Shown piece by piece: positions 1 through 64,000 of a DNA stretch of 64,000 nucleotides. This DNA comes from a bacterium. GTDB lineage: Bacteria > CAYTYR01 > UBA6262. Position numbers and translations under genes: made by a program. The DNA is taken from positions 5,303 to 69,302 of the forward strand of contig JAQTPL010000002.1 of the NCBI GenBank assembly GCA_028712895.1. The letters are read 5' to 3'. Numbering within the stretch: the stretch's first letter is position 1; every line of letters starts with the position of its first letter. The notes under the pieces were generated by a model. The model did not search any database, was not told the origin of the DNA, and saw nothing but the letters and a program-made list of their open reading frames with translations.

Positions 1-383
1 ACTTTGCTGGTCGTATCGTATAAATAACATTCCAAGAGCAGCTGGCTGTCTTTTTTAATAATAGTCCCTTTCACTACAGCGTCCACTCCCTGTTCTTTCA
101 ATTCGTTATAATCAAGGCTGGAAGACTGCAATTTCTGCTCATCCACCCCATCGGCAATAGTGAAATATCCGGATAAGTTCAGGTCATTTTTAATGATCGT
201 GGCTACCTGGACTCCCAGGTTCTCTTCACCCAAGTCTTCTAATTCGCTAAATGGCGCTACGGCAATATTGATCTTACGGGAGTCAAACTTGGAAATATCG
301 ATCGTGACATCTTTGTTTGCAGCGAATAATAAAGAGACTGAAAGCAGGCCTAATAAAACAACAGATAAAGCCTTTTTACTCAT
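1..383 (-). CDS. tolB: TolB (Tol-Pal periplasmic protein), N-terminal part; gene runs off the left window edge
   Basis: ATG at 383-381 (rc) and signal peptide MSKKALSVVLLGLLSVSLLFA. The motif INIAVAPF...GVDAVVKG...LYD resembles the TolB N-terminal domain. Sits 4 nt downstream of the tolA-like stop. Confidence 0.55.
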   Translation of the reverse strand, partial: MSKKALSVVLLGLLSVSLLFAANKDVTIDISKFDSRKINIAVAPFSELEDLGEENLGVQVATIIKNDLNLSGYFTIADGVDEQKLQSSSLDYNELKEQGVDAVVKGTIIKKDSQLLLECYLYDTTSK

Positions 384-387
384 TATT

Positions 388-1050
388 TTATCCTTCTTTT
401 TTAAATTCAAAGCCAAAATGAACCCCCAGAAAATTACCGCTATATTCTCCCGGCAAGGGCGGGAATGGGCTGGAGAGCAAGACAGCCCGCAACGCTGATT
501 GGTCCAAGAAAGCGATTCCGGAAGATTTTTCTATCTTTTGGTCATATACCTGACCGGTCTTGTCAATCTTAAAAAAAACTACGACTTTCTGGTGTACCGT
601 TCCTTCATAATCAAAATTCCAGTTGGCCGTGACTTTTTTCTGGATAATATTCAGGTAATATAAGAATGGGAAATCATTAACATCAGGCACAATAGCCGTA
701 GACTGGGTCTTAACCGGCGCTGGCTGGGCCGCGGCTTTTTCTTCCGGTTTTGGTGCCGCCACTTTTTCCTTGGGCTTGACGACAATAACCTCTTTTTTTG
801 GTTCAGCCCTTTTTTCCGGTATTTTATTTACTTCTTCGGTTTTCTTTTTTTCCGGTGCAGGTTTAACCGGCTCTGCCGGCTTCACTATTGCTTTCTCTGT
901 AGATGGCAATGATACCAGCTCTACCGGAGCTGATATCCAGTAACGTATGGTTTTACGCTGGAATCTCGGGGCTGTTATTGCAAATAAGACCGCATGAAGG
1001 CAGAGGGAAAATAATAACGCCCGTTTGATGGTAATTTCCGGCGTTATCAT
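388..1050 (-). CDS. tolA: TolA/TonB-family energy transducer (N-terminal TM anchor, Pro/Lys/Glu-rich linker, TonB_C-like C-terminal domain)
   Basis: N-terminal hydrophobic helix, PKPEEKAAAQPAPVK-type linker, and a C-terminal block NWNFDYEGTVHQKVVVFFKIDKTGQV...PFPPLP typical of TonB/TolA C-terminal domains. Lies between cpoB and tolB. Confidence 0.6.
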   Translation of the reverse strand: MITPEITIKRALLFSLCLHAVLFAITAPRFQRKTIRYWISAPVELVSLPSTEKAIVKPAEPVKPAPEKKKTEEVNKIPEKRAEPKKEVIVVKPKEKVAAPKPEEKAAAQPAPVKTQSTAIVPDVNDFPFLYYLNIIQKKVTANWNFDYEGTVHQKVVVFFKIDKTGQVYDQKIEKSSGIAFLDQSALRAVLLSSPFPPLPGEYSGNFLGVHFGFEFKKEG

Positions 1051-1829
1051 TACTCCTGCTCCTTTGCCTTTTCCTTTTCCTGCACCTTTGCCTTTTCCTG
1101 TTTTTTAGGTGTTTGCAAGTCTTTCTTTTTTTCGGCGGCGGCTTTGGCTTCGGCAGAATCAGGGTATTGGGTTATAATTTCATCCAGCAGTTTTAAAGCC
1201 TCTTTTTTCCTATCCGTCAAGGCCATGGCTAAAGCTATTTTCAGTTTAGCCGGAGGGACTTTGATGCTTTGGGGAAAGCCCGAGATCACCTTTTTGAATT
1301 CTTCAATAGACTGGTCATACTTATCTTGGCTGAACAGGCACTCCCCTATCCAGTATTGTGAGCTGTCTGCCAGCACCCCGGCCGGATATTTCTCCAGGTA
1401 TTGCCGAAAACCCATTATGGCCAGGTCAAAATTACCTTTAGTATGGTCAATATACGCAGTCTGATATATCTTTTCTGAAGAAACAGCCACTTCAGCTGCT
1501 GTTCTGTCTTCCAAAGCTTTCAGGCGGGACAGCAGGGACGACTCCAGGTTGTCCAGGCGCAAGCTGACTTTATCAATTTTGTTATTACTTTCATCAATCT
1601 TAGCCTCAACCGCTTGTTGGCTTAGTTCCAGCGCGTCCATCCTGGCCCCGATATCTGCCTGGCCGATCTTGATCTTGGAGGTGGACTTATTCATGCCCTG
1701 CTGCACTCCTCCGACCTGTTCTTGCAGCCCGGCCATATCCTCTTTAAGCGTAGCCATTTCCTCCCTGGTGGCAAAACACCCAGGGAGACACAGCAAGCCG
1801 ATGATACCTAAAATAATTATTCTTTTCAT
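1050..1829 (-). CDS. cpoB: Tol-Pal system protein CpoB/YbgF (lipoprotein signal, coiled coil, C-terminal TPR)
   Basis: Lipobox LCLPGC, a long coiled-coil segment, and a C-terminal TPR-like region (YQTAYIDHTKGNFDLAIMGFRQYLEKYP...). Immediately downstream of pal. The TAATG overlap means it shares one base with the tolA-like start. Confidence 0.65.
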   Translation of the reverse strand: MKRIIILGIIGLLCLPGCFATREEMATLKEDMAGLQEQVGGVQQGMNKSTSKIKIGQADIGARMDALELSQQAVEAKIDESNNKIDKVSLRLDNLESSLLSRLKALEDRTAAEVAVSSEKIYQTAYIDHTKGNFDLAIMGFRQYLEKYPAGVLADSSQYWIGECLFSQDKYDQSIEEFKKVISGFPQSIKVPPAKLKIALAMALTDRKKEALKLLDEIITQYPDSAEAKAAAEKKKDLQTPKKQEKAKVQEKEKAKEQE

Positions 1830-1835
1830 GGTTGC

Positions 1836-2393
1836 CTATTTAACCGCCAATGTAAAATGAGCTCTCCGGTTCTTGGCCCAGGCTCCTTCATTATGTCCCG
1901 GATCGATCGGCCGTTCTTTGCCGTAGCTGATCGTGAAGATACGCCCCGAGTCGATGCCGGCATTGATCAGATACGTACGCACGGCAGAAGCTCTTTTCTG
2001 CCCCAGCGCCAGGTTATATTCAACCGTTCCCCGTTCATCAGCATGTCCTTCTATTTGGACTATGATCTTGGAATTGCTCTTCAATATTTCTACATTTTGG
2101 GCCAATGTACCCAAAGCCGCTTTGGTCAAAGTATATTCGTCAAACCCGAAATAGACATCTTCCAAGGCAACATTGACAATGGCACCAAAATCTAAACCAC
2201 GGGCGCTATTTTCAGGAGGAATAGCTCCTGAATTCACATTGTCGGAGTCTGTTTCTGTATCGTCACCTGACATCGTTGGTCGTGATGTACCGGCCTCATC
2301 AGGGGTACTTCTTACTGCTTTTTTAGTGCATCCACCCAACAAGAATAGCGCTAACACCATAATACAGCCGCTCAATAATAACCTTTTATTCAT
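1836..2393 (-). CDS. pal: Peptidoglycan-associated lipoprotein Pal (OmpA-like domain)
   Basis: Lipobox LLGGC and an OmpA-family C-terminal domain (NVEILKSNSKIIVQIEGHADERGTVEYNLALGQKRASAVRTYL...). Confidence 0.8.
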   Translation of the reverse strand: MNKRLLLSGCIMVLALFLLGGCTKKAVRSTPDEAGTSRPTMSGDDTETDSDNVNSGAIPPENSARGLDFGAIVNVALEDVYFGFDEYTLTKAALGTLAQNVEILKSNSKIIVQIEGHADERGTVEYNLALGQKRASAVRTYLINAGIDSGRIFTISYGKERPIDPGHNEGAWAKNRRAHFTLAVK

Positions 2394-2453
2394 GATTTCC
2401 CTCCTTATTTGTTATATTATACAACCGTCGAATATAAAGTCAAGCTAAATACA

Positions 2454-5243
2454 CTACAGGAAATCTTTCAAATAGTGCCCGGTATATGAACGCTGCTCTT
2501 TAGCTACTTCTTCCGGTGTGCCGGCAGTGATCAGTTGCCCTCCAGCCTCTCCTCCCTCCGGGCCCAGGTCAATTATATAATCAGCAGTTTTGACCACATC
2601 CAGGTTGTGCTCAATGATCAATACCGTATTTCCTTTAGCGGTTAACCGATGCAAAACGTCCAGTAAATTATGGATATCGGCAAAATGCAGCCCGGTAGTC
2701 GGTTCATCGAGAATATAGATGGTTTTCCCGGTACTGCGCCGTCCTAATTCTGCCGCTAATTTGACCCGTTGCGCTTCCCCGCCAGACAAGGTGGTAGCTG
2801 ATTGGCCCAGTTTTATATAGCCCAGCCCGACATCAAAGAGTGATTGCAACGACCGGTGGATCTGGGGTATCATTTGGAAGAAGGACAAAGCTTCTTCTAC
2901 GGTCATAGCTAATACTTCAGCAATAGTTTTTCCTTTAAATTTAATTTCCAGTGTTTCCTGGTTGAATCGCGCTCCCTTGCATTCTTCACACTTAATATAG
3001 ACATTGGGGAGAAATTGCATCTCTATTTTAATAACACCGTCTCCCTGGCAGGTTTCGCATCTCCCACCCTTGACATTAAAGCTGAATCTCCCCGGTTCAT
3101 AGCCCCTGACCCGGGCATCAGGCAACTGGCTGAATAATTCCCTGATCGGGGTGAATACGCCGGTATAGGTAGCGGGGTTAGACCGCGGAGTCCGTCCGAT
3201 CGGGGATTGGTCAACCATGATCACTTTATCGATCAGGTTCAGTCCCTTGATCGCGGTGAATTTACCTGGTTTTTCCTTAGCGCTCCCTAATTTTTGGGCC
3301 AGGGCTTTATAAATAACTTCATTAACCAAGGTGCTTTTCCCTGAACCGCTCACACCGGTTACACAGACAAATAGTCCCAGCGGTATCTTGACCGTGATGT
3401 TTTTCAAATTAAAATGGCTGGCCCCGATTATCTCCAGATATCTGTTCCCCGGGTTCCGTCTTTCCGGAGGAATAGGAATCTTTATTTTGCCGCTTAAATA
3501 TTTACCGGTTGAAGAAGCATCACAGTCTAAAATATCCTGGTACGTACCCTGGCAAACGATACGGCCTCCATGTTCACCGGCTCCTGGGCCCAAGTCAAGA
3601 ATATAATCTGCTCTTCTTATAGTATCTACATCATGTTCCACAATAAGTACCGTATTGCCCAGTTTTTTTAATTCTTCCAGGCTTGTTAACAGGCGCGCTG
3701 TATCACGGGCATGCAAACCGATAGTCGGTTCATCCAGGACATACAATACGCCAACCAGGCCGGAACCGATCTGGGTCGCCAGCTGTATGCGCTGTGCTTC
3801 TCCGCCGGCCAAGGTGCTCGTTTCCCTGGCTAAAGTAATGTAATCCAGGCCGACATCCAATAAAAACTTCAGTCGGGATTTAATTTCCTTTAATATTTGC
3901 AGGCTGATCTTTTGTTCCTTTTCAGTCAAGGACAGGGTATTAAAAAACTCCATGCACTGCTTGATAGATAATAAGACAATATCAGCGATGGATTTGTTCC
4001 CGATCTTTACGCTCAAGGCTTCCTGGCGCAGGCGCGCGCCTTTGCAAACCGGACAAGGATGGGTCATCATATACTTCTGGTATATTTCCTCACGTACAAA
4101 ATCACTTTCTGTCTCTTTATACCGCCGTTGCAGGTTTGTGATCACCCCTTCAAAAGTACCGGCACTGTCACCATACAGGATAATATCCTGTTTTTCCGGT
4201 GAAAGCTTCTTAAAAGGAACTTCCAGGGAGATCCCGTACTTTTTCGAAACCCCCGACAGCAACTCAAAATACCAGTTGTTCCAAGCCCCTTTCCAGCGGT
4301 GCCGCTTGGTGGTGATCGGCTGGCTCCAGGGAACCAAAGCCCCGTCATAGATAGATAAATTCCGGTCAGGGACCACCAGGTCGGGATCCACTTCGATCTT
4401 ATGCCCTAACCCGGTACACTCCGGACAAGCGCCATGCGGCGCGTTGAAAGAGAAAAACCGCGGCGATATTTCCGGCAGGCTAATACCGCATTTCTGGCAG
4501 GCATGATGTTCGCTATAAACCATATCTTGCCCGGATATATTGACCACGACCATACCCTGCCCAAGTTTCAGCGCTGTTTCCACTGAATCCGCGATCCTGC
4601 TTTTTGATCCCTGGGATACTTCGATCCGGTCCAGCAATACCAGGATATCATGTTTCTTATGCTTATCCAGTTTGATGTCTTCTTCCAGGGCATACTGCTT
4701 ACCATCGATCCGGATCTTGAGATATCCTTCTTTACGTACCCGCTCAAATAAATCCCGGTACTCTCCCTTTCTTCCTTGTACCAGGGGAGCCAGGATCTGG
4801 ACTTTAGTGCCATAGGGTAGCTTGTTGATCTGAGTGATGATTTGCTGGGCGGTTTGCGGTTGTATCGGTGCGCCGCATTTTGGGCAGAAGGGTTTTCCGA
4901 TGCGGGCAAACAGCAGACGCATATAATCATAGATCTCGGTGGTAGTCCCTACCGTGGATCGCGGATTGTGCGACATGGCTTTTTGCTGGATCGCTATCGC
5001 CGGGGACAAACCTTCAATATAGTCGATATCCGGTTTATCCATTTGCTCCAGGAACTGGCGGGCATAAGCGCTTAATGATTCCACATAACGCCTCTGTCCC
5101 TCGGCATAGATAGTATCAAAGGCCAGTGATGATTTGCCTGAACCAGACATCCCGGTGATCACAACCATCTGGTTACGGGGTATTTCCACGTCTATATTTT
5201 TTAAGTTGTGCTCTCTGGCACCTTTAATGATTATCTTATCCAT
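2454..5243 (-). CDS. uvrA: Excinuclease ABC subunit A
   Basis: 929 aa. The N-terminus [65 protein letters not shown] is canonical UvrA. Two ABC ATPase modules and zinc-finger Cys pairs are present. Confidence 0.97.
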
Positions 5244-5265
5244 ATACCTTCCCTAAAAACAAATA

Positions 5266-5290
5266 AAGTCCTCTACAAGTGCTAGGACTT
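5266..5290 (-). terminator. Rho-independent terminator downstream of the tandem-receiver gene
   Basis: Stem aagtcct / aggactt (7 bp) with an 11 nt loop. On the minus-strand RNA it is followed by UAUUUGUUUUU. Confidence 0.6.
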
Positions 5291-5317
5291 CGCTTTGTGC
5301 GATAGTAGATGTTATGC

Positions 5318-6097
5318 TTAAGGTTTGCCGATCAATTCTTCTATTTTTTTCAGTAGCACTTCTGGTTCAAAAGGTTTGGTCATATAGGCATTTGCTCCCA
5401 ATTGCTGTCCGAGGTTCTTGGATTCATCAGCACTGCGGGCCGTCAGCATTATGATCGGGATGGCCTTATACTTATTGTCAAATTTCAGCATCCGGCATAC
5501 TTTAAACCCGTCTATTACCGGCAGTACCAAATCTAAAAGGATCAAATTTGGGACTACTTGATGGACCAGTTCTAAGCCGGCTTTCCCGTCATGAGCCATA
5601 AAGACATTATAGCCATTGGCTTCCAGCCTGATCTTTAACATCCTGGCAATAGGCACTTCATCATCAACGACCACGATCTTTTTGCGGTTATCAGTCTCCG
5701 GCGGCACCTGGCTGGCCTGGGACTCAGTCAGTAATTGCTCGGTCATATATACAATAATATCCGCTGCCGCTGGTTTTTTTGCATACTTAGTAATTCCCAG
5801 CTCCTGCGCCTCAAGTAAAGCATCCTTCTCATTATCATCGGATAATATCAGGATCGGCCAGTTTTTGGTGCGTTCAGTTGTTTTTAACTTGCGGATCACT
5901 TCCACCATGCTGACGATAAGAATTTTATCATCTAGCACTACCGCATCAAAAGTACGTTCAGCGGTCATGACTTCATACAATCCCCGCTTGCCATCACCGC
6001 TCAGGGCCACTTCAAAATTATGCCCGATGAACTTATTTTTAAGTTCTTCTCCCAGGTCATAATTGTCAGTTATAATTAAAACACTTTTGCCGGCCAT
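5318..6097 (-). CDS. Response regulator with two tandem receiver (REC) domains and no output domain
   Basis: The second half ([25 protein letters not shown]...LLDLVLPVIDGF...TKPFEPEVLLKKIE) is a canonical CheY-like REC. The first half is REC-like with an altered acidic pocket (IITDNYD). Confidence 0.8.
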   Translation of the reverse strand: MAGKSVLIITDNYDLGEELKNKFIGHNFEVALSGDGKRGLYEVMTAERTFDAVVLDDKILIVSMVEVIRKLKTTERTKNWPILILSDDNEKDALLEAQELGITKYAKKPAAADIIVYMTEQLLTESQASQVPPETDNRKKIVVVDDEVPIARMLKIRLEANGYNVFMAHDGKAGLELVHQVVPNLILLDLVLPVIDGFKVCRMLKFDNKYKAIPIIMLTARSADESKNLGQQLGANAYMTKPFEPEVLLKKIEELIGKP

Positions 6098-6185
6098 ATT
6101 TATCCTCAGCGGATAGCGGGTAGCGTTAAGCGTATAGAAAAATCTACAAACTTTACGCTATACACTATATGCTATATGCTAATTA

Positions 6186-6551
6186 CTATTTTAGCAATTT
6201 TTTAATCTTTTCCATTAATACTAACGGCTCAAAAGGTTTAGGCATATAATCATCCGCTCCGGCTATCGCCCCAAGATCAGTGGCTTTTTCCTCTGCCTTT
6301 ACCGACAACATAATAACCGGCGTACTTTTTAATGCCGGGTCTTCCTTCAGCTTGCGGCATACCTCGAATCCATCCATTTTCGGCATCATCACATCCAAAA
6401 TGATCAAGTCAGGTTTATACTGCTGGGCTTTGGCTAATCCCTCTACTCCGTCGTGGGCAGTATCTGCCTCATAACCAAAGGATTCCATGCGTATCTTCAG
6501 CATCCTGGCGATCTGTTTTTCATCATCAACGATAAGTATCTTCTTTTTCAT
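6186..6551 (-). CDS. Single-domain response regulator (CheY-like receiver)
   Basis: 121 aa: [19 protein letters not shown]...[13 protein letters not shown]...MPKPFEP. The ATGA overlap shares 4 nt with the upstream histidine kinase. Confidence 0.9.
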
Positions 6552-7987
6552 AGAGGCCGGTCCTGAAAATTATTATGAGCGAACTCCAGCAATTCTTTTG
6601 GTTTATCACTATTATCCGGAAAGGTGGCTTTGCCAATCTTGAACCAGGGTTTCTTATCCTTTACCCGGAATTCTATCTTAGCCAGTGATTCGATGATCCT
6701 GCGCTCTACCGCTTTGACGCCTTCCACATTCGCCTCCGGCAAAACAAGGATCACTTCTTCGCCTTCAATGACCACTTTATCATAAGGCTTGCGCACAGTA
6801 TGGCTGATGACCTGTTCCAGTTTTTTCAGCTCCATCTCTATTTCAAAGCCAGCCAGTTCCTTGAAATTATCAACCCGCATCACCATCACTGAAAACTTGG
6901 ATTGGTAAATAAAAGCGGTCTTGATCGTTTCTTCCAGCACCAGCGTCAGGTAGTTTTTATGCTGGCGTTCTTCCAGGAACAGCTCGTCTTCCGGCTTGAT
7001 CTTGATCTCAGATTCTTTCTGGCCGGCATAACGGGGCAAGGTAAAGATAAATTTACTGCCTTTGCCTAATTCACTTTGCACCGCGATCTTCCCACCATGG
7101 GCTTCAACCAGGCTCTTGGCAATGGACAAGCCTAAACCGCTGCCGCCGCTCTGCCTGGTAAGATGGGATCCGATCTGGTAGAATTTTTCAAAGATCCTGT
7201 CCACCTCATCCTTAGGGATACCTAAACCCGTATCTGCTACGCTAATTTCCACAAACTCATGAGCCGGGTCAGATTCGCTTATTAATAATTTATCACTTGC
7301 AGCAACTGTGATCCTGCCGCCTTCACTGGTGAATTTCAGGGCATTATCTATAAGGTTGGTCACCACCTGGGTTATTTTATCCGTATCGCCAAATACTTTT
7401 GGCAGCTCCCGGGAAATACTAAATTCCAGCGAAATCTTTTTCTCCTGCACCGTGCCTCTGTATCCATCTCTCAGGTTTTCCAGCAGCTTATTGATATCAA
7501 CTTCCCGCTTAGCCAGCCGCAGGCGACCTGCTTCTATACGGCTGACATCCAGCAGGTCACTGATCAGCCGTCCCAAGCGGTTGGCCCCATCCAGGGCCAT
7601 ATTCAGGCATTCTTTTTGCATATCATTCGTTGGCCCGGCGGTGCCATCCAGGTTTAGCCTGATGCCTTCCTTAATAATGGTCAGAGGCGTACGCAATTCA
7701 TGACTGACCATGGAAACAAATTCACTTTTAGTCTGGTTCAAGCGACGCAATTCATTCGTTTGCTGGTTAAGCCGTTCATAGGCAAAACTTAATTCATCAT
7801 TGGCCGCCAACAATTCAGACTGGGCAGCCTGCAACTCTTGCTGGCTGACTGTCAATTCCTTGTTCTTTATCTCACACAATGTATCGCTTTGGCGCTTACC
7901 CCAATAACCGATAGCCAACAATATTACTACTGCCAGCAGCAGGAGCACGAAAACGATCAATAAATAAACATTTACCGGTACATTCAC
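6548..7987 (-). CDS. Sensor histidine kinase (TM, coiled coil, HisKA, HATPase_c) with a C-terminal degenerate GGDEF-like domain
   Basis: HisKA H-box SHELRTPL and an HATPase_c G-box ([16 protein letters not shown]). The C-terminal 160 aa resembles a GGDEF fold ([13 protein letters not shown] ... [26 protein letters not shown]), but the GG(D/E)EF signature is replaced by IEGEE. Confidence 0.8.
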
Positions 7988-8103
7988 TTACCACTCCCAT
8001 GAAGCTTAAAAATCAAAACTTCAATATTAAAACCACAAACTAATGGTTCGCCTTCGCTCACCATCCTGAGCTTGTCGATTGGAATCCAGAGTATGTTCAG
8101 GAA

Positions 8104-9732
8104 TTACCTTAATTTTGATTTCCTATATTTGGTTTTTGATATTTCTTCAACAGTATCTTTTTGCCATTGTAAATCATTTCTCTGGGGATAGTCAATAGTA
8201 TAATGCAAGCCACGGCTCTCCTTGCGCTTAATAGCTGATTTAATGATAATTTCCGCAACAGTGGCAATGTTACGCAATTCCAGCAGGTCACTGGTAATGA
8301 TAAAATTCCAATAGTACTCGGCGATCTCTTTTTGCAGCATCTCGATCCGGCGTTTAGCCCGGGCCAGGCGTTTTTCTGAACGAACGATGCCGACATAGTT
8401 CCACATCAGCCGCCTAATCTCATCCCAGTTATGCGCAACCATGATCGATTCGTCACTTTCCACTGCCTTGCCGCTGTCCCAAGGCTTGACCGGAGGGAAA
8501 GAAACTTTTCTCCGCACATCCAGGATAGCATCCTGCGAAGCATTATGCGCATACACCATAGCTTCCAGCAATGAATTGCTGGCTAAGCGGTTAGCGCCAT
8601 GCAAACCAGTATGCGCCACTTCCCCGATGGCGTAAAGCCGGTTAATCGTTGTTTGGCCGTTCACATCAGTCATAATGCCGCCGCACATATAATGAGCCGC
8701 CGGAGCTACCGGAATCGGCTGTTTGGTCATATCCATACCAAAGGACTGGCATTTCTTATAAATATTAGGGAATCTCTTTTTAACATATGCTGCCGGCTTA
8801 TGGGTAATGTCCAGATACACGCACTCAGCCCCGGTCCTTTTCAGTTCCGCATCGATCGCCCTGGCCACTACATCCCGCGGTGCCAGGTCTTTCAACGGAT
8901 GATATTTTTTCATAAAAGCAGTGCCGTCTTTCAGCCGCAAAATCCCGCCCTCACCACGCACTGATTCACTCACCAGGAATGATTTTGCCTGCGGATGATA
9001 TAAACAAGTCGGATGGAATTGGATAAACTCCATATTGGCGATCTTGGCCCCCGCGCGATAGGCCATGGCCACACCATCGCCTGTTGCGGTATCAGGATTG
9101 CTCGTGAGCAGGTACACTTTCCCTGCACCGCCGGTAGCCAGCACTGTTACTTTAGATAGGAACGTAATTACTGCTCTCTTGCCGATATCCAGGACATAGG
9201 CACCCCAACATGTATGGTCATCACTATTTTTAATTAGGTTAATGGCTATCTGGTCTTCAAAGATACTGATATTCTTTTCCCGTTTGACCCGGGCCAGTAG
9301 TTTTTCTTCGATCTCTCGTCCGGTCAAATCCTGGGCATGGACAATGCGCCGCTTGGAATGGCCACCTTCCCGGGTCAGGTCCAGATACTCTTCATCCTTA
9401 TCCCAGCGGGAAAATTTGACGCCATAGTTTAATAATTCCCGGATGCGCGCCGGAGCACTTTTAACAACCATAGCCACGACATCTGGATGACACAGCCCAT
9501 CCCCGGCGATCAAAGTATCTTTTATATGCATCTGAAACGAGTCTTCACTGCTTAATACCGCCGCAATTCCACCCTGGGCATAAAACGTGGAAGATTCAGT
9601 GGCCTGTTTTTTGGTAATAATGGCTACCGTGCCATAGGGAGCCACTTTCAGGGCGAACGAAAGCCCCGCCACCCCGCTGCCAATGACCAGAAAATCAAAC
9701 TGTACTTGTTTATGGATTAGTTTTTTACTCAT
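8104..9732 (-). CDS. nadB: L-aspartate oxidase
   Basis: FAD-binding N-terminus [16 protein letters not shown] and a fumarate-reductase/succinate-dehydrogenase flavoprotein-like fold throughout. The 4-nt overlap with panC suggests co-transcription. Confidence 0.85.
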
Positions 9733-10571
9733 CCTATCACCATATTATCGATCAATCGTGTTTTACCGATGTAAACAGCCAAAGCGATCACAACTTTCCC
9801 TTTAATCATTTTTGCTGGTTCAAGAGTTTCCGCATCCACAATCTCAATATAATCAACTTTAGCTAACAAATTACTTTCAATAATATTTCTAACCTCTTTT
9901 TTGATCTTAGCCGTCTCTTTTATCTTGCTCTTAATCATTGCTTTTGCGACTTTCAGCGCTTCATATAAACAAGCCGCTGACTTTCTTTCCTCAGCGTTCA
10001 AATACTGGTTACGAGAGCTCATAGCCAGGCCATCTTGTTCCCGGATGATCGGGCAGATGACAACTTGCACCGCTATATTTAAATCTTTCACCATCTGCTG
10101 AATGACTCGCGCTTGCTGGTAATCTTTCTGCCCGAAATAGGCTTTATCTGCCGGCACTGCGTTAAATAATTTGTTTACAACCGTGGCTACGCCGCGGAAA
10201 TGCCCTGGACGCGACGCCCCGCACAATCCCTGGGTTATTTTGCCCACTTCCACAAATGTCTGATATCCTGCCGGGTACATTTCATCGGCACTGGGATTGA
10301 AGATCACACTTGCTCCGGCACTCTTTGCCAGACGCACATCTTTCGCCAACGGCCTGGGATATTTTTTAAAGTCCTCTTGCGGCCCGAATTGGGTAGGATT
10401 CACAAAAATGCTCACTGCCACTATATCGTTTTCTTTCTTGGCCTGGCGGATCAGGCTGAGATGCCCCTCATGCAAGGCCCCCATCGTTGGGATGAATCCA
10501 ATGGTTCTGCCAGCTTTACGCTGCCTTTTCACATATTCCTGCATCAATTTTATTTTACGAATAATTTTCAT
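9729..10571 (-). CDS. panC: Pantoate--beta-alanine ligase
   Basis: [21 protein letters not shown]-type motif and PanC-like length (280 aa). Confidence 0.9.
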
Positions 10572-10785
10572 TTAACAAAACATTCCTTTTTTAAGTACCT
10601 CGGGGAACTGTTAATATTTTTGAGCGGCATTGTCGATTTTAGCCAATCCTCCAAAAAGATCGGCGGATCAGCCTGCGGCTGAAGCAATCTTTGTGCAATT
10701 AAAGACCTCTGGCAAGCGCGACCATAGGGAGTCCGCCAGTCTCTTTGGCGGAAACAAAAATAACCAGTTACCCGAGGAATAATCC

Positions 10786-11679
10786 TTATTTTAGGTATTT
10801 GTCAAAAAAGGTCATGACCTTTCTCTCATATTCCCTCGGCCACAACCCACGCGCCTCCAGGTGATCCGCCTCCGGCGCTATCCACAACTGCTTTGGTTCG
10901 CCTGCCGCTTTAAACAAATCATCCTGGTTCACCGGCGGTATCCGTACATCATTGGCTCCGCCGATAATAAAGACCGCCCGCGGCGAGATCTTCCCGATAT
11001 ATTTTGTGGCATCAGCTTTTTTGGCGTTAAAGCCTGCCCGCAGTTCTGCAAACCATATAGCCGGCGGTACGAACGGATATTTGGGCAGGTTATAAAACAA
11101 TTTGGCAAATCTGGTAACTGTTTTTTCAAAAGAAGCAAAACCGCTGTCTGCCACAATAGCTTTGATCCGCTGGTCATTAGCGGCCCCGATAATAGCTACA
11201 TTAGCTCCCATGGAGCAGCCCAGCACACCGATCTTATTCTGGTCAATATCCTTCCGGGTCATCAAGTAATTCACCGCGCCAGACAAGTCCCTGGTCTCAT
11301 TATAGCCCAGGGTGCATTTCCCCTTGGTCTGTCCATGTCCGCGAAAATCAAAAACCAGGACATTATAATCATGATGGTGCAGCATTTCCGCGAAATTCAG
11401 GATATCGCTTTTATTGGTGCCATAGCCATGCAAAACAATGACCGTAGGTTTTGTTTTCTGGCCAGGGATAAAAAAACCAATGGTTTGGATGCCATCGGTA
11501 GAAGAAAAGGTCACGTCTTCATAGGACATATTCAATTCTGAAGGCTTAGTGTCCAGGTCATACCGTGGCGGGGTCAGGATCAATCGTGACGCTCCCCACC
11601 CCCAGATTATCGTCAAAACAACGATAATCACTACTATAGAAGTCCAAACATTAACGTGTATATTAAAATAGTTAGTCAT
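10786..11679 (-). CDS. Membrane-anchored alpha/beta-fold hydrolase
   Basis: N-terminal TM helix, HGYGTNKSD, and nucleophile elbow GCSMGA. Confidence 0.7.
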   Translation of the reverse strand: MTNYFNIHVNVWTSIVVIIVVLTIIWGWGASRLILTPPRYDLDTKPSELNMSYEDVTFSSTDGIQTIGFFIPGQKTKPTVIVLHGYGTNKSDILNFAEMLHHHDYNVLVFDFRGHGQTKGKCTLGYNETRDLSGAVNYLMTRKDIDQNKIGVLGCSMGANVAIIGAANDQRIKAIVADSGFASFEKTVTRFAKLFYNLPKYPFVPPAIWFAELRAGFNAKKADATKYIGKISPRAVFIIGGANDVRIPPVNQDDLFKAAGEPKQLWIAPEADHLEARGLWPREYERKVMTFFDKYLK

Positions 11680-12149
11680 AAAATTAATACTGATTACTTG
11701 TATTATAAAATGTTTTACCGGGGTCCTGTCTCGGGTTGATTTTACAGGGACGTTTGCTCCACCCAGCGGTTCCGCTGCACTTTAGTTCAGCTTTTGCTCG
11801 TCCCGATACAGTACATCGGGACACCATGCTCGCAAAAGCATCAATAACCCTGGCAAAAATCAAACCCTCGCCACCCCCAGTTACTCTGATGATAACGGTA
11901 ACTGTATAGATCAGGGAACTCGTCATTATTTTGAGCGAGCTTGTCGTGTTTTAGCCAAAGCACGCTTGTAGACAACGAGGGTATCTGTTGGTTGCTGGAT
12001 GCCGAGCATGTTTGAGCCCAGGGGGCGAGTTGCGCAGGCACCGAGTTGTCAAAAGACCTTTGGCGCAGGTCCGCCAAGGGCGGACATGGAAACCGACACC
12101 GGAGCGAACAAATAGTGACAGTTCACTGATACGAGGAACATCTATTTTA

Positions 12150-12947
12150 TCAATACGAATGTTTTTTGTCTGGGAATTTGCCGGATTCCACTTCCCGTTT
12201 GTATTGTTTGAATGCTTTTAGCATTATCTTCCCTACATCCGCGTACTTCTTCACGAATTTCGGCTTAAAATCAGGAAACAGTCCCAGCATATCCGGAGTT
12301 ACCAGCACTTGCCCGTCGCAATATTGCCCGGCGCCGCAGCTGATCGTCGGTATATCCAGGCTCTCAGTGATCTCTTTAGCCAACTGCCAGGGCAAACCTT
12401 CCAGCACTATGGAAAAAACGCCTGCTTCCTGCAATAATAAGGCATCTTCTTTTAATCTCTCGGCTTGTTCTTTCTCCCGTCCTTGTACTTTATACCCGCC
12501 CATCTTATGCACTGCCTGGGGAGTCAGGCCGATATGCCCCATTACCGGAATATCCGCGTCAAGCATAGCTCTGACCGTCTTGAGCATTTCCCGCCCACCC
12601 TCGATCTTGACTGCTTCAGCTCCTCCTTCTTTCAGGAACCGTCCGGCATTGCGCACTGCTTCACTGGGCTTGATCTGGTAGGAAAGATACGGCATATCCG
12701 CTACCAATAAAGAATTCGTATTGCCTCTTTTGACCGCTTTGACATGATGCAGCATTTCTTCCATGGTCACCGGCAGTGTCGTCTCGTAGCCAAGCACCAC
12801 CATAGCCAGGGTATCACCTACCAGCAAAATATCAATGCCCGCTTCATTCATCAGCTTGGCTGTTAGATAATCATAGCACGTGAGCACGGTTATTTTTTGT
12901 TGGGCTTGTTTTTTGGTTATTAGTGAAGTTGTCGTTACTTTTCCCAT
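12150..12947 (-). CDS. panB: 3-methyl-2-oxobutanoate hydroxymethyltransferase
   Basis: KITVLTCYDYLTAKLMNEAGIDILLVGDTLAMVVLGYETTLPVT is canonical PanB. The start is chosen at ATG 12947-12945, which overlaps the upstream AAA gene stop by 1 nt (TAATG). The ORF track extends 10 codons further upstream. Confidence 0.9.
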   Translation of the reverse strand: MGKVTTTSLITKKQAQQKITVLTCYDYLTAKLMNEAGIDILLVGDTLAMVVLGYETTLPVTMEEMLHHVKAVKRGNTNSLLVADMPYLSYQIKPSEAVRNAGRFLKEGGAEAVKIEGGREMLKTVRAMLDADIPVMGHIGLTPQAVHKMGGYKVQGREKEQAERLKEDALLLQEAGVFSIVLEGLPWQLAKEITESLDIPTISCGAGQYCDGQVLVTPDMLGLFPDFKPKFVKKYADVGKIMLKAFKQYKREVESGKFPDKKHSY

Positions 12948-14437
12948 TATGCTTTCACTGCCCTTTCTTGAGCCCATTCTCGCAAAAAAGATATCTTTTC
13001 ACTCATGGTGACACTCAAAGGTTTGGTGTTTCGTATTTCTTCCATAATAATTTCTGTGGATAGCTCTTTTTTCTGGCTAAATGCACCGTAAAGCGCGGAA
13101 ATTATACTTTGCTCAATTTCCGCGCCACTAAATCCCTCACTTGCTTTGGTTAATTGCTCCAGGTCAAATTTAGCCGGATCGAATTCCCTCCTGTTGAAAT
13201 GGATCTTGAATATATCTATCCTATCTGCATCATTAGGAAGGTCAACAAAAAATATCTCGTCAAACCGGCCTTTTCTTAATAACTCCGGCGGTAGCATGGA
13301 GATATCATTACTGGTAGCTACTACAAAAACAGACTCCTTCTTATCCTGAAGCCAGGAAAGAAAAGTCCCCATGATCCTGTTAGAAACTCCCGCGTCAGTC
13401 TCGGTATTGGCAGAATAGGAGAATCCCTTTTCAATTTCGTCAATCCAGAGGACTGCCGGTGCAATACTTTCGGTTAAACTCAATGCCCGCCGTAAATTTG
13501 CCTCAGATTCTCCTATATATTTATTATAAAGAGTCCCTGGATCAAGTTTAAGTAAAGGCAAGCCCCATTCCTTAGCGACTGTTTTAGCAAATAAGCTCTT
13601 CCCGCAACCTTGCACTCCTATTACTAATACACCTTTGGGTGGCTGCAGTCCGTATGATCGCGCTTCTTCTACCCGGGTAAACATACATTTTCTTTTATCC
13701 AGCCAGATTTTCAGATTATTCAATCCGCCAATCGCAGTCAACCCTTCTTCTGGTATATAATATTCTAATAACCCTTCTTTTTCGACAATCTCTTTTTTAG
13801 CTCTTAATACCAGCCCCAGATTCTCTTCGGTGAGTTTCCCCTCACCCAAAATAACTTTATTTAAAGCTTTTTCTGCTTCAAACAGAGTAAGACCTTTAAG
13901 GTTATTCACTATTCTATCCAGGATTTCATCACGGCTATCGATAGATAAATACTTTTTGGGTGAGCGGGAAAAATCATAAACTGTTTTCAGCACAACTTCT
14001 TTCAATTCCTGTTCATTAGGCAGAGCCAGTCTAATATGGGCTATTAATTTTTCCAACTCCATAGGAATTTTAAAGTCCATTGCGGAAATAATAATAGTGC
14101 TTTTCGATCCAGACAAGCTTTGAGCTACATCCTTCAGCTTTCTCAGGATTAAAGGGGTTTCAATAAAATGATGCAGGTCTTTCAGCAGGTAAATAGCATT
14201 GATCTTGGCAATTCCAATATGATTTAATACTTTTAGCGGCTCCTTGGTATCATAAACCGGTTCTGGGTAGTTCTTCCTGATCAAACCCTCTGTCGCCGAC
14301 CAGACAAAGAACATTATGCCCATGTTATTAGCCACAGTGTTAATAATTGTTTCGGCCCGGTCTTCTTCCAAGGTTTCAAAATAGACTATTGGATAATGGG
14401 AATTGATCAACAGCTCTAATTCTCTGATGCAGTCCAT
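12947..14437 (-). CDS. AAA+ family ATPase with an uncharacterised N-terminal domain
   Basis: Walker A GVQGCGKS, Walker B VLWIDEIEK, and arginine-finger region SNDISMLPPELLRKGRFD. Confidence 0.8.
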   Translation of the reverse strand: MDCIRELELLINSHYPIVYFETLEEDRAETIINTVANNMGIMFFVWSATEGLIRKNYPEPVYDTKEPLKVLNHIGIAKINAIYLLKDLHHFIETPLILRKLKDVAQSLSGSKSTIIISAMDFKIPMELEKLIAHIRLALPNEQELKEVVLKTVYDFSRSPKKYLSIDSRDEILDRIVNNLKGLTLFEAEKALNKVILGEGKLTEENLGLVLRAKKEIVEKEGLLEYYIPEEGLTAIGGLNNLKIWLDKRKCMFTRVEEARSYGLQPPKGVLVIGVQGCGKSLFAKTVAKEWGLPLLKLDPGTLYNKYIGESEANLRRALSLTESIAPAVLWIDEIEKGFSYSANTETDAGVSNRIMGTFLSWLQDKKESVFVVATSNDISMLPPELLRKGRFDEIFFVDLPNDADRIDIFKIHFNRREFDPAKFDLEQLTKASEGFSGAEIEQSIISALYGAFSQKKELSTEIIMEEIRNTKPLSVTMSEKISFLREWAQERAVKA

Positions 14438-14438
14438 A

Positions 14439-14942
14439 TTATTGGCCTTCTATTACAGCAAGTAAATCTTTTATTTTTTTCTTTAATACCGGATGGATCA
14501 TTTCAGGAGCTATTTCCGTTAAAGGTTTTAGGATAAACCATCTTCTTTCCAAATCCAGATGAGGGATTACTAGTTTTTTAGTCCTTATTATCTTGTTGTT
14601 GTAGAGGAGTATATCTATATCAATGAGCCTGGGACCCCAATGTACAGACTTTATACGTCCCAGAGATTTTTCAATTACCTTGACTTGTTTCAACAGTTGC
14701 AGTGGCGTTAAACTTGTTTTTATTTCCGCGACTGCATTCAGGAAATCAGGCTGGTCCAGGTAACCAACTGGTTTAGTTTTGTAAAATGACGATACTTTTA
14801 ATACTTTTGTTTCCCGCCGCAACAACCTGATCGCTTCTTTAATATTCTTTTTCTTATTCCCCAGATTCGTCCCAAGCCCCAAGTATACGATCTTAACCCG
14901 TGACCCACGACCCGTGACCCGCGACTGCTTCACATTTACCAT
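14439..14942 (-). CDS. folK: 2-amino-4-hydroxy-6-hydroxymethyldihydropteridine diphosphokinase (HPPK)
   Basis: VYLGLGTNLGN...PVGYLDQPDFLNAV...WGPRLIDIDILLY matches HPPK motifs. The N-terminal coding region contains a 14 nt tandem duplication (cccgtgacccacga / cccgtgacccgcga). Confidence 0.85.
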   Translation of the reverse strand: MVNVKQSRVTGRGSRVKIVYLGLGTNLGNKKKNIKEAIRLLRRETKVLKVSSFYKTKPVGYLDQPDFLNAVAEIKTSLTPLQLLKQVKVIEKSLGRIKSVHWGPRLIDIDILLYNNKIIRTKKLVIPHLDLERRWFILKPLTEIAPEMIHPVLKKKIKDLLAVIEGQ

Positions 14943-16102
14943 TTTATCTTTTCAATGCGTTTCAGCGCTTCCTGCAGGCGTTTCTTATCCTGCGTGAGGG
15001 CAAAACGGATGTATCCTTCTCCTGAGGGGCCAAAGCCTATTCCAGGAGTAGCTACGATACCAGCCTTTTCTAATAGCATAGATGAGCAGTGCATTGAGGT
15101 ATATCGCGGCGGCACTTCTGCCCAGATATAGAAGCTGGCTTTTGGCTTATCCACTTTCCAGCCGAGTTTTTGCAAGCCATCCACAAAAATATCACGGCGC
15201 TCCTGGAATACTTCCCTCATTTTATCCACGCATTCCTGGTCACCGGTCAAGGCTGCTATGCCGGCATATTGCACTGCCTGGAAAACTCCTGAATCTACAT
15301 TTTCTTTAACCTTGGATAATCCCTGTAATACCCTGGCATTGCCGCAAGCCCAACCCAGGCGCCAGCCGGTCATGCAATATGTTTTCGATAAGGAATGGAA
15401 TTCAATGCCGACTTCCTTGGCCCCTGCCACTTCCAGGAAACTGGCCGGCTTCTCGCCATCATAATACATCTCGCTATAGGCCGCATCATGGCAAACAATA
15501 ATATTATGATGCTGGGCGAACTTCACTGCTGTTTCAAATAATTTCTTATCACAACAGGCAGCAGTGGGATTGTTAGGATAATTAATGAACATCAGGGATG
15601 CTTTTTTAGCCACAGTTTCGGGAATAGCATGAAAATCAGGCAGGAAATGGTTTTTCTTTTTCAAGGGCATAAAATAATTTTGTCCCCCGGCAAAAACCGT
15701 CCCATTAGCATAAACCGGATAGCCTGGTTCAGGCACCAGCACATCATCACCGGGATCAACGAAAGCGTCATGGATATGGTAAATACCTTCCTTGGAACCA
15801 GCCAAAGCAACGACTTCTGTCGCCGGGTCCAGGACAACATTAAATCTTTTTTTGTACCAGTCAGCTACCGCCTGCCGGAACTCCAGCAACCCAATACCGA
15901 AAGGATATCTTTGGTTATCCAGTATGCGCATCGCTTTATTCGCGGCTTCCACTATATGGCCAGGGGTCGGTAAATCAGGGTCGCCGACTCCCAGGTCGAT
16001 CACGTCCACGCCTTGGTCTTTGGCTTGTTTCTTTTTCTTGTCAATTTCAATAAACAAATAAGGCGGTAATTTCTTTAATTTCTCGCTGAAATCGATCTGC
16101 AT
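14936..16102 (-). CDS. dapL: PLP-dependent aminotransferase, LL-diaminopimelate aminotransferase (DapL)-like
   Basis: The N-terminus KLPPYLFIEIDKKKKQAKDQGVDVIDLGVGDPDLPTPGHI matches the DapL family signature. The PLP lysine lies in SLSKTYCMTGWRLG. The gene sits in a dapB-dapA-dapF-lysA neighbourhood that lacks dapD/dapC/dapE. Confidence 0.65.
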   Translation of the reverse strand: MQIDFSEKLKKLPPYLFIEIDKKKKQAKDQGVDVIDLGVGDPDLPTPGHIVEAANKAMRILDNQRYPFGIGLLEFRQAVADWYKKRFNVVLDPATEVVALAGSKEGIYHIHDAFVDPGDDVLVPEPGYPVYANGTVFAGGQNYFMPLKKKNHFLPDFHAIPETVAKKASLMFINYPNNPTAACCDKKLFETAVKFAQHHNIIVCHDAAYSEMYYDGEKPASFLEVAGAKEVGIEFHSLSKTYCMTGWRLGWACGNARVLQGLSKVKENVDSGVFQAVQYAGIAALTGDQECVDKMREVFQERRDIFVDGLQKLGWKVDKPKASFYIWAEVPPRYTSMHCSSMLLEKAGIVATPGIGFGPSGEGYIRFALTQDKKRLQEALKRIEKIKW

Positions 16103-16114
16103 CCCCAGCTCCTT

Positions 16115-16402
16115 TTACTTTTTAAAAATATAGATGACCTCCCCGGTCACGATCAAGAGCACAACAGCAGCAATAATATTGGTAGTCAGGCTATGAGCTA
16201 CCATTAAAGACCAGAATAGCCAAAACAATAAACCAATACAAACAATAACAATCACTATTGTCGCGGCTACATTAGCCGGATCCCAACCTTCTTCTGTCTC
16301 CGGGGTGTTTACGGTTTGATCTTCAATCTTCGGTTTCTCGTCTCCGGCCATCTTCTCCCCCAAAATTAGTATGTTTTGTTTTTTTGCAGCCAATTCTGCC
16401 AT
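16115..16402 (-). CDS. Small membrane protein (one or two TM helices), hypothetical
   Basis: ORF with hydrophobic segments IVIVIVCIGLLFWLFWSLMV. The start is uncertain because the listed ORF overlaps the upstream HEAT-repeat gene by 37 nt. An internal ATG (MAGDEKPK) would avoid the overlap. Confidence 0.4.
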   Translation of the reverse strand: MAELAAKKQNILILGEKMAGDEKPKIEDQTVNTPETEEGWDPANVAATIVIVIVCIGLLFWLFWSLMVAHSLTTNIIAAVVLLIVTGEVIYIFKK

Positions 16403-18408
16403 CTATCTTTGTCTTCACCATAACTCTTGCCGGTGATCTTCTCGAGCGCCACTGCAGCTACCACCCGTACGCTGGGAAACTTATCATTCAGCGCTTCAAT
16501 AAGCGGTTTAATTGCCTGTTCATCTTTAATTTCCCCTAAGGACCAGGCTGCTTTTTCCCGGACTCCCGAATTAGGATCTTTTAGAACCTTGACCAGCGGC
16601 ATAGTCGCCTGGTTATTGCCAATCTCACCCAGTGATTTGGCTACCTGCTCACGCACTAATTCACTTTCATCTTGCAGGGTTTCTATTAATGGTTGGACAG
16701 CCCTTGAATCCCTGATCTTGCCCAGGGCAAAAGCCACATCAGTCCGCACTTCTTTTTTTTCATTCTTTAACGACATGATCAATGGTTCTACCGCCCGGCT
16801 GTCGCAGATGATACCAAGAGTTACCGCTGCGACTATACGCACATTTTTATCCATATCCCTGAGCGCGGCGATCAACGGCTCCACGGCACGGGGATCTTTT
16901 ATTTTTCCCAAAGACAAGGCAGCATTCCAGCGCACCATATCATCATGGTCTTTCAACAACCTAATAAGGGATTCCGTAGCCCGGGAATCCCGCAACTCAC
17001 CGAGAGTCAAAGCCGCATACCGGCGCTTCACTTCATTACTATCGCTTAAGGAGATGATCAGCGGATCAATTGCCGCTTCTCCTATCTTGACCAGCGCTTC
17101 TGAAGTACTTTCGCGCACATTTTCATTTTTATCTTGCAAAGTCCGGATCAGCGGATCAACAGCCCGGCCATCCCGGATTTCCCCTAGAGCCTTAGCCGAA
17201 TTTTTTCGCACTTCCGCATTTTCATCTTTTAAAGCTTCAATCAGGGCTTCAACAGCCCGGTTGTCCCGCACCTCTCCCAATATTATAGCTACATTTTTGC
17301 GCACATTTACATTACTGTCTTTCAGCGCTGAAATGAGTGGATTTACAGCTGGGTTACCGATAATCTGGGTAATAGCTTCAGTTACTGAATTTTGGATGAA
17401 CTTAAAATTCTTTTCATCTTTCATGGCTTCGATCAAAGGCAATACAGCGCGGGTATCGCGTATTTCCCCCAAGGCCCGGGCCGCCTGCTCGCGGACCATC
17501 TCCCCTTTATCATACAAAGCCGAGACTAAAGGATCAACTGCCCGGTTATCCCTGATCTTGCCGAGCGCTTTAACCGCTTCTTCACGGACAATGGCATTTT
17601 CATCTTTTAAAGCCCTGATCAATGGCTCTACTGCCCGCCCATCACCGATTTCACCAAGAGCCTTGGCCACATATTTCCGTATAAACCACTTATCTTCACT
17701 TAAAGCAGTAATTAACGGGTTCACTGCCGATTTACCGATCTTGACCAGGGACCTGGACGCATAACGCCGGGCAATATCATTCTTGTCCTTCAAAGCAGTG
17801 ATCAAGGCTGAAACCGCCGGCTCGCCAATTCTCTCCAGGGATAAGATCGATTCCCTGAGCACGAACCCATCATCATCTTTTAATCCGGCTACCAGTGCTT
17901 CCACCGCCCGGCTGTCGCCTATATCTCCAAGCGCTTTAGCCGCATGCTCCCTGACCGTGGAATTCTCATCTCTCAGTGACCCGATCAGGGCTTCTACCGC
18001 CCTGGTATTCTTTAACGCCCCAAGAGCTCGGGCAGCCTGGTCGCGCGCATACCATTTTTCCGCCTTGAGCGTGCTGATCAACGGATCAACGGCTGCTTCA
18101 CCGGTAGCCACCAGCGCCTGCTCCGTAACTTCGATAAATTCACGTGAATTTGTATCGCTTAATAATTGTATTAAATAAGGAATTGCCGGTGCAGCTTTTT
18201 CTCCCATATCCCTGAGTGCCAGAACAGCCTGTTGCCTCTCATCAGGATCTGTTGCATATAATCTTTCGATGTGGATCCTTAAGTCTCCGGTGACAGAAGC
18301 AGGGATATTGGCAGGAATCTTTGATGTCTGGGCATTCACTGGGCTGACAATGAACATAATGATTCCGATTAACACTCCGCGTCGAACTATGGAGTTAATC
18401 GTGGTCAT
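16366..18408 (-). CDS. Secreted HEAT-repeat (PBS-lyase-type) protein, about 20 tandem repeats
   Basis: Signal peptide, then repeated units of the form AVxPLIxALKDxNxxVRxxAAKALGEIxDxR along the whole protein. The underlying DNA is visibly periodic. Confidence 0.85.
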   Translation of the reverse strand: MTTINSIVRRGVLIGIIMFIVSPVNAQTSKIPANIPASVTGDLRIHIERLYATDPDERQQAVLALRDMGEKAAPAIPYLIQLLSDTNSREFIEVTEQALVATGEAAVDPLISTLKAEKWYARDQAARALGALKNTRAVEALIGSLRDENSTVREHAAKALGDIGDSRAVEALVAGLKDDDGFVLRESILSLERIGEPAVSALITALKDKNDIARRYASRSLVKIGKSAVNPLITALSEDKWFIRKYVAKALGEIGDGRAVEPLIRALKDENAIVREEAVKALGKIRDNRAVDPLVSALYDKGEMVREQAARALGEIRDTRAVLPLIEAMKDEKNFKFIQNSVTEAITQIIGNPAVNPLISALKDSNVNVRKNVAIILGEVRDNRAVEALIEALKDENAEVRKNSAKALGEIRDGRAVDPLIRTLQDKNENVRESTSEALVKIGEAAIDPLIISLSDSNEVKRRYAALTLGELRDSRATESLIRLLKDHDDMVRWNAALSLGKIKDPRAVEPLIAALRDMDKNVRIVAAVTLGIICDSRAVEPLIMSLKNEKKEVRTDVAFALGKIRDSRAVQPLIETLQDESELVREQVAKSLGEIGNNQATMPLVKVLKDPNSGVREKAAWSLGEIKDEQAIKPLIEALNDKFPSVRVVAAVALEKITGKSYGEDKDRWQNWLQKNKTY

Positions 18409-19208
18409 ACATTGCTCTCCCCTATTACATTATTTTTTAAAGTGCCGACACCGGGGATAGTCACTTCTACCGTATCGCCGACCTTCATAGTGCCCACGCC
18501 TGGCGGTGTTCCTGTGGTTATTACATCACCAGGTAAAAGGGTCATCACGCGGGATATAAAACTAACCAGTTGTGGAATGGGAAAAATCAGGTTTTTCGTA
18601 CTGGCAGACTGCTTAACCTGTCCGTTCAGGCGCAGTTCCACTGCTATATCTGCCAGGTTCAGGCCACTGGCAATAAATGGTCCCAGCGGACTGAATGTGT
18701 CAAAACTCTTGGCTCTGGTCCACTGCCCGTCTTTCTTTTGCAGGTCCCGGGCAGTAACATCATTAAAACAGGTAATCCCGAGAATATATTCGTTAGCTTT
18801 TTCCGGTGTAATATACCGGCAAACTTTTTTAATGACTATAGCTACTTCACCCTCGTAGCCCAGTTGGGCACACATCTTAGGAAATATTATCTTGTCACCA
18901 GACCCGATCACAGATGTGCTGGGCTTAATGAATAAAACTGGTTCTTCAGGAACCGGCATTTTCAGCTCTTTGGCATGGTCAGTATAATTCAATCCCACAG
19001 CCACGATCTTGGAAGGCAAACAGGGCATTAAGATCTTGCACTGGGATAATGGGTGTTTATGGTGGCCAGGATATGAACCATAATCACCTTCCAGTTCCAA
19101 GATAATATCATCCTTTTCCAGTATCCCGTATTTTATTTCATTATTATGCGAGAATCTTAGATATTTCACGATTTCCCCTTTTCCCGCTTTTAATGTTTTC
19201 TCTATCAA
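18405..19208 (-). CDS. Fumarylacetoacetate hydrolase (FAH) family protein
   Basis: IVAVGLNYTDHAKE...YEGEVAIVIKK...FNDVTARDLQ...VITTGTPPGVG are FAH-family motifs. Confidence 0.8.
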   Translation of the reverse strand: MIEKTLKAGKGEIVKYLRFSHNNEIKYGILEKDDIILELEGDYGSYPGHHKHPLSQCKILMPCLPSKIVAVGLNYTDHAKELKMPVPEEPVLFIKPSTSVIGSGDKIIFPKMCAQLGYEGEVAIVIKKVCRYITPEKANEYILGITCFNDVTARDLQKKDGQWTRAKSFDTFSPLGPFIASGLNLADIAVELRLNGQVKQSASTKNLIFPIPQLVSFISRVMTLLPGDVITTGTPPGVGTMKVGDTVEVTIPGVGTLKNNVIGESNV

Positions 19209-19222
19209 CTATCAACAACTAA

Positions 19223-20005
19223 CTATTTTAGTCCTAAAACATCCTGCATATCATAAAAGCCGGTTTTAGCCGTGGCCATAAACCTGATAGCCCGCACTAC
19301 GCCGCGGGCCAGCGTGTCACGGCTGGAAGCGCGATGAGTTAATTCTATCCTTTCGCCGTGCCCGGCAAAGATTACAGTATGGTCACCGACAATATCCCCG
19401 CCGCGGATCGAATGGATACCGATTTCCTTGGGCAGGCGCTCTCCCACATTTCCTTTTCTGCCATATACCAGGTCTTCCTTGACATTACGGTTAAGAGCCT
19501 TGGCAATTTCCTCAGCCAGGGTCATAGCTGTCCCGCTGGGAGCATCTTTTTTCCGGTTATGATGCGCTTCCACAATTTCTACATCATAAGAATCTCCCAG
19601 GATCGGGGCAACATCGCGTACCAACCGGAACAACAAATTCATGCCAATGCTCATATTGGAAGCTAATAAGCACGGGAAATTCTGCGTAATGAATTTGATG
19701 TTCTTAATTTCATCTTCAGTAAATCCGGTAGTGCCAATAATGAACGGCTTTTTCAGCCGTGATAGGACCGCCAAAAAATCCAAAGTGGCTTTGGGTGAAG
19801 TAAAATCCACCACTACATCAGCCAGCGGAGCAACTTCTTCCAGATTATGAATGATCTTGACATCAGGACTTATCCGCGTACCCAGCATTGGATTATGGGA
19901 TCCCTCAATGGCTCCTACTAATTTTATATCTTTTTCCTCTTGGATGATACTAATGATCTTCTGCCCCATCCGGCCGGCAGCACCGCAAATCACTACTTTA
20001 ATCAT
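19223..20005 (-). CDS. dapB: 4-hydroxy-tetrahydrodipicolinate reductase
   Basis: MIKVVICGAAGRMGQKII Rossmann N-terminus and the HHNRKKDAPSGTA motif. Confidence 0.9.
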   Translation of the reverse strand: MIKVVICGAAGRMGQKIISIIQEEKDIKLVGAIEGSHNPMLGTRISPDVKIIHNLEEVAPLADVVVDFTSPKATLDFLAVLSRLKKPFIIGTTGFTEDEIKNIKFITQNFPCLLASNMSIGMNLLFRLVRDVAPILGDSYDVEIVEAHHNRKKDAPSGTAMTLAEEIAKALNRNVKEDLVYGRKGNVGERLPKEIGIHSIRGGDIVGDHTVIFAGHGERIELTHRASSRDTLARGVVRAIRFMATAKTGFYDMQDVLGLK

Positions 20006-20045
20006 AATTCCTCCAAACTATCCACCATACGCTATACGCTGTAAA

Positions 20046-20918
20046 TTAAATCAATCCGTAGTCTTTCATTACTTTCTTTAGCTTCGGCACATTACTTTCC
20101 GCCATTGGTGATAATGGCAACCGCATTTCAGGGGAACATATTCCCATAATACCCATGGCTGTTTTCACCGGGATGGGATTAGTTTCAATGAACATAGCTT
20201 TCATCAGCTCAAACATCTTAAAATGCAATGCGCGGGATTTGGCCAGATCCCCTTTTTCAAAGGCGCTGGTCATGGCGGCAATATCAGCGGGAATAATATT
20301 AGAAACGACAGAAATTACTCCCTTGCCACCCAGGGCCAGGATCAGGAAAGTAAGCGAATCCTCACCGCTTAATACCGTAAAATCAGCGGCGACGTTTTGC
20401 ACGATCTGACTCACCTGCTCCAGGTTCCCGCTCGCTTCCTTTATACCTACAACATTTTTCACCTTGGATAGCCTGATGACAGTTTCCGGAAGCAAGTTCA
20501 CACTGGTTCGTCCAGGCACATTGTACAGCACTTGGGGGATATCCACCGTCTCAGCTATTTTCTTAAAATGCAGGTACATTCCTTCCTGTGTAGGCTTATT
20601 ATAATATGGGGTGATCAATAAAGCTCCGTCTGCCCCGGCATCTTTGGCATACTGGGTCAAGGTTATGGCTTCATCGGTACTATTAGAACCAGTGCCAGCC
20701 AGTATTTTCACCCTCTTCTTAGCCTGCTGTACACAGAACTTTATTACCTGGTCATGTTCTTCGTAGGTCAAGGTGGCTGATTCCCCGGTTGTACCGCAGG
20801 GGACCAACACTTTGATGCCATTCTTTATCTGGGATTCTATTAATTTTCCCAGTGCCTCATAATCTACTTTACCGTTGGCAAAGGGTGTTACTATTGCTGT
20901 TCCTGAACCGCTAAACAT
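20046..20918 (-). CDS. dapA: 4-hydroxy-tetrahydrodipicolinate synthase
   Basis: TAIVTPF...LVPCGTTGESATLT...ILAGTGSNST and the Schiff-base lysine context GVKE. Confidence 0.9.
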   Translation of the reverse strand: MFSGSGTAIVTPFANGKVDYEALGKLIESQIKNGIKVLVPCGTTGESATLTYEEHDQVIKFCVQQAKKRVKILAGTGSNSTDEAITLTQYAKDAGADGALLITPYYNKPTQEGMYLHFKKIAETVDIPQVLYNVPGRTSVNLLPETVIRLSKVKNVVGIKEASGNLEQVSQIVQNVAADFTVLSGEDSLTFLILALGGKGVISVVSNIIPADIAAMTSAFEKGDLAKSRALHFKMFELMKAMFIETNPIPVKTAMGIMGICSPEMRLPLSPMAESNVPKLKKVMKDYGLI

Positions 20919-21016
20919 CTTCTTCCTCCTACCTTTCTATTACTTTTCTTTAATTGTTCTTGCTTTTTCTATCAACTACCACCCGCCAGAGTCCGTTGGC
21001 GGGGTCCTATCAACTA

Positions 21017-21859
21017 TCAACTTTCTTTTAACTCCCCTTCAAATACGAACTTTACCCGGCCTTCCATATATACATCATAAAACGTTTTTCCCGCCCCCTT
21101 CATACCCGCATTGAAGGTGGACTGGAATTTAAAATACACTGTCAGGATATCGCCGCCACGGGTATGTACCTGCACTGGTGAAGATAAGTTCCTGGCATAG
21201 GCGCTGACTATAGCCGCAGCTACCGAGCCTGTACCGCAGGCCAAAGTTTCATTCTCCACGCCGCGTTCATACGTCCTGATGGCTATGGTGTGCTGATCCA
21301 TCTTACTGACAAAATTCACATTGGTACCGGCTGGTTTAAAAAGCCGGTGATAGCGAATTATCCTGCCCCATTCAAAAACAGGCACCTTATCGATATTATT
21401 AACAAACATAATGGCATGAGGCACTCCGGTATTAATAAATAATACTTTTCGGGATTGGCCACCCAGCTTGACCGACAGGTTATCCTTCAAGCTGTGCGGA
21501 TCGCTCATGTGCAATTTAACATCTCTGTCTTTGACTTGAGCGCTGATCAATCCAGCCATGGTTTCAAAAATCATTTTAGCCGGAGCGATCTTTTTCAGGG
21601 AAGCGAAGCGGGCTATACAACGGGCGCCGTTGCCGCACATTTCTGCCTCGCTGCCGTCCGGGTTGAAGATGCGCATCCTGAAATCAGCCTGAGCCGATCT
21701 TTCCAGCAAAATCAGTCCGTCAGCGCCTATCCCAGTCTTAGGCTGGCATAATTTTACCGCCAGCCTCACTGCTGCTGACGGCACGATCTTCCGCCGGTTA
21801 TCGATCACGACGAAATCATTTCCCGCGCCGCTAAATTTAGCAAATTTAATTTTTCTCAT
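21017..21859 (-). CDS. dapF: Diaminopimelate epimerase
   Basis: MRKIKFAKFSGAGNDFVVIDN and the second catalytic Cys in ACGTGSVAAA. The start is placed at the internal ATG (21859). The 21 upstream codons in the ORF track overlap a perfect palindrome. Confidence 0.85.
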   Translation of the reverse strand: MRKIKFAKFSGAGNDFVVIDNRRKIVPSAAVRLAVKLCQPKTGIGADGLILLERSAQADFRMRIFNPDGSEAEMCGNGARCIARFASLKKIAPAKMIFETMAGLISAQVKDRDVKLHMSDPHSLKDNLSVKLGGQSRKVLFINTGVPHAIMFVNNIDKVPVFEWGRIIRYHRLFKPAGTNVNFVSKMDQHTIAIRTYERGVENETLACGTGSVAAAIVSAYARNLSSPVQVHTRGGDILTVYFKFQSTFNAGMKGAGKTFYDVYMEGRVKFVFEGELKES

Positions 21860-21874
21860 ACATCCTCTTAAGAA

Positions 21875-21896
21875 CCCTGCCTGCCGGCAGGCAGGG
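21875..21896. promoter_or_regulatory. Perfect 22 nt palindrome (ccctgcctgcc|ggcaggcaggg) between lysA and dapF
   Basis: Perfect inverted repeat 16 nt upstream of the dapF ATG and about 75 nt downstream of the lysA stop. Terminator, attenuator or protein-binding site are all possible. Confidence 0.5.
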
Positions 21897-21913
21897 ATTA
21901 CACCGATTACAAG
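21896..21913. repeat. 18 nt GATTACA-type direct-repeat motif (gattacaccgattacaag), copy 1
   Basis: An identical 18-mer recurs at 41666-41683. Both copies lie about 40 nt upstream of minus-strand start codons (dapF here, hcp there). Confidence 0.6.
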
Positions 21914-21971
21914 CAAAAACAATATTTGATTTTAATCTGTGTAATCAGGTTTGCTGGATTTTCAGCAGACC

Positions 21972-23228
21972 TCATTTTATGTCTAGTAGTCTCTCATTGC
22001 TGACCAGGTCGCCAAAAGTTTCCCTGTCCCTGACCATATAATACTTGTTCTTACTGACCACAACCTCACAAGCCCGCGGACGGGCATTATAGTTGGAAGC
22101 CATGGAAAAACCATATGCACCGGTATTAAAGATCGCCAGCAGATCACCCTGCTCTACCAGCGGCAAACTGCGCTTCTTGGCGAAATAGTCGCCACTCTCG
22201 CAAATCGGCCCGACTACATCCACGATCATTTCGTTCTTGCCGGATTCCTTGACCGGCTTGATCTCATGATAGGCGTCGTATAATACCGGACGGGAAAGGT
22301 CATTCATTCCCGCATCTACGATCACGAATTTCTTGGTCTGGGATTCCTTTAAATACAGGATCTTGGTTACCAATATACCTGCGGTCCCGGCAATATACCG
22401 GCCTGGCTCAAAAATATACTGATAATGAGTTTTTCTGATCAGGGGCATCAGCGCCTTAGCTAACTCTTGCGGGGTCGGCGGTTTCTCATCATAATAATTA
22501 ATCCCTAATCCTCCACCCAAATCTATATATCTCAGCTCAATGCCCAGATCCTTGAGCATTTTCAACAACTTGAATACTTTTTCCACTGCTTCTACAAATG
22601 GCTCAACCGTAGTTATCTGTGAACCGATATGAACCTGTACCCCAACCACTTCCAGCGACTTGTCCATACTGGCGCGTTCATAGGCCTCAGCCGCATGATT
22701 AATACTTATGCCAAACTTATTCTGGGCCAAGCCAGTGGATATATGATGATGCGTTTTGGGATCAATATCCGGATTTACCCGGAACGAGATCCTAGCTCTC
22801 TTGTTCACCTTCTTCGCTACCGCGCTGATCAATTCCAGTTCCGGCAGGGATTCCACGTTAAACATCAGGATATCATTCTTTAACGCATAATATATTTCAT
22901 CTTCAGTCTTACCGACCCCGGCAAATACTATCTTTTCCGGTTTGAATCCGGCGGTGACCGCGCGATATAATTCACCCGCACTGACGATATCAGCTCCTGC
23001 GCCTAGATTAACTAAAGTCCGCAAGATCGATAAATTCGCATTTGTCTTCACGGCATAGCAAACCAGATGCTTCACTGAAGTAAAAGCCTCGTCAAAAGCC
23101 TGATAATTTTCTACCAGGGTCTTGTGGCTATAAAGATAACAAGGGGTCCCTACTTCCCTTATAATCTCACTGACTTTCAGGCTTTCACAGTAGAGTTCAC
23201 CCTTTTTGTATTCAAACGCTCCCATCAA
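21972..23228 (-). CDS. lysA: Diaminopimelate decarboxylase
   Basis: Alanine-racemase-fold PLP decarboxylase. Motifs CYAVKTNAN, HIGSQ, EPGRYIAG and CESGD. Confidence 0.9.
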   Translation of the reverse strand: MMGAFEYKKGELYCESLKVSEIIREVGTPCYLYSHKTLVENYQAFDEAFTSVKHLVCYAVKTNANLSILRTLVNLGAGADIVSAGELYRAVTAGFKPEKIVFAGVGKTEDEIYYALKNDILMFNVESLPELELISAVAKKVNKRARISFRVNPDIDPKTHHHISTGLAQNKFGISINHAAEAYERASMDKSLEVVGVQVHIGSQITTVEPFVEAVEKVFKLLKMLKDLGIELRYIDLGGGLGINYYDEKPPTPQELAKALMPLIRKTHYQYIFEPGRYIAGTAGILVTKILYLKESQTKKFVIVDAGMNDLSRPVLYDAYHEIKPVKESGKNEMIVDVVGPICESGDYFAKKRSLPLVEQGDLLAIFNTGAYGFSMASNYNARPRACEVVVSKNKYYMVRDRETFGDLVSNERLLDIK

Positions 23229-23258
23229 CGATCTCCTTTTGTCCTAAGCTCCAAGAAA

Positions 23259-24320
23259 CTAGGGCACAGTCGATGTCAAAATTGTAATATTGCTCTGGGC
23301 CACATCTCGCATCCAAGATTCGTTTTTTAATTCTAAGACTTTTTGAAAATCAGCAATGGCGTTCTGGTTTTGCTGCAATTGTCTTTCGCACCACCCCCGG
23401 CCTATCAACACCAAAGCGCTCTGGGGATTCATATCCAGTGACCTGGTAAACTGGTTCTTGGCATTCTGCCAGTCAGCGGCAGTACTATAGACCAAGCCCC
23501 CGATGGCGTAATTTAAATATTCATTTGGTTCAATTTTAATCGCTTCCAGCAATGTGGCGATAGCTTTTTCCTCTTCCTGCAGGTAAAACAAGCAGAGGGC
23601 TATATAACGAAATATCTTACCCTGCGGCTGCAGGCTGGCGATATATTGCAGTTCACCCAAGGCCTGGCTATATTCCTTCTTACGATAATAAATATCAGCC
23701 AATGCCAGATGCGCTTCTATATTAGTTGGTTCCTTACCGATCACCTGCAACAGAGCTTTAAGCGCTTTTTGATAAAGCCCCCAGTCCCGATATAGTAAAC
23801 CAATGGTTAAGTTATATTCGGATTTCAATTTCTTGGACTTGCTGATCTTTTCCAGTTCCTGCAAAGCTTCCGGATACATCTTCACATCTTTATATATCTT
23901 CGCCAGGCCTAAATAGGCTGGTTCATAATTCCGTTTCAGCTCAAGACAGTCTTTGAAATGTCCCATAGCCTGGACAAAGTTCTGCTGGTGATAATTTACC
24001 GTACCAAGCAGTTCATGAGCAGAGAGTTGATCCCCTTTATGCAGCTTTTGGCCCAAGGCCTTGAGTAGGTGCTTTTCAGCCTCCGTGTCATTTCCCACCG
24101 CCAGATACAGCCGGCCTAAGGCGAGATTTATTTTCCCGGGCTGGTAGTCTTGATCCAAGGCTTTCTGATAATATTCTATAGCTGCAGTAAAGTCTTTTTT
24201 CTGTTCTGCCTCTTGCGCCTGAACCAGCAAAGCTTTTAACTCACGGTCTGCCGCGACAGAAATATGAACAGGCATAGCCAGCAACAAGAATATTAAACAC
24301 AGCCAGGTATTTTTATTCAT
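23259..24320 (-). CDS. Secreted TPR-repeat protein
   Basis: Signal peptide plus repeated TPR units (AxxYYxKALxLxP-type helices). Confidence 0.75.
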   Translation of the reverse strand: MNKNTWLCLIFLLLAMPVHISVAADRELKALLVQAQEAEQKKDFTAAIEYYQKALDQDYQPGKINLALGRLYLAVGNDTEAEKHLLKALGQKLHKGDQLSAHELLGTVNYHQQNFVQAMGHFKDCLELKRNYEPAYLGLAKIYKDVKMYPEALQELEKISKSKKLKSEYNLTIGLLYRDWGLYQKALKALLQVIGKEPTNIEAHLALADIYYRKKEYSQALGELQYIASLQPQGKIFRYIALCLFYLQEEEKAIATLLEAIKIEPNEYLNYAIGGLVYSTAADWQNAKNQFTRSLDMNPQSALVLIGRGWCERQLQQNQNAIADFQKVLELKNESWMRDVAQSNITILTSTVP

Positions 24321-25258
24321 TGCAGTTTATCCCATACTTTGTTCAGGATCACTTTCTTTATCTGCCTGGCCTTAGCCCTGGCCGCTATGATCCCGGCATC
24401 TACGCATTCGGCACCGCGATTCAGCTCAGATACCGTTATATTCTTAATATCCGGGCTGATCACCAGGTCAGCCAGCTTAAGCTGTTCCTCGGCTAAAAAA
24501 TTTCCCCGGATATATATAACCTGGCTCAAAATTAAAAGAGCGTTATTAGTTTTAGCGATCCCTACCTGTGCGGTCACATCGATGACAATGATAATATCCG
24601 CGCCCATAAGCTTAGCCACATCTGCCGGCACATTATCGATGATCCCGCCATCCATAAGCAACCGGTGCCGGTATTCTACCGGCTGGAACAAACCAGGCAT
24701 GGTTGCGCTCGCCCGGACCGCCGGCGCAACTTGCCCTTCCTTCAAAATGATCTTTTCCCCGTTACGGATATCCACGGCAACGCAAGCAAACGGTATTTTC
24801 AGTTCATCAAAACGCTTATTGCCGATATATTTAGTGACATATTCTTCTATTCTTTTAGTAGAATACAGGCCCACTGGAGAGATCTTAAAGCTCACTAGTT
24901 TATTCCAGGTCATATTCTGGGCCATATCCACGATGGTATCGGCAGGCACATCAGCGGCATACAATGAGCCGATCAATGCCCCGACACTGGTTCCGACAAT
25001 TATATCTACCGGGATATGTTCTTCAGAAAACACCTGGATGACCCCGGCATGAGCCAAACCTCTGGCTCCGCCGCCACCCAGCACTAAGGCTACTTTCGGC
25101 CTTTCTGCCGCCGGCAATAATAAATATTTTTGCCATAAAAAATCGATCAGCAATTCTTCTTCGTCCATTGTGGCGGCTACGACCGTCATTGCCTGAAACA
25201 GGAGAAGAAACCCCAGGAAAAAATAAACTATAGGTTTTTTACTTGTGAACAGGGCCAT
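24317..25258 (-). CDS. Patatin-like phospholipase
   Basis: Oxyanion hole GGGGARG, nucleophile GTSVG and catalytic DGG. N-terminal signal/TM segment. Confidence 0.85.
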   Translation of the reverse strand: MALFTSKKPIVYFFLGFLLLFQAMTVVAATMDEEELLIDFLWQKYLLLPAAERPKVALVLGGGGARGLAHAGVIQVFSEEHIPVDIIVGTSVGALIGSLYAADVPADTIVDMAQNMTWNKLVSFKISPVGLYSTKRIEEYVTKYIGNKRFDELKIPFACVAVDIRNGEKIILKEGQVAPAVRASATMPGLFQPVEYRHRLLMDGGIIDNVPADVAKLMGADIIIVIDVTAQVGIAKTNNALLILSQVIYIRGNFLAEEQLKLADLVISPDIKNITVSELNRGAECVDAGIIAARAKARQIKKVILNKVWDKLQ

Positions 25259-26569
25259 TTATTTTATTACCAGGTCCAATCCCGTAGCTATTTTCAATTC
25301 CTGCTCACCTAAGGTATATTCATAATAATTATCCAAAGCTTGCATCCTGGCCTCTAAAGCTTTCTTTTGTATCGCCAGTAATTCTGTGCAGGATATCTGG
25401 TTATCTTTGTAGTAACCCAGCGCCGATTCCAGGACTTTTTGAGCCTGGTCCTTGTTTTTGGACATTTCTTCCAGATTTTTCCCGGCACGAATATAGCGCC
25501 GATAGCTTTCTTCGATGCTCATTTTTAGCTCATCGCTGGCCCGTACCTTTAGCAGATTAGTAGATTTCAACTCACTGCGCATCTGCCTGACCCTCGCCCA
25601 ACTCAGCCAGCCGTTAAACAACGGATAATGCAGCGCCAGTGTGGCTGTCCAGTTCCGGCCGGCCAGTTCAGAGTTCAATCCGCTGCGTTCATAATCAGCT
25701 CCCAGCACAATAGTCGGGTAACGTTCACTGAACGCCTGGCTGATCTGGTGATTTATCTTTTTTTCTTCCAAAGACAGTCCTTGCAGGAGCGGGGACCGGT
25801 CGATCGCCTGGGCAATAAAGGTATTGCATCCCGGGCAGTCCTCTCCGGGCAATACTGTCTTAAAATCACCGACCAGTTTTACCTGGGCATCCAGTTCAAA
25901 CCCGACTGCTTTATTAAAAGCCGTGTACATCAGGTCAAGTTTTTCTTCCTCATTGGCCAGCTGCATCTCCAACCGGGAACGTTCAATCTCAAACAGGGTG
26001 ATCTCATAATCTTTTGTCCTGGCTTTACGTTTGGCTGTTTCAATAAAGGTCTTGACTTGGGCCAGGGATTCCTGGTTAAACTCCAACACTTGCAGCTGGT
26101 AGAATACATCATAAAATTTCCGGGTTACTTCCAGGCAAACTCTCCGCCGACTGGTTTCAAACGACCGATTGGTTATGTCCAGGTCCTTATTGGCGATTTT
26201 AAGCTGATTAGAGAGATACCCGCCGGTAAATAGATACTGATTAACGGAGATCCTGGCAGCATAGTGATTGCTGACCCCTACTGCCAGGCTGGATCCCCCT
26301 AAGCTGGGCGGCAAGGTCGTAGGTGTACTCACGTTCAAACGGGTATAAGCACCAGACAGGTTGACCTTTGGGAAGAAGTATGAATTTGCTTCTTCCACTT
26401 TCTGTTCGGCTACATACCTTCTCTCAGAGGCAGCCAGCAGTTCCTGGTTATTGGTCATGGCCCATTTGATACTATCTTCCAAAGTCAGTATCTTCTCAGG
26501 CTGTTCCAGCGCCCAGGCTGCCGCACCCCAAAACACTAAGCATAATGATAAAAGTATCTTTCTCACCAT
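25259..26569 (-). CDS. TolC-family outer-membrane efflux protein
   Basis: Signal peptide and two repeated coiled-coil/beta halves typical of the OEP family. Overlaps the argH stop by 7 nt. Confidence 0.75.
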   Translation of the reverse strand: MVRKILLSLCLVFWGAAAWALEQPEKILTLEDSIKWAMTNNQELLAASERRYVAEQKVEEANSYFFPKVNLSGAYTRLNVSTPTTLPPSLGGSSLAVGVSNHYAARISVNQYLFTGGYLSNQLKIANKDLDITNRSFETSRRRVCLEVTRKFYDVFYQLQVLEFNQESLAQVKTFIETAKRKARTKDYEITLFEIERSRLEMQLANEEEKLDLMYTAFNKAVGFELDAQVKLVGDFKTVLPGEDCPGCNTFIAQAIDRSPLLQGLSLEEKKINHQISQAFSERYPTIVLGADYERSGLNSELAGRNWTATLALHYPLFNGWLSWARVRQMRSELKSTNLLKVRASDELKMSIEESYRRYIRAGKNLEEMSKNKDQAQKVLESALGYYKDNQISCTELLAIQKKALEARMQALDNYYEYTLGEQELKIATGLDLVIK

Positions 26570-27936
26570 AATTGCTTATTCTCTTTCTTGATACTGGCCA
26601 GTACCTGTAAGGGCGCGGTACCGCCGGTTGATTTTTTCCGCTTGAGACAATTCTCTATTTTAATGAAAGAGAAAATATCCTGGCTGAATTTAGGACTAAA
26701 CTGCCGGTATTCTTTCAGTGTCAAGTCGTGGAAATCCTTATGCTGGCCCAGGCAATACTTCACCAGGCTGCCGACAACAAAATGCGCCTGCCGGAATGGA
26801 ATGCCTTTTAGGACCAGGTAATCAGCGATATCAGTGGCTTCCATCAAACCTTTGGCCATTTTTTGCGCCATGTTCTTCGACCGGACTTTCATGGTCTTGA
26901 CCAATTCGCCGGTAATAGCCAAAGTATCATTGACCGTATCTACCGTATCGAACAACGGCCCTTTATCCTCCTGCAGGTCCCGGTTATAGGATAACGGCAA
27001 CCCTTTCAATAAGGTCAACAAAGCCATCAGGTTACCGTAGATCTTGCCGCTTTTACCACGGATCAGCTCTGCCACATCAGGGTTTTTCTTCTGCGGCATG
27101 ATGGAAGAACCGGTGCAAAAAGCGTCAGCCAGCTCCACAAATTCAAACTCACTGGAACTCCACAGCACCAATTCCTCTGCTAACCGCGAAAGATGCATGA
27201 TCAGGATCGAAGAAACAGCCAGGAACTCGATAATAAAATCCCGGTCACTGACCGTGTCAACGCTATTCTCGCTCACTTTCGGGAAATTGAGCAATTTGGC
27301 GGTAAATTCCCGCTGCACAGGATAATTTACCCCGGCTAATGCTCCCACGCCTAAAGGTAAGACATTGGTCCGTTCTAAACCCTGGGTAAAACGCTCCTTA
27401 TCCCGCTTGAGCATATAATAATAGGCCATTAGGTAATGACTAAACAAGATCGGCTGGGCGTGCTGCATATGTGTATATCCCGGCATCACGATCGTAATAT
27501 TTTTTTCAGCTACATTCAGTAATATTTTTTGTAGTTGGTTTATACCGGCGATAATATGCTCTGTCTCGGAACGTAAAAAAAGACGTACATCTAAAAGTAC
27601 CTGGTCGTTCCGCGACCGGGCGGTATGCAGTTTCTCCCCTACTGGCCCGATCTTGGCGATCAGTTTCTTCTCGATGGCCATATGAATATCTTCATCAGTC
27701 TGTTTAAAAATAAACTTTCCGGCTTCAATCTCTTTCAGGATGGCTTTCAAGCCAGCGTTGATCTTAGCCGCCTCTTTTTGGGAAATAATCCGGCTCTTTG
27801 CCAACATAGTCGCGTGCGCGATACTACCCGCGATATCATAGGCATATAGCCGTTTATCAATATCAATCGAGGCAGTATAGTCTTCGCATTGTTTGTTCGT
27901 TGATCCTTTAAACCGCCCACCCCATAATTTTTTCAT
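26563..27936 (-). CDS. argH: Argininosuccinate lyase
   Basis: MKKLWGGRF...HTARSRNDQV...GSSIMPQKKNPD fumarase/ASL signature. Confidence 0.92.
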   Translation of the reverse strand: MKKLWGGRFKGSTNKQCEDYTASIDIDKRLYAYDIAGSIAHATMLAKSRIISQKEAAKINAGLKAILKEIEAGKFIFKQTDEDIHMAIEKKLIAKIGPVGEKLHTARSRNDQVLLDVRLFLRSETEHIIAGINQLQKILLNVAEKNITIVMPGYTHMQHAQPILFSHYLMAYYYMLKRDKERFTQGLERTNVLPLGVGALAGVNYPVQREFTAKLLNFPKVSENSVDTVSDRDFIIEFLAVSSILIMHLSRLAEELVLWSSSEFEFVELADAFCTGSSIMPQKKNPDVAELIRGKSGKIYGNLMALLTLLKGLPLSYNRDLQEDKGPLFDTVDTVNDTLAITGELVKTMKVRSKNMAQKMAKGLMEATDIADYLVLKGIPFRQAHFVVGSLVKYCLGQHKDFHDLTLKEYRQFSPKFSQDIFSFIKIENCLKRKKSTGGTAPLQVLASIKKENKQLW

Positions 27937-27950
27937 ATCTTGGCTCCTAA

Positions 27951-29192
27951 CTAGACTCGCGGACTCGGGACTCGCGACTTAGTACTTTTATTATTGACCA
28001 GTGCCTGCACTTTTAACGGCAATCCCAACAGGTTAATAAATCCTTCTGCATCATATTGGTTATATACAGTATCTGCTTCAAATGTAGCCAAGTCTGGCTG
28101 GTATAGAGACTTATCTGCTTTCCGGCCAACTATTGTACAATTTCCCTTGTACAATTTCACCCGTACCGTTCCGGTCACCGTAGCCTGGGTTTTATCGATA
28201 AAAGCATCCAGGGCTTCACGCAGCGGAGAGAACCAGAACCCGGCATAGATCAATTCAGCGTATTTATCACTGACCTTCTTCTTCCAGACCATAGTCTGCC
28301 GGTCCAGGCAAAGCGTTTCCAAAGCCTGGTGCGCAGTCATCAGGATCGTGCCGCCTGGGGTTTCATATACGCCACGAGACTTCATTCCCACGACCCGGTT
28401 TTCTACAATATCCACCCGGCCGATCGCATTGGCTCCGCCGACTTTGTTTAACTTTTCGATCAGTTTGACCCCGTCATATTTAACACCATTAATGCTGACC
28501 GGAATGCCTTTTACAAACCCGATCTCAACATAGGTTGCCTTATTGGGCGCTTTTTCCGGAGACACAGTTAATAAGAACATATCTTCTGGCGGTTCATTCC
28601 AGGGATTCTCCAAGATACCGCCTTCAAAGCTGATATGCCAAAGATTCCGGTCGCTGGAATAAGGTTTCTTTTTGGTAACCGGCACAGGAATACCATACTT
28701 CTTAGCATAAGCGATTTCTTCTTCCCGAGATTTCAGGTCCCAGGTCCGCCACGGGGCAATGATCTTGATCTTCGGGTCAAGAGCTTTAAAGGTTAATTCA
28801 AACCGCAGCTGGTCGTTCCCTTTACCGGTGCAACCATGTGCCACGGCGTCAGCATTTTCCTTTTTAGCGATCTCTATCTGCTTTTTCGCGATCAATGGCC
28901 GGGCGATACTGGTCCCAAGCAAATATTTGTCTTCATAGATGGCTCCGGCTTTGAGCATCGGCCAAATATAGTCTTCCACAAATTCCTTGGTCAGGTCTTC
29001 AATATATATTTTGCTGGCACCGGTTTTCAGGGCTTTTTGCTTGAGTCCGCTCAATTCTTCATTCTGGCCGACATTAGCGGCAAAAGCCACTACTTCACAG
29101 CCATATTCTTTTTTTAGCCAATGGATAATGATAGACGTATCCAGCCCGCCTGAGTAGGCTAATACAACTTTGTTAATTTGTTTGGACATCTT
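27951..29192 (-). CDS. argG: Argininosuccinate synthase
   Basis: [11 protein letters not shown]-loop. Start at ATG 29192-29190 with an AGGAGA Shine-Dalgarno. The longer ORF-track start would run into tRNA-Leu. Confidence 0.9.
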
Positions 29193-29257
29193 AATTTCTC
29201 CTGCTATTTTATAAATTTGAAATTTGAGATCTGAGATTCCTGCTATAGACAGGATAA

Positions 29258-29344
29258 TGGTGCCGCGGAAGGGATTTGAACCCCCAAGTCCTTGCGGACA
29301 CATGGTCCTAAGCCATGCGTGTCTGCCAATTCCACCACCGCGGC
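29258..29344 (-). tRNA. tRNA-Leu(TAG), CCA encoded
   Basis: Cloverleaf folded by hand: acceptor GCCGCGG/CCGCGGC, anticodon loop CTTAGGA, long variable arm, T-loop TTCAAAT. Confidence 0.85.
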
Positions 29345-29452
29345 ATCGCCTTCGGCGAGTTCATAGCTCGTAGTTCATAGTTCGTAGCGATTTATGATTT
29401 TGCTTTTCCTACCAGCTATGAGCTACCATCTCAAATTTCGCTATGCGAAATT

Positions 29453-29524
29453 TGGGCCGTAGAGGACTCGAACCTCCAACCTTATCCTTAAGAGGGATCT
29501 GCTCTACCATTGAGCTAACGGCCC
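29453..29524 (-). tRNA. tRNA-Lys(CTT)
   Basis: Acceptor GGGCCGT/ACGGCCC, anticodon loop CTCTTAA, T-loop TTCGAGT. No CCA encoded. Confidence 0.8.
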
Positions 29525-29528
29525 ATAT

Positions 29529-29622
29529 ATAAAACAGCTCGTAGTTCATAGCTCGTAGTTCATAGGGAAGAATTTATTCTACAATCCCCTATCAGCTAAG
29601 AGCTACGAGCTTATTGCTAATT
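29529..29622. repeat. About 90 bp tRNA-leader repeat, copy A (contains an internal imperfect palindrome agctcgtag...ctacgagct)
   Basis: About 90 percent identical to 29706-29800, with partial copies at 29345-29450 and near the second tRNA array (62.1-62.76 kb). Confidence 0.7.
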
Positions 29623-29698
29623 TGGCGCGCCTGCTGGGACTTGAACCCGGACATCTAGCTCCGGAGGCTAGCGCTCTATCCAATTGAGCTACAGGCGC
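29623..29698 (-). tRNA. tRNA-Arg(CCG), CCA encoded
   Basis: Acceptor GCGCCTG/CAGGCGC, anticodon loop CTCCGGA, T-loop TTCAAGT. Confidence 0.8.
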
Positions 29699-29705
29699 GT
29701 ATCAA

Positions 29706-29800
29706 TAAAACAGCTCATAGTTCATGGCTCGTAGTTCATAGGGAAGGATTTATTTGATAATTCCCTATCAGCTAAGAGCTACGAGCTTATTGCTAACTTG
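29706..29800. repeat. About 90 bp tRNA-leader repeat, copy B
   Basis: Direct repeat of 29529-29622. Confidence 0.7.
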
Positions 29801-29977
29801 ACCCTTTGGGGAGTTTCCGGGACTTCCCAAAAGCGTATAAAAACCCGTCTCTTTACTTAGTACATAGTAGTAAAGAATACTGATTTATTATCTATTTTTT
29901 ATACCATAAATGGGGAATTTTAGCAAGTACTTATACAGAGGAAAAGGAAGATATTGCTAGGCAGGTTTTATACGCTC

Positions 29978-31390
29978 TTATTCGAACTTAAACCCTTCTT
30001 TGGAAACTACTCTTATGCAGGCATCCACTACTACTGGATCATACAGTGTCCCTTTATTCTGGGAAATATGTGCCAGTGCTTCACTCATGGATAAAGCCGG
30101 CCGGTAAGGACGATCCGAGGCCATAGCCTCAACAACATCAGCTACTCCCAATATTTTGGCTTCCAGTAATATCTGGTCACCGACCAGTCCTTTAGGATAG
30201 CCTGAGCCATTGGGCCTTTCGTGATGCTGGACCACGATCTTGGCGATCGGCCAGGCGAAATCAATATTTTTCAATATGTCAAAAGCAACCTGAGGATGCA
30301 GTTTCATCAGGTTAAATTCATTCTTATCCAAAGCCCGGGGCTTGGTCAATATCTCTGCCGGCACGCATATCTTGCCAATATCATGCAAGACACCGGCTAT
30401 GCGGATCATTTCCACCTGGTCTTCGCTGAGATTCATCTCCTTGGCAATAGCACTGGCCAGGTTGGCGACGCGGCGCTGGTGGCCGGCAGTATACGCATCC
30501 CGCATTTCCAAGGTCAGGGCCATAGCATTAATAATACCCTCTAAAACCTTTTTCTGCTGGGCCAAGCTCTGATGGACTTTTTCTTCCGCCATGGTACGTT
30601 CAATGATCTCTTTGACCAGTTTTTCATTGATCTCACTGAGCTCGGCGGTACGTAATTCTACTTGTTTTTCCAGGTAATCCCTGGTCACTGTGATCTTCTG
30701 CAGGTTTTCAGCCATTCTATTAAAAGAGCTCGCCAGTAAACCGATCTCATCATTAGTTTTAACAGGTACTTTATAATCCAAGTCGCCACGCGCAATATTT
30801 TGCGTACCGATGACCAACTGGTCGATCGGCTTGCCCAGCATGATCCTGATGAACCAGGAACTGCCGATAGCGGCCAGCAGCATACCAATAGCGCCGATGA
30901 TCCAGATCGTTTTATTAGCTAATTCCAATTTACTGGTCACACTATCCAGGGAAAACACTAATCTCACGTTACCGATAGATTCCATTTCCTTTTCTACCGG
31001 GGCTGTTCCCAGGATCAATTCTTCAGCGCCAGCCGACGATTTGATCTTCTCGGTAATAATGGTCTTGGAAAAAGACCTTGTCTGCTGGCCGGTTTTTTTG
31101 CTGTCTTTAAATAGCATCTTCCCTGATCTATTCTCGATCTCACAGGAAATGACGTCTTTTTGCTGCATGGCTCCTTTGGCAATCCTGGAGATGGAGTCTT
31201 GATCAGCGATCAGCACAGGATATTCACAGCTATTGACTACGCTGTTAAGGAGTGTATAAGCCCTTTCATCCAATTCTACCAGCAAAGCTTTCTTTTCCTG
31301 GTTAATGAAATAGATCGAAAAAAATCCTCCCAGGATGCCGATCACCAGGGTAACCAATATAATTATTTTTTTGTCGATGCCAAATCTCAT
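29978..31390 (-). CDS. Membrane-bound HD-GYP c-di-GMP phosphodiesterase with a periplasmic sensor domain and HAMP
   Basis: Two TM helices flank a periplasmic region of about 150 aa, followed by a HAMP/coiled coil. The HD-GYP motifs are HD in YTAGHQRRV and HHERPNGSGYP. Confidence 0.85.
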   Translation of the reverse strand: MRFGIDKKIIILVTLVIGILGGFFSIYFINQEKKALLVELDERAYTLLNSVVNSCEYPVLIADQDSISRIAKGAMQQKDVISCEIENRSGKMLFKDSKKTGQQTRSFSKTIITEKIKSSAGAEELILGTAPVEKEMESIGNVRLVFSLDSVTSKLELANKTIWIIGAIGMLLAAIGSSWFIRIMLGKPIDQLVIGTQNIARGDLDYKVPVKTNDEIGLLASSFNRMAENLQKITVTRDYLEKQVELRTAELSEINEKLVKEIIERTMAEEKVHQSLAQQKKVLEGIINAMALTLEMRDAYTAGHQRRVANLASAIAKEMNLSEDQVEMIRIAGVLHDIGKICVPAEILTKPRALDKNEFNLMKLHPQVAFDILKNIDFAWPIAKIVVQHHERPNGSGYPKGLVGDQILLEAKILGVADVVEAMASDRPYRPALSMSEALAHISQNKGTLYDPVVVDACIRVVSKEGFKFE

Positions 31391-32316
31391 TGTTTATTCT
31401 CGCCAAAAACATTTTCAGTATTTTTAATGATCTCTGAAGAAAATCTTATATCCAGCCGCGCGGCGGTAGACAGGTTCAAGGAAAAAGTTGTTCTCCGTGG
31501 TTTGACCGGTTTAATATCGCCGGGTTTTTCCCCATTCAGTATGCGCAAAGCTATTTCCCCGGCCTGCCGGCCCAGGTCCACATAGTCGCAATCAATAGAG
31601 AGCAAAGCGCCGGATTTAGAATGATACTTGGATAATCCAATGACGGGGAATCTTTGCCGCAGGCTTTCCAGCAGGAGGTATTTTACAGACTGGGGGAAAT
31701 AGATCTTAGCATCCGGGACCATCAGCAGGCAATTGATCTGCCAGGTTATATCTGCCAACGCTGCTGGTAATTCTTTTTCATTATTTACTTTACGCTTAAC
31801 CAGTTGCAGACCAAGTTCAGCGCTGGCCTGGGTCAAGTCCGCGATCCTGTTGGCTGAATCCGCGGTATAGATCACGCCTATTTTTTTACCTTCAGGAAAT
31901 ACTTTTTGCAGGGATTCCAACTGCATTTTCACTGGCACATCCAGCAGTACCCCGGCAATATTTGTGCCGGTTAATTTTTCCGGATTCAGAACCATGGAAT
32001 ATACTATGGGCTTGTTTTTAAATGACTGCTCAGCTAGTTTGGCGGCCTTGGTGCCGATCGCAAAAATAATATCCGGTTTTTCGGCTATTACCTGGTCCAC
32101 GATTTTCTGCTGATTATTATCCTGCAAAAAATACTCGGTAAACCATAAAGCCATTTTTTTTCCCTTGATCAGCTCTTTAAATCCCGCCCAGGACTGCAAA
32201 TATGGTTCTATATCTGAAGAATAAATAACCGAAACCAGTGCCCGCTCTACCGCCCAGCACTGGCTCCAGGTTAATACCAGTATAATTATGGATAGTAGTA
32301 TCGCTTTAATCTTCAT
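31387..32316 (-). CDS. Periplasmic substrate-binding protein of the uncharacterised ABC-type family (COG2984 / ABC_sub_bind-like), paralog 1
   Basis: Signal peptide. Paralogous to 34533-35480 (shared KPDIIFAIGTKAAKLA..., GVIYTADSA..., LLSIDCDYVDLGRQAGEIA). No ABC permease or ATPase genes nearby. Confidence 0.6.
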   Translation of the reverse strand: MKIKAILLSIIILVLTWSQCWAVERALVSVIYSSDIEPYLQSWAGFKELIKGKKMALWFTEYFLQDNNQQKIVDQVIAEKPDIIFAIGTKAAKLAEQSFKNKPIVYSMVLNPEKLTGTNIAGVLLDVPVKMQLESLQKVFPEGKKIGVIYTADSANRIADLTQASAELGLQLVKRKVNNEKELPAALADITWQINCLLMVPDAKIYFPQSVKYLLLESLRQRFPVIGLSKYHSKSGALLSIDCDYVDLGRQAGEIALRILNGEKPGDIKPVKPRRTTFSLNLSTAARLDIRFSSEIIKNTENVFGENKQ

Positions 32317-32336
32317 TCTTCGGATAAATCCTTTTT

Positions 32337-34511
32337 TTACCAGAGATAGCTTACCTTTACTTCATAATAACAAGGATTGATTTCCTGCATATGGCCGGGG
32401 TCCAAGGAACTGCCGGAAAGATAATGTGCATTAAACACATTCTTGCCAATAACGCTCAGATTAAGATTCTCCCTAAGCACGTTTTTAGCCGTACCAGCCA
32501 GGTCCAGTTGGGTTCCCCCGTTAAAATTATATCCTGACCAGCCGCCACCAGCCCGATCACCGCGCACCTGGATTTTTTGATGGACTTTGTAAACACCAGA
32601 AATACTATATTGATCGGTGAAATCACAATAAGCTCCCAACGCTATATTATAGCGCGGTACCGCTGACTTATTAAAATCTGAGTCTATTTCAGTGTCGATG
32701 ACCCCGGTTCCTCCGGCTAACCCGGAGACAATATTGGCAATTTTGTTCTTCAGTAATTGGCTGCCGGAAATAAAACCTCCCATATTTTTCCAGTCATACG
32801 AAATATTAGCTTCTAATCCCCTTACCTGTTGATCGCCAACGTTAAAGAAGCCACGCAAGTCACCGGTATTCGGCCTGATTGTCGGCCACCCTGGGCCAAC
32901 ATATACAAAGTTGACAAAATCATACAAAATGGCTTGATAATAACTGGCTAGGACTTTCATATTTTTGATCGGTTTCCAATCCACGACCAATTCAGTGGAT
33001 TCTGACGTTGTTGCCTTCTGCGAACCTCTCTTGTTGATATTGTTATATTCTGAATAGCGTTCGTTAGTATTCAATCTGGTAAAAGCCTGTTCATAAATCG
33101 CTTTAAAATACAAATTTTCTAAAGGATTGTAAACGAACGCACTCTTGGGGAAAAATTGGTGCATTTTTTCCCGCTCATCGCGGAACTGGTCCCCGGGATT
33201 GAATTCAGACACATACCGTCCACCGCCAGTCAGGCTGACCTTATCATTCAGTTTATACTTAGCATCAATATATATTTCAGTGGCTGCCACATCATTGCTC
33301 ATTTCAGTCAGAGTCGGTAAATATTCCGGTGGGTCAACGAGATTACCGGTACCAGCCACATTAGGGTCCCAGTTACGCGTAACTGGATTCCATGAAACCA
33401 CAGGGCCTGAGCCTTGGGGGCTCCAGATACTAGCTTGTGCTCCTAAAACGATATTTAATTTATCATTCGGAATAAGTAAAAAACTACTGTCTATCTCATA
33501 TCTTTTTTCCGATTTTAGTTCATAGGAATCAGCATCGTCATTAGCCTTAAAACGAAATACATCATACATCTGATAAAAATTATTAAACCGTATAGTCGTG
33601 GTCCAGTCAGTATTTTTCATAATTTCCGGTTTTTTGATCACAACATTGAGATCATCAGCATAATTTTCTACATATTTGGTTCGGTTAGTACCATCGGCAT
33701 TTGGATGCTCCCGGGCCACCCTTTCTTCCAAGCGCCGATACGCAATAGTAAAATCTTTGTAATTAATATTGGTAAAGATCTGGTAATCCGGCAAAGGATT
33801 GGCTAAATTCGCTCCGTCCATCCGCACATGACTAATAGAACCCCATTCTTCTGCTACCCTGACCGCACCCTTATAGTAAGTCGAATTGATCAGGAATTGA
33901 TAGCTCAAATCTTCCGAAGGATTTTGCGAATAATTAACATTGTATCTGGACATACCATATTCGCCTAAAACGATGCTGGTATTCAAACCCTGGAACGTAT
34001 CCGGGCCCTTATGGATGATATTAATAGTCCCTTGTGTCCCCTGCCCGCCCCAAATTGAAGTACTGGGACCTTTGATAATCTCGATCCGTTCAACATCGTC
34101 AAAAGTGTTAGGCCAGTTATTTTCTCCTAATCCCAAAAAAGTCGGAAAAAGCATGCCATCATAAAGAAAGAGCACTTTATCATTAGCATACCCAGAGACA
34201 CCGCGCAAAGCCAAAACCTCATCAGTTCCCTTAAAAGTATGCCAGCCGCCTTCGATCACCTCAAACAGGTCATTGATATTCCTGATCGCATACCTTTCCA
34301 GAAACTTCCCGGGTATAACCGTAACGTTAGCCGCGGCTTCGTAGGTTTTCTCCGGACGCTTAGTCACGCCGGTGACATTGTCTGAAAATATAAATTCTTC
34401 TTCTGTCCGCTCCTCCAGGCCCTCCGCAGACAATAATTCAGTTTGAACCAAGCTGAATAAAATACCGCAAAATATAGCCGCTAAGATTAACCGGTTGACC
34501 CTGATCTTCAT
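32337..34511 (-). CDS. TonB-dependent outer-membrane receptor, paralog 1
   Basis: Signal peptide and plug domain (ANVTVIPGKFLERYAIRNINDLFE...LRGVSGYANDKVLFLYDGM...IEIIKGPSTSIWGGQGTQGTINII). C-terminal beta-barrel ends ...YYEVKVSYLW (terminal aromatic). Confidence 0.8.
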   Translation of the reverse strand: MKIRVNRLILAAIFCGILFSLVQTELLSAEGLEERTEEEFIFSDNVTGVTKRPEKTYEAAANVTVIPGKFLERYAIRNINDLFEVIEGGWHTFKGTDEVLALRGVSGYANDKVLFLYDGMLFPTFLGLGENNWPNTFDDVERIEIIKGPSTSIWGGQGTQGTINIIHKGPDTFQGLNTSIVLGEYGMSRYNVNYSQNPSEDLSYQFLINSTYYKGAVRVAEEWGSISHVRMDGANLANPLPDYQIFTNINYKDFTIAYRRLEERVAREHPNADGTNRTKYVENYADDLNVVIKKPEIMKNTDWTTTIRFNNFYQMYDVFRFKANDDADSYELKSEKRYEIDSSFLLIPNDKLNIVLGAQASIWSPQGSGPVVSWNPVTRNWDPNVAGTGNLVDPPEYLPTLTEMSNDVAATEIYIDAKYKLNDKVSLTGGGRYVSEFNPGDQFRDEREKMHQFFPKSAFVYNPLENLYFKAIYEQAFTRLNTNERYSEYNNINKRGSQKATTSESTELVVDWKPIKNMKVLASYYQAILYDFVNFVYVGPGWPTIRPNTGDLRGFFNVGDQQVRGLEANISYDWKNMGGFISGSQLLKNKIANIVSGLAGGTGVIDTEIDSDFNKSAVPRYNIALGAYCDFTDQYSISGVYKVHQKIQVRGDRAGGGWSGYNFNGGTQLDLAGTAKNVLRENLNLSVIGKNVFNAHYLSGSSLDPGHMQEINPCYYEVKVSYLW

Positions 34512-34532
34512 GTGCTTCTCCTTTCTGCATGG

Positions 34533-35480
34533 TTATCTATTTGCCTCGCCATAAATATAAGCCGCCTCACGCTTAATAGCCGTTGGTATTTCCAGGGCTA
34601 TTTTTTCAGCTACGGCTAAATTCAATGAAACCTTGATTTGTCTTGGCATTACCGGCGGCATGTCCGACGGCTTGGCTCCGTCAATTATCTTGATCGCTAT
34701 CTCCCCGGCCTGCCGGCCTAACTCCAGGTAATCGCAGTCAAAGGAAATGACCGCGCCATCTTTACTATAAAACCGGGATAATCCCACTACCGGGAATTTT
34801 TCTTTTATACTCTCCTGCAATAAGTACCGTACGGATTGGGAAAAATAAATGGTCGTATCAGGCAACATAATAAAACATTCTATTTGCGGCCGTATATTCC
34901 TGAGCGCATCGGGAAATTGTTTTTCTGAAGCGATCTTTTTAGATACCAGCGGCCAATCCAGCTCCTTACAAGCTTGTTGTAATTCAGCCAATTCGGCTAA
35001 CGACTTATCCGAGTAGATCACGCCGAGCTTTTTACTGGTGCCATAGATCTTCTTCAGGTATTCCAGTTTGAGCTTAGCGGGTATATCCATCAGCACCCCG
35101 GAAACATTGGACGCTTCGATCATTTCCGGCTCGAGCACCAGCACAAAAACAATGGGAATAGCCTTGAAATTGGCTTGAGCCAGTTTAGTGGCTTTGGTCC
35201 CCAAAGCAAGAATAAAATCAGGTTTCTCGGCATTGACCTGGCCTAAGATCTTTTCCGGGGATTGTTCTTTCAAGATATATTTTGAGATCCAAAGAGCCAC
35301 TTTTTTTGCCGTTAAAAATGACTTAAACCCTTCCCAAGCTTGCTGGTATGGTTCACTGTCGGAAGAATAGATAACTGAAACTATGATTCGTTCAGCAGCA
35401 TAGGCACGATCTGCTGCATAAAGCGGACTTAAGCAAAAAACAACTAATAACAAAATCCCAATAAGTGCTACACATTTCAT
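34533..35480 (-). CDS. Periplasmic substrate-binding protein (COG2984-like), paralog 2
   Basis: Signal peptide. Paralog of 31387-32316. Confidence 0.6.
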   Translation of the reverse strand: MKCVALIGILLLVVFCLSPLYAADRAYAAERIIVSVIYSSDSEPYQQAWEGFKSFLTAKKVALWISKYILKEQSPEKILGQVNAEKPDFILALGTKATKLAQANFKAIPIVFVLVLEPEMIEASNVSGVLMDIPAKLKLEYLKKIYGTSKKLGVIYSDKSLAELAELQQACKELDWPLVSKKIASEKQFPDALRNIRPQIECFIMLPDTTIYFSQSVRYLLQESIKEKFPVVGLSRFYSKDGAVISFDCDYLELGRQAGEIAIKIIDGAKPSDMPPVMPRQIKVSLNLAVAEKIALEIPTAIKREAAYIYGEANR

Positions 35481-35500
35481 ATATTGATGGTGCTCCTATA

Positions 35501-37657
35501 TTACCAGAGATAACTTGCCTTTACTTCATAATAAGAAGGATTAATTTCCTGCATATGGCCTGGATCCATGGCACTACCCGTCAGGTAATGCGAATTAAAA
35601 ACATTCTTACCTATTATGCTCAGATCCAGGTTCTTAGTACCGACATTCCGGGCTACAGCGGCCAGGTCCAACTGGGAGCCTCCCTCAAAATTATAACCAG
35701 ACCAGCCACCGCCACTGCGATCACCTCTGACCTGTATTTTTTGATGGACCTTATAAACGCCGGAGATACTATAGTTCTGCGTAACATCGTAATATGCGCC
35801 TAGGGAAATATTGTATCTCGGAACCGCTGACTTATTAAAATCTGAGTCTATTTCAGTGTCGATGACCCCAGTCCCACCGGCCAGCCCCGGAACAATGTTA
35901 GCGATCTTGTTTTTCAACAACTGGCTGCCGGAGATGAATCCGCCCATATTCTTCCAGTCATAAGAAATATTCGCCTCCAAGCCCTTTACTTGCTGGTCGC
36001 CCACATTAAAGAACCCACGTAGGTCACCGCTATCCGGCCTGATAACCGGCCAACCCAAACCAACATAAACAAAATTAACAAAGTCAAACAATATCGCCTG
36101 GTAGTAACTGGCCAGGACTTTCATGTTTTTTATCGGTTTCCAATCAATTACCAATTCTGTAGATTCGGTGGTAGTGGCTTTCTGCGAACCACGTTTATCT
36201 ATGTTATTCTGCTCGGAATACCTTTCAAAAGTATTCAACCTGGTGAAAGCCTGCTGATAAATACCTTTAATATAAAGATCGCCCAGTGGATTGTAAACCA
36301 CAGCCATTTTGGGAAAAAACTTGTGCAACTTCTCTCTTTCATCCCGAAACTGGTCACCCGGGTTAAATTCTCCCACATAGCGGCCACCGCCAATGAGGTC
36401 AACTTCTTCTAAAATTTGATACTTTACATCAAGATAGGTTTCAAAAGCAGCGATATCGTTAGCCATTTCTGTAAAAGTCGGCAAAAATTCCGGTGGATTA
36501 AAGATATTGCCCGAATCGGGAACATTAGGATCCCAATTACGGGTAATCGGATTCCAGATAACAGAAGGACCTGATCCCTGTGGACTCCACAACCCAGCTT
36601 GGGCTCCTACTACCAGGTCCAGTTTCTCTGTTGGGACGATCATTAAATTTGAGTCAACTTCGTATCTCTTCTCGGTTTTCATCTCATAAGCGCCGCTGCC
36701 CGCGTTCGGATCAGTAATATGGAACACATCATACATCTGGTAAAAATTATTGAAACGAAAAGTCGAAGTCCATTCTGTGTTCTTAAAATATTCCGGTTTC
36801 TTTAGCACCAGGTTAACATCATCCGCGAAATTTTCAATATAGAGCTTTCTCACTAATCCGGGGGCGGGCATTTCTTCCCTGGTCACCCTGCCTTCCAAGC
36901 GGCGGTACGCCAAGGTCACATCACGATAAACCAAATTAGCAAAAACCTGGTAATCCGGCAGAGGATTAGTTAGATCGGCACCGTCGACTGACCTTATTTG
37001 TATACCGCCCCATTCTTCGGTCATACGCCGAGCGCCTTTGTAAAAAGCAGAGTTCACCAAAAATTGGTAACTAATATCTTCAGTTGGTTTTTTGGCATAA
37101 TTAATGTTATACCGTGACATTCCATACTTACCCACCACCAGGCTAGTTCTTAAACCCTGAAACTGGGTAGCACCTTTATGAATGATGTTGACAGTTCCCT
37201 GCGTACCTTGACCACCCCAAATGGAAGTATTCGGCCCCTTAATTATTTCAATCTTCTCCACATCATCGAAAGTATTCGGCAACCGGTTCTCACCCAAACC
37301 TAAAAATGTCGGGAAAAGCATGCCATCATAAAGGAACAGGATCTTATCATTAGCATACCCGGAGACACCGCGTAGCACCAATACCTCATCTACACCTTTC
37401 ATAGTGTGCCAGCTGCCTTCTAGTATTTCAAATAGATCATTGATATTACTGATCGCATACCTTTCCAGAAATTTTCCGGGGATCACTGTCACATTAGCTG
37501 CAGCTTCATAGGTTTTTTCCTGCCGCTTAGTGACACCGACAACAACTTCTTCGAATAATATTTGTTCTTCGGTCATTTCTTCTTGGGCAAAGGCTGGCGG
37601 ATTTCTTAGCCCTACTATCACTGCTAAAATTGCTATTATTCGTAATCCCTTAAACAT
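35501..37657 (-). CDS. TonB-dependent outer-membrane receptor, paralog 2
   Basis: Same plug and barrel architecture. Long stretches are identical to paralogs 1 and 3. Confidence 0.8.
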   Translation of the reverse strand: MFKGLRIIAILAVIVGLRNPPAFAQEEMTEEQILFEEVVVGVTKRQEKTYEAAANVTVIPGKFLERYAISNINDLFEILEGSWHTMKGVDEVLVLRGVSGYANDKILFLYDGMLFPTFLGLGENRLPNTFDDVEKIEIIKGPNTSIWGGQGTQGTVNIIHKGATQFQGLRTSLVVGKYGMSRYNINYAKKPTEDISYQFLVNSAFYKGARRMTEEWGGIQIRSVDGADLTNPLPDYQVFANLVYRDVTLAYRRLEGRVTREEMPAPGLVRKLYIENFADDVNLVLKKPEYFKNTEWTSTFRFNNFYQMYDVFHITDPNAGSGAYEMKTEKRYEVDSNLMIVPTEKLDLVVGAQAGLWSPQGSGPSVIWNPITRNWDPNVPDSGNIFNPPEFLPTFTEMANDIAAFETYLDVKYQILEEVDLIGGGRYVGEFNPGDQFRDEREKLHKFFPKMAVVYNPLGDLYIKGIYQQAFTRLNTFERYSEQNNIDKRGSQKATTTESTELVIDWKPIKNMKVLASYYQAILFDFVNFVYVGLGWPVIRPDSGDLRGFFNVGDQQVKGLEANISYDWKNMGGFISGSQLLKNKIANIVPGLAGGTGVIDTEIDSDFNKSAVPRYNISLGAYYDVTQNYSISGVYKVHQKIQVRGDRSGGGWSGYNFEGGSQLDLAAVARNVGTKNLDLSIIGKNVFNSHYLTGSAMDPGHMQEINPSYYEVKASYLW

Positions 37658-37684
37658 TTGTTTTTCTCCAATCTCATTTTCGGT

Positions 37685-39832
37685 TTACCAGAGATAACTG
37701 ACTTTTGCTTCATAATATTCAGGATTTATTTCCTGGAAATGACCCGGGTCCATGGCACTGCCGGTACCAAAATGGGAATTAAATACATTTTTACCGATAA
37801 TACTTAAAGCCAATCCCTTAGTTAAAACATCGTGGAAATTGGCCGCCAGGTCAAGTTGCGCTCCCCCGTTAAAATTATAACCAGACCAGCCGCCGCCATT
37901 TAGATCCCCCCGGACCTGTATCTTTTGATGGACTTTATAGACACCGGACAGGCTGCAATGCTTGTTCAGGTCATAGTAAGAGCCTACGCTGATATTATAT
38001 CTGGGTACTGAAGATTTATTGAAATCACTATCTATTTCCGTATCAATGACTCCGGTTCCTCCAGCTAAACCAGGGACAATATTAGCGATCTTGTTCTTCA
38101 ACAGATGACTGCCGGAAATAAACCCGCCCATATTCTGCCAGTCGTAGGATATATGAGCTTCTACTCCTTTGACCTGATGATCACCGACATTGAAGAATCC
38201 TCTTAATTGACCAGGACCCAAAGTCGGCCAGGAAGTACCGGTATACACAAAATTAACAAAATCATAAAGAGTCGCTTGATAATAACTGGCCAGGATTTTC
38301 ATATTATTGATCGGCCGCCAGTCAAAGACTAATTCACTGGATTCACTGGTGGTCGCTTTTTGACTGCCTCTCTTGTCTATATTGATCTGTTCCGAGTATC
38401 TTTCTGTTGTATTCAACCTGGTAAAAGCTTGTTGATATATCCCTTTCACATAGACGTTCGCCAAGGGATTATAAACCACCGCCAATTTCGGGAAAAATTT
38501 ATGGAGTTTTTCCCGCTCATCCCGGAATTGGTCGCCGGGATTAAATTCGCCGACATACCGGCCGCCGGCGGTTAAACTTAGTTCTTTCAAGACATCATAT
38601 TTAGCGTCAAGGTAGGTCTCCACTGCCGCGATATCATTACCCATTTCCGTGAAAGTAGGCAGGAATTCGGGCGGATCGATCACATTGCCGCTACCCGGCG
38701 TATTAGGATCCCAGCTCCTGGTCCAAGGATTCCAGGATGCGGTAGGACCGGAACCCTGCGAGCTCCAAACTCCCGCTTGCGCGCCAAAAATTATGCTTAA
38801 CTTGTCCACCGGGATGATCAATAAATGGGAATCAACTTCATATCTCTTCTCCGCTTTCATTTCATATGTATCGGGAAGATCATTGGGATTAAAATGAAAT
38901 ACGTCATACATCTGGTAAAAATTATTGAACCTGATAGTCGTGGTCCAATCAGTATTTTTGAAATAGTCCGGTTTCTTTATTACCGCGTTCACATCATCGG
39001 CATAATTTTCAATATATTTTTTACGGTAACTGCCGTCATAGTTGGTAATATGCTTGGCCACTCTTTCTTCCAACCGGCGAAAAGCCAGGGTAAATTCTTT
39101 ATAGGTTATATTGGCAAAAACCTGGTAATCCGGCAGGGGATTGGCCATGTCCGCTCCATCTACTACCTGTGACGTCACAGTTCCCCAACCTTCAGAAGAC
39201 CTCCAAGCCCCTCTATAATAAGCAGTATTTACCAGGAATTGATAGCTCAGGTCAGGATCAGGATTCTGGACATAATTTAAATTATAACGGGCCATGCCAA
39301 ACTTGCCGACGACCAGGCTGGTTTTCAAACCCGTGAACTGTTCCGCTCCCTGATGGATAATATTGATCGTCCCCTGCGTGCCCTGCCCTCCCCAAACTGA
39401 GGTATTAGGACCTTTGATGATCTCTATTTTTTCCACATCATCGAATGTATTCGGCCAATTATTCTCGCCCAAACCCAAAAAGGTCGGGAAAAGCATCCCG
39501 TCATAGAGGAAAAGGATCTTATCATTGGCATAGCCGGAGACACCACGTAGCACTAAAACTTCATCCGATCCCTTCCAGGTATGCCAGCCGCCTTCCAGCA
39601 CTTCAAAAAGGTCATTCATATTGCGGATCGCGTAACGTTCCAAAAATTTCCTCGGGATGACTGTAACATTGGCCGCGGCACTAAATGTTTTCTCCTGCCT
39701 CCTGGTAACGCCGGTGACTACTTCTTCAAATAATATCTGTTCTTCCGTCATTTCTTCGGTTATTATTGCCGCTTGGCTGTTACCGCCAATGAAAATCATC
39801 AAGATCAACGCCATGATCGCCTTTTTTATCAT
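37685..39832 (-). CDS. TonB-dependent outer-membrane receptor, paralog 3
   Basis: Same architecture. Ends ...YYEAKVSYLW. Confidence 0.8.
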   Translation of the reverse strand: MIKKAIMALILMIFIGGNSQAAIITEEMTEEQILFEEVVTGVTRRQEKTFSAAANVTVIPRKFLERYAIRNMNDLFEVLEGGWHTWKGSDEVLVLRGVSGYANDKILFLYDGMLFPTFLGLGENNWPNTFDDVEKIEIIKGPNTSVWGGQGTQGTINIIHQGAEQFTGLKTSLVVGKFGMARYNLNYVQNPDPDLSYQFLVNTAYYRGAWRSSEGWGTVTSQVVDGADMANPLPDYQVFANITYKEFTLAFRRLEERVAKHITNYDGSYRKKYIENYADDVNAVIKKPDYFKNTDWTTTIRFNNFYQMYDVFHFNPNDLPDTYEMKAEKRYEVDSHLLIIPVDKLSIIFGAQAGVWSSQGSGPTASWNPWTRSWDPNTPGSGNVIDPPEFLPTFTEMGNDIAAVETYLDAKYDVLKELSLTAGGRYVGEFNPGDQFRDEREKLHKFFPKLAVVYNPLANVYVKGIYQQAFTRLNTTERYSEQINIDKRGSQKATTSESSELVFDWRPINNMKILASYYQATLYDFVNFVYTGTSWPTLGPGQLRGFFNVGDHQVKGVEAHISYDWQNMGGFISGSHLLKNKIANIVPGLAGGTGVIDTEIDSDFNKSSVPRYNISVGSYYDLNKHCSLSGVYKVHQKIQVRGDLNGGGWSGYNFNGGAQLDLAANFHDVLTKGLALSIIGKNVFNSHFGTGSAMDPGHFQEINPEYYEAKVSYLW

Positions 39833-39991
39833 TCGACTTCTCCTTTTTAGTATCCCATTAAAAAACCCGAATAAAGGCTATCTACCCTTACTCAGGTTTT
39901 TAAATTTGATACAGATATATTATCGCTGAACATCAACGTTAAGCGCATATGTTTATATATCACAATGCGTTATAAGATATCAACTAAAATC

Positions 39992-41623
39992 TTATCCCAG
40001 AATATCCTTTAGATCCTGGTCAGGAGTCGTTATTGGCTTGATATTGAATTTATCCACGAGTACCTGCAGGACATTGGGTGTGATAAAAGCCGGCAGGGTC
40101 GGGCCCAAACGGATATTCTTGATCCCCAGCGACAACAAGGTCAATAGAATGCATACTGCTTTTTGTTCGTACCATGATAGTATCAGCGACAACGGCAGGT
40201 CATTCACGCTGCAATTAAAGGCCACGGCTAAAGCTGAAGCGATCTGGATCGCTGAATAGGCATCATTACACTGGCCGCAGTCCAGGAGACGAGGAAAATC
40301 CCCGATCGTGCCAAAATCCAGACGATTGAACCTGAACTTGCCGCAGGCTAAAGTTAAAATAATACAGTCACTTGGCACTTTCTGGGCAAATTCGGTATAA
40401 TAATTCCGTCCCGGCTTGGCCCCATCACAGCCGCCGATCAGGAAAAAGTGCCTGATTTTTTTATCTTTCACCGCATTGACTATTTTGTCGGCCAGGCTCA
40501 AGACTGTTTTATGGCCAAAGCCCACCATGATCTCTTTTTCTATCTTATCTTCAGTAAAACCACCCAGCTTTTTAGCCTGTGCAATGATCACTTTAAAATC
40601 TTTTTTTCCGTTCTTGGCTTCAATATGCACTTCTCCGGGATATTCCACCAAGCCGGTAGTGTAAATTTTCCCACTATACGATTCATTCGGCTTCTGGATA
40701 CAATTAGTGGTCATCAGTATCACCGCCGGGATCCCGTCAAATTCCTTATGCTGGTTCTGCCAGGCGCTGCCGAAATGACCAACCAGGTGCTTATGCTTCT
40801 TCAGTTCAGGATACCCGTGCGCCGGCAACATTTCGCCATGCGTATAGATATTGACGCCAATCCCTTCAGTCTGTTCCAGGAGTTGCTTCAGGTCCAGCAG
40901 GTCATGCCCGGAGACAATGATCGCCGGCCCTTTTTTCACACCCAAAGGTACATTAGTCGGAACCGGTGAACCAAAAGTATCAGTATGCGCTTTATCCAGT
41001 ATTTCCATGCATTTCAAATTAACCTTACCAAATTCCATGATCAGGGAGACATAATCCCCCGCCGTCAACTTTGGATCCACCAACGCGGCCAATCCCTTAT
41101 AGAAGAAAGCATTCACTTCATCATCTGTCCGGCCAAGAACAGCAGCGTGATCAGCATAAGCTGCCATGCCTTTTATCCCAAAAAGTAATATTTCCCGTAA
41201 ACTGCGGATATCTTCATTAGGGCTCGGGTCTGACAACAATCCTACTTCCAATCCCTGGGCGATCAAGCCAGCCATAGTATCAGCCGGCTGCCAATGCACC
41301 GGCTCCGGCGCATCAGCGGGAATTGCTCCCACTGCTTTTTTCAGTCTTTCCATTATTTTGTATGCCGCATATACTCTGACGGCGATCTTCTCTGAATCAA
41401 AATTAACATTAGTAATGGTGGTGAATAAACCTGTTTGCAGGAATATATCTGCTTCTTTATCTTTAATCCCTTTTGCCCGGGCGAGCAGGCCCAGGAAAGC
41501 GATCCCTTTCATACTAAAGATCAGCAGATCTTGCAGTGTGGCAGTTTCATGGGTTTTACCGCACACTCCATGCTGGGTGCATCCAGTACCTTTTGCGGTT
41601 TGCTCACATTGCCGACAGAACAT
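39992..41623 (-). CDS. hcp: Hybrid-cluster protein / hydroxylamine reductase
   Basis: N-terminal MFCRQCEQTAKGTGCTQHGVCGK cysteine motif and an Hcp-like fold along its 543 aa. Confidence 0.9.
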   Translation of the reverse strand: MFCRQCEQTAKGTGCTQHGVCGKTHETATLQDLLIFSMKGIAFLGLLARAKGIKDKEADIFLQTGLFTTITNVNFDSEKIAVRVYAAYKIMERLKKAVGAIPADAPEPVHWQPADTMAGLIAQGLEVGLLSDPSPNEDIRSLREILLFGIKGMAAYADHAAVLGRTDDEVNAFFYKGLAALVDPKLTAGDYVSLIMEFGKVNLKCMEILDKAHTDTFGSPVPTNVPLGVKKGPAIIVSGHDLLDLKQLLEQTEGIGVNIYTHGEMLPAHGYPELKKHKHLVGHFGSAWQNQHKEFDGIPAVILMTTNCIQKPNESYSGKIYTTGLVEYPGEVHIEAKNGKKDFKVIIAQAKKLGGFTEDKIEKEIMVGFGHKTVLSLADKIVNAVKDKKIRHFFLIGGCDGAKPGRNYYTEFAQKVPSDCIILTLACGKFRFNRLDFGTIGDFPRLLDCGQCNDAYSAIQIASALAVAFNCSVNDLPLSLILSWYEQKAVCILLTLLSLGIKNIRLGPTLPAFITPNVLQVLVDKFNIKPITTPDQDLKDILG

Positions 41624-41665
41624 AATTTCCTCCTTTTAAAAACGATTACACAGATTTTTTAAAGC

Positions 41666-41683
41666 GATTACACCGATTACAAG
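41666..41683. repeat. 18 nt GATTACA-type motif, copy 2 (plus a third gattaca heptamer at 41644-41650)
   Basis: Identical to 21896-21913. Lies 43 nt upstream of the hcp start. Confidence 0.6.
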
Positions 41684-41689
41684 TAAAGA

Positions 41690-42502
41690 CTAAAGCCATT
41701 CCTCAGATAGGATTTGTCCTTCAATGCCTACTACTATCTTTTTTACAGGAACTTTACGGGTTACTCCCTCCATTGCTTGTTGTACCAAACGCACCAATCC
41801 ATTACAGCATGGTACCTGCATGATCATGACTGTAAGCGTATTTATCTTTGCTTCCTCTATCCAGGACTTGATCTTAGCTACATACTCATCCTGGCTGCTA
41901 TCCAATTTCGGACAGGCAATAGCGAGTGACTTGTTCTTTAGATGATCAGCATGGAATCCGCCTAATGCATAAGCCACGCAATCCGCTACCAGTAATACAT
42001 CCGCTCCCTGGAAATAGGGAGCTGCCGGAGAGATGAGATGCATCTGAACAGGCCATTGCCTCAACTGGGAACCGATGTCCCCCTGGGCTCTTTCCGTAGC
42101 CTTTGTTTTTTTTCTCATATCCATCATTTTTGTGCCCGGGCAACCACACGGAATAGTATGTTTTATTCCTTTTTCTTTCATATAGCCAAACGCCTGTTTT
42201 AAATATTCCTGCTGGTTATGAGCCTTAAGGTGTTCTAAGTGAGCCTGAAGAACTTCCGGACCTTGCTTCACAATATTGGACATAACTTTTTTTTCTTCAT
42301 ATGGTTCAGCTTCCCGCTCTATAATAGTGATAGCGTCTTCCGGACAAGTCCCGATACAAGCGCCCAAACCGTCACAGAGCAAGTCTCCTACCAACCTGGC
42401 TTTACCTTTGATAATTTGTATCGCGCCTTCAGGACAGCCTGTGGCGCATAATCCGCAACCAGTGCATTTTTTTTCATTAATTGTTATAATTTGTCTTTTC
42501 AC
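41690..42502 (-). CDS. 4Fe-4S dicluster ferredoxin-domain protein with an uncharacterised C-terminal domain
   Basis: Two CxxCxxCxxxCP motifs at the N-terminus (CTGCGLCATGCP, CDGLGACIGTCP). Sits between the Rrf2 regulator and hcp. Confidence 0.7.
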   Translation of the reverse strand: MKRQIITINEKKCTGCGLCATGCPEGAIQIIKGKARLVGDLLCDGLGACIGTCPEDAITIIEREAEPYEEKKVMSNIVKQGPEVLQAHLEHLKAHNQQEYLKQAFGYMKEKGIKHTIPCGCPGTKMMDMRKKTKATERAQGDIGSQLRQWPVQMHLISPAAPYFQGADVLLVADCVAYALGGFHADHLKNKSLAIACPKLDSSQDEYVAKIKSWIEEAKINTLTVMIMQVPCCNGLVRLVQQAMEGVTRKVPVKKIVVGIEGQILSEEWL

Positions 42503-42511
42503 ACGATTCCC

Positions 42512-42913
42512 TTAATCTTTAATGAGATCAGCGATAGAAATCGCCGCTAACTCGTCAATTACTTTTTTTTCTATACCCCGAATCTTATGCCGTAGAGGGC
42601 AGGTCCCGATATCAGGGCATATTTTCTTTTTAAAGATGCAGCGGGTTTTAATAAAGTCTTTCTGGAATACTTCTACCAGGTCTTTCAGCTTGATCTTCTT
42701 CGGCGATTTGCGGAAACTAAATCCACCACCTTTGCCTTTAGCAGACTGCAGTATCCCTTTTTTGCTTAATACTTGCAATAGCCTGCGGGAAAATGCCCGC
42801 GGCATATGCAAATCATCCACCAGAACTTTAGCCGAACTTATCTGCTGCGGCGACTTGGCCATATGCACCAAGGCCCGTACTGCGTAATCTGTGTCACGAT
42901 TGATCAGCTTCAT
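42512..42913 (-). CDS. Rrf2-family transcriptional regulator (NsrR/IscR-like, Cys-containing)
   Basis: MKLINRDTDYAVRALVHMA...ISSAKV winged-helix N-terminus. C-terminal cysteines (CIFKKKICPDIGTC) suggest an Fe-S sensor. Start taken at the internal MKLINRD. Confidence 0.75.
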   Translation of the reverse strand: MKLINRDTDYAVRALVHMAKSPQQISSAKVLVDDLHMPRAFSRRLLQVLSKKGILQSAKGKGGGFSFRKSPKKIKLKDLVEVFQKDFIKTRCIFKKKICPDIGTCPLRHKIRGIEKKVIDELAAISIADLIKD

Positions 42914-42966
42914 AACATAATGATACCAATATAGTATCATTTTGTCAAGAAAAAAAATAATTTATT

Positions 42967-45255
42967 TTAAATGCTCTTTTTTGGCAAAGCTAAAATAACG
43001 CATGTTCCTTTTCCCACTTTGCTTTCGATAGAGACCGTCCCGCCGTGAAAGGTCATTATCTGCCGGCAGACTGCCAGCCCCAGACCTGTGCCTTTGGCCT
43101 TAGTGGTAAAGAACGGGTCAAATACCCTTTCCAAGTGCTCCTTGTCTATACCTATGCCGTTATCACAGATACTGATCCGGACAAGATTCGCATGTTTTTC
43201 CGCAGATACTTCGATCCGCCCTTCGCCATCAGTGACCGCGTCTACCGAGTTATTCAGGATATTGGTGATCACTTCCCTGATCTGCAGAGGATCGATATCG
43301 ATTATTAACTTCGCTACCGGCCCTGTATAAACTTTGATCGAGATCTTTTTATGGCCGTGCGCCAACGCCACTTCCACGCACTCCTTGATCAGGTTTTCTA
43401 TGTTGGCCGGTTCATAATTAGGAGGCCGCAAGCGGGAATAAAACAGCAGGTTGTTGATGATCTGGTCGCTTTCTATTACTTTTTTCTGGATATTATTCAG
43501 GCTCTTTTCGATATCCGGGTTTTGCGCTTTGCGCCGGACATTGGAAACAGCGATATTGATGGCTGCCAGCGGATTACGCAACTCATGGGCCACCGTCGAA
43601 GCCAGGGTGCCGATATCTGAAAGACGTTTGGCCCGCTCCATTTCTATCTGGGTTTCTATTAATTCCCTGGTTCTGTCTTTTATCAGCTTTTCCAGGGTGG
43701 CCTTATCCCTCGTTAAGATCTCCTCTGCTTTTTTCCGGTCGGTAATGTCATGTACCATCCCGACCGAACGGATGATCCGGCCAGCCTTATCCCGGTAATG
43801 TTCGCATTTTTCGTGAACGAAACTAATCTTGCTGGTCAACCTCTTCACTACCCGGTGCTCGATCTCATAACCCCTGAGCCCTTCCTTCACCGAATTAGAA
43901 TAGGCTTTATTGACCATTTCCCTGTCCTCGGGGTGTACCGCTTCCAGGAAAGCATCATAGGTCGCCCCGAATTCCTGCGGTTTCAGGCCAAATATGCGGT
44001 AGACTTCATCCGACCAGGACAAGCGGTTGTTTTCCAAGTCCAGCTCCCAACTGCCGATATGGGCGATCTCCTGCGCCTTTTTCAATGTTTCTTCGCTGGC
44101 ACGCAAATCTTCTTCAGTTTCTCGCCTGTGTTCTGTTTCCGCCACAAGCTCTTCATTGGTCGAAGCCAGCTCCTCATTGGTGGCAGAGAGCTCTTCGTTG
44201 CTGGAGATCAATTCTTCATTCAGCGACTTCAACTCTTTTTCATTCTCCATACGCTCGGTAATATCATTGAAGGTTACGGCAAAATAGCCCCTTTGCGCGC
44301 TAAAAGCGGAGACCATATAATATTTCCCTATTCCCTCTGAATAACTCTCAAAACGTATCGGTTTCCCGGTCAGCGCGACTTTTCCGTATTGACCGATCCA
44401 GTCAGTCGGGTCTTTCTCTATGCCAGGCAGGACTTCGGTGACCCTCCGGCCGATAATATCTTTTCCTTTCAACCCGGTAAGTTTTTCAAAAGCCTCGTTC
44501 ACTTCCAGAAAGATATAGTCAAAAGGCTGCCCTTTCTCATTCAGCATTATCCGGTGAAAGGCAAATCCCTCCGACATATTAGAGAAAAGGGCATGCAGCT
44601 TATCCTCGGTCCTTTTCAAGGCATCTTTGGTTACCTGCGCCTCAGAACTCTCGATCACTTCCCATTTGCCGGCGTTGCGCACGAGGGCGAACCTGTGCTT
44701 CTTGACCACATCCATGAGATCGATCGCACTAAACTTATCCCGGGGATACGCAAAAGCCGCGACCATATTATGCCTGCTTATTTCCTCTATCCCGATGCAA
44801 GCAAAACCTTTGCCGCCTTTCTTGGGGACAGCGCTGCTGGCCAATCGCAGCCCGTCAAATCCCAGGGAAATCGCTTTGTCCAAGCCGGCAATCACCGCCT
44901 GTCCTGACCTGCCGCCATTAGCGTTCCATTGGCGGTCGGGAATTATCTCTATCTGTTTTCTATCCAGGAATTTATTAAAACCAGGAATGGCTTTTTTTAA
45001 AGCCTTTTTAGCAGTGTCAATACTTAACGGCGAAGAGATTACCCAAACGCAGTATTCATTGTGCTGCAGGCCGGCTTTGAAATAAGGAATAAAAATATCC
45101 AGCAAGTCTTTTTGCGTTTCATAGAACTGGCAGAAATGACTGCCCCATTGCAAATTATCCACTAAAGGGAAGCCTAATTTTCGTTTATCAGAGTGAACAT
45201 ACATATTGCCTCTTTTTAATGGCCACCGCAACCAGGCATAGTGACTATCTGCCAT
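42967..45255 (-). CDS. Sensor histidine kinase: N-terminal MEDS domain, PAS domains, coiled coil with NEEL heptad repeats, HisKA, HATPase_c
   Basis: The N-terminus (WGSHFCQFYETQKDLLDIFIPYFKAGLQHNEYCVWV) is paralogous to the adjacent stand-alone MEDS protein. H-box AHELRNPL and G-box GTGLGLAVC. The start is uncertain because the listed ORF overlaps the upstream gene by 40 nt; an alternative ATG lies at 45204. Confidence 0.8.
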   Translation of the reverse strand: MADSHYAWLRWPLKRGNMYVHSDKRKLGFPLVDNLQWGSHFCQFYETQKDLLDIFIPYFKAGLQHNEYCVWVISSPLSIDTAKKALKKAIPGFNKFLDRKQIEIIPDRQWNANGGRSGQAVIAGLDKAISLGFDGLRLASSAVPKKGGKGFACIGIEEISRHNMVAAFAYPRDKFSAIDLMDVVKKHRFALVRNAGKWEVIESSEAQVTKDALKRTEDKLHALFSNMSEGFAFHRIMLNEKGQPFDYIFLEVNEAFEKLTGLKGKDIIGRRVTEVLPGIEKDPTDWIGQYGKVALTGKPIRFESYSEGIGKYYMVSAFSAQRGYFAVTFNDITERMENEKELKSLNEELISSNEELSATNEELASTNEELVAETEHRRETEEDLRASEETLKKAQEIAHIGSWELDLENNRLSWSDEVYRIFGLKPQEFGATYDAFLEAVHPEDREMVNKAYSNSVKEGLRGYEIEHRVVKRLTSKISFVHEKCEHYRDKAGRIIRSVGMVHDITDRKKAEEILTRDKATLEKLIKDRTRELIETQIEMERAKRLSDIGTLASTVAHELRNPLAAINIAVSNVRRKAQNPDIEKSLNNIQKKVIESDQIINNLLFYSRLRPPNYEPANIENLIKECVEVALAHGHKKISIKVYTGPVAKLIIDIDPLQIREVITNILNNSVDAVTDGEGRIEVSAEKHANLVRISICDNGIGIDKEHLERVFDPFFTTKAKGTGLGLAVCRQIMTFHGGTVSIESKVGKGTCVILALPKKSI

Positions 45256-45827
45256 TTACCCTGGCTCATGGCCAACGCGAACTCATGGTTCTTGACCACA
45301 TCCATGATCTCCGGTACACCGCATTTTTTCAGCGAGTAAGTGCACAGCACCAGTAGTTTCGTGCCGCCGATCACTTTATTGATCTCCGCCTCATAGGCGG
45401 CAAAATCATCCCAATCCTTTTTATTATCGATCCAGTAGGGATTGCCGCTCACTCGCAGTCCGGCATAGCCGCTGACTAAAGCCTGGTTATGCTTTTCCAT
45501 CCACATATCCAGGGTACGTTTAAGATCGAAATTCCCGCCGATCAGGTACCAATCTGTGTAAGGAAAAATTTCCATTTGTCCTTTATCCAGGTATTGGGAG
45601 AAATTGGGGATGGCTTTTTTGAGGGCCTTAATGGCTTCTTCTTTGGTCAGGAAATCTGAGGTTACCCAAACACAGGATTCGTTGTTTTCCAGGCCGGCCT
45701 GGAAATAAGGGATGAGAACGTCAAGCAGGTCTTTCTGAGTGGTATAGAACTGGCAAAAATGACTGCCCCAGGGCATGTCGCCGATCAAAGCGATCCCTGA
45801 TTTTCTTTTCGCCTCTGCTGTTGCCAT
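45216..45827 (-). CDS. Stand-alone MEDS-domain protein
   Basis: 203 aa: MPWGSHFCQFYTTQKDLLDVLIPYFQAGLENNESCVWVTS... matches the MEDS (DcmR-like sensory) domain and is a paralog of the kinase N-terminus. Confidence 0.65.
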   Translation of the reverse strand: MATAEAKRKSGIALIGDMPWGSHFCQFYTTQKDLLDVLIPYFQAGLENNESCVWVTSDFLTKEEAIKALKKAIPNFSQYLDKGQMEIFPYTDWYLIGGNFDLKRTLDMWMEKHNQALVSGYAGLRVSGNPYWIDNKKDWDDFAAYEAEINKVIGGTKLLVLCTYSLKKCGVPEIMDVVKNHEFALAMSQGKWQIVTMPGCGGH

Positions 45828-46101
45828 TTTATCCTCCTCGATCTTAAAATGTTCAACGCAAATTATTGGGGTCCCAGTCTGGGTTAAAGATAGAACTTTT
45901 AGGATAAAAGCTTCCCTACCGCTTTGAATCTATCAAATAGCCTTAAAGCGTCCCCTCAAAAGATTGCTTAATCAAAGCAAAAACATCCTTAATATCTGTA
46001 ATTCGAAAGCACAAATTGGTTAAAAGCAATATTTTAACTCTTTCGGCATATCTATAATTATACCTAATTAAAGAACTTCAAAATGATTCTTTATAGCTTA
46101 C

Positions 46102-47064
46102 TCAAAATAGAGACAAATAATTCACCGTGCTTTTTTCTGCATTTAAAATATGCTTAATATCTTTTTTTAGCTTTTCTTCCCAATTATTATCCCCCTTAAT
46201 AATAAAATATTGCCCTCCCAAATCCGAAAGACCCTTGATATCTCCTTCGTAACTATTTAGTAAATGTATTGTTGGTATATTATGTGAATGAGCAATCCCA
46301 GTTTCATACGCAACATTAGGACGTAATTCACCTTCACTAAAATCAGAAATCACAAAATCTACATCAATAATTTTATTCATAATAGATTGCATTAAGCCGG
46401 GGTAAGTCACAATGGAAGTTGAATCTATTATTTCATTTATTTTGATACCATTAGCATCTAATATCTTTTTTATATCGTTAATTCTCGATTGGGAATCTAA
46501 ATCTATTCTATGCAAAACAAAACAACTTAATCCTAAATCTTCCTCTTCTAATATTTCTAATTCTCCATCAGTAAAATCATAGGCATATAAGCCATAATTA
46601 CCCCTTAATAAAGCATTTCTTAAAAGCATATTTTCAAAGATTATTTCACCATCGCATTTTAATTCTTTTATTTTATTCGACTTAAATACAATTTCAAATT
46701 TATAACCTTTTCCAGCTTGAATACGATCCGATAAACCTATGGAGCTTACGCTATAAATATATTTATTTTTAACCTCAAAAAAACTAACATAACTCTTCCA
46801 TCCACCAAGGCCTATACCATAACAATCACCCCCAGGATTTTTTCTTATAGTCATCGCAATATGCGAGCCTTTTGGATCTGAATCATTAATCTTAATTCTA
46901 AATATTATTTTTAAATTTCGGGCTAACTTATCTCTATGTGGCCCATCCAGTAAATCAGAGAAATGGAATCCATCTCCTTCTTTACGTTCCTTTGCTTTAT
47001 AACCTTTATCAACTTTATGGATAAATATATTATCTGAGCTTGTCCAATAATTACTCACAAGCAT
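46102..47064 (-). CDS. Two-domain protein: unknown N-terminal domain plus a C-terminal nucleoside-2-deoxyribosyltransferase-like / TIR-like (SLOG-type) domain
   Basis: The C-terminal segment VDFVISDFSEGELRPNVAYETGIAHSHNIPTIHLL matches the A-D-x-x-I-A-D-(5-8)-R-P-N-V-x-Y-E-x-G-x-A-x-x-x-x-K-P-x-I-x-L hallmark of NDT-like/TIR-like flavodoxin-fold domains. The N-terminal 190 aa is beta-rich and unassigned. Confidence 0.5.
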   Translation of the reverse strand: MLVSNYWTSSDNIFIHKVDKGYKAKERKEGDGFHFSDLLDGPHRDKLARNLKIIFRIKINDSDPKGSHIAMTIRKNPGGDCYGIGLGGWKSYVSFFEVKNKYIYSVSSIGLSDRIQAGKGYKFEIVFKSNKIKELKCDGEIIFENMLLRNALLRGNYGLYAYDFTDGELEILEEEDLGLSCFVLHRIDLDSQSRINDIKKILDANGIKINEIIDSTSIVTYPGLMQSIMNKIIDVDFVISDFSEGELRPNVAYETGIAHSHNIPTIHLLNSYEGDIKGLSDLGGQYFIIKGDNNWEEKLKKDIKHILNAEKSTVNYLSLF

Positions 47065-47106
47065 CTCCTTGAATTCTAATTTTAATACTTGCTCAATTTT
47101 TTTATA

Positions 47107-49743
47107 TCACACTTCTAATTTTTCCTTAAACTTATCTGTAAACTCCTGTTTCTTCAAAACCTCGTTATAAAAAGGCAAGCCTACGAGCTTGTATCTATCA
47201 GATTCAAATAAATCAATAATCTCGAAATGGATTTCTATTTCCTTAAGAAAAATTTCTTTCCATTGATCATGTACGATATAAGGCTGGCCTTTTGCCTCAA
47301 CGAATAACTGAAAGGACAATGCTTTCTTTGTGTCTTTTTCGGTTAGGAATAAAACAAAATCCGGCTCAATAGCCTTCCCATCAGAGAACCGGTATATTTT
47401 GAATATTCGCTCATTCCGTAGAAGATAAATATCCGTGTATTTCTTTTTAAGCTCATCCACTGCCTGCCGGACAAACTGAATAAAATACTTCTCCTCAGAA
47501 GTGCCATAATTCTCATCATACATATACCAGTCGTAATCTTTAAGGTGCAACCGTAAGTCGTCTTTTGTCGTTTCGCTCATGGCGATACCAAACTCTTTAT
47601 CATCGCCACCGATTAAAACATCACCTGTCTTTGATGGCTCAACTATCTTGCAAATGTTATAGCCCTTAAATTCTTTTGTCCCAATATATTCTGTTGTGCT
47701 TAACTCAATCTTAGTTGCTAATTCCTTAAAAACATCCAAAGCGACTTCATACTTATCGTGATTGCTGAGATTATCAATCTGGTCTTTTAAGCCATAAATC
47801 TCAATATCAACTTCGCCAAGATAATCATCTGAAGTTAAAAACTCATCCACTGATTTTAAAGAAGGGAAAAACTGCTTTAGATTAACAAACCGATAAAATT
47901 CAACCTTATCCAGAGCTTTTCTGTTTATATGCTTCTCAATCCGGTTAAACTTAATCGTCCGTTTATCTAAATCTTGATCCTGCCCGCCGTTTGCCTTTGC
48001 CTCATCAAAAACGCCTATTTCAGTCGTTTTACCGATTCTGAGCTTGTGCTTAAAAATAGTCTCCGAAATAAGATCTCGCATTCGCTTAACTTTTTCCAAG
48101 CTGTTTCTCTTCTGTTCGTTTACGAAAAGAAGCCCATTCTTCCAAAACCTTGTTTATTTAATACTGTCTTTGACAGAAACAGTTATTTGTCTCCGTCTGT
48201 CATCCGGGGGAGTAATGCCACTTTTGACTAACTCTGCTTTTATTTCAGCAATATAGCGGGAATCGTTAAGGCTATGATAATGAAGCTCCTCTAAAACTCT
48301 TAATTCACTGTTTATATCCTCATCATATTTGCGTTTAAACCTGTCTTGACCTTCCTCAATGACAAAAGGATAATACCTCGCACCACGCCCAATAAGCTGT
48401 GCCTCTGATACGGTAGTTTTCCCGGCTTTACCGTGCTTTGTATCTCGTGTTTCGTAAAGCCTTACAATATCATAAAGATTAAGGACATCCCACCCCTCAT
48501 TGAGCATATTTACAGTAAAAATAACCCGGGCTTCATTATGCTCAGCCTCAAGGGTGTTTACCTTAATCTGTTTTTCTTCACTGTCCGCCTTTGAATTAAC
48601 CGCAATACACTTTTCCTCTGAGAAATCGGCTTTAATTTCCCGGACTAAATTATCATAGGTTATGCTGTTATCCTTAAAGAAGGTAAACGCCTTTGTAATG
48701 ATACCATTTGAATTACTTCGCTCAACCTTCTTAATATCGCTTACCTTGAGCCGTTTAATCATCTCTTTAAAATCTTTCTCGGCTTCTTCTGACTGATGAA
48801 TAGTCTTTTGAGCTTTGATCAAGATGACAGGTTTAAGCTGGATTTTATTTTTTTCGGCAACTTTACGCCTATACTGGCTCAATATAACTGCCTGCAAAAC
48901 CCTTTCCATAAGGGCAAGGTCGGACTGTATGATCTGAACATCTTTGGAAAACTTATCTTCCCGAAATTCCTTGAGCGTGTATTGATAAATGATCTTATCT
49001 TCATACTTTGCTCGGATAGCCCGATCCTCAAGGTCAATTGTTGCCGTGTATTCCAGCATGATATTTCTGCTATCACTCTGAAACGTCTTATTGATGGTAT
49101 TTTCCCAGCTTGTGCTTTCTTCAAGTTCTTCTTTGGACATCTTCGCAATGTTTTTAGTCAAAGCGTTTATATGATGCGCTTCGTCTGAGAGAAAAACTAT
49201 TTTCCTATTCTTGAAATCTTCCAACGTGATCGCATTCTCCTGCGGAGTCCATATTCTGGAATGAAGCCCTTGAATAGTCGTGAACAGGATATTGATATTG
49301 TCCTTACTAACACCTTCAAAGTTATCAACCTCTTGAATATGCACCTCTTTGTCATTAAAGACAACCTTTTCCGAAAAGAGATACTTAGGAGAGGCTTTAT
49401 CAAGAAAGTTTGCTTTTGTCTTTTCTATAATGGTCGTGCTGTTAACAAAGAATATGAAATTCCGGTATCCTAACTTGTAAAGGTAAAGGATATTCGACGC
49501 CATCAGAAATGTTTTCCCGCTTCCGGTCGCCATATTAAAAAGCAGGTGAGTGGGAAGCGTCTTATCTGGGTAATCGGTCAAATAGTAAAGAAGCCGGGCA
49601 ATAGCTTCTTGTTGATATTCTCTGATCGAAAATCGTTGGTTAAGATTTTTAACAATATAGCCTGGTAGAGCTTTATATTGTTTGAGAAACCCTAACTGCG
49701 ATACCGAATTTAATTTTTCAACTAATGTCTGACCGTTTGTCAT
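47107..49743 (-). pseudogene. res: Type III restriction endonuclease Res subunit interrupted by one in-frame TAA (48154-48156)
   Basis: The upstream ORF 48154-49743 carries the helicase motifs (ATGSGKTF, SDEAHH). The downstream ORF 47107-48099 carries a PD-(D/E)xK-like motif (EPDFVLFL ... FVEAKG). Both ORFs are in the same frame. Only 18 sense codons and one TAA separate them, giving 879 codons in total, which is typical full-length Res. Confidence 0.75.
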
Positions 49744-49745
49744 AT

Positions 49746-51761
49746 TTACACAACCGTTTTATAAAATTCTTTATTGAGCTTTCTATCGTCCGCATTAACC
49801 TTGTAAGTGGCGTCATCTATCTCGCTCAAATTAACATAGAGATGATTTTTGTCGAGGCACTCGAACAAGACCTGCTTCTGCTCCTTGAGAGTTAATTTCT
49901 CAAATTCTTTTTCCTCAAAATTAGAAAGGTCAACATTATAACAAAAGAAGGCTTCCTTTTTCATCCTATCGTAGATATTTAAGAGCTTGCGAGTGGTGTC
50001 GGCTTCTTTTATTTCTGTCATGTATTGTTCGTTCCATTCTTTAAGCTCGGCATAGACAAAAGAACCGCCACCTTTCCAGTTAATAATCTTTGATACCCCA
50101 GTATCATCCCCCTTAATGACGTTATTTAGCCTAATAATAGAGTCATTTTCTTCATAATCCAACTGTTCTATGCCTATATACCTACGACCCATTTTATGCG
50201 CAACGGCACAAGTCGTTCCGCTTCCCAAGTGATAATCCAAAACTAAATCATCATTATTCGTCATAAGTTCTATGATCCTTTGAAGCAACCTTTCAGGTTT
50301 TTTACCGCTTTTAAATTTAACTCCACCTTCAATATCTAATCTACCCCAAGAAATATCTGTCCACATAGAACCTATTTCTTCTAATTTACTTACCTCATTA
50401 TTATTAGAAACTGCACTATCTGAAAACCAAACAACCAATGTTTTATTCCAAACATACTTAATGACGCTTTTATTTTTATTTCTCCCAGTTTTAGGAACAT
50501 ATTCGTAAGAAATTAGTTTATCCTTTTCGGGAACAATATTATTAATCTTAGTCAAGATAGATGTTTGTGCATTTGTCACCATGAATATTTTATTGAAGTA
50601 TTTCAAATATGCCTCATTATATGATAATCTGTGCTTTTTCATAACGTTGCTTACAGTATCAAATTTGAAATCACAATGTTTATATACTTTAATATTATCA
50701 ACCTCTTTAATTAATTTTTTAGAACCTATGTCCGTTAAAATTCTGGTATAATAAAAACCAATGTCATCCTGTTTGTGTTCTTCAATATGTTTTTCTATCG
50801 GAATTGAATTATACATGGGCTTGTATTCAAAATATGCCTTATCCTTACAGTAAAATAATATAAATTCATTATTTTTTTTCATTTTTAAATCCTCACCTCC
50901 GCCACTTGCACCGGAACTAACCTTAGACTTCACGGAAATTGTGTTAATAAAATTATTTCTTCCAAAAATTTCATCCATTAATACTTTTAAATAAGACTGC
51001 TCATTATCATCGCACTGAACAAAAATAGAGCCGTCTTCTTTTAATAACTCTCTTGCTATTTCGAGCCTATTTTTCATAAATACAAGCCAAGCAGAATGAT
51101 TAAATCTATCGTTATATTTAAAATCATCGTTTCCTGTATTATACGGGGGATCAATGTAAACAAGTTTTACTTGTCCTCTGAATTTCTGCTTCAAGCAGTG
51201 CAAGGCGAGAAGATTATTCCCTTTGATAATCAAGTTATCATTAGCGCTAAGCTCCGTGACTTTGTGCTTGCCCTTGCTATCATATTTCTTGAAATTCGTT
51301 AAGACTTTCGGCTCAATTAACCTATCTATTTCATCCGGAGAGAGCGTTTCATTGTAAAATATCTCATCCCGCTTTTGATCTTCCTTCTCCTGGCCACCTT
51401 CAAGCACACAATCCTTATATGCCCACGCCAAAACAACGTCGTCTCTTTCTTTCAAATAGTCACCGTTTGACATTAGACCGATCTTATTTTCAAAGCTGGT
51501 AAACGAGCCCGGGAGAAACTCTTTGTCATTAACAAATGCGATGAATTTATCCTTGTCAAAAACAAGAACCTTTTCTTTTTTAACGATCTTTTCAATGAAG
51601 AAATGCTCTTTTGCCTTATTATCAGAAAGAAGCAGTTCAATAAGAGGATGGTCGAGCTTGAGAGCCAATTCAGTGAGTTTATTTTTAAGCAGTTTTCCAT
51701 CAGCGAAGATGCGTTCGTCTTTCTGGAATAATTTCGTCAAATCAGTCATCAGATTTTGCAT
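49746..51761 (-). CDS. mod: Type III R-M DNA methyltransferase Mod subunit (N6-adenine, DPPY motif)
   Basis: VKLVYIDPPYNTGNDDFKYNDRF (motif IV DPPY) and a later FGGSGTT-like AdoMet motif (GSGTTCAVAHKMGRRYIGIE). The ATGA overlap with res gives the canonical mod-then-res order. Confidence 0.88.
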   Translation of the reverse strand: MQNLMTDLTKLFQKDERIFADGKLLKNKLTELALKLDHPLIELLLSDNKAKEHFFIEKIVKKEKVLVFDKDKFIAFVNDKEFLPGSFTSFENKIGLMSNGDYLKERDDVVLAWAYKDCVLEGGQEKEDQKRDEIFYNETLSPDEIDRLIEPKVLTNFKKYDSKGKHKVTELSANDNLIIKGNNLLALHCLKQKFRGQVKLVYIDPPYNTGNDDFKYNDRFNHSAWLVFMKNRLEIARELLKEDGSIFVQCDDNEQSYLKVLMDEIFGRNNFINTISVKSKVSSGASGGGEDLKMKKNNEFILFYCKDKAYFEYKPMYNSIPIEKHIEEHKQDDIGFYYTRILTDIGSKKLIKEVDNIKVYKHCDFKFDTVSNVMKKHRLSYNEAYLKYFNKIFMVTNAQTSILTKINNIVPEKDKLISYEYVPKTGRNKNKSVIKYVWNKTLVVWFSDSAVSNNNEVSKLEEIGSMWTDISWGRLDIEGGVKFKSGKKPERLLQRIIELMTNNDDLVLDYHLGSGTTCAVAHKMGRRYIGIEQLDYEENDSIIRLNNVIKGDDTGVSKIINWKGGGSFVYAELKEWNEQYMTEIKEADTTRKLLNIYDRMKKEAFFCYNVDLSNFEEKEFEKLTLKEQKQVLFECLDKNHLYVNLSEIDDATYKVNADDRKLNKEFYKTVV

Positions 51762-51907
51762 ATTATACCTTATCCTTTAAAGATTATCCAACTGTAATTA
51801 TTAAGCTCTATTGTGGCTTATTTTACAATAAAGAAATGTCAAAGGCAAGCTATTTCCCATTGAAACCTGAAGACATACAAAAATAATTGGAAAAACAAAG
51901 CCAATTA

Positions 51908-52840
51908 TTAAGGCTGGCCAGCCTGGTCCGGGCTGTTATCAGGAAGGAATTGGAGCTTTTTTAATGTAGCAAGGTTCTGGAATATTGACTTCTGAATGGA
52001 TTTCTCATACCGCATAACCTTCTCGGCGTTATCGCCAGCCGGGAGTGAGCATATCTTGATATTAACTTCCTCGGCAATTTTGTTTTTAAGCTTCTTCTGT
52101 TCAAGGTCATATATCTCCTTTTTATACCCTTTATTCTGCCTATCTAACTTCTGGACAAGCTCATCAGCAATATCTTTGTCCGTATAACCAGCTTTCTTTA
52201 ATATTGCCTTTACTTCTTCAAAAGGGAGCCCGCCATCTTCAAACCTCAAAGATTCATCTTCTGACATAGCCTTTTCTTTTATAGCTTCGGCAACCATAGT
52301 CAAATCTGCCTCAATATCGCTTTCCAATCCTTCGCCTGACCATGTAGGATTGTTAAAGTTGACAACACCTTTTTTAAGGGCTTTGATATAGGCATTATTC
52401 CAGTCGAAATACTCCTGTTGTTGCCTTATTTCTTCGTCAAGTTCGTCATTTGTCTTGTTTTCTCTCTTCCCCAGATCATCTTCCTTGTTGTAATAGTCAT
52501 AAATGACCATATCAAGGTATTTGCGAATGCTTCCGGTCTCAAAGCGTAGGACCCGGCGTAAACGCCAAAAGTCAACGGCGATCTTCTCAACCAGCAAATG
52601 CTCCAGCTGGCCGGAAGGACTAAGGCTCTGCGCGAGATTAGAAAGTAACTGCCGATATTCTTCCTCACTCTCTCTGCCATCACCGCTTGAGATAATCAAA
52701 TCTCGGGCAAATACGCCATGTTTAACGGCATTCTGGGAGACAATAACCTTCCCTTCATCCGTCACTGCCCCTGTTGACACTAAGGCATTCTTTTTATTTG
52801 CTTCAATCTGTTTTTTTGTCGTCATAATAACCCCCCTCAT
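51908..52840 (-). CDS. Hypothetical protein (element cargo)
   Basis: 310 aa ORF whose start overlaps the stop of 52837-53331 by 4 nt (translational coupling). No recognisable motif. Confidence 0.45.
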   Translation of the reverse strand: MRGVIMTTKKQIEANKKNALVSTGAVTDEGKVIVSQNAVKHGVFARDLIISSGDGRESEEEYRQLLSNLAQSLSPSGQLEHLLVEKIAVDFWRLRRVLRFETGSIRKYLDMVIYDYYNKEDDLGKRENKTNDELDEEIRQQQEYFDWNNAYIKALKKGVVNFNNPTWSGEGLESDIEADLTMVAEAIKEKAMSEDESLRFEDGGLPFEEVKAILKKAGYTDKDIADELVQKLDRQNKGYKKEIYDLEQKKLKNKIAEEVNIKICSLPAGDNAEKVMRYEKSIQKSIFQNLATLKKLQFLPDNSPDQAGQP

Positions 52841-53331
52841 TTGAATAGTTTATTTGCCATCTTTGGTGAAACACCCATTTTTAGAAACAATCTGTCAAAT
52901 TTGTGGCTTTCCTTTGAGCTTTCATAGGTAAGGTTATAACAATGCCTGCACCCGAAGTATTTACCTCTCCCTATATGAAGCGATCCGACCCGGTGACCAC
53001 ATACACACCCATTGACCATAATAGGACAGGTAAACCACCACCGGTGCCCCCCAAAATGGCAAGGTGTCCAGACAAGCCGTGTCTGATAGTCAAGCTCGGT
53101 CTTTTCGTTCGTATTCCTGTCAGTCTGGGTGTATTGGAAGCGGATATATTCGTCACCTTCCACCGTTGAGACCATAAAGCTAATACTGCCTGTCTTTTCA
53201 CCGTTGCGACTCCAGTTCATACCACCCGAGCGGACACCGCCGTCAAAGTAGTGATGTTTGTTAAGGAATTTCGCTGTGATTGTCTTACATTCCTCAATTG
53301 TCAATCTGCTTGAATATGACCATCTGCCCAT
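52837..53331 (-). CDS. Hypothetical Cys-rich (putative zinc-ribbon) protein (element cargo)
   Basis: 164 aa. C-terminal cluster CHFGGHRWWFTCPIMVNGCVCGH...CRHC. Coupled to the downstream 310 aa ORF. Confidence 0.45.
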   Translation of the reverse strand: MGRWSYSSRLTIEECKTITAKFLNKHHYFDGGVRSGGMNWSRNGEKTGSISFMVSTVEGDEYIRFQYTQTDRNTNEKTELDYQTRLVWTPCHFGGHRWWFTCPIMVNGCVCGHRVGSLHIGRGKYFGCRHCYNLTYESSKESHKFDRLFLKMGVSPKMANKLFK

Positions 53332-53385
53332 TGAAAATAATTTTTCTCCCTGGATTTTTCCTAAATCAATAAGGGAACATAACCC

Positions 53386-53742
53386 TTAAACAAGGCTGAC
53401 AACCGTTCCGTCAAATATATCAAGGGCCTGTTTGACTATCCCGGGAAGCAACCCCTTCTCAAGAAGCCGGCCAACAAGCTCTTTCTGTTTATCTACTGAA
53501 AGGTTATTCCAGCGCAATGAAAATGACTTTTCCATCCGTTCAAGCTCTGCCTTGTCTTGATCCGTTGCCGTGCTGTTCTCACCTTTCACAAGTTCTGACT
53601 GCGCGCCAATAGCCGAATAAAACGTAATAAGCTCTACTACCTCATCCGGCCTGTCGGCAATTGCACTGATTACCTGTAATGCTTCCTGCCTCCTGGCTTT
53701 TAATTTCCTTATACCATCCAATAAACTAAACATCTTCTTCAC
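53386..53742 (-). CDS. Hypothetical protein (element cargo)
   Basis: 118 aa ORF in the AT-rich element. No motif recognised. Confidence 0.4.
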   Translation of the reverse strand: MKKMFSLLDGIRKLKARRQEALQVISAIADRPDEVVELITFYSAIGAQSELVKGENSTATDQDKAELERMEKSFSLRWNNLSVDKQKELVGRLLEKGLLPGIVKQALDIFDGTVVSLV

Positions 53743-53951
53743 CCCTTACTTTATTTGAGACTTTAAGGCGTTTACGCTTAATCCCATATAAAACAAGCAC
53801 TTTTACTGCCTTAAAACCTGTCTTGAAACCGCCTTGAGTCTTTTAGACCATATCAAGGCGTCATAACCCATTGAAAACAAAGGGAAAACCACTATTTGGC
53901 TTAAAGTCTTAATTTTATTTCCACCTGATAAAAGAAACATTTTTGATACCC

Positions 53952-56429
53952 CTATATTTTGAACCTCTCGCATAGATCTTGAAACACCGTAACGTCCATG
54001 ATATAAACCCGTTTCTTTTCGCCGTCTATGCGTTTCTGCTCGGATATAATCTTTACCTTTTTAAGCCTGCGGGTGAGGACGTTCGTTCTCTGTATCCAGT
54101 CAAAATCCTCGTTCGCCTTGAAATAATCAAGCACCGCCTGAGCGTCAAATACCTTGATATTACCGTCCTCTTGAATAGCAGGAATCTCATCAATCATCAC
54201 CTTAACCACGTTAAGCAGTTTATAGGTCTCGTTCTGGGAAACACTATCAGACTGCTTCTCAGCAACGGACTTTTGGCTTAATACTTCCATTTTATCGGTT
54301 AGATTGGTATTTTCGCCCTGCGAGTCAATGACATTGGCAAGAAGAAACACCGGCTCCCAAATATCAAGCTCCCGGTTATTCAAATGACTCATACCCTGAA
54401 TAACGTCTCCCGGGGCATAATAGACTTCCGCAATCTGCCGGGCATAGGTAAGGGCAAACATATAAAGATCATCCCGAATGCTTCGCTGTAAGTCAATAAT
54501 CTCCCCCGTCTCTTTATACCGCTGGACGGTTTCGTCATCTTTCTTGCGTAATAGCGGAATACGGACAGTGCGATCTTGCAATACATCATCAATGTCGTTT
54601 ATCCCGGCAAACATCTTAGGCGAATAGGCACTGTATGACTTAACCACAAAACCGCCCTGACCAGTGCTTTCCGTCCGCTTCACAACGCCCGCTTTATTAA
54701 ACCCGGCATTAAGAACACTGATAAGCGAGCCATAAGTATCTTTATCCCGCTTACGAAGCTGTTCTACCTCATCAATAAACATTGTTATAAGGTTATTGGA
54801 AATATCCCGAAATATAACCGACTCCGTAGGATTGGTAATAAGCTCACCGTTAAAGGCAATACTTGCGAGTATTTCCATTAAAAGCGTCTTGCCCGATCCT
54901 TTCTCGGCGTTAAGCCACACATAAGGGTAATAGCGAAAAATCATAAAAAGGTATGTCCCCATAACCCATAGCGTGACAAAGCTCAAATACGCTTCATCCG
55001 GGAAGCAGATAAACCGCTTTATGTAGTTATAAACTTTTGAGTAAACCCCGGGAATGTCGACCGTGTAATTGTCCTCAATAAAGGTGCGTATACCCTTATA
55101 GGAAAAACGGGCAGTATCAACGGTCGTATGCTTTAGCATGATGCCTTCGCTTTCGGCGTCTTCAAAAGAGCATAACTGCTTATCAGAAGTCACAAGGCAG
55201 TGCGTATTTTTAATCGCCACCGCAAATGACATAATGCCTTCGTTAAAATCCTGTGCCGGATGAACGGTGCGTGAGCCTTCCTTATCCCGGAGTATTTCAA
55301 TCAAATCTTCTTTATTCAAGCGCTTTGCCTCTGTGTTTTTTGGCTCTTTGCGATAACTTTTAAGGACTTTCTCATAGCTCTTAAGATCATCATTCGTGAA
55401 GCTGAAATGATCTTTTATCGTATATTTAAGAATTGCGTCTGTCTGTGCCGGATTAAGCCCTGCTATTTCTTTAAGGATGGGGTCAAGCAGAGCAGGTATT
55501 TTCGACTTGTGCGTGTCTTTCGGGATTGCTTTTATCTTCTTCTCAAGCTCGGCAAGTTTGTCCTCTGAGAGGATCGGCTCTGCGGTGCCTGCCGGTGGAA
55601 TCTTAATATCAATACCGTATTTTTCTTTGGCCACTTTCAATGCTTGTGTAAATTTATCACCCCTTAGGCTACCTGGCATAGCTTCCCGGCAATCAATAAT
55701 CCCTTCCAATACGGCGATAAGAGATATTGCCCCGCCCCCCGAGTTGCAACGGAAACAGTGCCACACATTTTTATCAGGATGGACAACTAAATTACTATTA
55801 TTCGTTGAACCGTGAACAGGATGACCACATACATACTGGCTTCCGATCCGCTTCGTCTGGACACCAGTTTTATTCAACACTTCAACAACGCTTATATCGC
55901 CTGCCTCTGTTTCAACGTCTTTTTGCGGATAATCAAAAGTGATATATGCCAGAAGCTCGGAGTAAATCTGTTCTCGCGTTATTTCTGAAATATTAACATC
56001 ATTAACAACCTCATACATAACGCCAGTATCAGGATGAATACTACCCGGGGCAACCACCTGCGAACCGCTTGAAATAATTTCCCCATAATGCATATCGTCC
56101 TTTTTTAACACGATCTTCTTTGGGATATCTTTTGAAAGGTAATAATAATGAAACCCTTTGCGAGTCTTGACCGTGAGAGTATCCGGGAAACGCTCTTTTA
56201 TGACAGTGCTTATTACTTCTGTATCGGCATCAATAATGATAAGATTGCCATATCCACCAAGCACACCGTAATTACCACCTTGATCAATCCATGATTGAAT
56301 TTCGGCAAACGAATAAGGTTTATTCTGCCAGTCTGGTTCAAAGGGGATTTTTGAGCGGGCTTTCAGCTTCACGAATCCGAAGCTGTCTATTTGTAACTGC
56401 TTAGGTATTCTTTGCTTTACCATCTCCAT
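53952..56429 (-). CDS. Replication protein: N-terminal bifunctional primase-polymerase (Prim-Pol) domain, Zn-binding region, C-terminal P-loop helicase-like domain
   Basis: Prim-Pol motifs GNYGVLGGYGNLIIIDADTE. Zinc ligands CGHPVHG...HCFRCNSGG. Walker A NAEKGSGKTLLM and Walker B FIDEVEQ. Confidence 0.75.
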   Translation of the reverse strand: MEMVKQRIPKQLQIDSFGFVKLKARSKIPFEPDWQNKPYSFAEIQSWIDQGGNYGVLGGYGNLIIIDADTEVISTVIKERFPDTLTVKTRKGFHYYYLSKDIPKKIVLKKDDMHYGEIISSGSQVVAPGSIHPDTGVMYEVVNDVNISEITREQIYSELLAYITFDYPQKDVETEAGDISVVEVLNKTGVQTKRIGSQYVCGHPVHGSTNNSNLVVHPDKNVWHCFRCNSGGGAISLIAVLEGIIDCREAMPGSLRGDKFTQALKVAKEKYGIDIKIPPAGTAEPILSEDKLAELEKKIKAIPKDTHKSKIPALLDPILKEIAGLNPAQTDAILKYTIKDHFSFTNDDLKSYEKVLKSYRKEPKNTEAKRLNKEDLIEILRDKEGSRTVHPAQDFNEGIMSFAVAIKNTHCLVTSDKQLCSFEDAESEGIMLKHTTVDTARFSYKGIRTFIEDNYTVDIPGVYSKVYNYIKRFICFPDEAYLSFVTLWVMGTYLFMIFRYYPYVWLNAEKGSGKTLLMEILASIAFNGELITNPTESVIFRDISNNLITMFIDEVEQLRKRDKDTYGSLISVLNAGFNKAGVVKRTESTGQGGFVVKSYSAYSPKMFAGINDIDDVLQDRTVRIPLLRKKDDETVQRYKETGEIIDLQRSIRDDLYMFALTYARQIAEVYYAPGDVIQGMSHLNNRELDIWEPVFLLANVIDSQGENTNLTDKMEVLSQKSVAEKQSDSVSQNETYKLLNVVKVMIDEIPAIQEDGNIKVFDAQAVLDYFKANEDFDWIQRTNVLTRRLKKVKIISEQKRIDGEKKRVYIMDVTVFQDLCERFKI

Positions 56430-56449
56430 ATCAATAATTTCCTTTCTTA

Positions 56450-56737
56450 CTATGTATTAAAAACCATTGTCTTTAAATCTTGAATTGCATTTTTAAAAGC
56501 CGTTATATTCACAAGCCCGTCATTAAAAAATTCCTGTATAAGCTCTTTGCGGTCATCCCGGTCATCAAAGACAAAAACAAACTTGTTGCCATTTCTGCAT
56601 TTATCCCTTAGTTTCATGCCTTTTGATTTTAAGTATGCTGAAAGGTAAAGGTCACTTGTCCTGTATGTGCCCATTATTTGCACTGTCACTTTTGCAATCT
56701 CCATCCACCACCTGTTTTGATATAAAATCACGGGCAA
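56450..56737 (-). CDS. Hypothetical small protein (element)
   Basis: 95 aa ORF immediately upstream of the replication gene. Confidence 0.4.
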   Translation of the reverse strand: MPVILYQNRWWMEIAKVTVQIMGTYRTSDLYLSAYLKSKGMKLRDKCRNGNKFVFVFDDRDDRKELIQEFFNDGLVNITAFKNAIQDLKTMVFNT

Positions 56738-56835
56738 TGATCCTCGTCAGTATGCGAAGCCCAGTGTCTAATTCATTTGTATTATTATTACTAATCAAAA
56801 CTGTTTCGTTGCTAATAGTCATTACATTCATCTGT

Positions 56836-57081
56836 TTATTCCACGATTTTATAAATATCGTTAAACTCATTTATCTTTAAGTATTCCATCATTTTCTGTC
56901 TTAATTCTGGCGAAGGGTATCTATACCCACTCATAAGCTGGGACATATACCCGCTTGTAATGCCTATTCTATGGGCAAAGTTGTTTTGTGAAATATTTTT
57001 CAGTAGAAGGTATTTCTTAATCCTTGTAGATTTTAGCAAAGCTCTCATTTGTATTTCTCCTTTCTTGCTATTGTTATGCAA
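56836..57081 (-). CDS. XRE-family helix-turn-helix regulator (Cro/CI-like)
   Basis: NISQNNFAHRIGITSGYMSQLMSG is an HTH_3 motif. Divergent from the plus-strand XRE gene. Confidence 0.7.
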   Translation of the reverse strand: MHNNSKKGEIQMRALLKSTRIKKYLLLKNISQNNFAHRIGITSGYMSQLMSGYRYPSPELRQKMMEYLKINEFNDIYKIVE

Positions 57082-57196
57082 GTTAATTATATAACACTTT
57101 TTATATCATGTCAACTGTTTAGCAAAAATAATGCTTGCTAAAGTATAGCACTTATGATATTATGTTTTTACAGATACATAAAAAGGGGGACAGGTT

Positions 57197-57556
57197 ATGG
57201 CTAATGAATTTGGCGCTTACCTGAAGAAATTAAGAGAGGATAGGGAACTTACTCTTAGGGAAGTTGAGGCAAAGGCAAAGATTTCCAATGCCTATTTATC
57301 TCAATTAGAAAGGGGTGAAAAAGGAATACCTACAATCAAAGTCCTAAGCAGACTTGCAAAAGCATACGGCGTTCTTATAAACGAAATGATGGCAAAAGCC
57401 GAAAGTGCTTTTAAAGATGAAAAAATAGATATTACTGCTACTACTCCTAATGGTGAATTTGTTGCAAGAGGATATGATAAATTACCAGAAGATAAAAAGA
57501 TGGCTTTACAAAGTTATCTTCAACATCTCTTAAGTGAGGCGAAAAAACAAAAATGA
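57197..57556 (+). CDS. XRE-family helix-turn-helix regulator (ImmR-like)
   Basis: LREVEAKAKISNAYLSQLERGEK is an HTH_3 motif. GGGGG Shine-Dalgarno upstream. Overlaps the ImmA-like gene start (ATGA). Confidence 0.8.
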   Translation: MANEFGAYLKKLREDRELTLREVEAKAKISNAYLSQLERGEKGIPTIKVLSRLAKAYGVLINEMMAKAESAFKDEKIDITATTPNGEFVARGYDKLPEDKKMALQSYLQHLLSEAKKQK

Positions 57557-58512
57557 CCAAGACTTTTGACGATTATCTTGGAGCAAGACCTTCCCTGTAT
57601 GGAAGAAACCTACTTAAGCGATTAGGTAACCAAAAATATTATGTTAATGAATATGACGTAATAGATTTTCTCGGTTATGAAATAAAACCGCTTAACCCTG
57701 AAGAACATAAAGGGATTTTGGAGTATAAAGGCATAGGCGATATTTTTGATGACCTTTGCGCAATAACATTTTACCGTGACAATATCATGTTTATTTCTGA
57801 ATCTATGCCCCCTACAAGGAAAAGATACACTATTTTCCACGAAATTGGCCACGAAATAAATGAACATCATCCGAAGGGATTAGTTTCAATAGGCAAAAAC
57901 AGTGATATAGATACTACTTCATATAAGCTTGCCGAGAGAGATGCTTTTTTAGCAGGTGCGGAAGTAATGTTTCCGCTAAAAAACTTTATTAATGATTCAA
58001 CCAGTCTTTCTTTGCAGTTTTCTTCTATTGAAAGTATTGCCCAAAGATATTGCGGTTCTTTTGAAGCTACGGCGATAAGGTATACTCTTACCAATCAAAA
58101 TATTATGGCTATTGTAGTAGTAAAAGAGAACGATTTAATTGACAACATAGAGAAGTTCACAAATAATTCATCTCCTAATGAATATTTATTGCCTTTACAA
58201 ATACCATTTTCTCAAAAACCAAATCTATCACCTACGCCTATTGCACCCCTGAGGGTTCAATATTGCATTCGTTCTTATCTTTTCCCAAAATTCATAAAAT
58301 CCGGCATTGAAATCGGTGAAGATAACCTTATATATAAATCATGGAAATCAAATATTTCTTTAACCGGTGAAATCCCCGCTTCGGTATTTGGTTCTTCTGC
58401 TAAGTTCAACTATACAGCGGAATGCAGACCGATTAACGGCAGAGTCTTTGTTTTATTATCACTTCCTGACAATCAGTTAAAACTATTTAATGGAGTCTCA
58501 TTATGCGGGTAG
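57553..58512 (+). CDS. ImmA/IrrE-family zinc metallopeptidase
   Basis: HEIGHEINEHH (HEXXH). Typical partner of an XRE repressor in ICE and prophage switches. Confidence 0.8.
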   Translation: MTKTFDDYLGARPSLYGRNLLKRLGNQKYYVNEYDVIDFLGYEIKPLNPEEHKGILEYKGIGDIFDDLCAITFYRDNIMFISESMPPTRKRYTIFHEIGHEINEHHPKGLVSIGKNSDIDTTSYKLAERDAFLAGAEVMFPLKNFINDSTSLSLQFSSIESIAQRYCGSFEATAIRYTLTNQNIMAIVVVKENDLIDNIEKFTNNSSPNEYLLPLQIPFSQKPNLSPTPIAPLRVQYCIRSYLFPKFIKSGIEIGEDNLIYKSWKSNISLTGEIPASVFGSSAKFNYTAECRPINGRVFVLLSLPDNQLKLFNGVSLCG

Positions 58513-60071
58513 CTTTGTATGCCAGAGTATCATCGGAAAAACAGGCTGAAAAGGACTTATCACTGCCAGCCCAGTTAAAAGCTCTTAGGGAATATGCTCT
58601 AAAACGGCAGTGGACAATCGTTGAAGAATTTATTGATGAGGCTGAAAGTGCCCGGACAGCCGATCGCCCGGAATTTCAACGAATGATTACATCAGCTAAG
58701 CATAAAGACGCCCCCTTCAATGTGATCCTTGTTTGGAAATTGAACCGCTTTGCCCGCAACCGTGAAGATTCTATAATTTACAAATCGCTACTCCGTAAGC
58801 GTGGTATTCAGGTTATTTCAACAAATGAAAACATTGATGAAGGCCCAACCGGTAAGCTTCTTGAGGGCATTATTGAGTCTATTGATGAATTTTACTCAGC
58901 AAATCTTTCACAGGACACTATCCGGGGATTAAAAGAAAATGCTATGCGGGGCTTCTGGAATGGTGGAATCGCCCCCTTTGGATATGACTTTGACTTTGTA
59001 AAGGTAGGAAACAACACAAAGCGGAAACTTAAAATCAATAAAATAAGAGCTTCAATAGTAAAAAAGATATTTAGCTTATCACTTGAGGGTGTAGGGATAA
59101 AAGAAATTGCAAAAGCATTGAACCAGGAAGGCTTTAAACGTAAAAGCGGTCAACCGTGGACAAACTCAAGTATCAGTTATATCTTAAATAACCCTATTTA
59201 TACTGGGTGTCTATTCTGGGATGAAGGCAAACACAATCCAAAAGCCGGCAAGCCCGTGATTAAGGTGCCAAATACTCACCCGGCCATTATTTCTGAAGGA
59301 GATTTCAATGAAGCCAGAAAACAGATAAGCTCCCGGTCAAGAAAAGTCATTCATCCAAGGGCATTAGGATCAAGATATCTTCTAAGCGGTATTTTACGGT
59401 GCAAAAAGTGCGGGAGTGCCATGACGGCATGTAGTGCTAAGTCTGGGAAGTTCCATTATTATTTCTGCCAGACATACCTCAAAAAAGGCAGGGAATACTG
59501 TGACCAAAAGCTAATCCCTGTTAATAAAATTGAGCCTTTAATCATTCAGACCATTAACAAGAGAATACTCACAGAAGAAAATATCAGGAAACTGCTTTTA
59601 ATGCTAAACGCTGAATTGCGGAAATTTGACGTTGAATACAAAACAAAACTTGATCTTATTGATGAGGGGTTAGAGGATAAGTTAAAACGCAGAGCTAAGA
59701 TATTCGAGGGTATAGAAACAGGAGCTATTAATCTACAAGATATCGCCCCAAGATTGAAAGAGCTTAATACTGAAATTGCCGAATTAGAACAGCATAAGCA
59801 GGATATACTCGAAAGACATCAGAATGGCGATGGCTTAAATATAAGTGATGAGCAGTTAAAACCATATACGGATGACCTCATTGAAACACTGTCAAAAGGA
59901 GCAATATCGGAAAGAAAGAGCTTTATACGCTCGTTCGTCAAAAGAATTACCGTCAATTACCCGCAATTAGAGCTTGAATACACTTTTCCCCTACCTATAA
60001 AAGGAAAAGACAGAACATCTACAAGAGAAGTTCTGTCTTTGAGTCAGTTTGGGGTGGCTAACGGGATTTGA
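58503..60071 (+). CDS. Large serine recombinase (integrase)
   Basis: Resolvase catalytic N-terminus MRVALYARVSSEKQ...SLPAQ, recombinase domain, and Cys zinc-ribbon (CKKCGSAMTAC...YFCQ). The C-terminal 7 codons overlap tRNA-His. Confidence 0.9.
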   Translation: MRVALYARVSSEKQAEKDLSLPAQLKALREYALKRQWTIVEEFIDEAESARTADRPEFQRMITSAKHKDAPFNVILVWKLNRFARNREDSIIYKSLLRKRGIQVISTNENIDEGPTGKLLEGIIESIDEFYSANLSQDTIRGLKENAMRGFWNGGIAPFGYDFDFVKVGNNTKRKLKINKIRASIVKKIFSLSLEGVGIKEIAKALNQEGFKRKSGQPWTNSSISYILNNPIYTGCLFWDEGKHNPKAGKPVIKVPNTHPAIISEGDFNEARKQISSRSRKVIHPRALGSRYLLSGILRCKKCGSAMTACSAKSGKFHYYFCQTYLKKGREYCDQKLIPVNKIEPLIIQTINKRILTEENIRKLLLMLNAELRKFDVEYKTKLDLIDEGLEDKLKRRAKIFEGIETGAINLQDIAPRLKELNTEIAELEQHKQDILERHQNGDGLNISDEQLKPYTDDLIETLSKGAISERKSFIRSFVKRITVNYPQLELEYTFPLPIKGKDRTSTREVLSLSQFGVANGI

Positions 60072-60127
60072 ACCCGCGACCTCTAGTGCCACAGACTAGC
60101 GCTCTAACCAGCTGAGCTACAGCCACC
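60050..60127 (-). tRNA. tRNA-His(GTG) with G-1 and encoded CCA
   Basis: G-GTGGCTGTAGCTCAGCTGGTTAGAGCG-CTAGT-CTGTGGC-ACTAG...GGGTTCAAATCCCGTTAGCCACC-C-CCA. The extra 5' G is characteristic of tRNA-His. Confidence 0.85.
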
Positions 60128-60327
60128 ATATTAAGGAAAGTTATAAGTTTTGAATTTTGAGTTTTGAATTTAGGTAAAATTACCTTAACTCATAACTTAC
60201 CTGTCCCCGCGTCTTTGATTTGTCCTTTAAGACAAATCAGCAGGGGAAAACTTAACACTCAAAACTTAAAACTGTTTTTATATTTAAGCGTCCCTGGCGT
60301 GATTCGAACACGCGACCCTCTGCTTAG

Positions 60328-60963
60328 CTTACCGCACTGGATTACTCCAGCCACCGAATTACTGGTGTTGCAAGTCTGGACTATGTCTTCACCGTTTCAG
60401 GTGTGTGGCATATAGTCTCTGAGGACTCTCGCTTGATTTCCAAGTAGTCATTTGCCCATTTAATAAATTTAGTTTGATTATTAGTGGGCTTATCAAAGCG
60501 AATAGCTTTCGGATAATTTGAACTATTTGGTATATAAAGCACTTTCTCTTTATCAGGGCAATAGATTGCATAGTAATCAAAATCATCCTGTTTATAATGC
60601 TTTATATGGGTACCATTTTTATCTGCCCAACTAGTTCTAAACTTAACTTCTATTGTACCGTTTCTCTTTAAAGTGGCATATTTTACTTGTATTTTATAAG
60701 TACTACCATCATCCAAAACAACAACTATATCATACGGTTGGTGCTCAGACAGTGGTAAACAAGGAACATACCCTTTTAAAGTCAAATCGGCTATAACCTT
60801 GGCTACTCCAATATCCGCTTTGACTTTCGTGTGGTGCAATGCTCACTCCTTTCTTTTATGACGACCTGGACCCAGCGGTTGCCTGCAAATTGTCCTGATA
60901 TTTCATCAGGAGTTCCTTGCATATAGCCACATCCACTCTACCTGTTCTTTTCCAAGTAGAGGC
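60328..60963 (-). ncRNA. Group I self-splicing intron (636 nt) in the tRNA-Arg(UCU) anticodon loop, inserted between positions 34 and 35
   Basis: The 3' region reads ...UCAGAGACUAUAUGCCACACACCUGAAACGGUGAAGACAUAGUCCAG..., which contains R-like (CAGAGACUA), P8 hairpin (CACC-UGAAAC-GGUG) and S-like (AAGACAUAGUCC) elements. The last intron nucleotide is G and the last exon-1 nucleotide is U. P2-like hairpin CUCUAC...GUAGAG near the 5' end. Confidence 0.7.
60381..60839 (-). CDS. Intron-encoded ORF (152 aa), putative homing endonuclease (possibly PD-(D/E)xK-like)
   Basis: TTG start 6 nt after a perfect AAGGAG Shine-Dalgarno inside the intron. The stop codon UAG is the UAG of the P7 3' strand. The basic protein contains PYDIVVVLDDGSTYKIQVKY. 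Confidence 0.55.
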   Translation of the reverse strand: MHHTKVKADIGVAKVIADLTLKGYVPCLPLSEHQPYDIVVVLDDGSTYKIQVKYATLKRNGTIEVKFRTSWADKNGTHIKHYKQDDFDYYAIYCPDKEKVLYIPNSSNYPKAIRFDKPTNNQTKFIKWANDYLEIKRESSETICHTPETVKT

Positions 60964-61032
60964 TCCTATTTTGAAGGCAGATGCTCTATCCAGCTGAGCT
61001 ACAGGGACAAATATAATATTTTCAATTATATA

Positions 61033-61395
61033 TTACAGTAATTCTTTAATTTTAGCAAGGAGGGCTTCCGGCTCGAAAGGCTTAGTAATATAAGCATCTG
61101 CCCCCAAGTCCTGGCCAAGCTTCTTATCTTCTTCTACACCTTTGGCGGTCAAAACGATTATAGGAATTGCCTGATAGCGACCGTCAAATTTAAGCATTCT
61201 TAAGATCTGATAACCATTCATGGTGGGCAACATGATGTCCAGGATAATAAGATCGGGAGCTTCTTCCCGCGCCATGTTTAAGCCTTTTTGCCCATCCGTA
61301 GCGAAAATAACCGCATAGCCGTTTGCTTCCAGCCGGATCTTGAGCAAATTGACTATTTGCTGTTCATCTTCGATTATCAATATCTTCTTAGCCAT
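61033..61395 (-). CDS. Single-domain response regulator (CheY-like), paralog of 6186-6551
   Basis: MAKKILIIEDEQQIVNLLKIRLEANGY...LDIMLPTMNGY...TKPFEPEALLAKIKELL. Confidence 0.9.
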   Translation of the reverse strand: MAKKILIIEDEQQIVNLLKIRLEANGYAVIFATDGQKGLNMAREEAPDLIILDIMLPTMNGYQILRMLKFDGRYQAIPIIVLTAKGVEEDKKLGQDLGADAYITKPFEPEALLAKIKELL

Positions 61396-61455
61396 ACTAC
61401 CTCTATTTATAGCAGCTTCGCTGGAATGGATCTTTTACATGAGAGCGATAAAAAA

Positions 61456-61528
61456 TGCCTCGGGACGGAATCGAACCGCCGACGCCAGCCTTTTCAGGGC
61501 TGCGCTCTACCGACTGAGCTACCGAGGC
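61456..61528 (-). tRNA. tRNA-Phe(GAA)
   Basis: Acceptor GCCTCGG/CCGAGGC, anticodon loop CTGAAAA, T-loop TTCGATT. No CCA encoded. Confidence 0.8.
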
Positions 61529-61552
61529 ATGTAAATATACTGCAATATAGGA

Positions 61553-61882
61553 TTAATCTTTCTTGGCTTTCTTTTTCCTTACATCTTTTATTAAGTTTAA
61601 GCCTTTAATAATAGTGGTCACAATTCCTATTATCTTGACCATGGAAAAAGCAGCCGCCTTACCGGTTACTTGTTTTAGGTGATCAGAAGTTTCCTTGATA
61701 TTCTCCACAGCAACATCAATTTTCATAACTTCCGTGTTTATCTGCTGAGCCAGGGAATCAACACTTTGCAATGTGTTTTTCAACTGCTTAAGAACCTGCA
61801 CTAAATATACTAACAGGACCACTACGGCAACTGACAACACCGCAAACAAAACACTCTGGAAAAAGTAAATATTCATTCTCAA
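61553..61882 (-). CDS. Small membrane-anchored coiled-coil protein (DUF948-like)
   Basis: N-terminal TM helix then an amphipathic helical region. Lys-rich tail. Confidence 0.5.
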   Translation of the reverse strand: MRMNIYFFQSVLFAVLSVAVVVLLVYLVQVLKQLKNTLQSVDSLAQQINTEVMKIDVAVENIKETSDHLKQVTGKAAAFSMVKIIGIVTTIIKGLNLIKDVRKKKAKKD

Positions 61883-61914
61883 GCCCTCCTAGCGGTTCGA
61901 CAAGCTCACCATTT

Positions 61915-62124
61915 TCAACAGTGTGAGCAATGGCCGCTGGAACAGGAAGAACATTTACCGCTGCCGTTGCTGGCAGATCCTGTGCCGGCTCCCAGGCTCA
62001 CCCGGGAAATAAGTTTGGATAGTTCCTGAGACTTACATGTAGGGCATTCCGGTATATCGCTACTGTAAACTAATAGCTCAAATTGGTTTTTGCATTTTTT
62101 GCAGATATATTCGAAGATAGGCAC
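61915..62124 (-). CDS. FmdB-family zinc-ribbon protein
   Basis: MPIFEYICKKCKNQFE...CPTCKS matches the FmdB zinc-ribbon signature. Cys/Ser-rich C-terminal tail. Confidence 0.7.
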   Translation of the reverse strand: MPIFEYICKKCKNQFELLVYSSDIPECPTCKSQELSKLISRVSLGAGTGSASNGSGKCSSCSSGHCSHC

Positions 62125-62233
62125 TGTGTCGTTTCACTCCACCGTTCGTAGTTCGTGGTTCATGGTTAGTAGTAAAAGCTCTTTTTAATTTTTACGACGA
62201 ACCACTAATGATTAACCACCATCGGTATTAAAA

Positions 62234-62309
62234 CGGGGACGACGGGATTCGAACCCGCGATCTCTGCCTTGACAGGGCAGCGTGTTAAACCAGGCTACAC
62301 CACATCCCC
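62234..62309 (-). tRNA. tRNA-Asp(GTC)
   Basis: Acceptor GGGGATG/CGTCCCC (one G-U pair), anticodon loop CTGTCAA, T-loop TTCGAAT. Confidence 0.8.
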
Positions 62310-62406
62310 ATAGATACAGCTAAATGTAATTAGCTAGATGCTTAAAGTAACTACACATAAATGATTTTTAACTTTTAGCTTCCAGCATTCAGCTTTCAGC
62401 TAAAAA

Positions 62407-62482
62407 TGGTGGGCAGTATAGGATTTGAACCTATGACCTCCGCCTTGTAAAGGCGGCGCTCTCCCAGCTAAGCTAACTGCCC
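62407..62482 (-). tRNA. tRNA-Val(TAC), CCA encoded
   Basis: Acceptor GGGCAGT/ACTGCCC, anticodon loop TTTACAA, T-loop TTCAAAT. Confidence 0.8.
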
Positions 62483-62607
62483 GTCGCTTGAGCAAATACC
62501 GTTCGTCGTTAATCGTTCGTTGTTCGTCGTAAAAGCTTTTGTATTTACTACCAACTATCAACTCCGAGACCGATTTTATCGGTCGGACGATTAACGGCTT
62601 CTAAAAA

Positions 62608-62679
62608 TGCGGCCCCAAGGGGAATCGAACCCCTATCGCGTCCTTGAAAGGGACGTGTCCTAACCGTTAGACGATGGGG
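62608..62679 (-). tRNA. tRNA-Glu(TTC)
   Basis: Acceptor GGCCCCA/TGGGGCC, anticodon loop CTTTCAA, T-loop TTCGATT. Confidence 0.8.
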
Positions 62680-62790
62680 CCAGTTTTTAAAAAGCAACTT
62701 CAGTTAAAAGTTGGGAGTTTGTAGTTAGTAGTAAAAACTACAAACTATTGGCCCCCTAACCACTAACTCTTTTCTCTGAAAAGAGAAAAG

Positions 62791-62863
62791 TGAGCCGGGT
62801 GAGATTCGGACTCACGACACCTGCCTTAAAAGGGCAGTGCTCTACCAGCTGAGCTACCGGCCC
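62791..62863 (-). tRNA. tRNA-Lys(TTT)
   Basis: Acceptor GGGCCGG/CCGGCTC (one G-U pair), anticodon loop CTTTTAA, T-loop TCCGAAT. Confidence 0.8.
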
Positions 62864-62921
62864 GGTAAAGGAAATAATATCTTATATATATACCCTAATA
62901 TCAGGGTTCTGTCAATCAAAT

Positions 62922-64000
62922 TTAGTCCAGTTTATTTATTACTAAGCCAGTGATCAGCTTGGGATAAAAATATGTTGATTTCTGCGGCATACGCTCGCCG
63001 GCATTGGCTACTTCAATGACCTGTTCTATCTTGGTCGCATTCAGGAATAACGCGATAGAGTATTTGCCTCCATCCACCATTTTAGCGGCGTTTTCCTCAT
63101 CCCTGGTGTAGGCAAAGCCTTTTTCATTAGCAATCATTTCCGCAGTTACACACAGTACCTTTTCAATGATCACTTTTTGCAGGATAGTCACATCCAGGGA
63201 TTTCCAGGCCAGCGGTTTTTTATCTTTTATCAATGTGTCGATATGGGTTTCCGGCTTTAAGATAAATACATAATATACATTGCCGCAATAAGCGCCGAAA
63301 GCCTTTTTGTCCTTGTTTGCTTCCATGACTTTCAACATCGCCGGCATGTTTTCGACTTCTTCCAGCTCGAATATTCGGCTCATTTTTTGCAGGAATTCCC
63401 CCTGCTCAAAGCCCGGCACATGCAGTAAGCGGTGTGTCGGGAAGATCACTAATCCCGGGTCATCAGCAGCCACGAACATGGACATGACATAATCGTAGGT
63501 ATGCGTCCCGGGTTTCCCCTCGTCTGCTTTCTCCCGCTCTTTTTTGTAATTTAAAGCCGCTTCATAACGGTGATGGCCATCAGCGATAAAAACCTCTTTG
63601 TCTTTCATTGCCGTTATCAGCCGGTGCGCCATAGAGCTGGGCAACCGCCATAATTTGTGCTGTACACCTTTTTCATCCCGGACCTTGACCGCCGGCAGTT
63701 CCCGGCTCACTACCTTCATTATCCCGGCCACCTTTTTATCTTCATCCCTGTACAGGTAGAATATCGGGCTAAAATTCGCGGCGCAGGCCTGCATCAGGTG
63801 TAATCGTCCTTCTTTGGGTTTGGTCAAGGTAAACTCATGGGCATGCACTTTTGACTTCTCGCCAAACTCTTCCAGGAAAGAAGCAGCGATAAAACCAGTC
63901 CGGGTCATGATCTTACTCTTTATCTTGAATTCCTGCTGGTAAATATAGATGGTCGCGTCCCCGTCCCGCAGCAACACCCGCTCTCCCTGCCATTGCCGGA
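62922..64000 (-). CDS. DUF1015-family protein (conserved DGHHR motif), partial at the window edge
   Basis: FIADGHHRYEAAL and the overall pattern match the DUF1015 family. The ORF may start beyond the window end. Confidence 0.6.
   Translation of the reverse strand, partial: RQWQGERVLLRDGDATIYIYQQEFKIKSKIMTRTGFIAASFLEEFGEKSKVHAHEFTLTKPKEGRLHLMQACAANFSPIFYLYRDEDKKVAGIMKVVSRELPAVKVRDEKGVQHKLWRLPSSMAHRLITAMKDKEVFIADGHHRYEAALNYKKEREKADEGKPGTHTYDYVMSMFVAADDPGLVIFPTHRLLHVPGFEQGEFLQKMSRIFELEEVENMPAMLKVMEANKDKKAFGAYCGNVYYVFILKPETHIDTLIKDKKPLAWKSLDVTILQKVIIEKVLCVTAEMIANEKGFAYTRDEENAAKMVDGGKYSIALFLNATKIEQVIEVANAGERMPQKSTYFYPKLITGLVINKLD

Follow-up and report, generated by a model that had tools for sequence, protein, structure and literature searches.

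A gene cluster of TonB-dependent receptors, PF04392 binding proteins and an HD-GYP phosphodiesterase as a candidate envelope-spanning sensor

Known binding-protein sensors and the layout of the cluster

A periplasmic binding protein controls a membrane c-di-GMP enzyme both in Vibrio cholerae (NspS-MbaA) and in V. parahaemolyticus (ScrB-ScrC) (PMC8050422), and the activation of kinases and GGDEF-EAL enzymes by such binding proteins (SBPs) is an established mechanism (reviewed in PMC8050422). LuxP-LuxQ and TorT-TorS are histidine kinase systems in which a periplasmic class I co-sensor of a membrane transducer is encoded among signalling genes (PMC8050422). SBP genes that feed transporters adjoin transporter genes, and those that stimulate kinases adjoin signalling genes (PMC8050422). 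YfiBNR (TpbB) of Pseudomonas aeruginosa is built from an outer-membrane protein, a periplasmic regulator and a TM-sensor-TM-HAMP c-di-GMP enzyme (PMC4655355).

We analysed a 64-kb stretch of a contig (the window) from an uncultured bacterium, probably one of the Elusimicrobiota, in which six co-directional open reading frames (ORFs) on the minus strand encode, in order of transcription, the TonB-dependent receptor (TBDR) paralogues TBDR3 (37685-39832; 715 aa) and TBDR2 (35501-37657; 718 aa), the binding protein SBP2 (34533-35480; 315 aa), TBDR1 (32337-34511; 724 aa), SBP1 (31387-32316; 309 aa) and a membrane HD-GYP phosphodiesterase (29978-31390; 470 aa). Gene boundaries, gene order and tight spacing agreed with the original prediction: the gaps measure 27, 20, 21 and 20 nt in transcription order, and SBP1 and the HD-GYP gene overlap by 4 nt. 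No terminator-like site was found on the minus strand within the cluster's intergenic gaps. Upstream, the gene hcp (Prismane) ends at 39992, and the 159-nt intergenic region 5' of TBDR3 (39833-39991, minus strand), where an AAAGGAG ribosome-binding site precedes the TBDR3 ATG, is likely the promoter region.

As in NspS-MbaA, an orphan SBP gene adjoins one whose product, a TM-periplasmic domain-TM-HAMP protein, is a predicted enzyme of cyclic-di-GMP turnover, transporter genes are lacking and the SBP would be the ligand-recognising part (PMC8050422). The locus differs from that system in SBP family (PF04392 rather than SBP_bac_8 or SBP_bac_3), in having a single PAS/PDC-like sensor domain rather than a dCache-like one, in its HD-GYP rather than GGDEF-EAL output and in the TBDRs within the cluster. 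LuxPQ and TorTS follow the same co-sensor logic, and histidine kinases also make up most of the family to which the window's sensor belongs. They use another SBP family and another sensor-domain family; their clusters hold no outer-membrane receptor and the window's output is a phosphodiesterase. In Bacteroides systems that join SusC-type TBDRs to hybrid two-component sensors such as BT1754, ligand enters by the TBDR and a periplasmic module with a binding-protein fold senses it and drives signalling. In those systems kinase and binding module are parts of one protein, a SusD protein accompanies the TBDR and the output is transcription of the polysaccharide-utilisation locus, whereas here the SBP is a separate protein.

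Domain content of the six proteins

Both binding proteins are secreted and, as foreseen, belong to PF04392 (ABC_sub_bind), with 118.6 bits for SBP1 and 92.7 bits for SBP2 against a gathering cutoff of 25.9 bits. They are 50% identical to each other. SBP1 orthologues in close relatives are 83-85% identical; those of SBP2, which has no adjacent sensor of its own, are only 58-59% identical, and SBP2 has therefore evolved faster. An AF2 model of SBP1 (pLDDT 92.7) shows a complete two-lobe class I fold, with CD0873 (Tyr), SP1069/TrpX (Trp) and VC_1101 (Phe) as best Foldseek matches (TM up to 0.77-0.80). These share its Pfam family and two-lobe fold, and every PF04392 protein of solved structure serves as a transport SBP for Trp, Tyr or Phe (PMC10443332, PMC6816091). 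The three matches are encoded in ABC operons, whereas the window's SBPs adjoin sensors and are not lipoproteins; identity to the transport SBPs is only 18-24%. Cleft-region residues D202, S229, Y245, Q251 and N281 are invariant or nearly so across the subfamily, and in alignment S229 and Y245 fall on the two positions that determine specificity in VC_1101 and CD0873 (PMC6816091). We propose SBP1 as a co-sensor of the HD-GYP protein.

That protein comprises TM1, a periplasmic domain, TM2, HAMP, a coiled coil and the HD-GYP domain. The periplasmic sensor domain expected between two TM helices was recovered, with TM segments at ~8-30 and ~161-185 enclosing ~130 aa (residues ~31-160; 30911-31300, minus strand). 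Its AF2 model (pLDDT 94) combines four strands with one long and one short helix and is PAS/PDC (sCache)-like, and Foldseek matched it to WalK, the periplasmic domain of a LapD orthologue and CitA. The nearest structural counterparts of the sensor module, WalK (WalK-YycHI) and the LapD-type periplasmic domain (LapD-LapG), work by docking protein partners, and we propose this domain as the docking site of SBP1.

On the cytoplasmic side, the HAMP domain (residues 185-231; 30698-30838, minus strand) scores 61.8 bits against PF00672, with helices AS1 and AS2 in the model, and the HD-GYP catalytic domain (residues 292-454; 30029-30517, minus strand) matches PF13487 (HD_5) at 135 bits (E 2.6e-39). 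Its HD and HHERPNGSGYP motifs are intact, and alignments to PmGH (4mcw) and V-cGAP3 (5z7c) show conservation at H, HD, H, HHE..GxGYP and D. Among homologues of known structure the best match is a 3'3'-cGAMP phosphodiesterase, and the nucleotide hydrolysed here would be c-di-GMP, as originally predicted, or 3'3'-cGAMP.

All three TBDRs have a Plug domain, and Pfam detects the barrel (TonB_dep_Rec_b-barrel) in TBDR1 and TBDR2. TBDR3 is matched by Plug alone (E 7e-10), yet it is 75% identical to TBDR2 (71% to TBDR1) and carries a signal peptide and a C-terminal Trp. The original prediction took the receptors for recent duplicates with long identical stretches, which the alignments contradict: identity is 71-75% at the amino-acid level and 65-81% at the nucleotide level (300-nt blocks), the longest exact nucleotide match is 18-47 nt and identical runs (28-35 aa) occur in the proteins only. 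Three copies are also present in a relative (L012) whose SBP1 is only 83% identical, and TBDR3, being 83% identical to the first TBDR of that locus, is therefore its orthologue. Judged by this divergence, the duplications that produced the TBDRs are old. TBDR1 is the receptor found in all close relatives, which carry one to three copies, and it occupies the position of the single TBDR of L001, L010 and L014.

A binding protein-sensor pair across phyla

In a comparison with ~30 other genomes, the gene after the SBP gene encoded this N-terminal sensor domain in almost all related loci (phmmer annotation, with which the Pfam context agrees). Three apparent exceptions all resolve to HAMP transducers: L024 and L034 read CheW-SBP-SBP-HAMP, the latter also including an MCP signalling domain, and in L015 an AAA_21 insertion stands ahead of a HAMP kinase. 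The pair spans Elusimicrobiota, Omnitrophota, Nitrospirota, Eisenbacteria and others. Stop and start of the two genes overlap by 4 nt, as in the window, at 16 of 27 genome loci and by 1 nt at 2 more.

The 84 clusters that share the N-terminal domain carry HAMP (82), HATPase_c (75), MCPsignal (3) and HD_5 (2), and 13 of them match sCache_4; among the 26 genes downstream of the SBP in genome loci are 20 with HAMP, 15 kinases, 3 with HD_5 and 1 MCP. HD-GYP output was found only in the window's own clade (2/84 clusters; 3/26 genome loci). Every evaluable locus pairs the SBP with a member of the sensor family, which speaks for the original prediction, but HD-GYP is rare and a TBDR lies near the SBP in about two-thirds of loci (directly upstream in 11/21). 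Because about one-third have no TBDR nearby, among them Nitrospira L004, L030-L033 and L036, the receptor is not obligatory for the module. The conserved module is therefore narrower than predicted, a PF04392 SBP plus a PAS/PDC-like HAMP transducer, not TBDR-SBP-HD-GYP.

Pairwise SBP distances correlated with those of the periplasmic domain at r 0.90 (0.86 without the close clade), a value reached in 0 of 2000 permutations, and with those of HAMP at r 0.71 (0.61 without the close clade). SBP divergence therefore appears to track the periplasmic domain more closely than HAMP, an effect to which shared inheritance and the short, saturating HAMP segment partly contribute.

Alternative readings and a proposed mechanism

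A YfiBNR-like form of surface signalling, in which the ligand-occupied periplasmic face of a TBDR titrates an SBP-like regulator off the sensor and no import is needed, is unlikely. The three proteins would fill the tiers of YfiB (outer membrane), YfiR (periplasm) and YfiN (TM-periplasmic domain-TM-HAMP-output) (PMC4655355), TBDR and SBP copies are unmatched in number (3 versus 2 here, 1 versus 2 in relatives) and the periplasmic domain alone gives full-length matches to CHASE8 (E 0.03) and a YfiN/DgcN model (E 0.009), both weak and below any curated threshold. Weak matches to the NCBIfam families NF053590 (TOL_0244 TonB receptor) and NF053592 ('sensor histidine kinase, YfiR-like protein-associated'), which, as read from their curators' names, form a cassette of TBDR, small periplasmic protein and HAMP sensor, likewise suggest that a comparable set of TBDR, periplasmic protein and kinase exists. 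These scores fall far under the cutoffs (TBDRs 55-62 versus 645 bits, sensor 33 versus 194), the matched parts are limited to the Plug and the TM2/HAMP region, and the window's periplasmic partner comes from a different family. SBP1, with both lobes complete and its cleft residues conserved, is a binding protein and not a member of the YfiR family (DUF4154). YfiB, moreover, is a Pal-like lipoprotein rather than a TBDR, and YfiN makes c-di-GMP (GGDEF), which the window's enzyme is predicted to degrade. Only ~25-30 residues precede the Plug in the TBDRs, in which Pfam found no STN or N-terminal signalling extension, and the one-third of loci that have no TBDR also weigh against titration by a receptor.

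Slightly less probable again is nutrient uptake with a signalling side branch, in which TBDR and SBP feed a remote ABC importer and the SBP also informs the sensor (compare MBP-Tar and GltB-GtrS). The transport role of every solved PF04392 protein fits such a scheme, certain SBPs serve transporter and receptor alike (PMC8050422) and the relative L001 has an APC-type amino-acid permease 3 kb upstream. Our inspection covered the 64-kb window and flanks of up to 10 kb, and the genome may carry an ABC importer at another site, which counts against the sensor reading. Within the window, however, the SBPs have no ABC partner: UvrA was the only ORF with Walker A and LSGGQ, and no polytopic permease was found (no ORF with at least four predicted TM segments), so that their predicted orphan status stands. 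ABC permease or ATPase genes, which the original prediction had regarded as the mark of a simple transporter, were found in 0 of ~33 distinct related loci, with no Walker A plus LSGGQ ORF within 10 kb of the SBP, a result in favour of that prediction; polytopic proteins near these loci were an APC permease, Wzy and a TPR protein. The adjacency of transporter-feeding SBP genes to transporter genes (PMC8050422), the translational coupling of SBP gene to sensor here and the low identity of SBP1 to transport SBPs also argue against uptake.

We consider it least probable that the PAS/PDC-like domain reads a small molecule of its own and the SBP is a non-signalling chaperone, buffer or scavenger: the domain could bind ligand by itself, as PDC/sCache domains such as its fold match CitA commonly do, and this counts against the SBP-sensor reading, but the domain is minimal, SBP and sensor genes are strictly paired with 4-nt overlaps across phyla and output types, and SBP divergence follows the periplasmic domain better than HAMP.

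Because the SBP is conservedly paired with membrane sensors of this kind, sensing, and not import, is the most likely role of the cluster. We give a probability of roughly 60% to the reading that it is an envelope-spanning, binding-protein-dependent sensor, gated by TonB-dependent uptake, that controls cyclic-dinucleotide hydrolysis, and not a transporter. The TBDRs would bring ligand through the outer membrane in an energised step, and their number (one to three among close relatives) may tune which ligand enters or how much. SBP1, and probably also SBP2, would capture this small ligand as soluble periplasmic class I proteins; the SBP, loaded or unloaded, would then dock on the small periplasmic domain of the inner-membrane protein, and the signal would travel by way of TM2 and HAMP into the cytoplasm, where the HD-GYP domain would change its hydrolysis of c-di-GMP or 3'3'-cGAMP. 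The domain content, the lack of ABC genes, the coupled SBP-sensor gene pair found across phyla and output types, and the intact folds and catalytic motifs are observed; we infer that the SBP touches the sensor and that the TBDRs import the ligand, as well as what the ligand is, in which direction it regulates and which nucleotide is hydrolysed. Across the wider family, as far as domain annotation can tell, the sensor stays constant while its output changes: in most members a histidine kinase, in some a chemoreceptor and, rarely, HD-GYP.

Gene layout, receptors and surroundings

All six genes of the cluster are minus-strand open reading frames at exactly the coordinates originally predicted, in the order TBDR3 (37685-39832, 715 aa), TBDR2 (35501-37657, 718 aa), SBP2 (34533-35480, 315 aa), TBDR1 (32337-34511, 724 aa), SBP1 (31387-32316, 309 aa) and the membrane phosphodiesterase gene HD-GYP (29978-31390, 470 aa), where TBDR denotes a TonB-dependent receptor and SBP a periplasmic binding protein. 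Successive genes are spaced by 27, 20, 21 and 20 nt, SBP1 and HD-GYP overlap by 4 nt, and each of the five exported proteins has a hydrophobic, signal-like segment at its N-terminus. Since no minus-strand terminator-like site lies inside these short gaps, a single operon is plausible from the sequence; a promoter and terminator scan gave no signal exceeding the shuffled expectation.

Each receptor carries a Plug domain (PF07715; 39.7-46.4 bits, cutoff 23.9), preceded by a candidate TonB box, EEVV(T/V)GVT, picked by eye, and each ends in a C-terminal Trp. The barrel (PF00593) was matched in TBDR2 and TBDR1 at 58-67 bits; TBDR3 gave no barrel match at E ≤ 0.01, yet its full-length identity to TBDR2 is 75%. 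About 25-30 residues separate the signal peptide from the Plug, and a FecA-type transducer is ruled out, as the receptors match Plug and barrel only and lack the N-terminal STN extension.

The receptors had been described as recent duplicates with long identical stretches, a description that does not survive comparison of the copies. Protein identity between them is 71-75% and DNA identity 65-81% over 300-nt blocks, with longest exact nucleotide matches of 18-47 nt and longest identical protein runs of 28-35 residues. The identical stretches are therefore conserved protein segments of old paralogues, and tandem duplication or gene conversion is ruled out as a recent event by exact nucleotide matches of at most 47 nt. 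TBDR1 is nonetheless closer to its own paralogues (71-73% identity) than to its positional orthologues (65-68%), so older concerted evolution or lineage-specific turnover is possible. The six-gene order of the window recurs in the related locus L012 (SBP1 83% identical; TBDR3 orthologue 83% identical), two receptor copies are found in L011 (Elusimicrobia UBA6262) and one in L001/L014 and L010/L013; receptor copy number is the variable part of the cluster.

Unrelated genes flank the cluster on both sides: hcp, an Fe-S protein, an Rrf2 regulator and a MEDS-PAS kinase upstream, and three tRNA genes followed by argG, argH, an outer-membrane efflux protein and a patatin-like protein downstream. The Rrf2 regulator, 4Fe-4S protein and hybrid-cluster protein (Prismane; 39992-42940), directly upstream, occupy the identical position in L010 and look like a nitrosative or redox stress unit distinct from the sensor cluster. 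Between this trio and a low-GC island lie a MEDS-PAS histidine kinase (42967-45255) and a stand-alone MEDS protein (45216-45827). In L010 (1-4600), DUF1015 and response regulator genes sit directly upstream of Rrf2, so the MEDS stretch (42967-45827) may be lineage-specific. The island itself (46000-60130; GC 0.32-0.39 against about 0.45) ends at tRNA-His (60050-60126) and looks like an integrated mobile element, with a large serine recombinase (58503-60071, plus strand), an IrrE/M78 peptidase (57553-58512, plus strand), a Prim-Pol/CHC2 primase (53952-56429, minus strand), a type III restriction-modification pair (Mod 49746-51761, Res 48154-49743) and several open reading frames lacking a Pfam match. 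On the other side, tRNA Leu-tag, Lys-ctt and Arg-ccg (29258-29698) separate HD-GYP from argG; the argG frame as mechanically listed (27951-29303) runs into tRNA-Leu, and translation probably starts at the internal Met of MSKQINK, near 29190.

Binding proteins and their conserved pairing with HAMP sensors

Assignment of the binding proteins to PF04392 (COG2984 type) was confirmed by Pfam, with SBP1 at 118.6 and SBP2 at 92.7 bits (cutoff 25.9). The alignments span profile positions 43/47-292, the N-terminal beta-alpha unit being divergent. Against the NCBIfam TrpX tryptophan SBP model (NF041285) the two scored 90 and 80 bits, below the equivalog cutoff of 390. An AF2 model of SBP1 (pLDDT 92.7) has the complete two-lobe class I binding-protein fold, and its top Foldseek matches (6hni, 6hnj, 3lft and 3lkv; E 1e-20 to 1e-22) are three solved PF04392 proteins, CD0873 (Tyr), SP1069 (Trp) and VC_1101 (Phe), to which it is 18-24% identical and best fitted in the open form (TM 0.77-0.80).

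Across the sensor-linked SBP subfamily, Y39, G88, D202, S229, C243-D244-Y245, Q251 and N281 are invariant or nearly so. Such conservation of the cleft is an argument that these proteins still bind a small ligand, of a similar class throughout the subfamily. Side-chain specificity in VC_1101/CD0873 is set by two positions, Ala-246/Glu-263 and Tyr-262/Tyr-279 (PMC6816091), with which S229 and Y245 of SBP1 align (alignment offset inferred); two mappable positions are too few to name the ligand. Orthologues of SBP1 are 83-85% identical and those of SBP2 only 58-59%. The best database match of SBP1 is 92% identical. All its database matches came from MAGs or metagenomes, and so did all 141 strong matches in a profile search for a cultured host; as every member found comes from a MAG, testing will need heterologous expression.

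We compared gene neighbourhoods with precomputed Pfam annotation for nine SBP1 matches (83% down to 27% identity) and surveyed genomes by SBP alignment, which yielded 28 species-representative loci. Every evaluable related locus links the PF04392 gene to one encoding a HAMP membrane protein. That gene follows the SBP immediately in 20 of 26 cases, including 15 histidine kinases, 3 HD-GYP proteins and 1 chemoreceptor. The apparent exceptions keep the linkage: L024 and L034 read CheW-SBP-SBP-HAMP, with an MCP signalling domain in L034; an AAA_21 gene is inserted ahead of a HAMP-HisKA_2 kinase in L015; and a receptor gene is placed between SBP and sensor in L022. The 4-nt overlap of SBP stop and sensor start seen in the window recurs in 16 of 27 genome loci; two more have a 1-nt overlap. 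The loci carry the lineage labels Elusimicrobiota/Endomicrobiales, Omnitrophota, Eisenbacteria, Desantisbacteria, Cloacimonadota, Ignavibacteria, Firestonebacteria, Pirellulales and Nitrospira. In 11 of 21 loci the gene upstream encodes a TonB-dependent receptor, and roughly two-thirds of loci have one nearby.

Pairwise distances among 28 SBP-sensor pairs were strongly correlated between SBP and periplasmic domain (r = 0.90; 0.86 without the close clade) and less so between SBP and the HAMP of the same sensor (r = 0.71; 0.61 without the close clade; 28 pairs); the observed correlation was reached by none of 2000 permutations. This shows that SBP and sensor genes are inherited together. The correlation is compatible with a co-evolving contact surface and stops short of proof of contact, because shared phylogeny and the short HAMP segment both feed the difference in r.

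In aggregate, the conserved entity is a PF04392 SBP with a PAS/PDC-HAMP transducer. The proposed recurrence of receptor, SBP and HD-GYP together is borne out for SBP and HAMP sensor in all evaluable loci; the HD-GYP output is confined to one clade, and TonB receptors, though frequent, are dispensable and vary in copy number.

Several of these neighbourhoods have features of their own. After the SBP, L009 (10918-14467) encodes a membrane protein with HAMP only (369 aa), three DUF7793 proteins of SpoIIAA/STAS-like type and a separate kinase, so that the sensor output is divided into a partner-switching-like set. The distant relatives L007 (4292-11793) and L008 (4358-11862) have a radical-SAM gene between the TonB receptor and the SBP-kinase pair; a sigma-54 activator and an amidohydrolase follow. 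These neighbours could be a clue to what kind of chemistry the sensed compound has. Among the related contigs, CAYTYR010000010.1 (L013/L010) shares most synteny with the window; it is labelled 'uncultured Clostridia bacterium', and the other close relatives are labelled Elusimicrobia. The Clostridia label of this MAG is probably wrong, because it is hard to reconcile with genes for TonB-dependent receptors.

Periplasmic sensor domain and HD-GYP output

In the window HD-GYP protein, transmembrane segments at about 8-30 and 161-185 enclose about 130 residues. Searching the N-terminal 186 residues (TM1, periplasmic domain and TM2, with HAMP excluded) against 1.84 billion representative proteins returned 239 clusters at E ≤ 1e-3, and the match was always N-terminal, in proteins of widely differing length. 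Among 84 full-length members scanned, HAMP was found in 82, HATPase_c in 75, HisKA in 67, MCPsignal in 3 and HD_5 in 2. At E ≤ 1e-3, sCache_4 (PF09984) matched 13 of these 84 homologues and CHASE8 (PF17152) matched 2. The window domain gave no sCache_4 match, and it reached CHASE8 at E 0.03 (14.9 bits, below the cutoff of 27); searched alone, it gave further sub-threshold matches to SpoVT_C (E 8e-4) and a YfiN/DgcN model (E 0.009).

An AlphaFold model of residues 1-235 (pLDDT 94) has a long helix out of TM1, a short helix, a four-stranded sheet and one helix running via TM2 into HAMP. Foldseek matched it to a WalK full-length integrative model (E 5e-11), the periplasmic domain of a LapD orthologue (TM 0.68), the WalK/YycG extracellular PAS domain and CitA. 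The modelled fold and these matches indicate that the window domain is probably a minimal PAS/PDC (single Cache-like) domain. Its conserved surface includes E56-Y57-P58/Q77-D79/C83. WalK and LapD dock protein partners through their PAS/PDC-like domain, and by analogy such docking fits a model in which the SBP acts as co-sensor.

The protein matches HAMP and HD_5 (135 bits for HD_5) and contains the HD-GYP motifs VLHDIGK and HHERPNGSGYP. In alignment with PmGH (4mcw) and V-cGAP3 (5z7c), the H, HD, H, HHE..GxGYP and D positions of the catalytic domain are kept; the extra Glu of the PmGH tri-iron site is apparently Tyr, as in V-cGAP3 (residue offset inferred). These two are the closest solved homologues, at scores that cannot separate them (V-cGAP3, E 4e-35; PmGH, E 2e-33), and the best of them, V-cGAP3, is specific for 3'3'-cGAMP; c-di-GMP specificity of the window enzyme is an assumption. 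No GGDEF motif was found in the window.

Cysteines are conserved in the periplasmic parts of both partners, C196/C243 in SBP1 and C55/C83 in the HD-GYP protein; 86% of pairs have C243, within the DCDY motif of the SBP, and 86% have C83 of the sensor. Such residues could be joined in disulfides or could make the partners sensitive to redox state, as in YfiR.

Proposed relay, its alternatives and its implications

We propose that the receptors would let a ligand into the periplasm, that SBP1, and perhaps SBP2, would bind it and dock on the PAS/PDC-like domain, and that HAMP would pass the signal to the HD-GYP domain; we give this reading a probability of about 60%. What the sequence data establish is the gene content, the lack of transport genes, the coupled pairing conserved across outputs and the intact folds and motifs. 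The import step, the SBP-sensor contact, the ligand, the sign of regulation and the nucleotide are what we infer. The original prediction of a signalling relay rather than a transporter was right in its main thrust: on the two points checked, no ABC genes were found and SBP and sensor co-occurred, with a conserved unit narrower than the one proposed.

For its outer-membrane tier, the cluster is like Bacteroides SusC with hybrid two-component sensors. With that tier it also resembles YfiBNR (PMC4655355), and in function it is like NspS-MbaA, ScrB-ScrC, LuxPQ and TorTS (PMC8050422). It falls outside all these systems, differing in SBP family, sensor domain and output. Sequestration in the manner of YfiBNR, or surface signalling, is an unlikely explanation. 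The cluster gave no Pfam or NCBIfam match to DUF4154 (YfiR), to an OmpA-like/Pal-like protein (YfiB) or to GGDEF. A YfiR-like half-domain identity of the SBPs is ruled out by the full two-lobe PF04392 fold in the SBP1 model (SBP1 alone modelled). Partial NCBIfam matches to NF053590 (TOL_0244 family TonB-dependent receptor; 55-62 bits, cutoff 645) and NF053592 (HK_near_YfiR_like, 'sensor histidine kinase, YfiR-like protein-associated'; 33 bits, cutoff 194) suggest by their names that curators know an analogous cassette with another periplasmic partner.

A dual-use SBP that also supplies an ABC importer encoded elsewhere is quite improbable. In public annotation the surveyed loci carry the labels 'ABC transporter substrate-binding protein' or 'putative tryptophan/tyrosine transport system'. 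The lack of an ABC partner for the SBPs, claimed at the outset, was upheld: no cognate permease or ATPase gene was found in the 64-kb window or within 10 kb in related loci. Walker A and LSGGQ occur together in one open reading frame of the window, UvrA, and no frame there has four or more predicted transmembrane segments; applied to every related locus, this motif scan gave no ABC ATPase within 10 kb of the SBP. Polytopic proteins in the related flanks include an APC-type permease, a Wzy-like ligase and a TPR protein, among others, none ABC-permease-like. Least probable is that the sensor binds the ligand itself and the SBP is an accessory.

In the proposed relay the proteins of the sensor-linked SBP subfamily would act as co-sensors, and because of this their transport labels are probably wrong. 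The combination is new: only a handful of binding-protein-dependent sensors have been studied, and a 2021 review of SBP-dependent receptors includes none with a PF04392 SBP, an HD-GYP enzyme or a link to TonB-dependent uptake (PMC8050422). We found no published account of the TBDR-SBP-HD-GYP arrangement in the literature.

A bolder reading, which we offer tentatively and consider rather doubtful, is that these loci may represent a previously undescribed, modular, envelope-spanning sensing chassis, widespread in uncultivated phyla (Elusimicrobiota, Omnitrophota, Nitrospirota, Eisenbacteria, Brocadia and others). A non-transport branch of PF04392 would be the obligate co-sensor of a minimal PAS/PDC-HAMP transducer, onto which interchangeable kinase, chemoreceptor or HD-GYP outputs are grafted, with TonB receptors as the gate. 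At its furthest, the SBP would touch the receptor itself, so that surface signalling would need neither import nor a FecA-type extension.

Recognizing the module would correct annotations in uncultivated phyla, and the family offers a natural swap series, one input with different outputs, useful for studies of HAMP-mediated signalling. Recognition would also indicate how, in several candidate phyla, a signal taken up by active import is linked to kinases, chemotaxis or cyclic-dinucleotide turnover. If the chassis reading is true, these cells respond to a molecule that can pass the outer membrane only by active uptake.

What the first reader, a model, noticed from the sequence alone, without database searches (positions are those of the whole stretch)
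45850..60050. AT-rich integrated element next to tRNA-His carrying a type III R-M system, a SLOG/TIR-like protein and unknown cargo
Base composition drops sharply after 45.83 kb and recovers after tRNA-His. Inside are a self-contained replication and integration toolkit (Prim-Pol/helicase, a divergent XRE and XRE-ImmA/IrrE switch, a large serine recombinase) and a defence-type cargo (mod-res, a nucleoside-2-deoxyribosyltransferase-like/TIR-like protein, and three unknown ORFs). The recombinase reading frame runs 22 nt into the 3' end of tRNA-His, consistent with integration at that tRNA. This is a candidate defence island on an integrative element in an otherwise housekeeping region.
Basis: partly seen in the sequence, partly recalled or inferred. 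Interest (0 to 1): 0.6.

Follow-up and report, generated by a model that had tools for sequence, protein, structure and literature searches.

The report
Serine-recombinase mobile element in tRNA-His
A 14.2-kb mobile element is inserted in the last bases of the tRNA-His gene by a large serine recombinase, and that recombinase belongs to a large, undescribed clade that targets the 3' ends of at least nine tRNA species, a habit usually attributed to tyrosine integrases.

Summary
I could also define the element to the base.

- **Boundaries.** attL core is GT at 45871-45872 and attR core is GT at 60054-60055, 14,183 bp apart. Each core abuts one arm of a 26-nt imperfect inverted repeat (20/26), which together form attP. 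Crossover falls at tRNA-His nt 71/72, and the element resupplies C73-CCA.
- **Independent support.** A near-identical contiguous attP occurs on circular 9-10 kb relatives (L145/L146, L147/L148). The same geometry recurs in L074 and L095.
- **Recombinase clade.** 50 of 72 recombinase relatives (43-79% identity) overlap an antisense tRNA (Ala, Asn, Leu, Glu, Met, His, Lys, Ile, Gln). The P-arm GTTCT sits exactly 20 nt from the tRNA end.
- **Backbone, shared with relatives.** An XRE-ImmA-LSR operon faces XRE-DUF5659-PrimPol and three small ORFs.
- **Cargo, the AT-rich 46.1-51.8 kb part only.** It holds a type III mod, a res broken by one TAA codon (AAA in a sibling assembly), and a lectin-like plus nucleoside-deoxyribosyltransferase-like protein.

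No empty site or excised form of this particular element was found, and its transfer route is unknown.

The parts
45845..45898 (+). attL. Host B arm (45845-45870), crossover dinucleotide GT (45871-45872), element P' arm CCCAGTCTGGGTTAAAGATAGAACTT (45873-45898).
   Evidence: This is the best inverted-repeat partner of the P arm (20/26). None of 186 random region pairs reached that score. The P' arm is homologous to the sequence that follows the P arm in the contiguous attP of the circular relative L145/L146. TTGGGGT is shared with attR.
46102..47064 (-). Cargo gene unk320. N-terminal concanavalin-like/CBM66-like beta-sandwich plus a C-terminal nucleoside 2-deoxyribosyltransferase / nucleotide N-glycosidase-like domain (invariant E253, G255, D280).
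   Evidence: The protein itself has no Pfam or PADLOC hit. An HMM search found 2184 relatives, and 48 of 60 relatives scanned hit PF05014. The AF2 model has pLDDT 87.9, and the N-domain matches CBM66 at E = 1.8e-9. The C-domain matches BcmB/MilB CMP N-glycosidases, NDTs and DNPH1. It is absent from related elements. GC is 0.30.
47107..49743 (-). Type III restriction subunit gene (res), interrupted by one in-frame TAA at 48154-48156. The N-part is 48154-49743 (helicase) and the C-part is 47107-48099 (PD...EAK endonuclease).
   Evidence: PADLOC REase_III profile positions 23-503 (E = 1.3e-103) and 568-859 (E = 3.2e-25) fall in the two ORFs, which are in the same frame. Logan contig L005 (SRR22315509) has AAA (Lys) at this codon. 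That is the only mismatch in 4867 nt.
49746..51761 (-). Type III modification methyltransferase (mod), apparently intact.
   Evidence: Pfam N6_N4_Mtase at 5e-45 and TypeIII_RM_meth at 7.9e-17. PADLOC MTase_III at 3.5e-198. No simple-sequence repeats that would suggest phase variation.
51908..53742 (-). Three backbone ORFs of unknown function: 310 aa (51908-52840), 164 aa (52837-53331, Cys-rich) and 118 aa (53386-53742).
   Evidence: None has a curated family. tblastn finds them in related elements: unk118 in 5 loci, the unk310 N-terminus in L070 (69% identity) and L072, and unk164 in L072 (53%). GC is 0.435, like the host.
53952..56429 (-). Replication protein: Prim-Pol, CHC2 zinc ribbon, P-loop and DUF3631 (RepAM-like).
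   Evidence: Pfam PF09250, PF01807 and PF12307. PHROG DNA primase. 68-70% identical orthologues occupy the same position in L064, L067 and L070.
56450..57081 (-). Start of the leftward operon: small XRE/HTH_3 protein (56836-57081) and DUF5659 protein (56450-56737).
   Evidence: Pfam. XRE81 homologues are found in 20 related loci and DUF5659 in 2.
57197..58512 (+). ImmR-like XRE repressor (57197-57556) and ImmA/IrrE M78 metalloprotease (57553-58512, HEIGH motif). Their reading frames overlap each other and the recombinase gene.
   Evidence: Pfam HTH_3/HTH_31 and Peptidase_M78. PADLOC capP at 4e-17. Overlapping start and stop coordinates. Homologues lie upstream of the LSR in 28 loci (XRE) and 6 loci (ImmA).
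58503..60071 (+). Large serine recombinase (522 aa as integrated). The last 9 element-encoded codons are the attP P arm, and the final 5 codons plus the stop lie in host tRNA-His DNA.
   Evidence: Resolvase, Recombinase and Zn_ribbon_recom domains. PHROG integrase at 4.5e-119. The nucleophile context YARVSS is invariant in alignment A1. 2080 homologues score E < 1e-30.
60028..60081 (+). attR. Element P arm AAGTTCTGTCTTTGAGTCAGTTTGGG (60028-60053), crossover GT (60054-60055, which is tRNA nt 72/71), host B' arm (60056-60081, acceptor stem and T arm of tRNA-His).
   Evidence: GTTCT starts exactly 20 nt before the tRNA 3' end in the window and in 46 related loci.
60050..60126 (-). tRNA-His(GTG), intact. 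Nt -1 to 72 are host DNA, and C73-C74-C75-A76 plus the trailer are supplied by the element.
   Evidence: ARAGORN. Rfam tRNA at 67.4 bits. The reconstructed attB also encodes an intact tRNA end.

Best explanation
Window 45871-60055 is a 14.18-kb integrative, probably self-replicating element. Its large serine recombinase (LSR) inserted it into the 3' end of the tRNA-His gene.

**Integration (inferred from anatomy and relatives).**
- The LSR pairs a roughly 54-bp attP with an attB centred on nt 71/72 of the tRNA acceptor stem, and exchanges strands at the GT dinucleotide.
- attP consists of two 26-nt inverted arms around that non-palindromic GT. One arm is the last nine codons of the LSR gene.
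- The P arm carries TTTGGG, so the element rebuilds C73-CCA and tRNA-His stays functional.

**Regulation (inferred).**
- The layout resembles ICEBs1. An XRE repressor, an ImmA-type metalloprotease and the LSR form one rightward operon.
- A divergent promoter drives a small XRE, DUF5659, the Prim-Pol/RepAM-like replicase, three conserved small ORFs and then the cargo.
- A stress signal would lead ImmA to cleave the repressor. The leftward operon would then be derepressed, the element would excise with a still-unidentified directionality factor, and the circle would replicate.

**Cargo (shown by annotation).**
- The cargo slot next to attP holds a type III R-M system whose res is knocked out by a nonsense codon in this genome.
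- It also holds a lectin-like plus nucleotide-N-glycosidase-like protein, a plausible but untested defence effector.

**Family (shown).** The element belongs to a widespread metagenomic family of 9-14 kb elements with the same backbone and variable R-M or defence cargo. Their LSR clade targets the same position of different tRNA genes.
For: **att sites in the window.**
- The best inverted-repeat pair with equal core between the two ends is 45871/60054, at 20/26. None of 186 random region pairs reached 20; the maximum was 19.
- TTGGGGT is shared at both junctions.

**Independent validation from relatives.**
- The circular relative L145/L146 carries a contiguous attP, AAGTTCTATCTATAAGCAAGAATGGG-GT-CCCAAACTGGTTAAAAGATAGAACTT. 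Its P' arm matches the window's left-end sequence at 21 of 26 positions.
- L147 and L148 are 10,165-nt contigs from two samples. Each has a 30-nt terminal overlap, and they are rotations of one another, so the element is circular.
- L074 and L095 (tRNA-Asn) show the same geometry, with the core 4 and 5 nt in from the tRNA end.

**Family behaviour.**
- 50 of 72 LSR relatives with enough flanking DNA overlap or abut an antisense tRNA, across nine tRNA species.
- GTTCT starts at -20 from the tRNA end in 47 sequences. In the other 4 it starts at -21 or -22, and the ARAGORN call begins 1-2 nt later.
- The C-termini of homologues read as antisense tRNA (G-x-x-x-G-I-R-T-R). A few read as the attP type, ending in W-x-K-D/E-R-T-F.
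- L059 and L065 occupy tRNA-His followed by tRNA-Arg(TCT), as in the window, but carry different cargo.

**Backbone versus cargo.** tblastn against the related loci separates the two, and GC content agrees.

**Protein domains.**
Against: - No empty attB and no attP junction of this particular element was found in viral or JGI metagenome contigs.
- All four assemblies that carry the left flank are occupied.
- The predicted circular-form LSR protein is not in the 15-billion-protein collection.
- The left-flank gene gives no syntenic relatives, so no 'before and after' comparison exists for this host.
- 20/26 only narrowly exceeds the best random score of 19. A 19/26 AT-rich alternative exists at 46055/60181.
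- No directionality factor, relaxase, oriT or packaging gene was identified, so excision control and cell-to-cell transfer are unexplained.
- 22 of 72 relatives have no intact tRNA after the LSR. Some of these show tRNA fragments and tandem elements.
Confidence: 0.85

Rival explanations
1. The element is a fixed, no longer mobile relic. It integrated once by the mechanism above but is now a domesticated island in this lineage, and its cargo is decaying.
For: - The res gene carries a nonsense codon.
- Every assembly that spans either junction is occupied.
- No empty site, attP junction or circular-form protein was found.
Against: - The LSR, ImmA, both XRE genes and the primase are all full length, and catalytic and metal-binding motifs are intact.
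- Both att arms are as well conserved as in a free circular relative.
- The res stop is a polymorphism: AAA in L005. That points to recent events, not long decay.
- The collections searched probably do not contain this sample.
Confidence: 0.1
2. The element is a phage satellite or prophage remnant whose transfer depends on a helper phage, not a plasmid-like or conjugatively mobilised element.
For: - The regulatory module (XRE/ImmA), the primase and the integrase resemble PICI-like layouts.
- In L063, an LSR of the same clade lies next to phage tail-like genes such as SPP1_Dit.
- PHROG families hit the integrase, the regulators and the primase.
Against: - No capsid, terminase, portal, tail or packaging-redirection gene was found in the window element or in the 9-10 kb circular relatives.
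- A viral-contig scan with the LSR found nothing.
- The best phage LSR is only about 35% identical.
Confidence: 0.15
3. The boundaries are different: attL is near 46055 and attR near 60181, so tRNA-His would be carried by the element instead of being its target.
For: A 19/26 inverted repeat with an equal TA core lies at 46055/60181.
Against: - A score of 19 lies within the random distribution (maximum 19), and the arms are AT-rich and of low complexity.
- Relatives with unrelated cargo sit next to the same host tRNA-His and tRNA-Arg pair.
- The P-arm spacing to the tRNA end is fixed in 47 sequences.
- The real attP of L145 matches the 45873-45898 arm.
Confidence: 0.03
4. The region is ancestral and was never inserted. 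The low GC simply reflects AT-rich R-M genes.
For: The backbone GC (0.43 for the primase and small ORFs) is host-like. No empty site is known.
Against: - Complete LSR att architecture is present at both ends.
- Homologous elements exist as free circles.
- The same backbone sits at nine different tRNA species in unrelated hosts.
Confidence: 0.02

Closest known systems
[quoted passage not shown] 2011, PMC3218068)
   Same: A serine recombinase integrates the element into a tRNA gene, which that paper explicitly calls rare. The elements are small. Their replication modules are Prim-Pol or RepAM (DUF3631), the same domains as the window's replicase.
   Different: AICEs carry an FtsK/SpoIIIE-type Tra protein for conjugation, and none is present here. 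The hosts are Actinobacteria, whereas here they are uncultivated lineages. The crossover position and the attP-in-ORF layout were not described for AICEs. Sequence relatedness of the two recombinase groups was not tested here.
Tycheposons of Prochlorococcus (Hackl et al., bioRxiv 10.1101/2020.12.28.424599)
   Same: Compact elements that integrate at tRNA genes, with a site-specific integrase, a primase/helicase replication module and a variable cargo module. A minority (27 of 937) carry a large serine recombinase.
   Different: Tycheposons overwhelmingly use tyrosine recombinases. Their cargo is mostly nutrient-acquisition genes, and some are PICI-like with packaging genes. No sequence relationship to them was tested. 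The elements described here carry R-M or defence cargo and an ImmR/ImmA switch.
Phage-type large serine integrases (A118/LI, Bxb1, phiC31) and their att-site architecture (Rutherford et al. 2013, PMC3783163)
   Same: The domain order is the same: Resolvase, Recombinase, zinc ribbon. The site is about 50 bp, with imperfect inverted arms around a non-palindromic dinucleotide. A distal motif at bp 17-24 of the attP arms (GTTCT) recurs closer to the centre on the attB side, where GTTC of the T loop lies at bp 15-18.
   Different: The target is a tRNA gene instead of a protein-coding gene. The offset of the distal motif is 6 bp here, against 5 bp in LI. attP overlaps the integrase's own stop region. 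Best identity to any LSR in the annotated phage (GenBank/INPHARED) and plasmid (PLSDB) collections is about 35%.
ICEBs1 immR-immA-int regulatory module (recalled from established knowledge, not looked up here)
   Same: An XRE repressor, an M78/ImmA antirepressor protease and the integrase sit in one operon, divergent from the excision and replication operon. Integration is at a tRNA gene.
   Different: The ICEBs1 integrase is a tyrosine recombinase, and that element is conjugative. Cleavage of the repressor by ImmA is untested here.
Type III R-M systems (EcoP15I-like Mod/Res)
   Same: mod carries N6_N4_Mtase and TypeIII_RM_meth domains. It is followed immediately by res, which has a ResIII helicase and a C-terminal PD-(D/E)xK nuclease.
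   Different: res is truncated by a nonsense codon in this genome, so the locus probably acts as an orphan methyltransferase here.
Nucleoside 2-deoxyribosyltransferase / nucleotide N-glycosidase superfamily (NDT, DNPH1/Rcl, MilB/BcmB) and TIR-like effector domains
   Same: The C-domain fold of unk320 matches BcmB, MilB, NDT and DNPH1 best, and TIR-STING more weakly. The family has an invariant Glu in an N-V-x-Y-E-x-G motif. 48 of 60 relatives hit PF05014.
   Different: It is fused to an N-terminal CBM66/ConA-like beta-sandwich. It has no PADLOC model, and its activity and role are unknown.

Membership tests
Large serine recombinase (serine integrase) | N-terminal Resolvase catalytic domain with the nucleophilic Ser, followed by the Recombinase domain and a zinc-ribbon domain | tested here: met
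   PF00239 at 1.7e-34, PF07508 at 3.4e-24 and PF13408 at 5.3e-15. Y6, R8 and S10 are invariant in 28 sequences.
Large serine recombinase (serine integrase) | Short att sites with imperfect inverted arms around a 2-bp crossover that is identical in attL and attR | tested here: met
   20/26 arms abut GT at 45871 and 60054, and none of 186 random pairs scored as well. The geometry is replicated in L074 and L095 and in the contiguous attP of L145/L146.
Large serine recombinase (serine integrase) | Catalyses attP x attB recombination, with a directionality factor needed for excision | not testable with these tools
Integrated mobile element (genomic island) | Existence of an empty site and/or an excised circular form | tested here: inconclusive
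   For this element, neither was found, and all flanking contigs are occupied. For family members, circular forms with attP exist.
Integrated mobile element (genomic island) | The same integrase and backbone occur with different cargo at the homologous site in other genomes | tested here: met
   L059-61 and L065 sit at tRNA-His followed by tRNA-Arg(TCT) and carry different cargo. The split between backbone and cargo comes from tblastn.
Type III restriction-modification system | Mod methyltransferase with N6_N4_Mtase and type III Mod domains | tested here: met
   PF01555 at 5e-45 and PF12564 at 7.9e-17. PDLC03635 at 3.5e-198.
Type III restriction-modification system | Intact Res subunit, with the helicase and the C-terminal nuclease in one polypeptide | tested here: not met
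   An in-frame TAA at 48154-48156 splits the profile match into positions 23-503 and 568-859. The gene is intact (AAA) in L005.
ImmR/ImmA-type (XRE + M78 protease) switch | An HTH_3 repressor adjacent to a Peptidase_M78 protein with an HExxH motif | tested here: met
   PF01381 at 2.1e-13 and PF06114 at 9.2e-10. The HEIGH motif is present in the sequence. PADLOC capP at 4.1e-17.
ImmR/ImmA-type (XRE + M78 protease) switch | Signal-dependent cleavage of the repressor by the protease | not testable with these tools
   This needs an experiment.
Integrative conjugative element (ICE/AICE) | Conjugation machinery: relaxase, T4SS, or FtsK/SpoIIIE-like Tra | tested here: not met
   The 14 predicted genes between the att sites were scanned, and none has such a domain.
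Prophage / phage satellite | Structural, packaging or capsid-redirection genes | tested here: not met
   PHROG hits are limited to the integrase, the regulators and the primase. A viral-contig scan was negative.
Nucleoside 2-deoxyribosyltransferase-like / TIR-like effector (unk320) | Sequence match to PF05014 or TIR-type models | tested here: inconclusive
   The window protein has no Pfam hit. 48 of 60 family members hit PF05014 and 6 hit CAP12-PCTIR_TIR.
Nucleoside 2-deoxyribosyltransferase-like / TIR-like effector (unk320) | Flavodoxin-like NDT fold with a conserved catalytic Glu | tested here: met
   The C-domain model has pLDDT 87.1. Its best PDB matches are BcmB, NDT, DNPH1 and MilB, with E from 1.7e-5 to 5e-5 and TM 0.55-0.66. 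E253 is invariant.
SCCmec Ccr recombinases | Score above the NCBIfam equivalog cut-off | tested here: not met
   CcrB scores 184 bits against a cut-off of 900, and CcrC 126 against 900.

The most novel reading that the evidence does not exclude
This recombinase represents a large, previously unrecognised clade of serine integrases specialised for tRNA genes.

- All members would cut at nt 71/72 of the acceptor stem.
- They would use the universally conserved T-loop (GTTCRAAT) as a constant zinc-ribbon-domain anchor on the attB side.
- They would change tRNA target (at least nine species) by changing only acceptor-stem recognition and the matching few bases of attP.
- Because attP lies inside the integrase's own 3' end, integration swaps the protein's C-terminal tail: ...VPVWVKDRTFRIKASLPL in the circle, ...VANGI when integrated. 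This could contribute to directionality or expression control.

Such a clade would be a natural, modular set of tRNA-retargetable integrases, and the vehicle of a family of 9-14 kb elements that shuttle R-M and defence genes.
Probability: 0.35. Interest if true: 0.75.

Novelty: new variant of a known kind. Interest (0 to 1): 0.6.

Why it matters
tRNA genes are the classic target of tyrosine integrases. [quoted passage not shown] Ghinet et al. called such cases rare, citing phiRSM1 as the only earlier example known to them and adding eight Mycobacterium elements of their own (PMC3218068). The largest LSR survey analysed only protein-coding targets (PMC10083194).

This window leads to dozens of related serine integrases that all sit at the same nucleotide of nine different tRNA species, with att sites definable to the base and free circular forms in metagenomes. 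That has three consequences.

- **Annotation.** It gives a simple rule for delimiting these islands: GTTCT lies 20 nt before an antisense tRNA end.
- **Biology.** It identifies a compact backbone that moves R-M and candidate defence genes among uncultivated bacteria.
- **Engineering.** It offers a natural series of integrases whose target specificity appears to vary in a small, readable part of the site, which could help in retargeting serine integrases.

For this locus specifically, the element probably now acts as a carrier of an orphan type III methyltransferase and an uncharacterised nucleotide-glycosidase-like protein.

Tried and rejected
- **Empty site through the left-flank gene.** The MEDS protein found 49 loci in genome contigs at up to 80% identity, across many phyla. 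None has tRNA-His upstream, so it gave no synteny and no empty site.
- **Junction search.** I used a degenerate 42-nt pattern that would match attB, attP, attL or attR of this element. It found only the two window sites, and nothing in viral contigs or metagenome contigs.
- **Look-ups through right-flank proteins.** The response regulator and the intron ORF returned only occupied or uninformative contigs.
- **Exact look-up of the predicted circular-form LSR proteins** (window, L074, L095). None is in the collection.
- **LSR scan of viral contigs.** No relatives. The phage and plasmid collections have nothing above about 35% identity.
- **L062, L063 and L064 as possible attP forms.** Rejected. 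They show tRNA 3' fragments followed by other elements, that is, tandem arrays, and no palindromic attP.
- **Alternative boundary 46055/60181.** Rejected as a chance-level, AT-rich match.
- **Alternative genetic code or programmed readthrough at the res TAA.** Rejected, because a sibling assembly has AAA at that codon and differs at no other base over 4.9 kb.
- **Phase-variable repeats in mod or res.** None found.
- **ARAGORN's automatic intron call for the neighbouring split tRNA ('tRNA-SeC').** Rejected in favour of the splice that gives a canonical tRNA-Arg(UCU).

Full report
**1. The observation**

GC content outside 45871-60055 is 0.453 and inside it is 0.378. The fall at about 45.85 kb is abrupt, but the interval is heterogeneous.
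- The left 6 kb is 0.347, with the first gene at 0.30.
- The primase and three small ORFs are 0.43, like the host.
- The regulatory and recombinase end is 0.368.

ARAGORN and Rfam both find an intact bacterial-type tRNA-His(GTG) at 60050-60126 on the minus strand. The 522-codon recombinase ORF (58503-60071, plus strand) overlaps it by 22 nt.

- a large serine recombinase (Resolvase, Recombinase, Zn_ribbon_recom);
- an M78/ImmA protease and an XRE protein just upstream, with overlapping reading frames;
- a divergent small XRE;
- DUF5659;
- a Prim-Pol, CHC2 and DUF3631 replicase;
- a type III mod (PADLOC E = 3.5e-198) and a type III res.

**2.

The res gene is two ORFs in the same frame, separated by a single TAA at 48154-48156. 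The PADLOC REase_III profile is matched at positions 23-503 by the upstream ORF and 568-859 by the downstream one.

An independent assembly of a sibling sample (Logan SRR22315509, L005) is identical to the window over 4867 nt except at 48156. There the codon is AAA, which encodes Lys. So res is freshly inactivated in this genome and polymorphic in the population, while mod looks intact.

**3. Boundaries**

Large serine recombinases do not leave long direct repeats. I therefore looked for the expected signature: two inverted arms, each abutting the same dinucleotide.

The best pair between the two ends places GT at 45871-45872 and at 60054-60055.
- P arm: AAGTTCTGTCTTTGAGTCAGTTTGGG.
- P' arm: CCCAGTCTGGGTTAAAGATAGAACTT.
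- The arms are complementary at 20 of 26 positions. None of 186 random region pairs from the window reached 20; the best was 19.
- TTGGGGT is shared at both junctions.

The crossover maps to nt 72/71 of the tRNA-His acceptor stem. The element supplies C73-CCA and a new trailer. The reconstructed attB also encodes an intact tRNA end. The distance between the two cores is 14,183 bp.

The recombinase ORF crosses attR.
- As integrated, the protein ends ...FG-VANGI.
- On a circle, it would end ...FG-VPVWVKDRTFRIKASLPL.

**4. Tests with related sequences**

The recombinase has 2080 homologues at E < 1e-30, and the best is 79% identical. The C-terminal tails of the top 120 almost all read as the antisense translation of a tRNA 3' end: G-x-x-x-G-I, often continuing R-T-R.

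I fetched contexts by exact look-up and by a metagenome scan with an alignment of 28 homologues. The results were as follows.
- 50 of 72 loci with at least 60 nt after the gene have a tRNA on the opposite strand that overlaps or abuts the recombinase stop.
- The tRNA species are Ala 19, Asn 10, Leu 7, Glu 6, Met 3, His 2, and Lys, Ile and Gln 1 each.
- In the window and 46 loci, the P-arm GTTCT begins exactly 20 nt before the tRNA 3' end. In the four exceptions the tRNA call starts 1-2 nt later.
- Codons E509-V510-L511 are encoded by this motif and are invariant.

Two tRNA-Asn elements with enough upstream DNA show the same architecture, with the core at the same tRNA position. L074 is 11.05 kb and L095 is 10.5 kb.

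L059-61 and L065 occupy tRNA-His followed by tRNA-Arg(TCT), the same host context as the window, but carry different cargo.

**5. Free circular relatives**

A few homologue tails have the predicted 'circular' form instead: P0064 ends ...GVPNWLKDRTFRI and P0041 ends ...GSPNCSEPRTFQL. Their contigs turn out to be circles.
- L147 and L148 come from two samples. Both are 10,165 nt, both have 30-nt terminal overlaps, and they are rotations of each other.
- The two ends of L145 (9139 nt) fall inside one ImmA-like gene, which is intact in L146.

L145 and L146 carry a contiguous attP, AAGTTCTATCTATAAGCAAGAATGGG-GT-CCCAAACTGGTTAAAAGATAGAACTT. It is 20/26 inverted around the same GT. Its P' arm matches, at 21 of 26 positions, the sequence I had assigned as P' at the window's left end.

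This is independent confirmation of the att assignment. It also shows that the family exists as excised or episomal circles.

**6. Backbone and cargo**

tblastn of all the element's proteins against the related loci separates backbone from cargo.
- **Shared with relatives:** the recombinase, both XREs, ImmA, DUF5659, the replicase (68-70% identity in L064, L067 and L070) and the three 'unknown' ORFs at 51908-53742.
- **Not shared:** mod, res and the 320-aa protein.

These three genes make up the AT-rich part next to attL. In the circles, the cargo likewise follows attP directly. Cargo differs between relatives:
- L148: a SacI-like nuclease and a Dam-type methylase;
- L059: a methylase, a helicase and SIR2;
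- L062: a type I R-M system.

The family is therefore a compact backbone with a cargo slot that usually holds R-M or defence genes.

**7. The 320-aa cargo protein**

It has no direct family hit and only three word-index homologues. A profile search of 1.84 billion representatives found 2184 relatives, many of about 310 aa. Of 60 relatives scanned, 48 hit PF05014 (nucleoside 2-deoxyribosyltransferase), 6 hit a TIR model, and a few hit 3-keto-disaccharide hydrolase or LamG.

The AlphaFold model is confident (pLDDT 87.9).
- The N-domain matches CBM66 and galectin-type beta-sandwiches.
- The C-domain, modelled alone (pLDDT 87.1), best matches the CMP N-glycosidases BcmB and MilB, NDTs and DNPH1. 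TIR-STING matches more weakly.
- E253, G255 and D280 are invariant.

A defence role is plausible but untested.

**8. Mechanism**

*Shown by sequence:*
- the att architecture and the reconstitution of the tRNA;
- the operon layout: XRE, ImmA and the recombinase rightward, and a divergent XRE, DUF5659, the replicase, small ORFs and cargo leftward.

*Inferred from known families:*
- an ImmR/ImmA-type derepression, as in ICEBs1;
- replication of the excised circle by the Prim-Pol/RepAM-like protein, as in pMEA300-type AICEs;
- a serine-integrase reaction at GT.

The distal GTTC motif lies at bp 21-24 of both attP arms. On the tRNA side of attB it lies at bp 15-18, where it is the T loop. This resembles the 5-bp inward shift of the zinc-ribbon-domain motif described for LI integrase. 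I offer this as a hypothesis for how one clade can use many tRNAs.

*Unknown:* the directionality factor and the route of cell-to-cell transfer. No relaxase, T4SS, Tra, capsid or packaging gene is present.

**9. Comparison with what is known**

- The Islander paper (2014) said serine integrases were not known to target tRNA genes.
- Ghinet et al. (2011) called such integration rare. They cited phage phiRSM1 as the only earlier case known to them, and reported eight Mycobacterium AICEs at tRNA-Leu of their own.
- The large LSR survey of Durrant et al. does not mention tRNA.
- Tycheposons are conceptually the closest element type, and 27 of 937 use a large serine recombinase.

The annotated phage (GenBank/INPHARED) and plasmid (PLSDB) collections hold no recombinase more than about 35% identical. 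I therefore rate the element a new variant of a known kind. It is an ordinary integrative cargo element in concept, driven by an undescribed and apparently large tRNA-specialised serine-integrase clade.

**10. Limits**

- Everything here is in silico.
- No empty site or excised form of this exact element was found, and the host has no syntenic relatives in the collections.
- The 20/26 score is only just beyond the random maximum. The confidence rests on convergence with the relatives, not on that score alone.
- I did not test whether this clade includes the Mycobacterium or tycheposon recombinases.

Noticed in passing
window 60290-61008 (minus strand): The tRNA next to tRNA-His is a tRNA-Arg(UCU) split by a 646-nt insertion (60328-60973) between anticodon-loop nt 34 and 35. 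The insertion carries a 152-aa PD-(D/E)XK (PF11645) ORF at 60381-60839. The 5' exon ends in U and the insert ends in G, as in group I introns. In-silico splicing gives a canonical tRNA-Arg(tct). The Rfam Intron_gpI match is only 22 bits (E = 0.063, below gathering). Relatives L059 and L065 have an uninterrupted tRNA-Arg(tct) at this position.
   Followed up: partly
window 48154-48156; L005 position 155: The res nonsense codon TAA is AAA in the Logan assembly of SRR22315509, and it is the only difference in 4867 nt. The restriction subunit is therefore polymorphic (on or off) within closely related populations, while mod is unchanged.
   Followed up: yes
window 46195 and 56544: Two independent assemblies end at exactly 46195: GCA_028719005.1 contig JAQUKR010000059.1 and a Logan SRR22315506 contig. 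GCA_028719005.1 contig JAQUKR010000090.1 starts at 56544. No repeat within the window explains these breaks (no shared 15-mers). This suggests coverage loss or a variant cargo and replicase segment in those samples.
   Followed up: partly
window 42967-45827: The left-flank MEDS-domain protein (203 aa) is followed by a histidine kinase that also starts with a MEDS domain; 152 nt are 76% identical (repeat D1). Homologues of the small MEDS protein at 70-80% identity occur in MAGs labelled as many different phyla, always in different contexts. That suggests either horizontal spread or very strong conservation.
   Followed up: no
L062 11560-11600; L063 11540-11600; L064 6180-6230: In some relatives the recombinase is followed only by a 16-23-nt tRNA 3' fragment and then by another element: a heavy-metal resistance island, phage tail-like genes, or a tyrosine-integrase element. 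This indicates tandem accretion of different elements at the same tRNA.
   Followed up: partly
window 60132-60280: The spacer between tRNA-His and tRNA-Arg contains a 34-nt inverted repeat (60132-60165 / 60247-60280, 79% complementary) and 3.4 copies of TTTTGAA (60148-60171). Its function is unknown.
   Followed up: no
window 63711-63981 versus L001: Nine of the eleven differences between the window and GCA_028719005.1 over 7.4 kb cluster in 270 nt of the DUF1015 gene, and only two lie in the element. This looks like a local recombination tract or a hypervariable patch in the host gene.
   Followed up: no
window 59945-60053 and alignment A1: The invariant C-terminal residues E509-V510-L511 of the recombinase family coincide with the conserved attP motif GAAGTTCT. 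This stretch appears to be constrained both as protein and as the recombinase's own binding site.
   Followed up: partly

Follow-up and report, generated by a model that had tools for sequence, protein, structure and literature searches.

A two-domain protein with a lectin-like and a predicted N-glycosidase domain is a candidate single-gene anti-phage protein on a low-GC bacterial island

The gene found directly 3' of the type III mod and res genes in the window (the whole 64,000-nucleotide stretch of bacterial DNA analysed here) codes for a protein of two domains, an N-terminal concanavalin A (ConA)-like beta-sandwich and a C-terminal domain that profile comparison assigns to the NDT/DNPH1/TIR-like N-glycosidase superfamily, with a predicted activity of that type. 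Since its closest relatives adjoin restriction and abortive-infection genes, it is a plausible candidate for a single-gene anti-phage protein; with moderate confidence, we regard the product as a soluble, cytoplasmic and self-contained sensor-effector, carried as island cargo, which would act by abortive infection or nucleotide depletion. A first-pass annotation of the same DNA had reported the reading frame, a C-terminal motif, a 42-nt spacing from res and the broken state of res, and this observation was confirmed as a whole; of its interpretation, the NDT/TIR-like domain and the stand-alone defence role stand, whereas a SLOG domain, an "unassigned" N-terminal half and a replacement of res do not.

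The reading frame and its translation signal are located as follows:
46102..47064, reverse strand: complete open reading frame of the two-domain protein, 320 codons from the ATG at 47064, stop codon at 46102-46104
47065..47070, reverse strand: Shine-Dalgarno sequence AAGGAG, read directly from the sequence

The frame is a genuine conserved gene. At 30% GC the chance of 320 stop-free codons is ~2e-14, and the longest open stretch in 2000 shuffles was of 125 codons, which together rule out a chance ORF; moreover, homologues of the protein were found at 32-44% identity. The true start is probably the GTG at 47058, giving a protein of 318 aa: the AAGGAG sequence has zero spacer to the ATG and is 6 nt from the GTG, and an identical NCBI protein, MDD5258509.1, is annotated as 318 aa, in agreement with the GTG start. 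Scanning for promoters and terminators around the gene gave nothing better than shuffles.

On sequence comparison, the protein is placed in a divergent branch of a much larger two-domain family, whose members have a length of ~310 aa. The branch is a rare one, with about 14 sequences found for this subfamily, and it is joined to the broad family by hhalign (99.9%, E 4.4e-33) over 280 columns that extend across both domains. With an exhaustive HMM search, 2188 proteins were retrieved at E<=1e-3; a large number of these are ~300-325 aa long and matched in both domains. The homologue search with a 60-sequence profile returned 7 proteins. Full-length loci number at least 80 in many phyla, with a patchy distribution and no synteny. 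No subfamily member was found on viral contigs, and the literature search gave no description of an architecture in which a DUF1080/ConA-like domain is fused to an NDT/TIR domain.

Two features define the N-terminal domain:
46534..47058, reverse strand: N-terminal ConA-like beta-sandwich of the CBM66/DUF1080 (PF06439) type, residues ~3-177, presumed ligand or trigger sensor
46798..46818, reverse strand: glycine-rich loop GIGLGGW, residues 83-89, the most conserved motif of the N-domain

The N-terminal half, in which the string YGIGLGGWKSYVSFFEV quoted in the first-pass annotation is indeed present, had been left unassigned; by fold and by profile, it is instead a ConA-like beta-sandwich of the CBM66/DUF1080 type. 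In the AF2 model of the protein (pLDDT 89, pTM 0.88) the best Foldseek match is CBM66 4azz (TM 0.77, rmsd 3.0, E 4.6e-9), the CBM66 fold matches as a whole having TM 0.74-0.79 and rmsd ~3 A; the family profile, searched against PDB sequences, matches 4azz with E 1.7e-12, and the relatives match PF06439 (DUF1080) and DUF6250 (PF19763). Thus, the N-domain resembles most closely the CBM66 of Bacillus subtilis levanase SacC and the DUF1080/3-keto-disaccharide hydrolase family (PF06439). In its usual setting CBM66 is attached as a module to a secreted glycoside hydrolase and binds fructan ends. Conversely, the N-domain of the window protein is cytoplasmic and is fused, by a 3-residue linker, to an N-glycosidase-type domain instead of a glycoside hydrolase. 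No signal peptide or transmembrane segment was found, the maximal KD19 value being 0.87 in the window protein and 0.87-1.22 across 8/8 subfamily members; a cytoplasmic location is deduced from this lack of a hydrophobic segment, and a secreted CBM protein is excluded on the same ground. Five residues of the glycine-rich loop (G83, G85, G87, G88, W89) show no variation within the subfamily, and in the broad family the loop reads AGIGG; the GIGLGGW/AGIGG loop is family-specific and is missing from the CBM66 alignment. Two matches were set aside, a PapG_N match of the window protein (E 0.029), which was discarded, and the only result of the single-sequence PDB search, a beta-propeller lectin (0.15) aligned over the GGW repeat, which was treated as spurious.

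The C-terminal part of the protein contains the following features:
46135..46533, reverse strand: C-terminal NDT/DNPH1/TIR-like alpha/beta domain, residues ~178-310, presumed N-glycosidase effector
46255..46359, reverse strand: motif DFVISDFSEGELRPNVAYETGIAHSHNIPTIHLL, residues 236-270, comprising strand, loop, catalytic helix and strand
46303..46305, reverse strand: codon GAA of Glu254, predicted catalytic nucleophile or general base, kept in 60/60 aligned members

The proposal of an NDT-like/TIR-like C-terminus is borne out over ~135 aa, through family profiles and the alignment of the catalytic Glu. The motif is present where it had been quoted, and it had been called diagnostic; this does not hold for the single sequence, as the window protein alone gives no NDT, TIR or defence family at E<=1 in Pfam, NCBIfam and PADLOC, and the domain assignment holds only through the family profiles. 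The family C-domain profile matches rat and human DNPH1/Rcl with E 4e-8 to 2e-5 (best 4.3e-8), NDT with E 1.9e-4 and the MilB CMP hydrolase with E 4e-3; in the PDB, Cap12 and PycTIR are matched weakly by the family profiles (E 0.03-0.04). PF05014 is matched by 48/60 relatives (best 1.2e-7), PF10137 by 6/60 and the PADLOC "Effector TIR" model PDLC00733 by 51/60 (best E 5.5e-17), the window protein itself having no match to the last two. The subfamily-only profile reaches NDT with E 0.17, and the assignment of the window protein to the NDT superfamily holds at the family level only, by way of the 99.9% hhalign link. The AF2 model, with the order b-a-b-a-b-a-b-b-a and five beta-alpha units over residues 180-308, and the BFVD Foldseek search agree with the flavodoxin-like, five-stranded alpha/beta fold of the superfamily; the BFVD match is to the fold of a phage CMP/hydroxymethyl-CMP hydrolase (E 2.4e-7, 139 columns). 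Searches of the protein and its relatives in Pfam, PADLOC, NCBIfam and the PDB turned up no SLOG, LOG or DprA family, and the "SLOG-type" label was dropped.

Motif DFVISDFSEGELRPNVAYETGIAHSHNIPTIHLL aligns with DNPH1 "ADVVVAEVTQPSLGVGYELGRAVALGKPILCLF". E254 is located in the helix NVAYETGIAH, and the Glu of its AYETG segment aligns with the catalytic Glu of DNPH1 GYELG; E254, G256 and D281 are invariant in the family alignment. At the position equivalent to Asp69 of DNPH1, the broad family has Asp almost without exception (D227 in the member P0041), whereas the window protein has Ser227 and its subfamily S, K or T. Asp69 of DNPH1 and Asp72 of NDT bind the deoxyribose 3'-OH; because this Asp is replaced by S/K/T in the subfamily, substrate or activity may differ, or activity may be lost.

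Comparison with DNPH1/Rcl and the nucleoside 2-deoxyribosyltransferases (PF05014) reveals that the strand-loop-helix "VIAD.T..N.NVYYE.G.A" aligns with "VVAEVTQPSLGVGYELGRA", with the invariant Glu placed on the catalytic Glu, and the modelled topology of the C-domain would likewise be one of five beta-alpha units. The window protein differs from these enzymes in falling below PF05014 detection, in having Ser227 at the Asp69 position and in carrying the N-terminal beta-sandwich of 175 aa; differently from theirs, its gene is island-borne and patchily distributed. DNPH1 is deposited as a 5-hydroxymethyl-dUMP N-hydrolase and MilB as a CMP/hydroxymethyl-CMP hydrolase, the N-domain is of a carbohydrate-binding-module type, and proteins for modification-dependent restriction (Mrr, GmrSD, SRA-HNH) adjoin in 3/9 subfamily contexts. 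These features are consistent with a target among phage hypermodified nucleotides or DNA, in which the lectin-like domain would recognise a base bearing a sugar or a hydroxymethyl group, which the NDT-like domain would then cleave off, as a counterpart of type IV restriction at the level of the nucleotide pool or of DNA. We consider this improbable: the argument is inferential throughout, the subfamily lacks the DNPH1-type Asp, and the remaining contexts include type I and III restriction-modification (R-M), aimed at unmodified DNA. In the bolder form of the same idea, to which we give an equally low probability, the protein would be an unrecognised single-protein immune enzyme. Its cytoplasmic CBM-type domain would read phage nucleotides that carry a sugar or a hydroxymethyl group, or modified phage DNA, and would thereby license the NDT/DNPH1-like domain to remove the modified base from its sugar; if so, it would represent a "type IV restriction" directed at the nucleotide pool or at the bond between base and sugar, and not at the DNA backbone.

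The joining of a sensor and a Glu-dependent N-glycosidase (predicted here) in one polypeptide is shared with the TIR-like NADase effectors Cap12, PycTIR and Swarozyc; indeed, in Swarozyc (DUF4062) a single protein comprises a TIR-like NADase and an auxiliary sensor domain (10.64898/2026.05.01.722283). Unlike these effectors, the window protein lacks a SAVED, CNB or DUF4062 domain, a cyclase partner and any direct match to their models, and its sensor has a ConA-like lectin fold. Other likenesses concern the effector of retron Ec86 (Retron-Eco1), an NDT-like protein that depletes adenine derivatives (10.1101/2023.08.16.553469), and ThsI, the type VIII Thoeris effector, which has a CMP-hydrolase domain (10.64898/2025.12.03.692087); by analogy, the window protein may be compared with both through its NDT-superfamily domain, which in those systems is an anti-phage effector manipulating the nucleotide pool. 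However, the Ec86 effector and ThsI need partners (RT + msDNA, or the ThsB TIR) and carry wHTH or TPR domains, whereas the window protein has a lectin-like domain and no conserved partner.

The matches of relatives to PDLC00733 (51/60) and PF10137 (6/60) and the weak ones to Cap12 and PycTIR could also indicate an orphan effector of CBASS, Pycsar or Thoeris-type signalling, systems whose effectors are sensor + TIR fusions; the beta-sandwich would then be the receptor for a cyclic nucleotide or an ADPR derivative, produced by an enzyme whose gene lies elsewhere. This appears very unlikely, as the 88 loci considered show no conserved neighbour that could produce a signal, be it a cyclase or ThsB, and the island in the window contains no signal-producing gene. 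Membership of the three systems was rejected, no linked CD-NTase, pyrimidine cyclase or ThsB being conserved at the 88 loci or present in the window island. ConA-like domains are not known to act as signal receptors in CBASS, Pycsar or Thoeris.

The genomic neighbourhoods revealed no conserved partner gene: among 580 neighbours at 88 loci, no neighbour cluster is common to >5 loci. Because no neighbouring gene is conserved, the gene is considered to form a module by itself, in which res has no part. In the subfamily, 6/9 independent contexts, a small sample derived from metagenomes, adjoin type I, III or IV restriction or Abi genes:
L090: within the type I operon hsdM..hsdS-[X]-hsdR, the gaps being of 6 nt
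L087: directly 3' of Mrr_N+Mrr_cat
L003/L089: 30 nt past an Mrr_cat protein and close to an AbiJ/Abi_C gene
L088: adjoining GmrSD, SRA-HNH and a PD-DExK/NucC-like gene
L100: flanked by an N6_Mtase+S fusion and HEPN AbiU2
window locus: 3' of type III mod-res

The other three contexts, with RmuC, a Y1 transposase and DUF4379, are not clearly defensive. In the broad family, immediate neighbours are heterogeneous and mostly of housekeeping or metabolic type, and defence-like ones are few (AAA_21 or AriA/PtuA-like 3/118, MADS 2, type IIG 1). The stand-alone defence role suggested in the first-pass annotation receives circumstantial support from the subfamily contexts, together with the lack of a conserved neighbour.

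The overwhelmingly metabolic or housekeeping, heterogeneous genes at the ±1 positions in the broad family suit a different role, as does the occurrence of full-length loci in so many phyla and the fact that the closest solved relatives, DNPH1 and MilB, are metabolic N-hydrolases. The protein would then be a housekeeping or salvage DNPH1-like (deoxy)nucleotide N-hydrolase clearing non-canonical or surplus nucleotides, in which the lectin-like domain aids substrate recognition or regulation, and its proximity to R-M genes would reflect island hitch-hiking only. We judge such a role unlikely, though to be taken seriously, since the patchy distribution and the lack of synteny are atypical of a core salvage enzyme, two thirds of the subfamily contexts are beside restriction or Abi genes, the gene is on a low-GC mobile island, and the best score of the C-domain is with the CBASS-type "Effector TIR" model.

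In the self-contained sensor-effector that we favour, the beta-sandwich would bind a trigger, which may be a component of the phage or else a small molecule or sugar-bearing ligand specific to infection, and this binding would favour the dimeric or oligomeric state required by NDT and TIR enzymes; the C-domain would then act on NAD+ or on (deoxy)nucleotides by cleaving an N-glycosidic bond, and the depletion of an essential metabolite would abort phage replication. The action would be independent of the neighbouring type III R-M system, which lies on the same island and is possibly co-transcribed with the gene. If the protein is phage-protective, a lectin-fold sensor would be added, in the simplest format, to the growing number of Glu-dependent NDT/TIR N-glycosidase immune effectors; this would also offer a first way into the function of a family that counts thousands of uncharacterised two-domain proteins in many bacterial phyla. 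As a single protein of 318 aa with no partner, it is easy to test. Hydroxymethylated pyrimidine nucleotides are the substrates of the closest solved enzymes, and whether the substrate is NAD+ or a modified nucleotide bears on phage/self discrimination at the metabolite level. If the protein is not defensive, it would represent an unusual case of a cytoplasmic CBM-type domain in nucleotide metabolism.

The type III genes and the probable far end of the island are context, outside the module:
47107..49743, reverse strand: type III res gene, with one in-frame TAA at 48154-48156
49746..51761, reverse strand: type III mod methyltransferase, intact
58503-60071, forward strand: large serine recombinase abutting tRNA-His, probable far end of the island
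60050-60126, reverse strand: tRNA-His

The stop codon of res at 47107-47109 leaves 42 nt to the ATG, as had been reported, and res is indeed broken, by the single in-frame TAA and with no frameshift; of the 873 positions in the PADLOC REase_III profile, one half matches 23-503 and the other 568-859. The first-pass annotation had raised the alternative of a module that replaces or modulates the broken res, that is, a dedicated type III R-M accessory compensating for or modulating the truncated Res, and such a role would be in keeping with the common strand, the 42-nt gap and the absence of any terminator- or promoter-like site seen in that gap. However, the neighbourhood data largely refute this idea, and we give it hardly any probability: no other family member was found beside a type III res, the window locus being the only one with type III genes, and relatives adjoin intact type I, Mrr, GmrSD, an MTase-S fusion, RmuC, a transposase or housekeeping genes. 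Furthermore, the defect of res is a single TAA, which may have arisen recently or may reflect a polymorphism of the assembly or the strain.

The gene was acquired horizontally; GC content is 0.30 at the gene versus 0.43-0.49 in the flanks. Its reading frame is the last cargo at the near end of a low-GC island, the serine recombinase and tRNA-His marking the probable far end. No convincing att-type direct repeats were found flanking the island, which is not unexpected for serine recombinases. Besides the recombinase located beside tRNA-His, the low-GC island contains a PrimPol and an IrrE-type peptidase.

The ORF just downstream of the type III res gene is a genuine gene, because its length is far beyond chance (about 2e-14 for 320 codons without a stop at the 30% GC of this region) and beyond the longest stop-free run in 2000 shuffles (at most 125 codons). 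NCBI holds an identical protein of 318 aa, a 'hypothetical protein' from an 87.7-kb contig of an unclassified bacterial MAG. The start is likely GTG 47058, since the Shine-Dalgarno sequence abuts the ATG but lies 6 nt before the GTG.

46102-47064, minus strand: the ORF, 320 codons from the ATG
47065-47070, minus strand: Shine-Dalgarno AAGGAG, touching the ATG, 6 nt ahead of GTG 47058
46303-46305, minus strand: codon of the invariant Glu E254, aligned to the DNPH1 catalytic Glu

As a single sequence, the window protein matched no model in Pfam, NCBIfam or PADLOC, and only about 12 relatives, at 32-44% identity, came out of word-indexed searches across 5.8 billion protein clusters. When a 4-sequence profile was searched exhaustively by HMM against 1.84 billion representatives, 2188 proteins reached E<=1e-3, many of them 300-325 aa long and aligned over both halves. 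Comparison by hhalign of the 8-sequence subfamily with 28 members of this broad family (99.9% probability, E 4.4e-33, 280 aligned columns) places the window protein, as judged from sequence, on a rare, divergent branch of a large two-domain family. At least 80 full-length broad-family loci are present among 592 tblastn-confirmed matches in GTDB species genomes, in Bacteroidota, Acidobacteriota, Chloroflexota, Proteobacteria, Planctomycetota, Bacillota and other phyla; in IMG/VR the subfamily was not found and the broad family has only about four full-length members. The database name of every family member is 'hypothetical protein'.

Both peptide strings quoted in the first-pass annotation are found in the ORF, the C-terminal motif at residues 236-270, and its NDT-like/TIR-like assignment of the C-terminal domain proved right, through profiles only: PF05014 (nucleoside 2-deoxyribosyltransferase) was matched by 48 of 60 aligned family members and PADLOC PDLC00733 'Effector TIR' by 51 of 60 (best E 5.5e-17). 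Conversely, the 'SLOG-type' label has to be dropped, as no SLOG-type family appeared in any search of the protein or its relatives. Against the PDB, a C-domain-only profile matched rat Rcl/DNPH1 best (E 4.3e-8), followed by human DNPH1 (about 2e-5), Trypanosoma NDT (1.9e-4), the CMP/hydroxymethyl-CMP hydrolase MilB (4e-3) and Cap12 (0.03). The family motif aligns onto DNPH1 'ADVVVAEVTQPSLGVGYELGRAVALGKP', where the invariant Glu coincides with the catalytic Glu; in the broad family the equivalent of DNPH1 Asp69 is a nearly invariant Asp, whereas the window protein has Ser227 there and its subfamily S/K/T. In the AF2 model from the 60-sequence alignment (pLDDT 89.4, pTM 0.88), residues 180-308 form five beta-alpha units. 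The MilB match and a phage 'CMP/hydroxymethyl CMP hydrolase' found in a BFVD fold search (E 2.4e-7) could speak for an enzyme directed at modified nucleotides, an improbable reading. PF10137 (Cap12/Pycsar TIR) was matched by 6 of the 60 members; an orphan signalling effector, which this resemblance would suit, is a slimmer prospect still.

The N-terminal half, previously left unassigned, is an all-beta sandwich in both AF2 models; among PDB folds it comes closest to the B. subtilis levanase CBM66 (TM 0.74-0.79, rmsd about 3 A), then to galectins and thrombospondin C-terminal domains. The family profile also matched CBM66 (E 1.7e-12), and some relatives matched PF06439 (DUF1080/3-keto-disaccharide hydrolase) and DUF6250. 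Giant proteins carry this module as 10-15 PF06439 copies in tandem. Conservation in the domain is highest in a glycine-rich loop, which reads GIGLGGW at residues 83-89 and AGIGG in the broad family. Since a hydrophobic segment is absent from all subfamily members, the domain is cytoplasmic, unlike the typical setting of carbohydrate-binding modules.

None of the neighbouring genes is conserved: in 580 adjacent ORFs from 88 loci, the largest cluster is common to 5 loci. The gene is thus a self-contained module. The subfamily occupies nine independent contexts:

window: after type III mod-res
L090: within a type I operon, hsdM-?-?-hsdS-X-hsdR-YgjP (X, the homologue), 6-nt gaps, serine recombinase nearby
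L087: straight after Mrr_N+Mrr_cat
L003/L089: 30 nt past an Mrr_cat protein, AbiJ/Abi_C gene nearby
L088: adjoining GmrSD, SRA-HNH and a PD-DExK/NucC-like DUF6602 gene
L100: flanked by an N6_Mtase+specificity fusion and HEPN AbiU2
L086/L096/L098: following RmuC; one of the genomes has an inserted HigB/HTH pair
L001/L002: after a Y1 transposase
L099: ahead of a DUF4379 protein

The neighbourhood is one of restriction or Abi genes in six of the nine, and the R-M types differ, which speaks for a passenger of defence islands rather than a specific partner of type III systems. The earlier suggestion of a defence gene thus has circumstantial backing in the subfamily, whereas the ±1 neighbours of some 60 broad-family loci are heterogeneous and mostly housekeeping in a raw tally without matched control, only a few being defence-like (ATPases, MADS, type IIG genes). 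Such neighbours, together with the DNPH1 match, would suit a metabolic DNPH1-like hydrolase, rather unlikely given the restriction and Abi contexts of the subfamily. The HigB-like toxin/HTH_3 antitoxin pair lies between rmuC and the homologue in L096 (9217-9822) and is missing in syntenic L098, which suggests that this junction is an insertion hotspot. Two genes between hsdM and hsdS of L090 (2601-3623 and 4363-5415; 340 and 350 aa), without Pfam or PADLOC match, may be further embedded defence candidates.

In the window, the res gene is indeed broken, two ORFs in one frame being split by a single stop with the rest at full length, and its own stop lies 42 nt from the ATG of the studied ORF, as first described.

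49746-51761, minus strand: type III mod, intact, upstream of the studied ORF
48154-48156, minus strand: TAA interrupting res, single in-frame stop within 'ATTAAATAAACA'

A recent nonsense mutation, strain polymorphism or assembly error could explain the TAA; with mod intact, the locus may serve as an orphan methylase. Co-transcription of the ORF with mod-res is possible, and a promoter/terminator scan around it was uninformative. That the protein replaces or modulates the broken res, as had been proposed from their adjacency, is very improbable in view of the differing R-M types.

GC content drops from 0.43-0.49 to 0.30-0.38 at about 45.9-52.5 kb and again at 56-60 kb, and 45900-60130 appears to be an integrated low-GC island of mosaic structure, for which no att direct repeats were found. 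The type III genes and the ORF, its terminal and lowest-GC gene, are also cargo.

53952-56429, minus strand: PrimPol+DnaG-Zn-ribbon+DUF3631 protein
57553-58512, plus strand: IrrE-type M78 peptidase
58503-60071, plus strand: large serine recombinase, 3' end abutting tRNA-His
60050-60126, minus strand: tRNA-His, abutting the recombinase

Two ORFs of 310 and 164 aa, overlapping by 4 nt, lie just upstream of mod (51908-53331, minus strand), without credible match in Pfam, NCBIfam or PADLOC for the former and in a Pfam scan for the latter. Six tRNA genes (His, Phe, Asp, Val, Glu, Lys; 60050-62863, minus strand) lie just past the island; Leu, Lys and Arg tRNA genes form another cluster at 29258-29698.

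Beside the features established for the window protein (domain identities, conserved catalytic Glu, cytoplasmic location, single-gene status, mobility, defence neighbourhood of close relatives), we lean slightly towards a sensor-effector: the lectin-fold domain would detect an infection cue and push the protein into the dimer or oligomer state required by NDT and TIR enzymes, and the C-domain would next cleave NAD+ or nucleotides, leading to abortive infection or nucleotide starvation. Known sensor-N-glycosidase immune proteins work in the way proposed here, and the protein is readily testable. Precedents are the NDT-like effector of retron Ec86 (10.1101/2023.08.16.553469), the ThsI CMP-hydrolase effector of Thoeris VIII (10.64898/2025.12.03.692087) and Swarozyc, a single-protein TIR-like NADase whose auxiliary sensor binds the phage portal (10.64898/2026.05.01.722283). 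The window protein belongs to none of the CBASS, Pycsar, Thoeris, retron or Swarozyc systems, and searches of the literature turned up no account of a ConA-like/DUF1080 fusion to an NDT/TIR-like domain.

In one Flavobacteriales MAG (L011, 6915-7814), a 299-aa gene carries the NDT/TIR-like C-domain alone (profile positions 171-294, E 1.9e-27) immediately upstream of a full two-domain member. In the giant proteins P0015 (3465 aa), P0048 (5397 aa) and P0025 (2825 aa), the N-domain profile matches 5-15 times in tandem; in the two scanned, P0015 and P0025, these matches are PF06439 3-keto-disaccharide-hydrolase/DUF1080 repeats; the PF12248 'Methyltransf_FA' repeat proteins P0044, P0086 and P0125 are further relatives of this domain.
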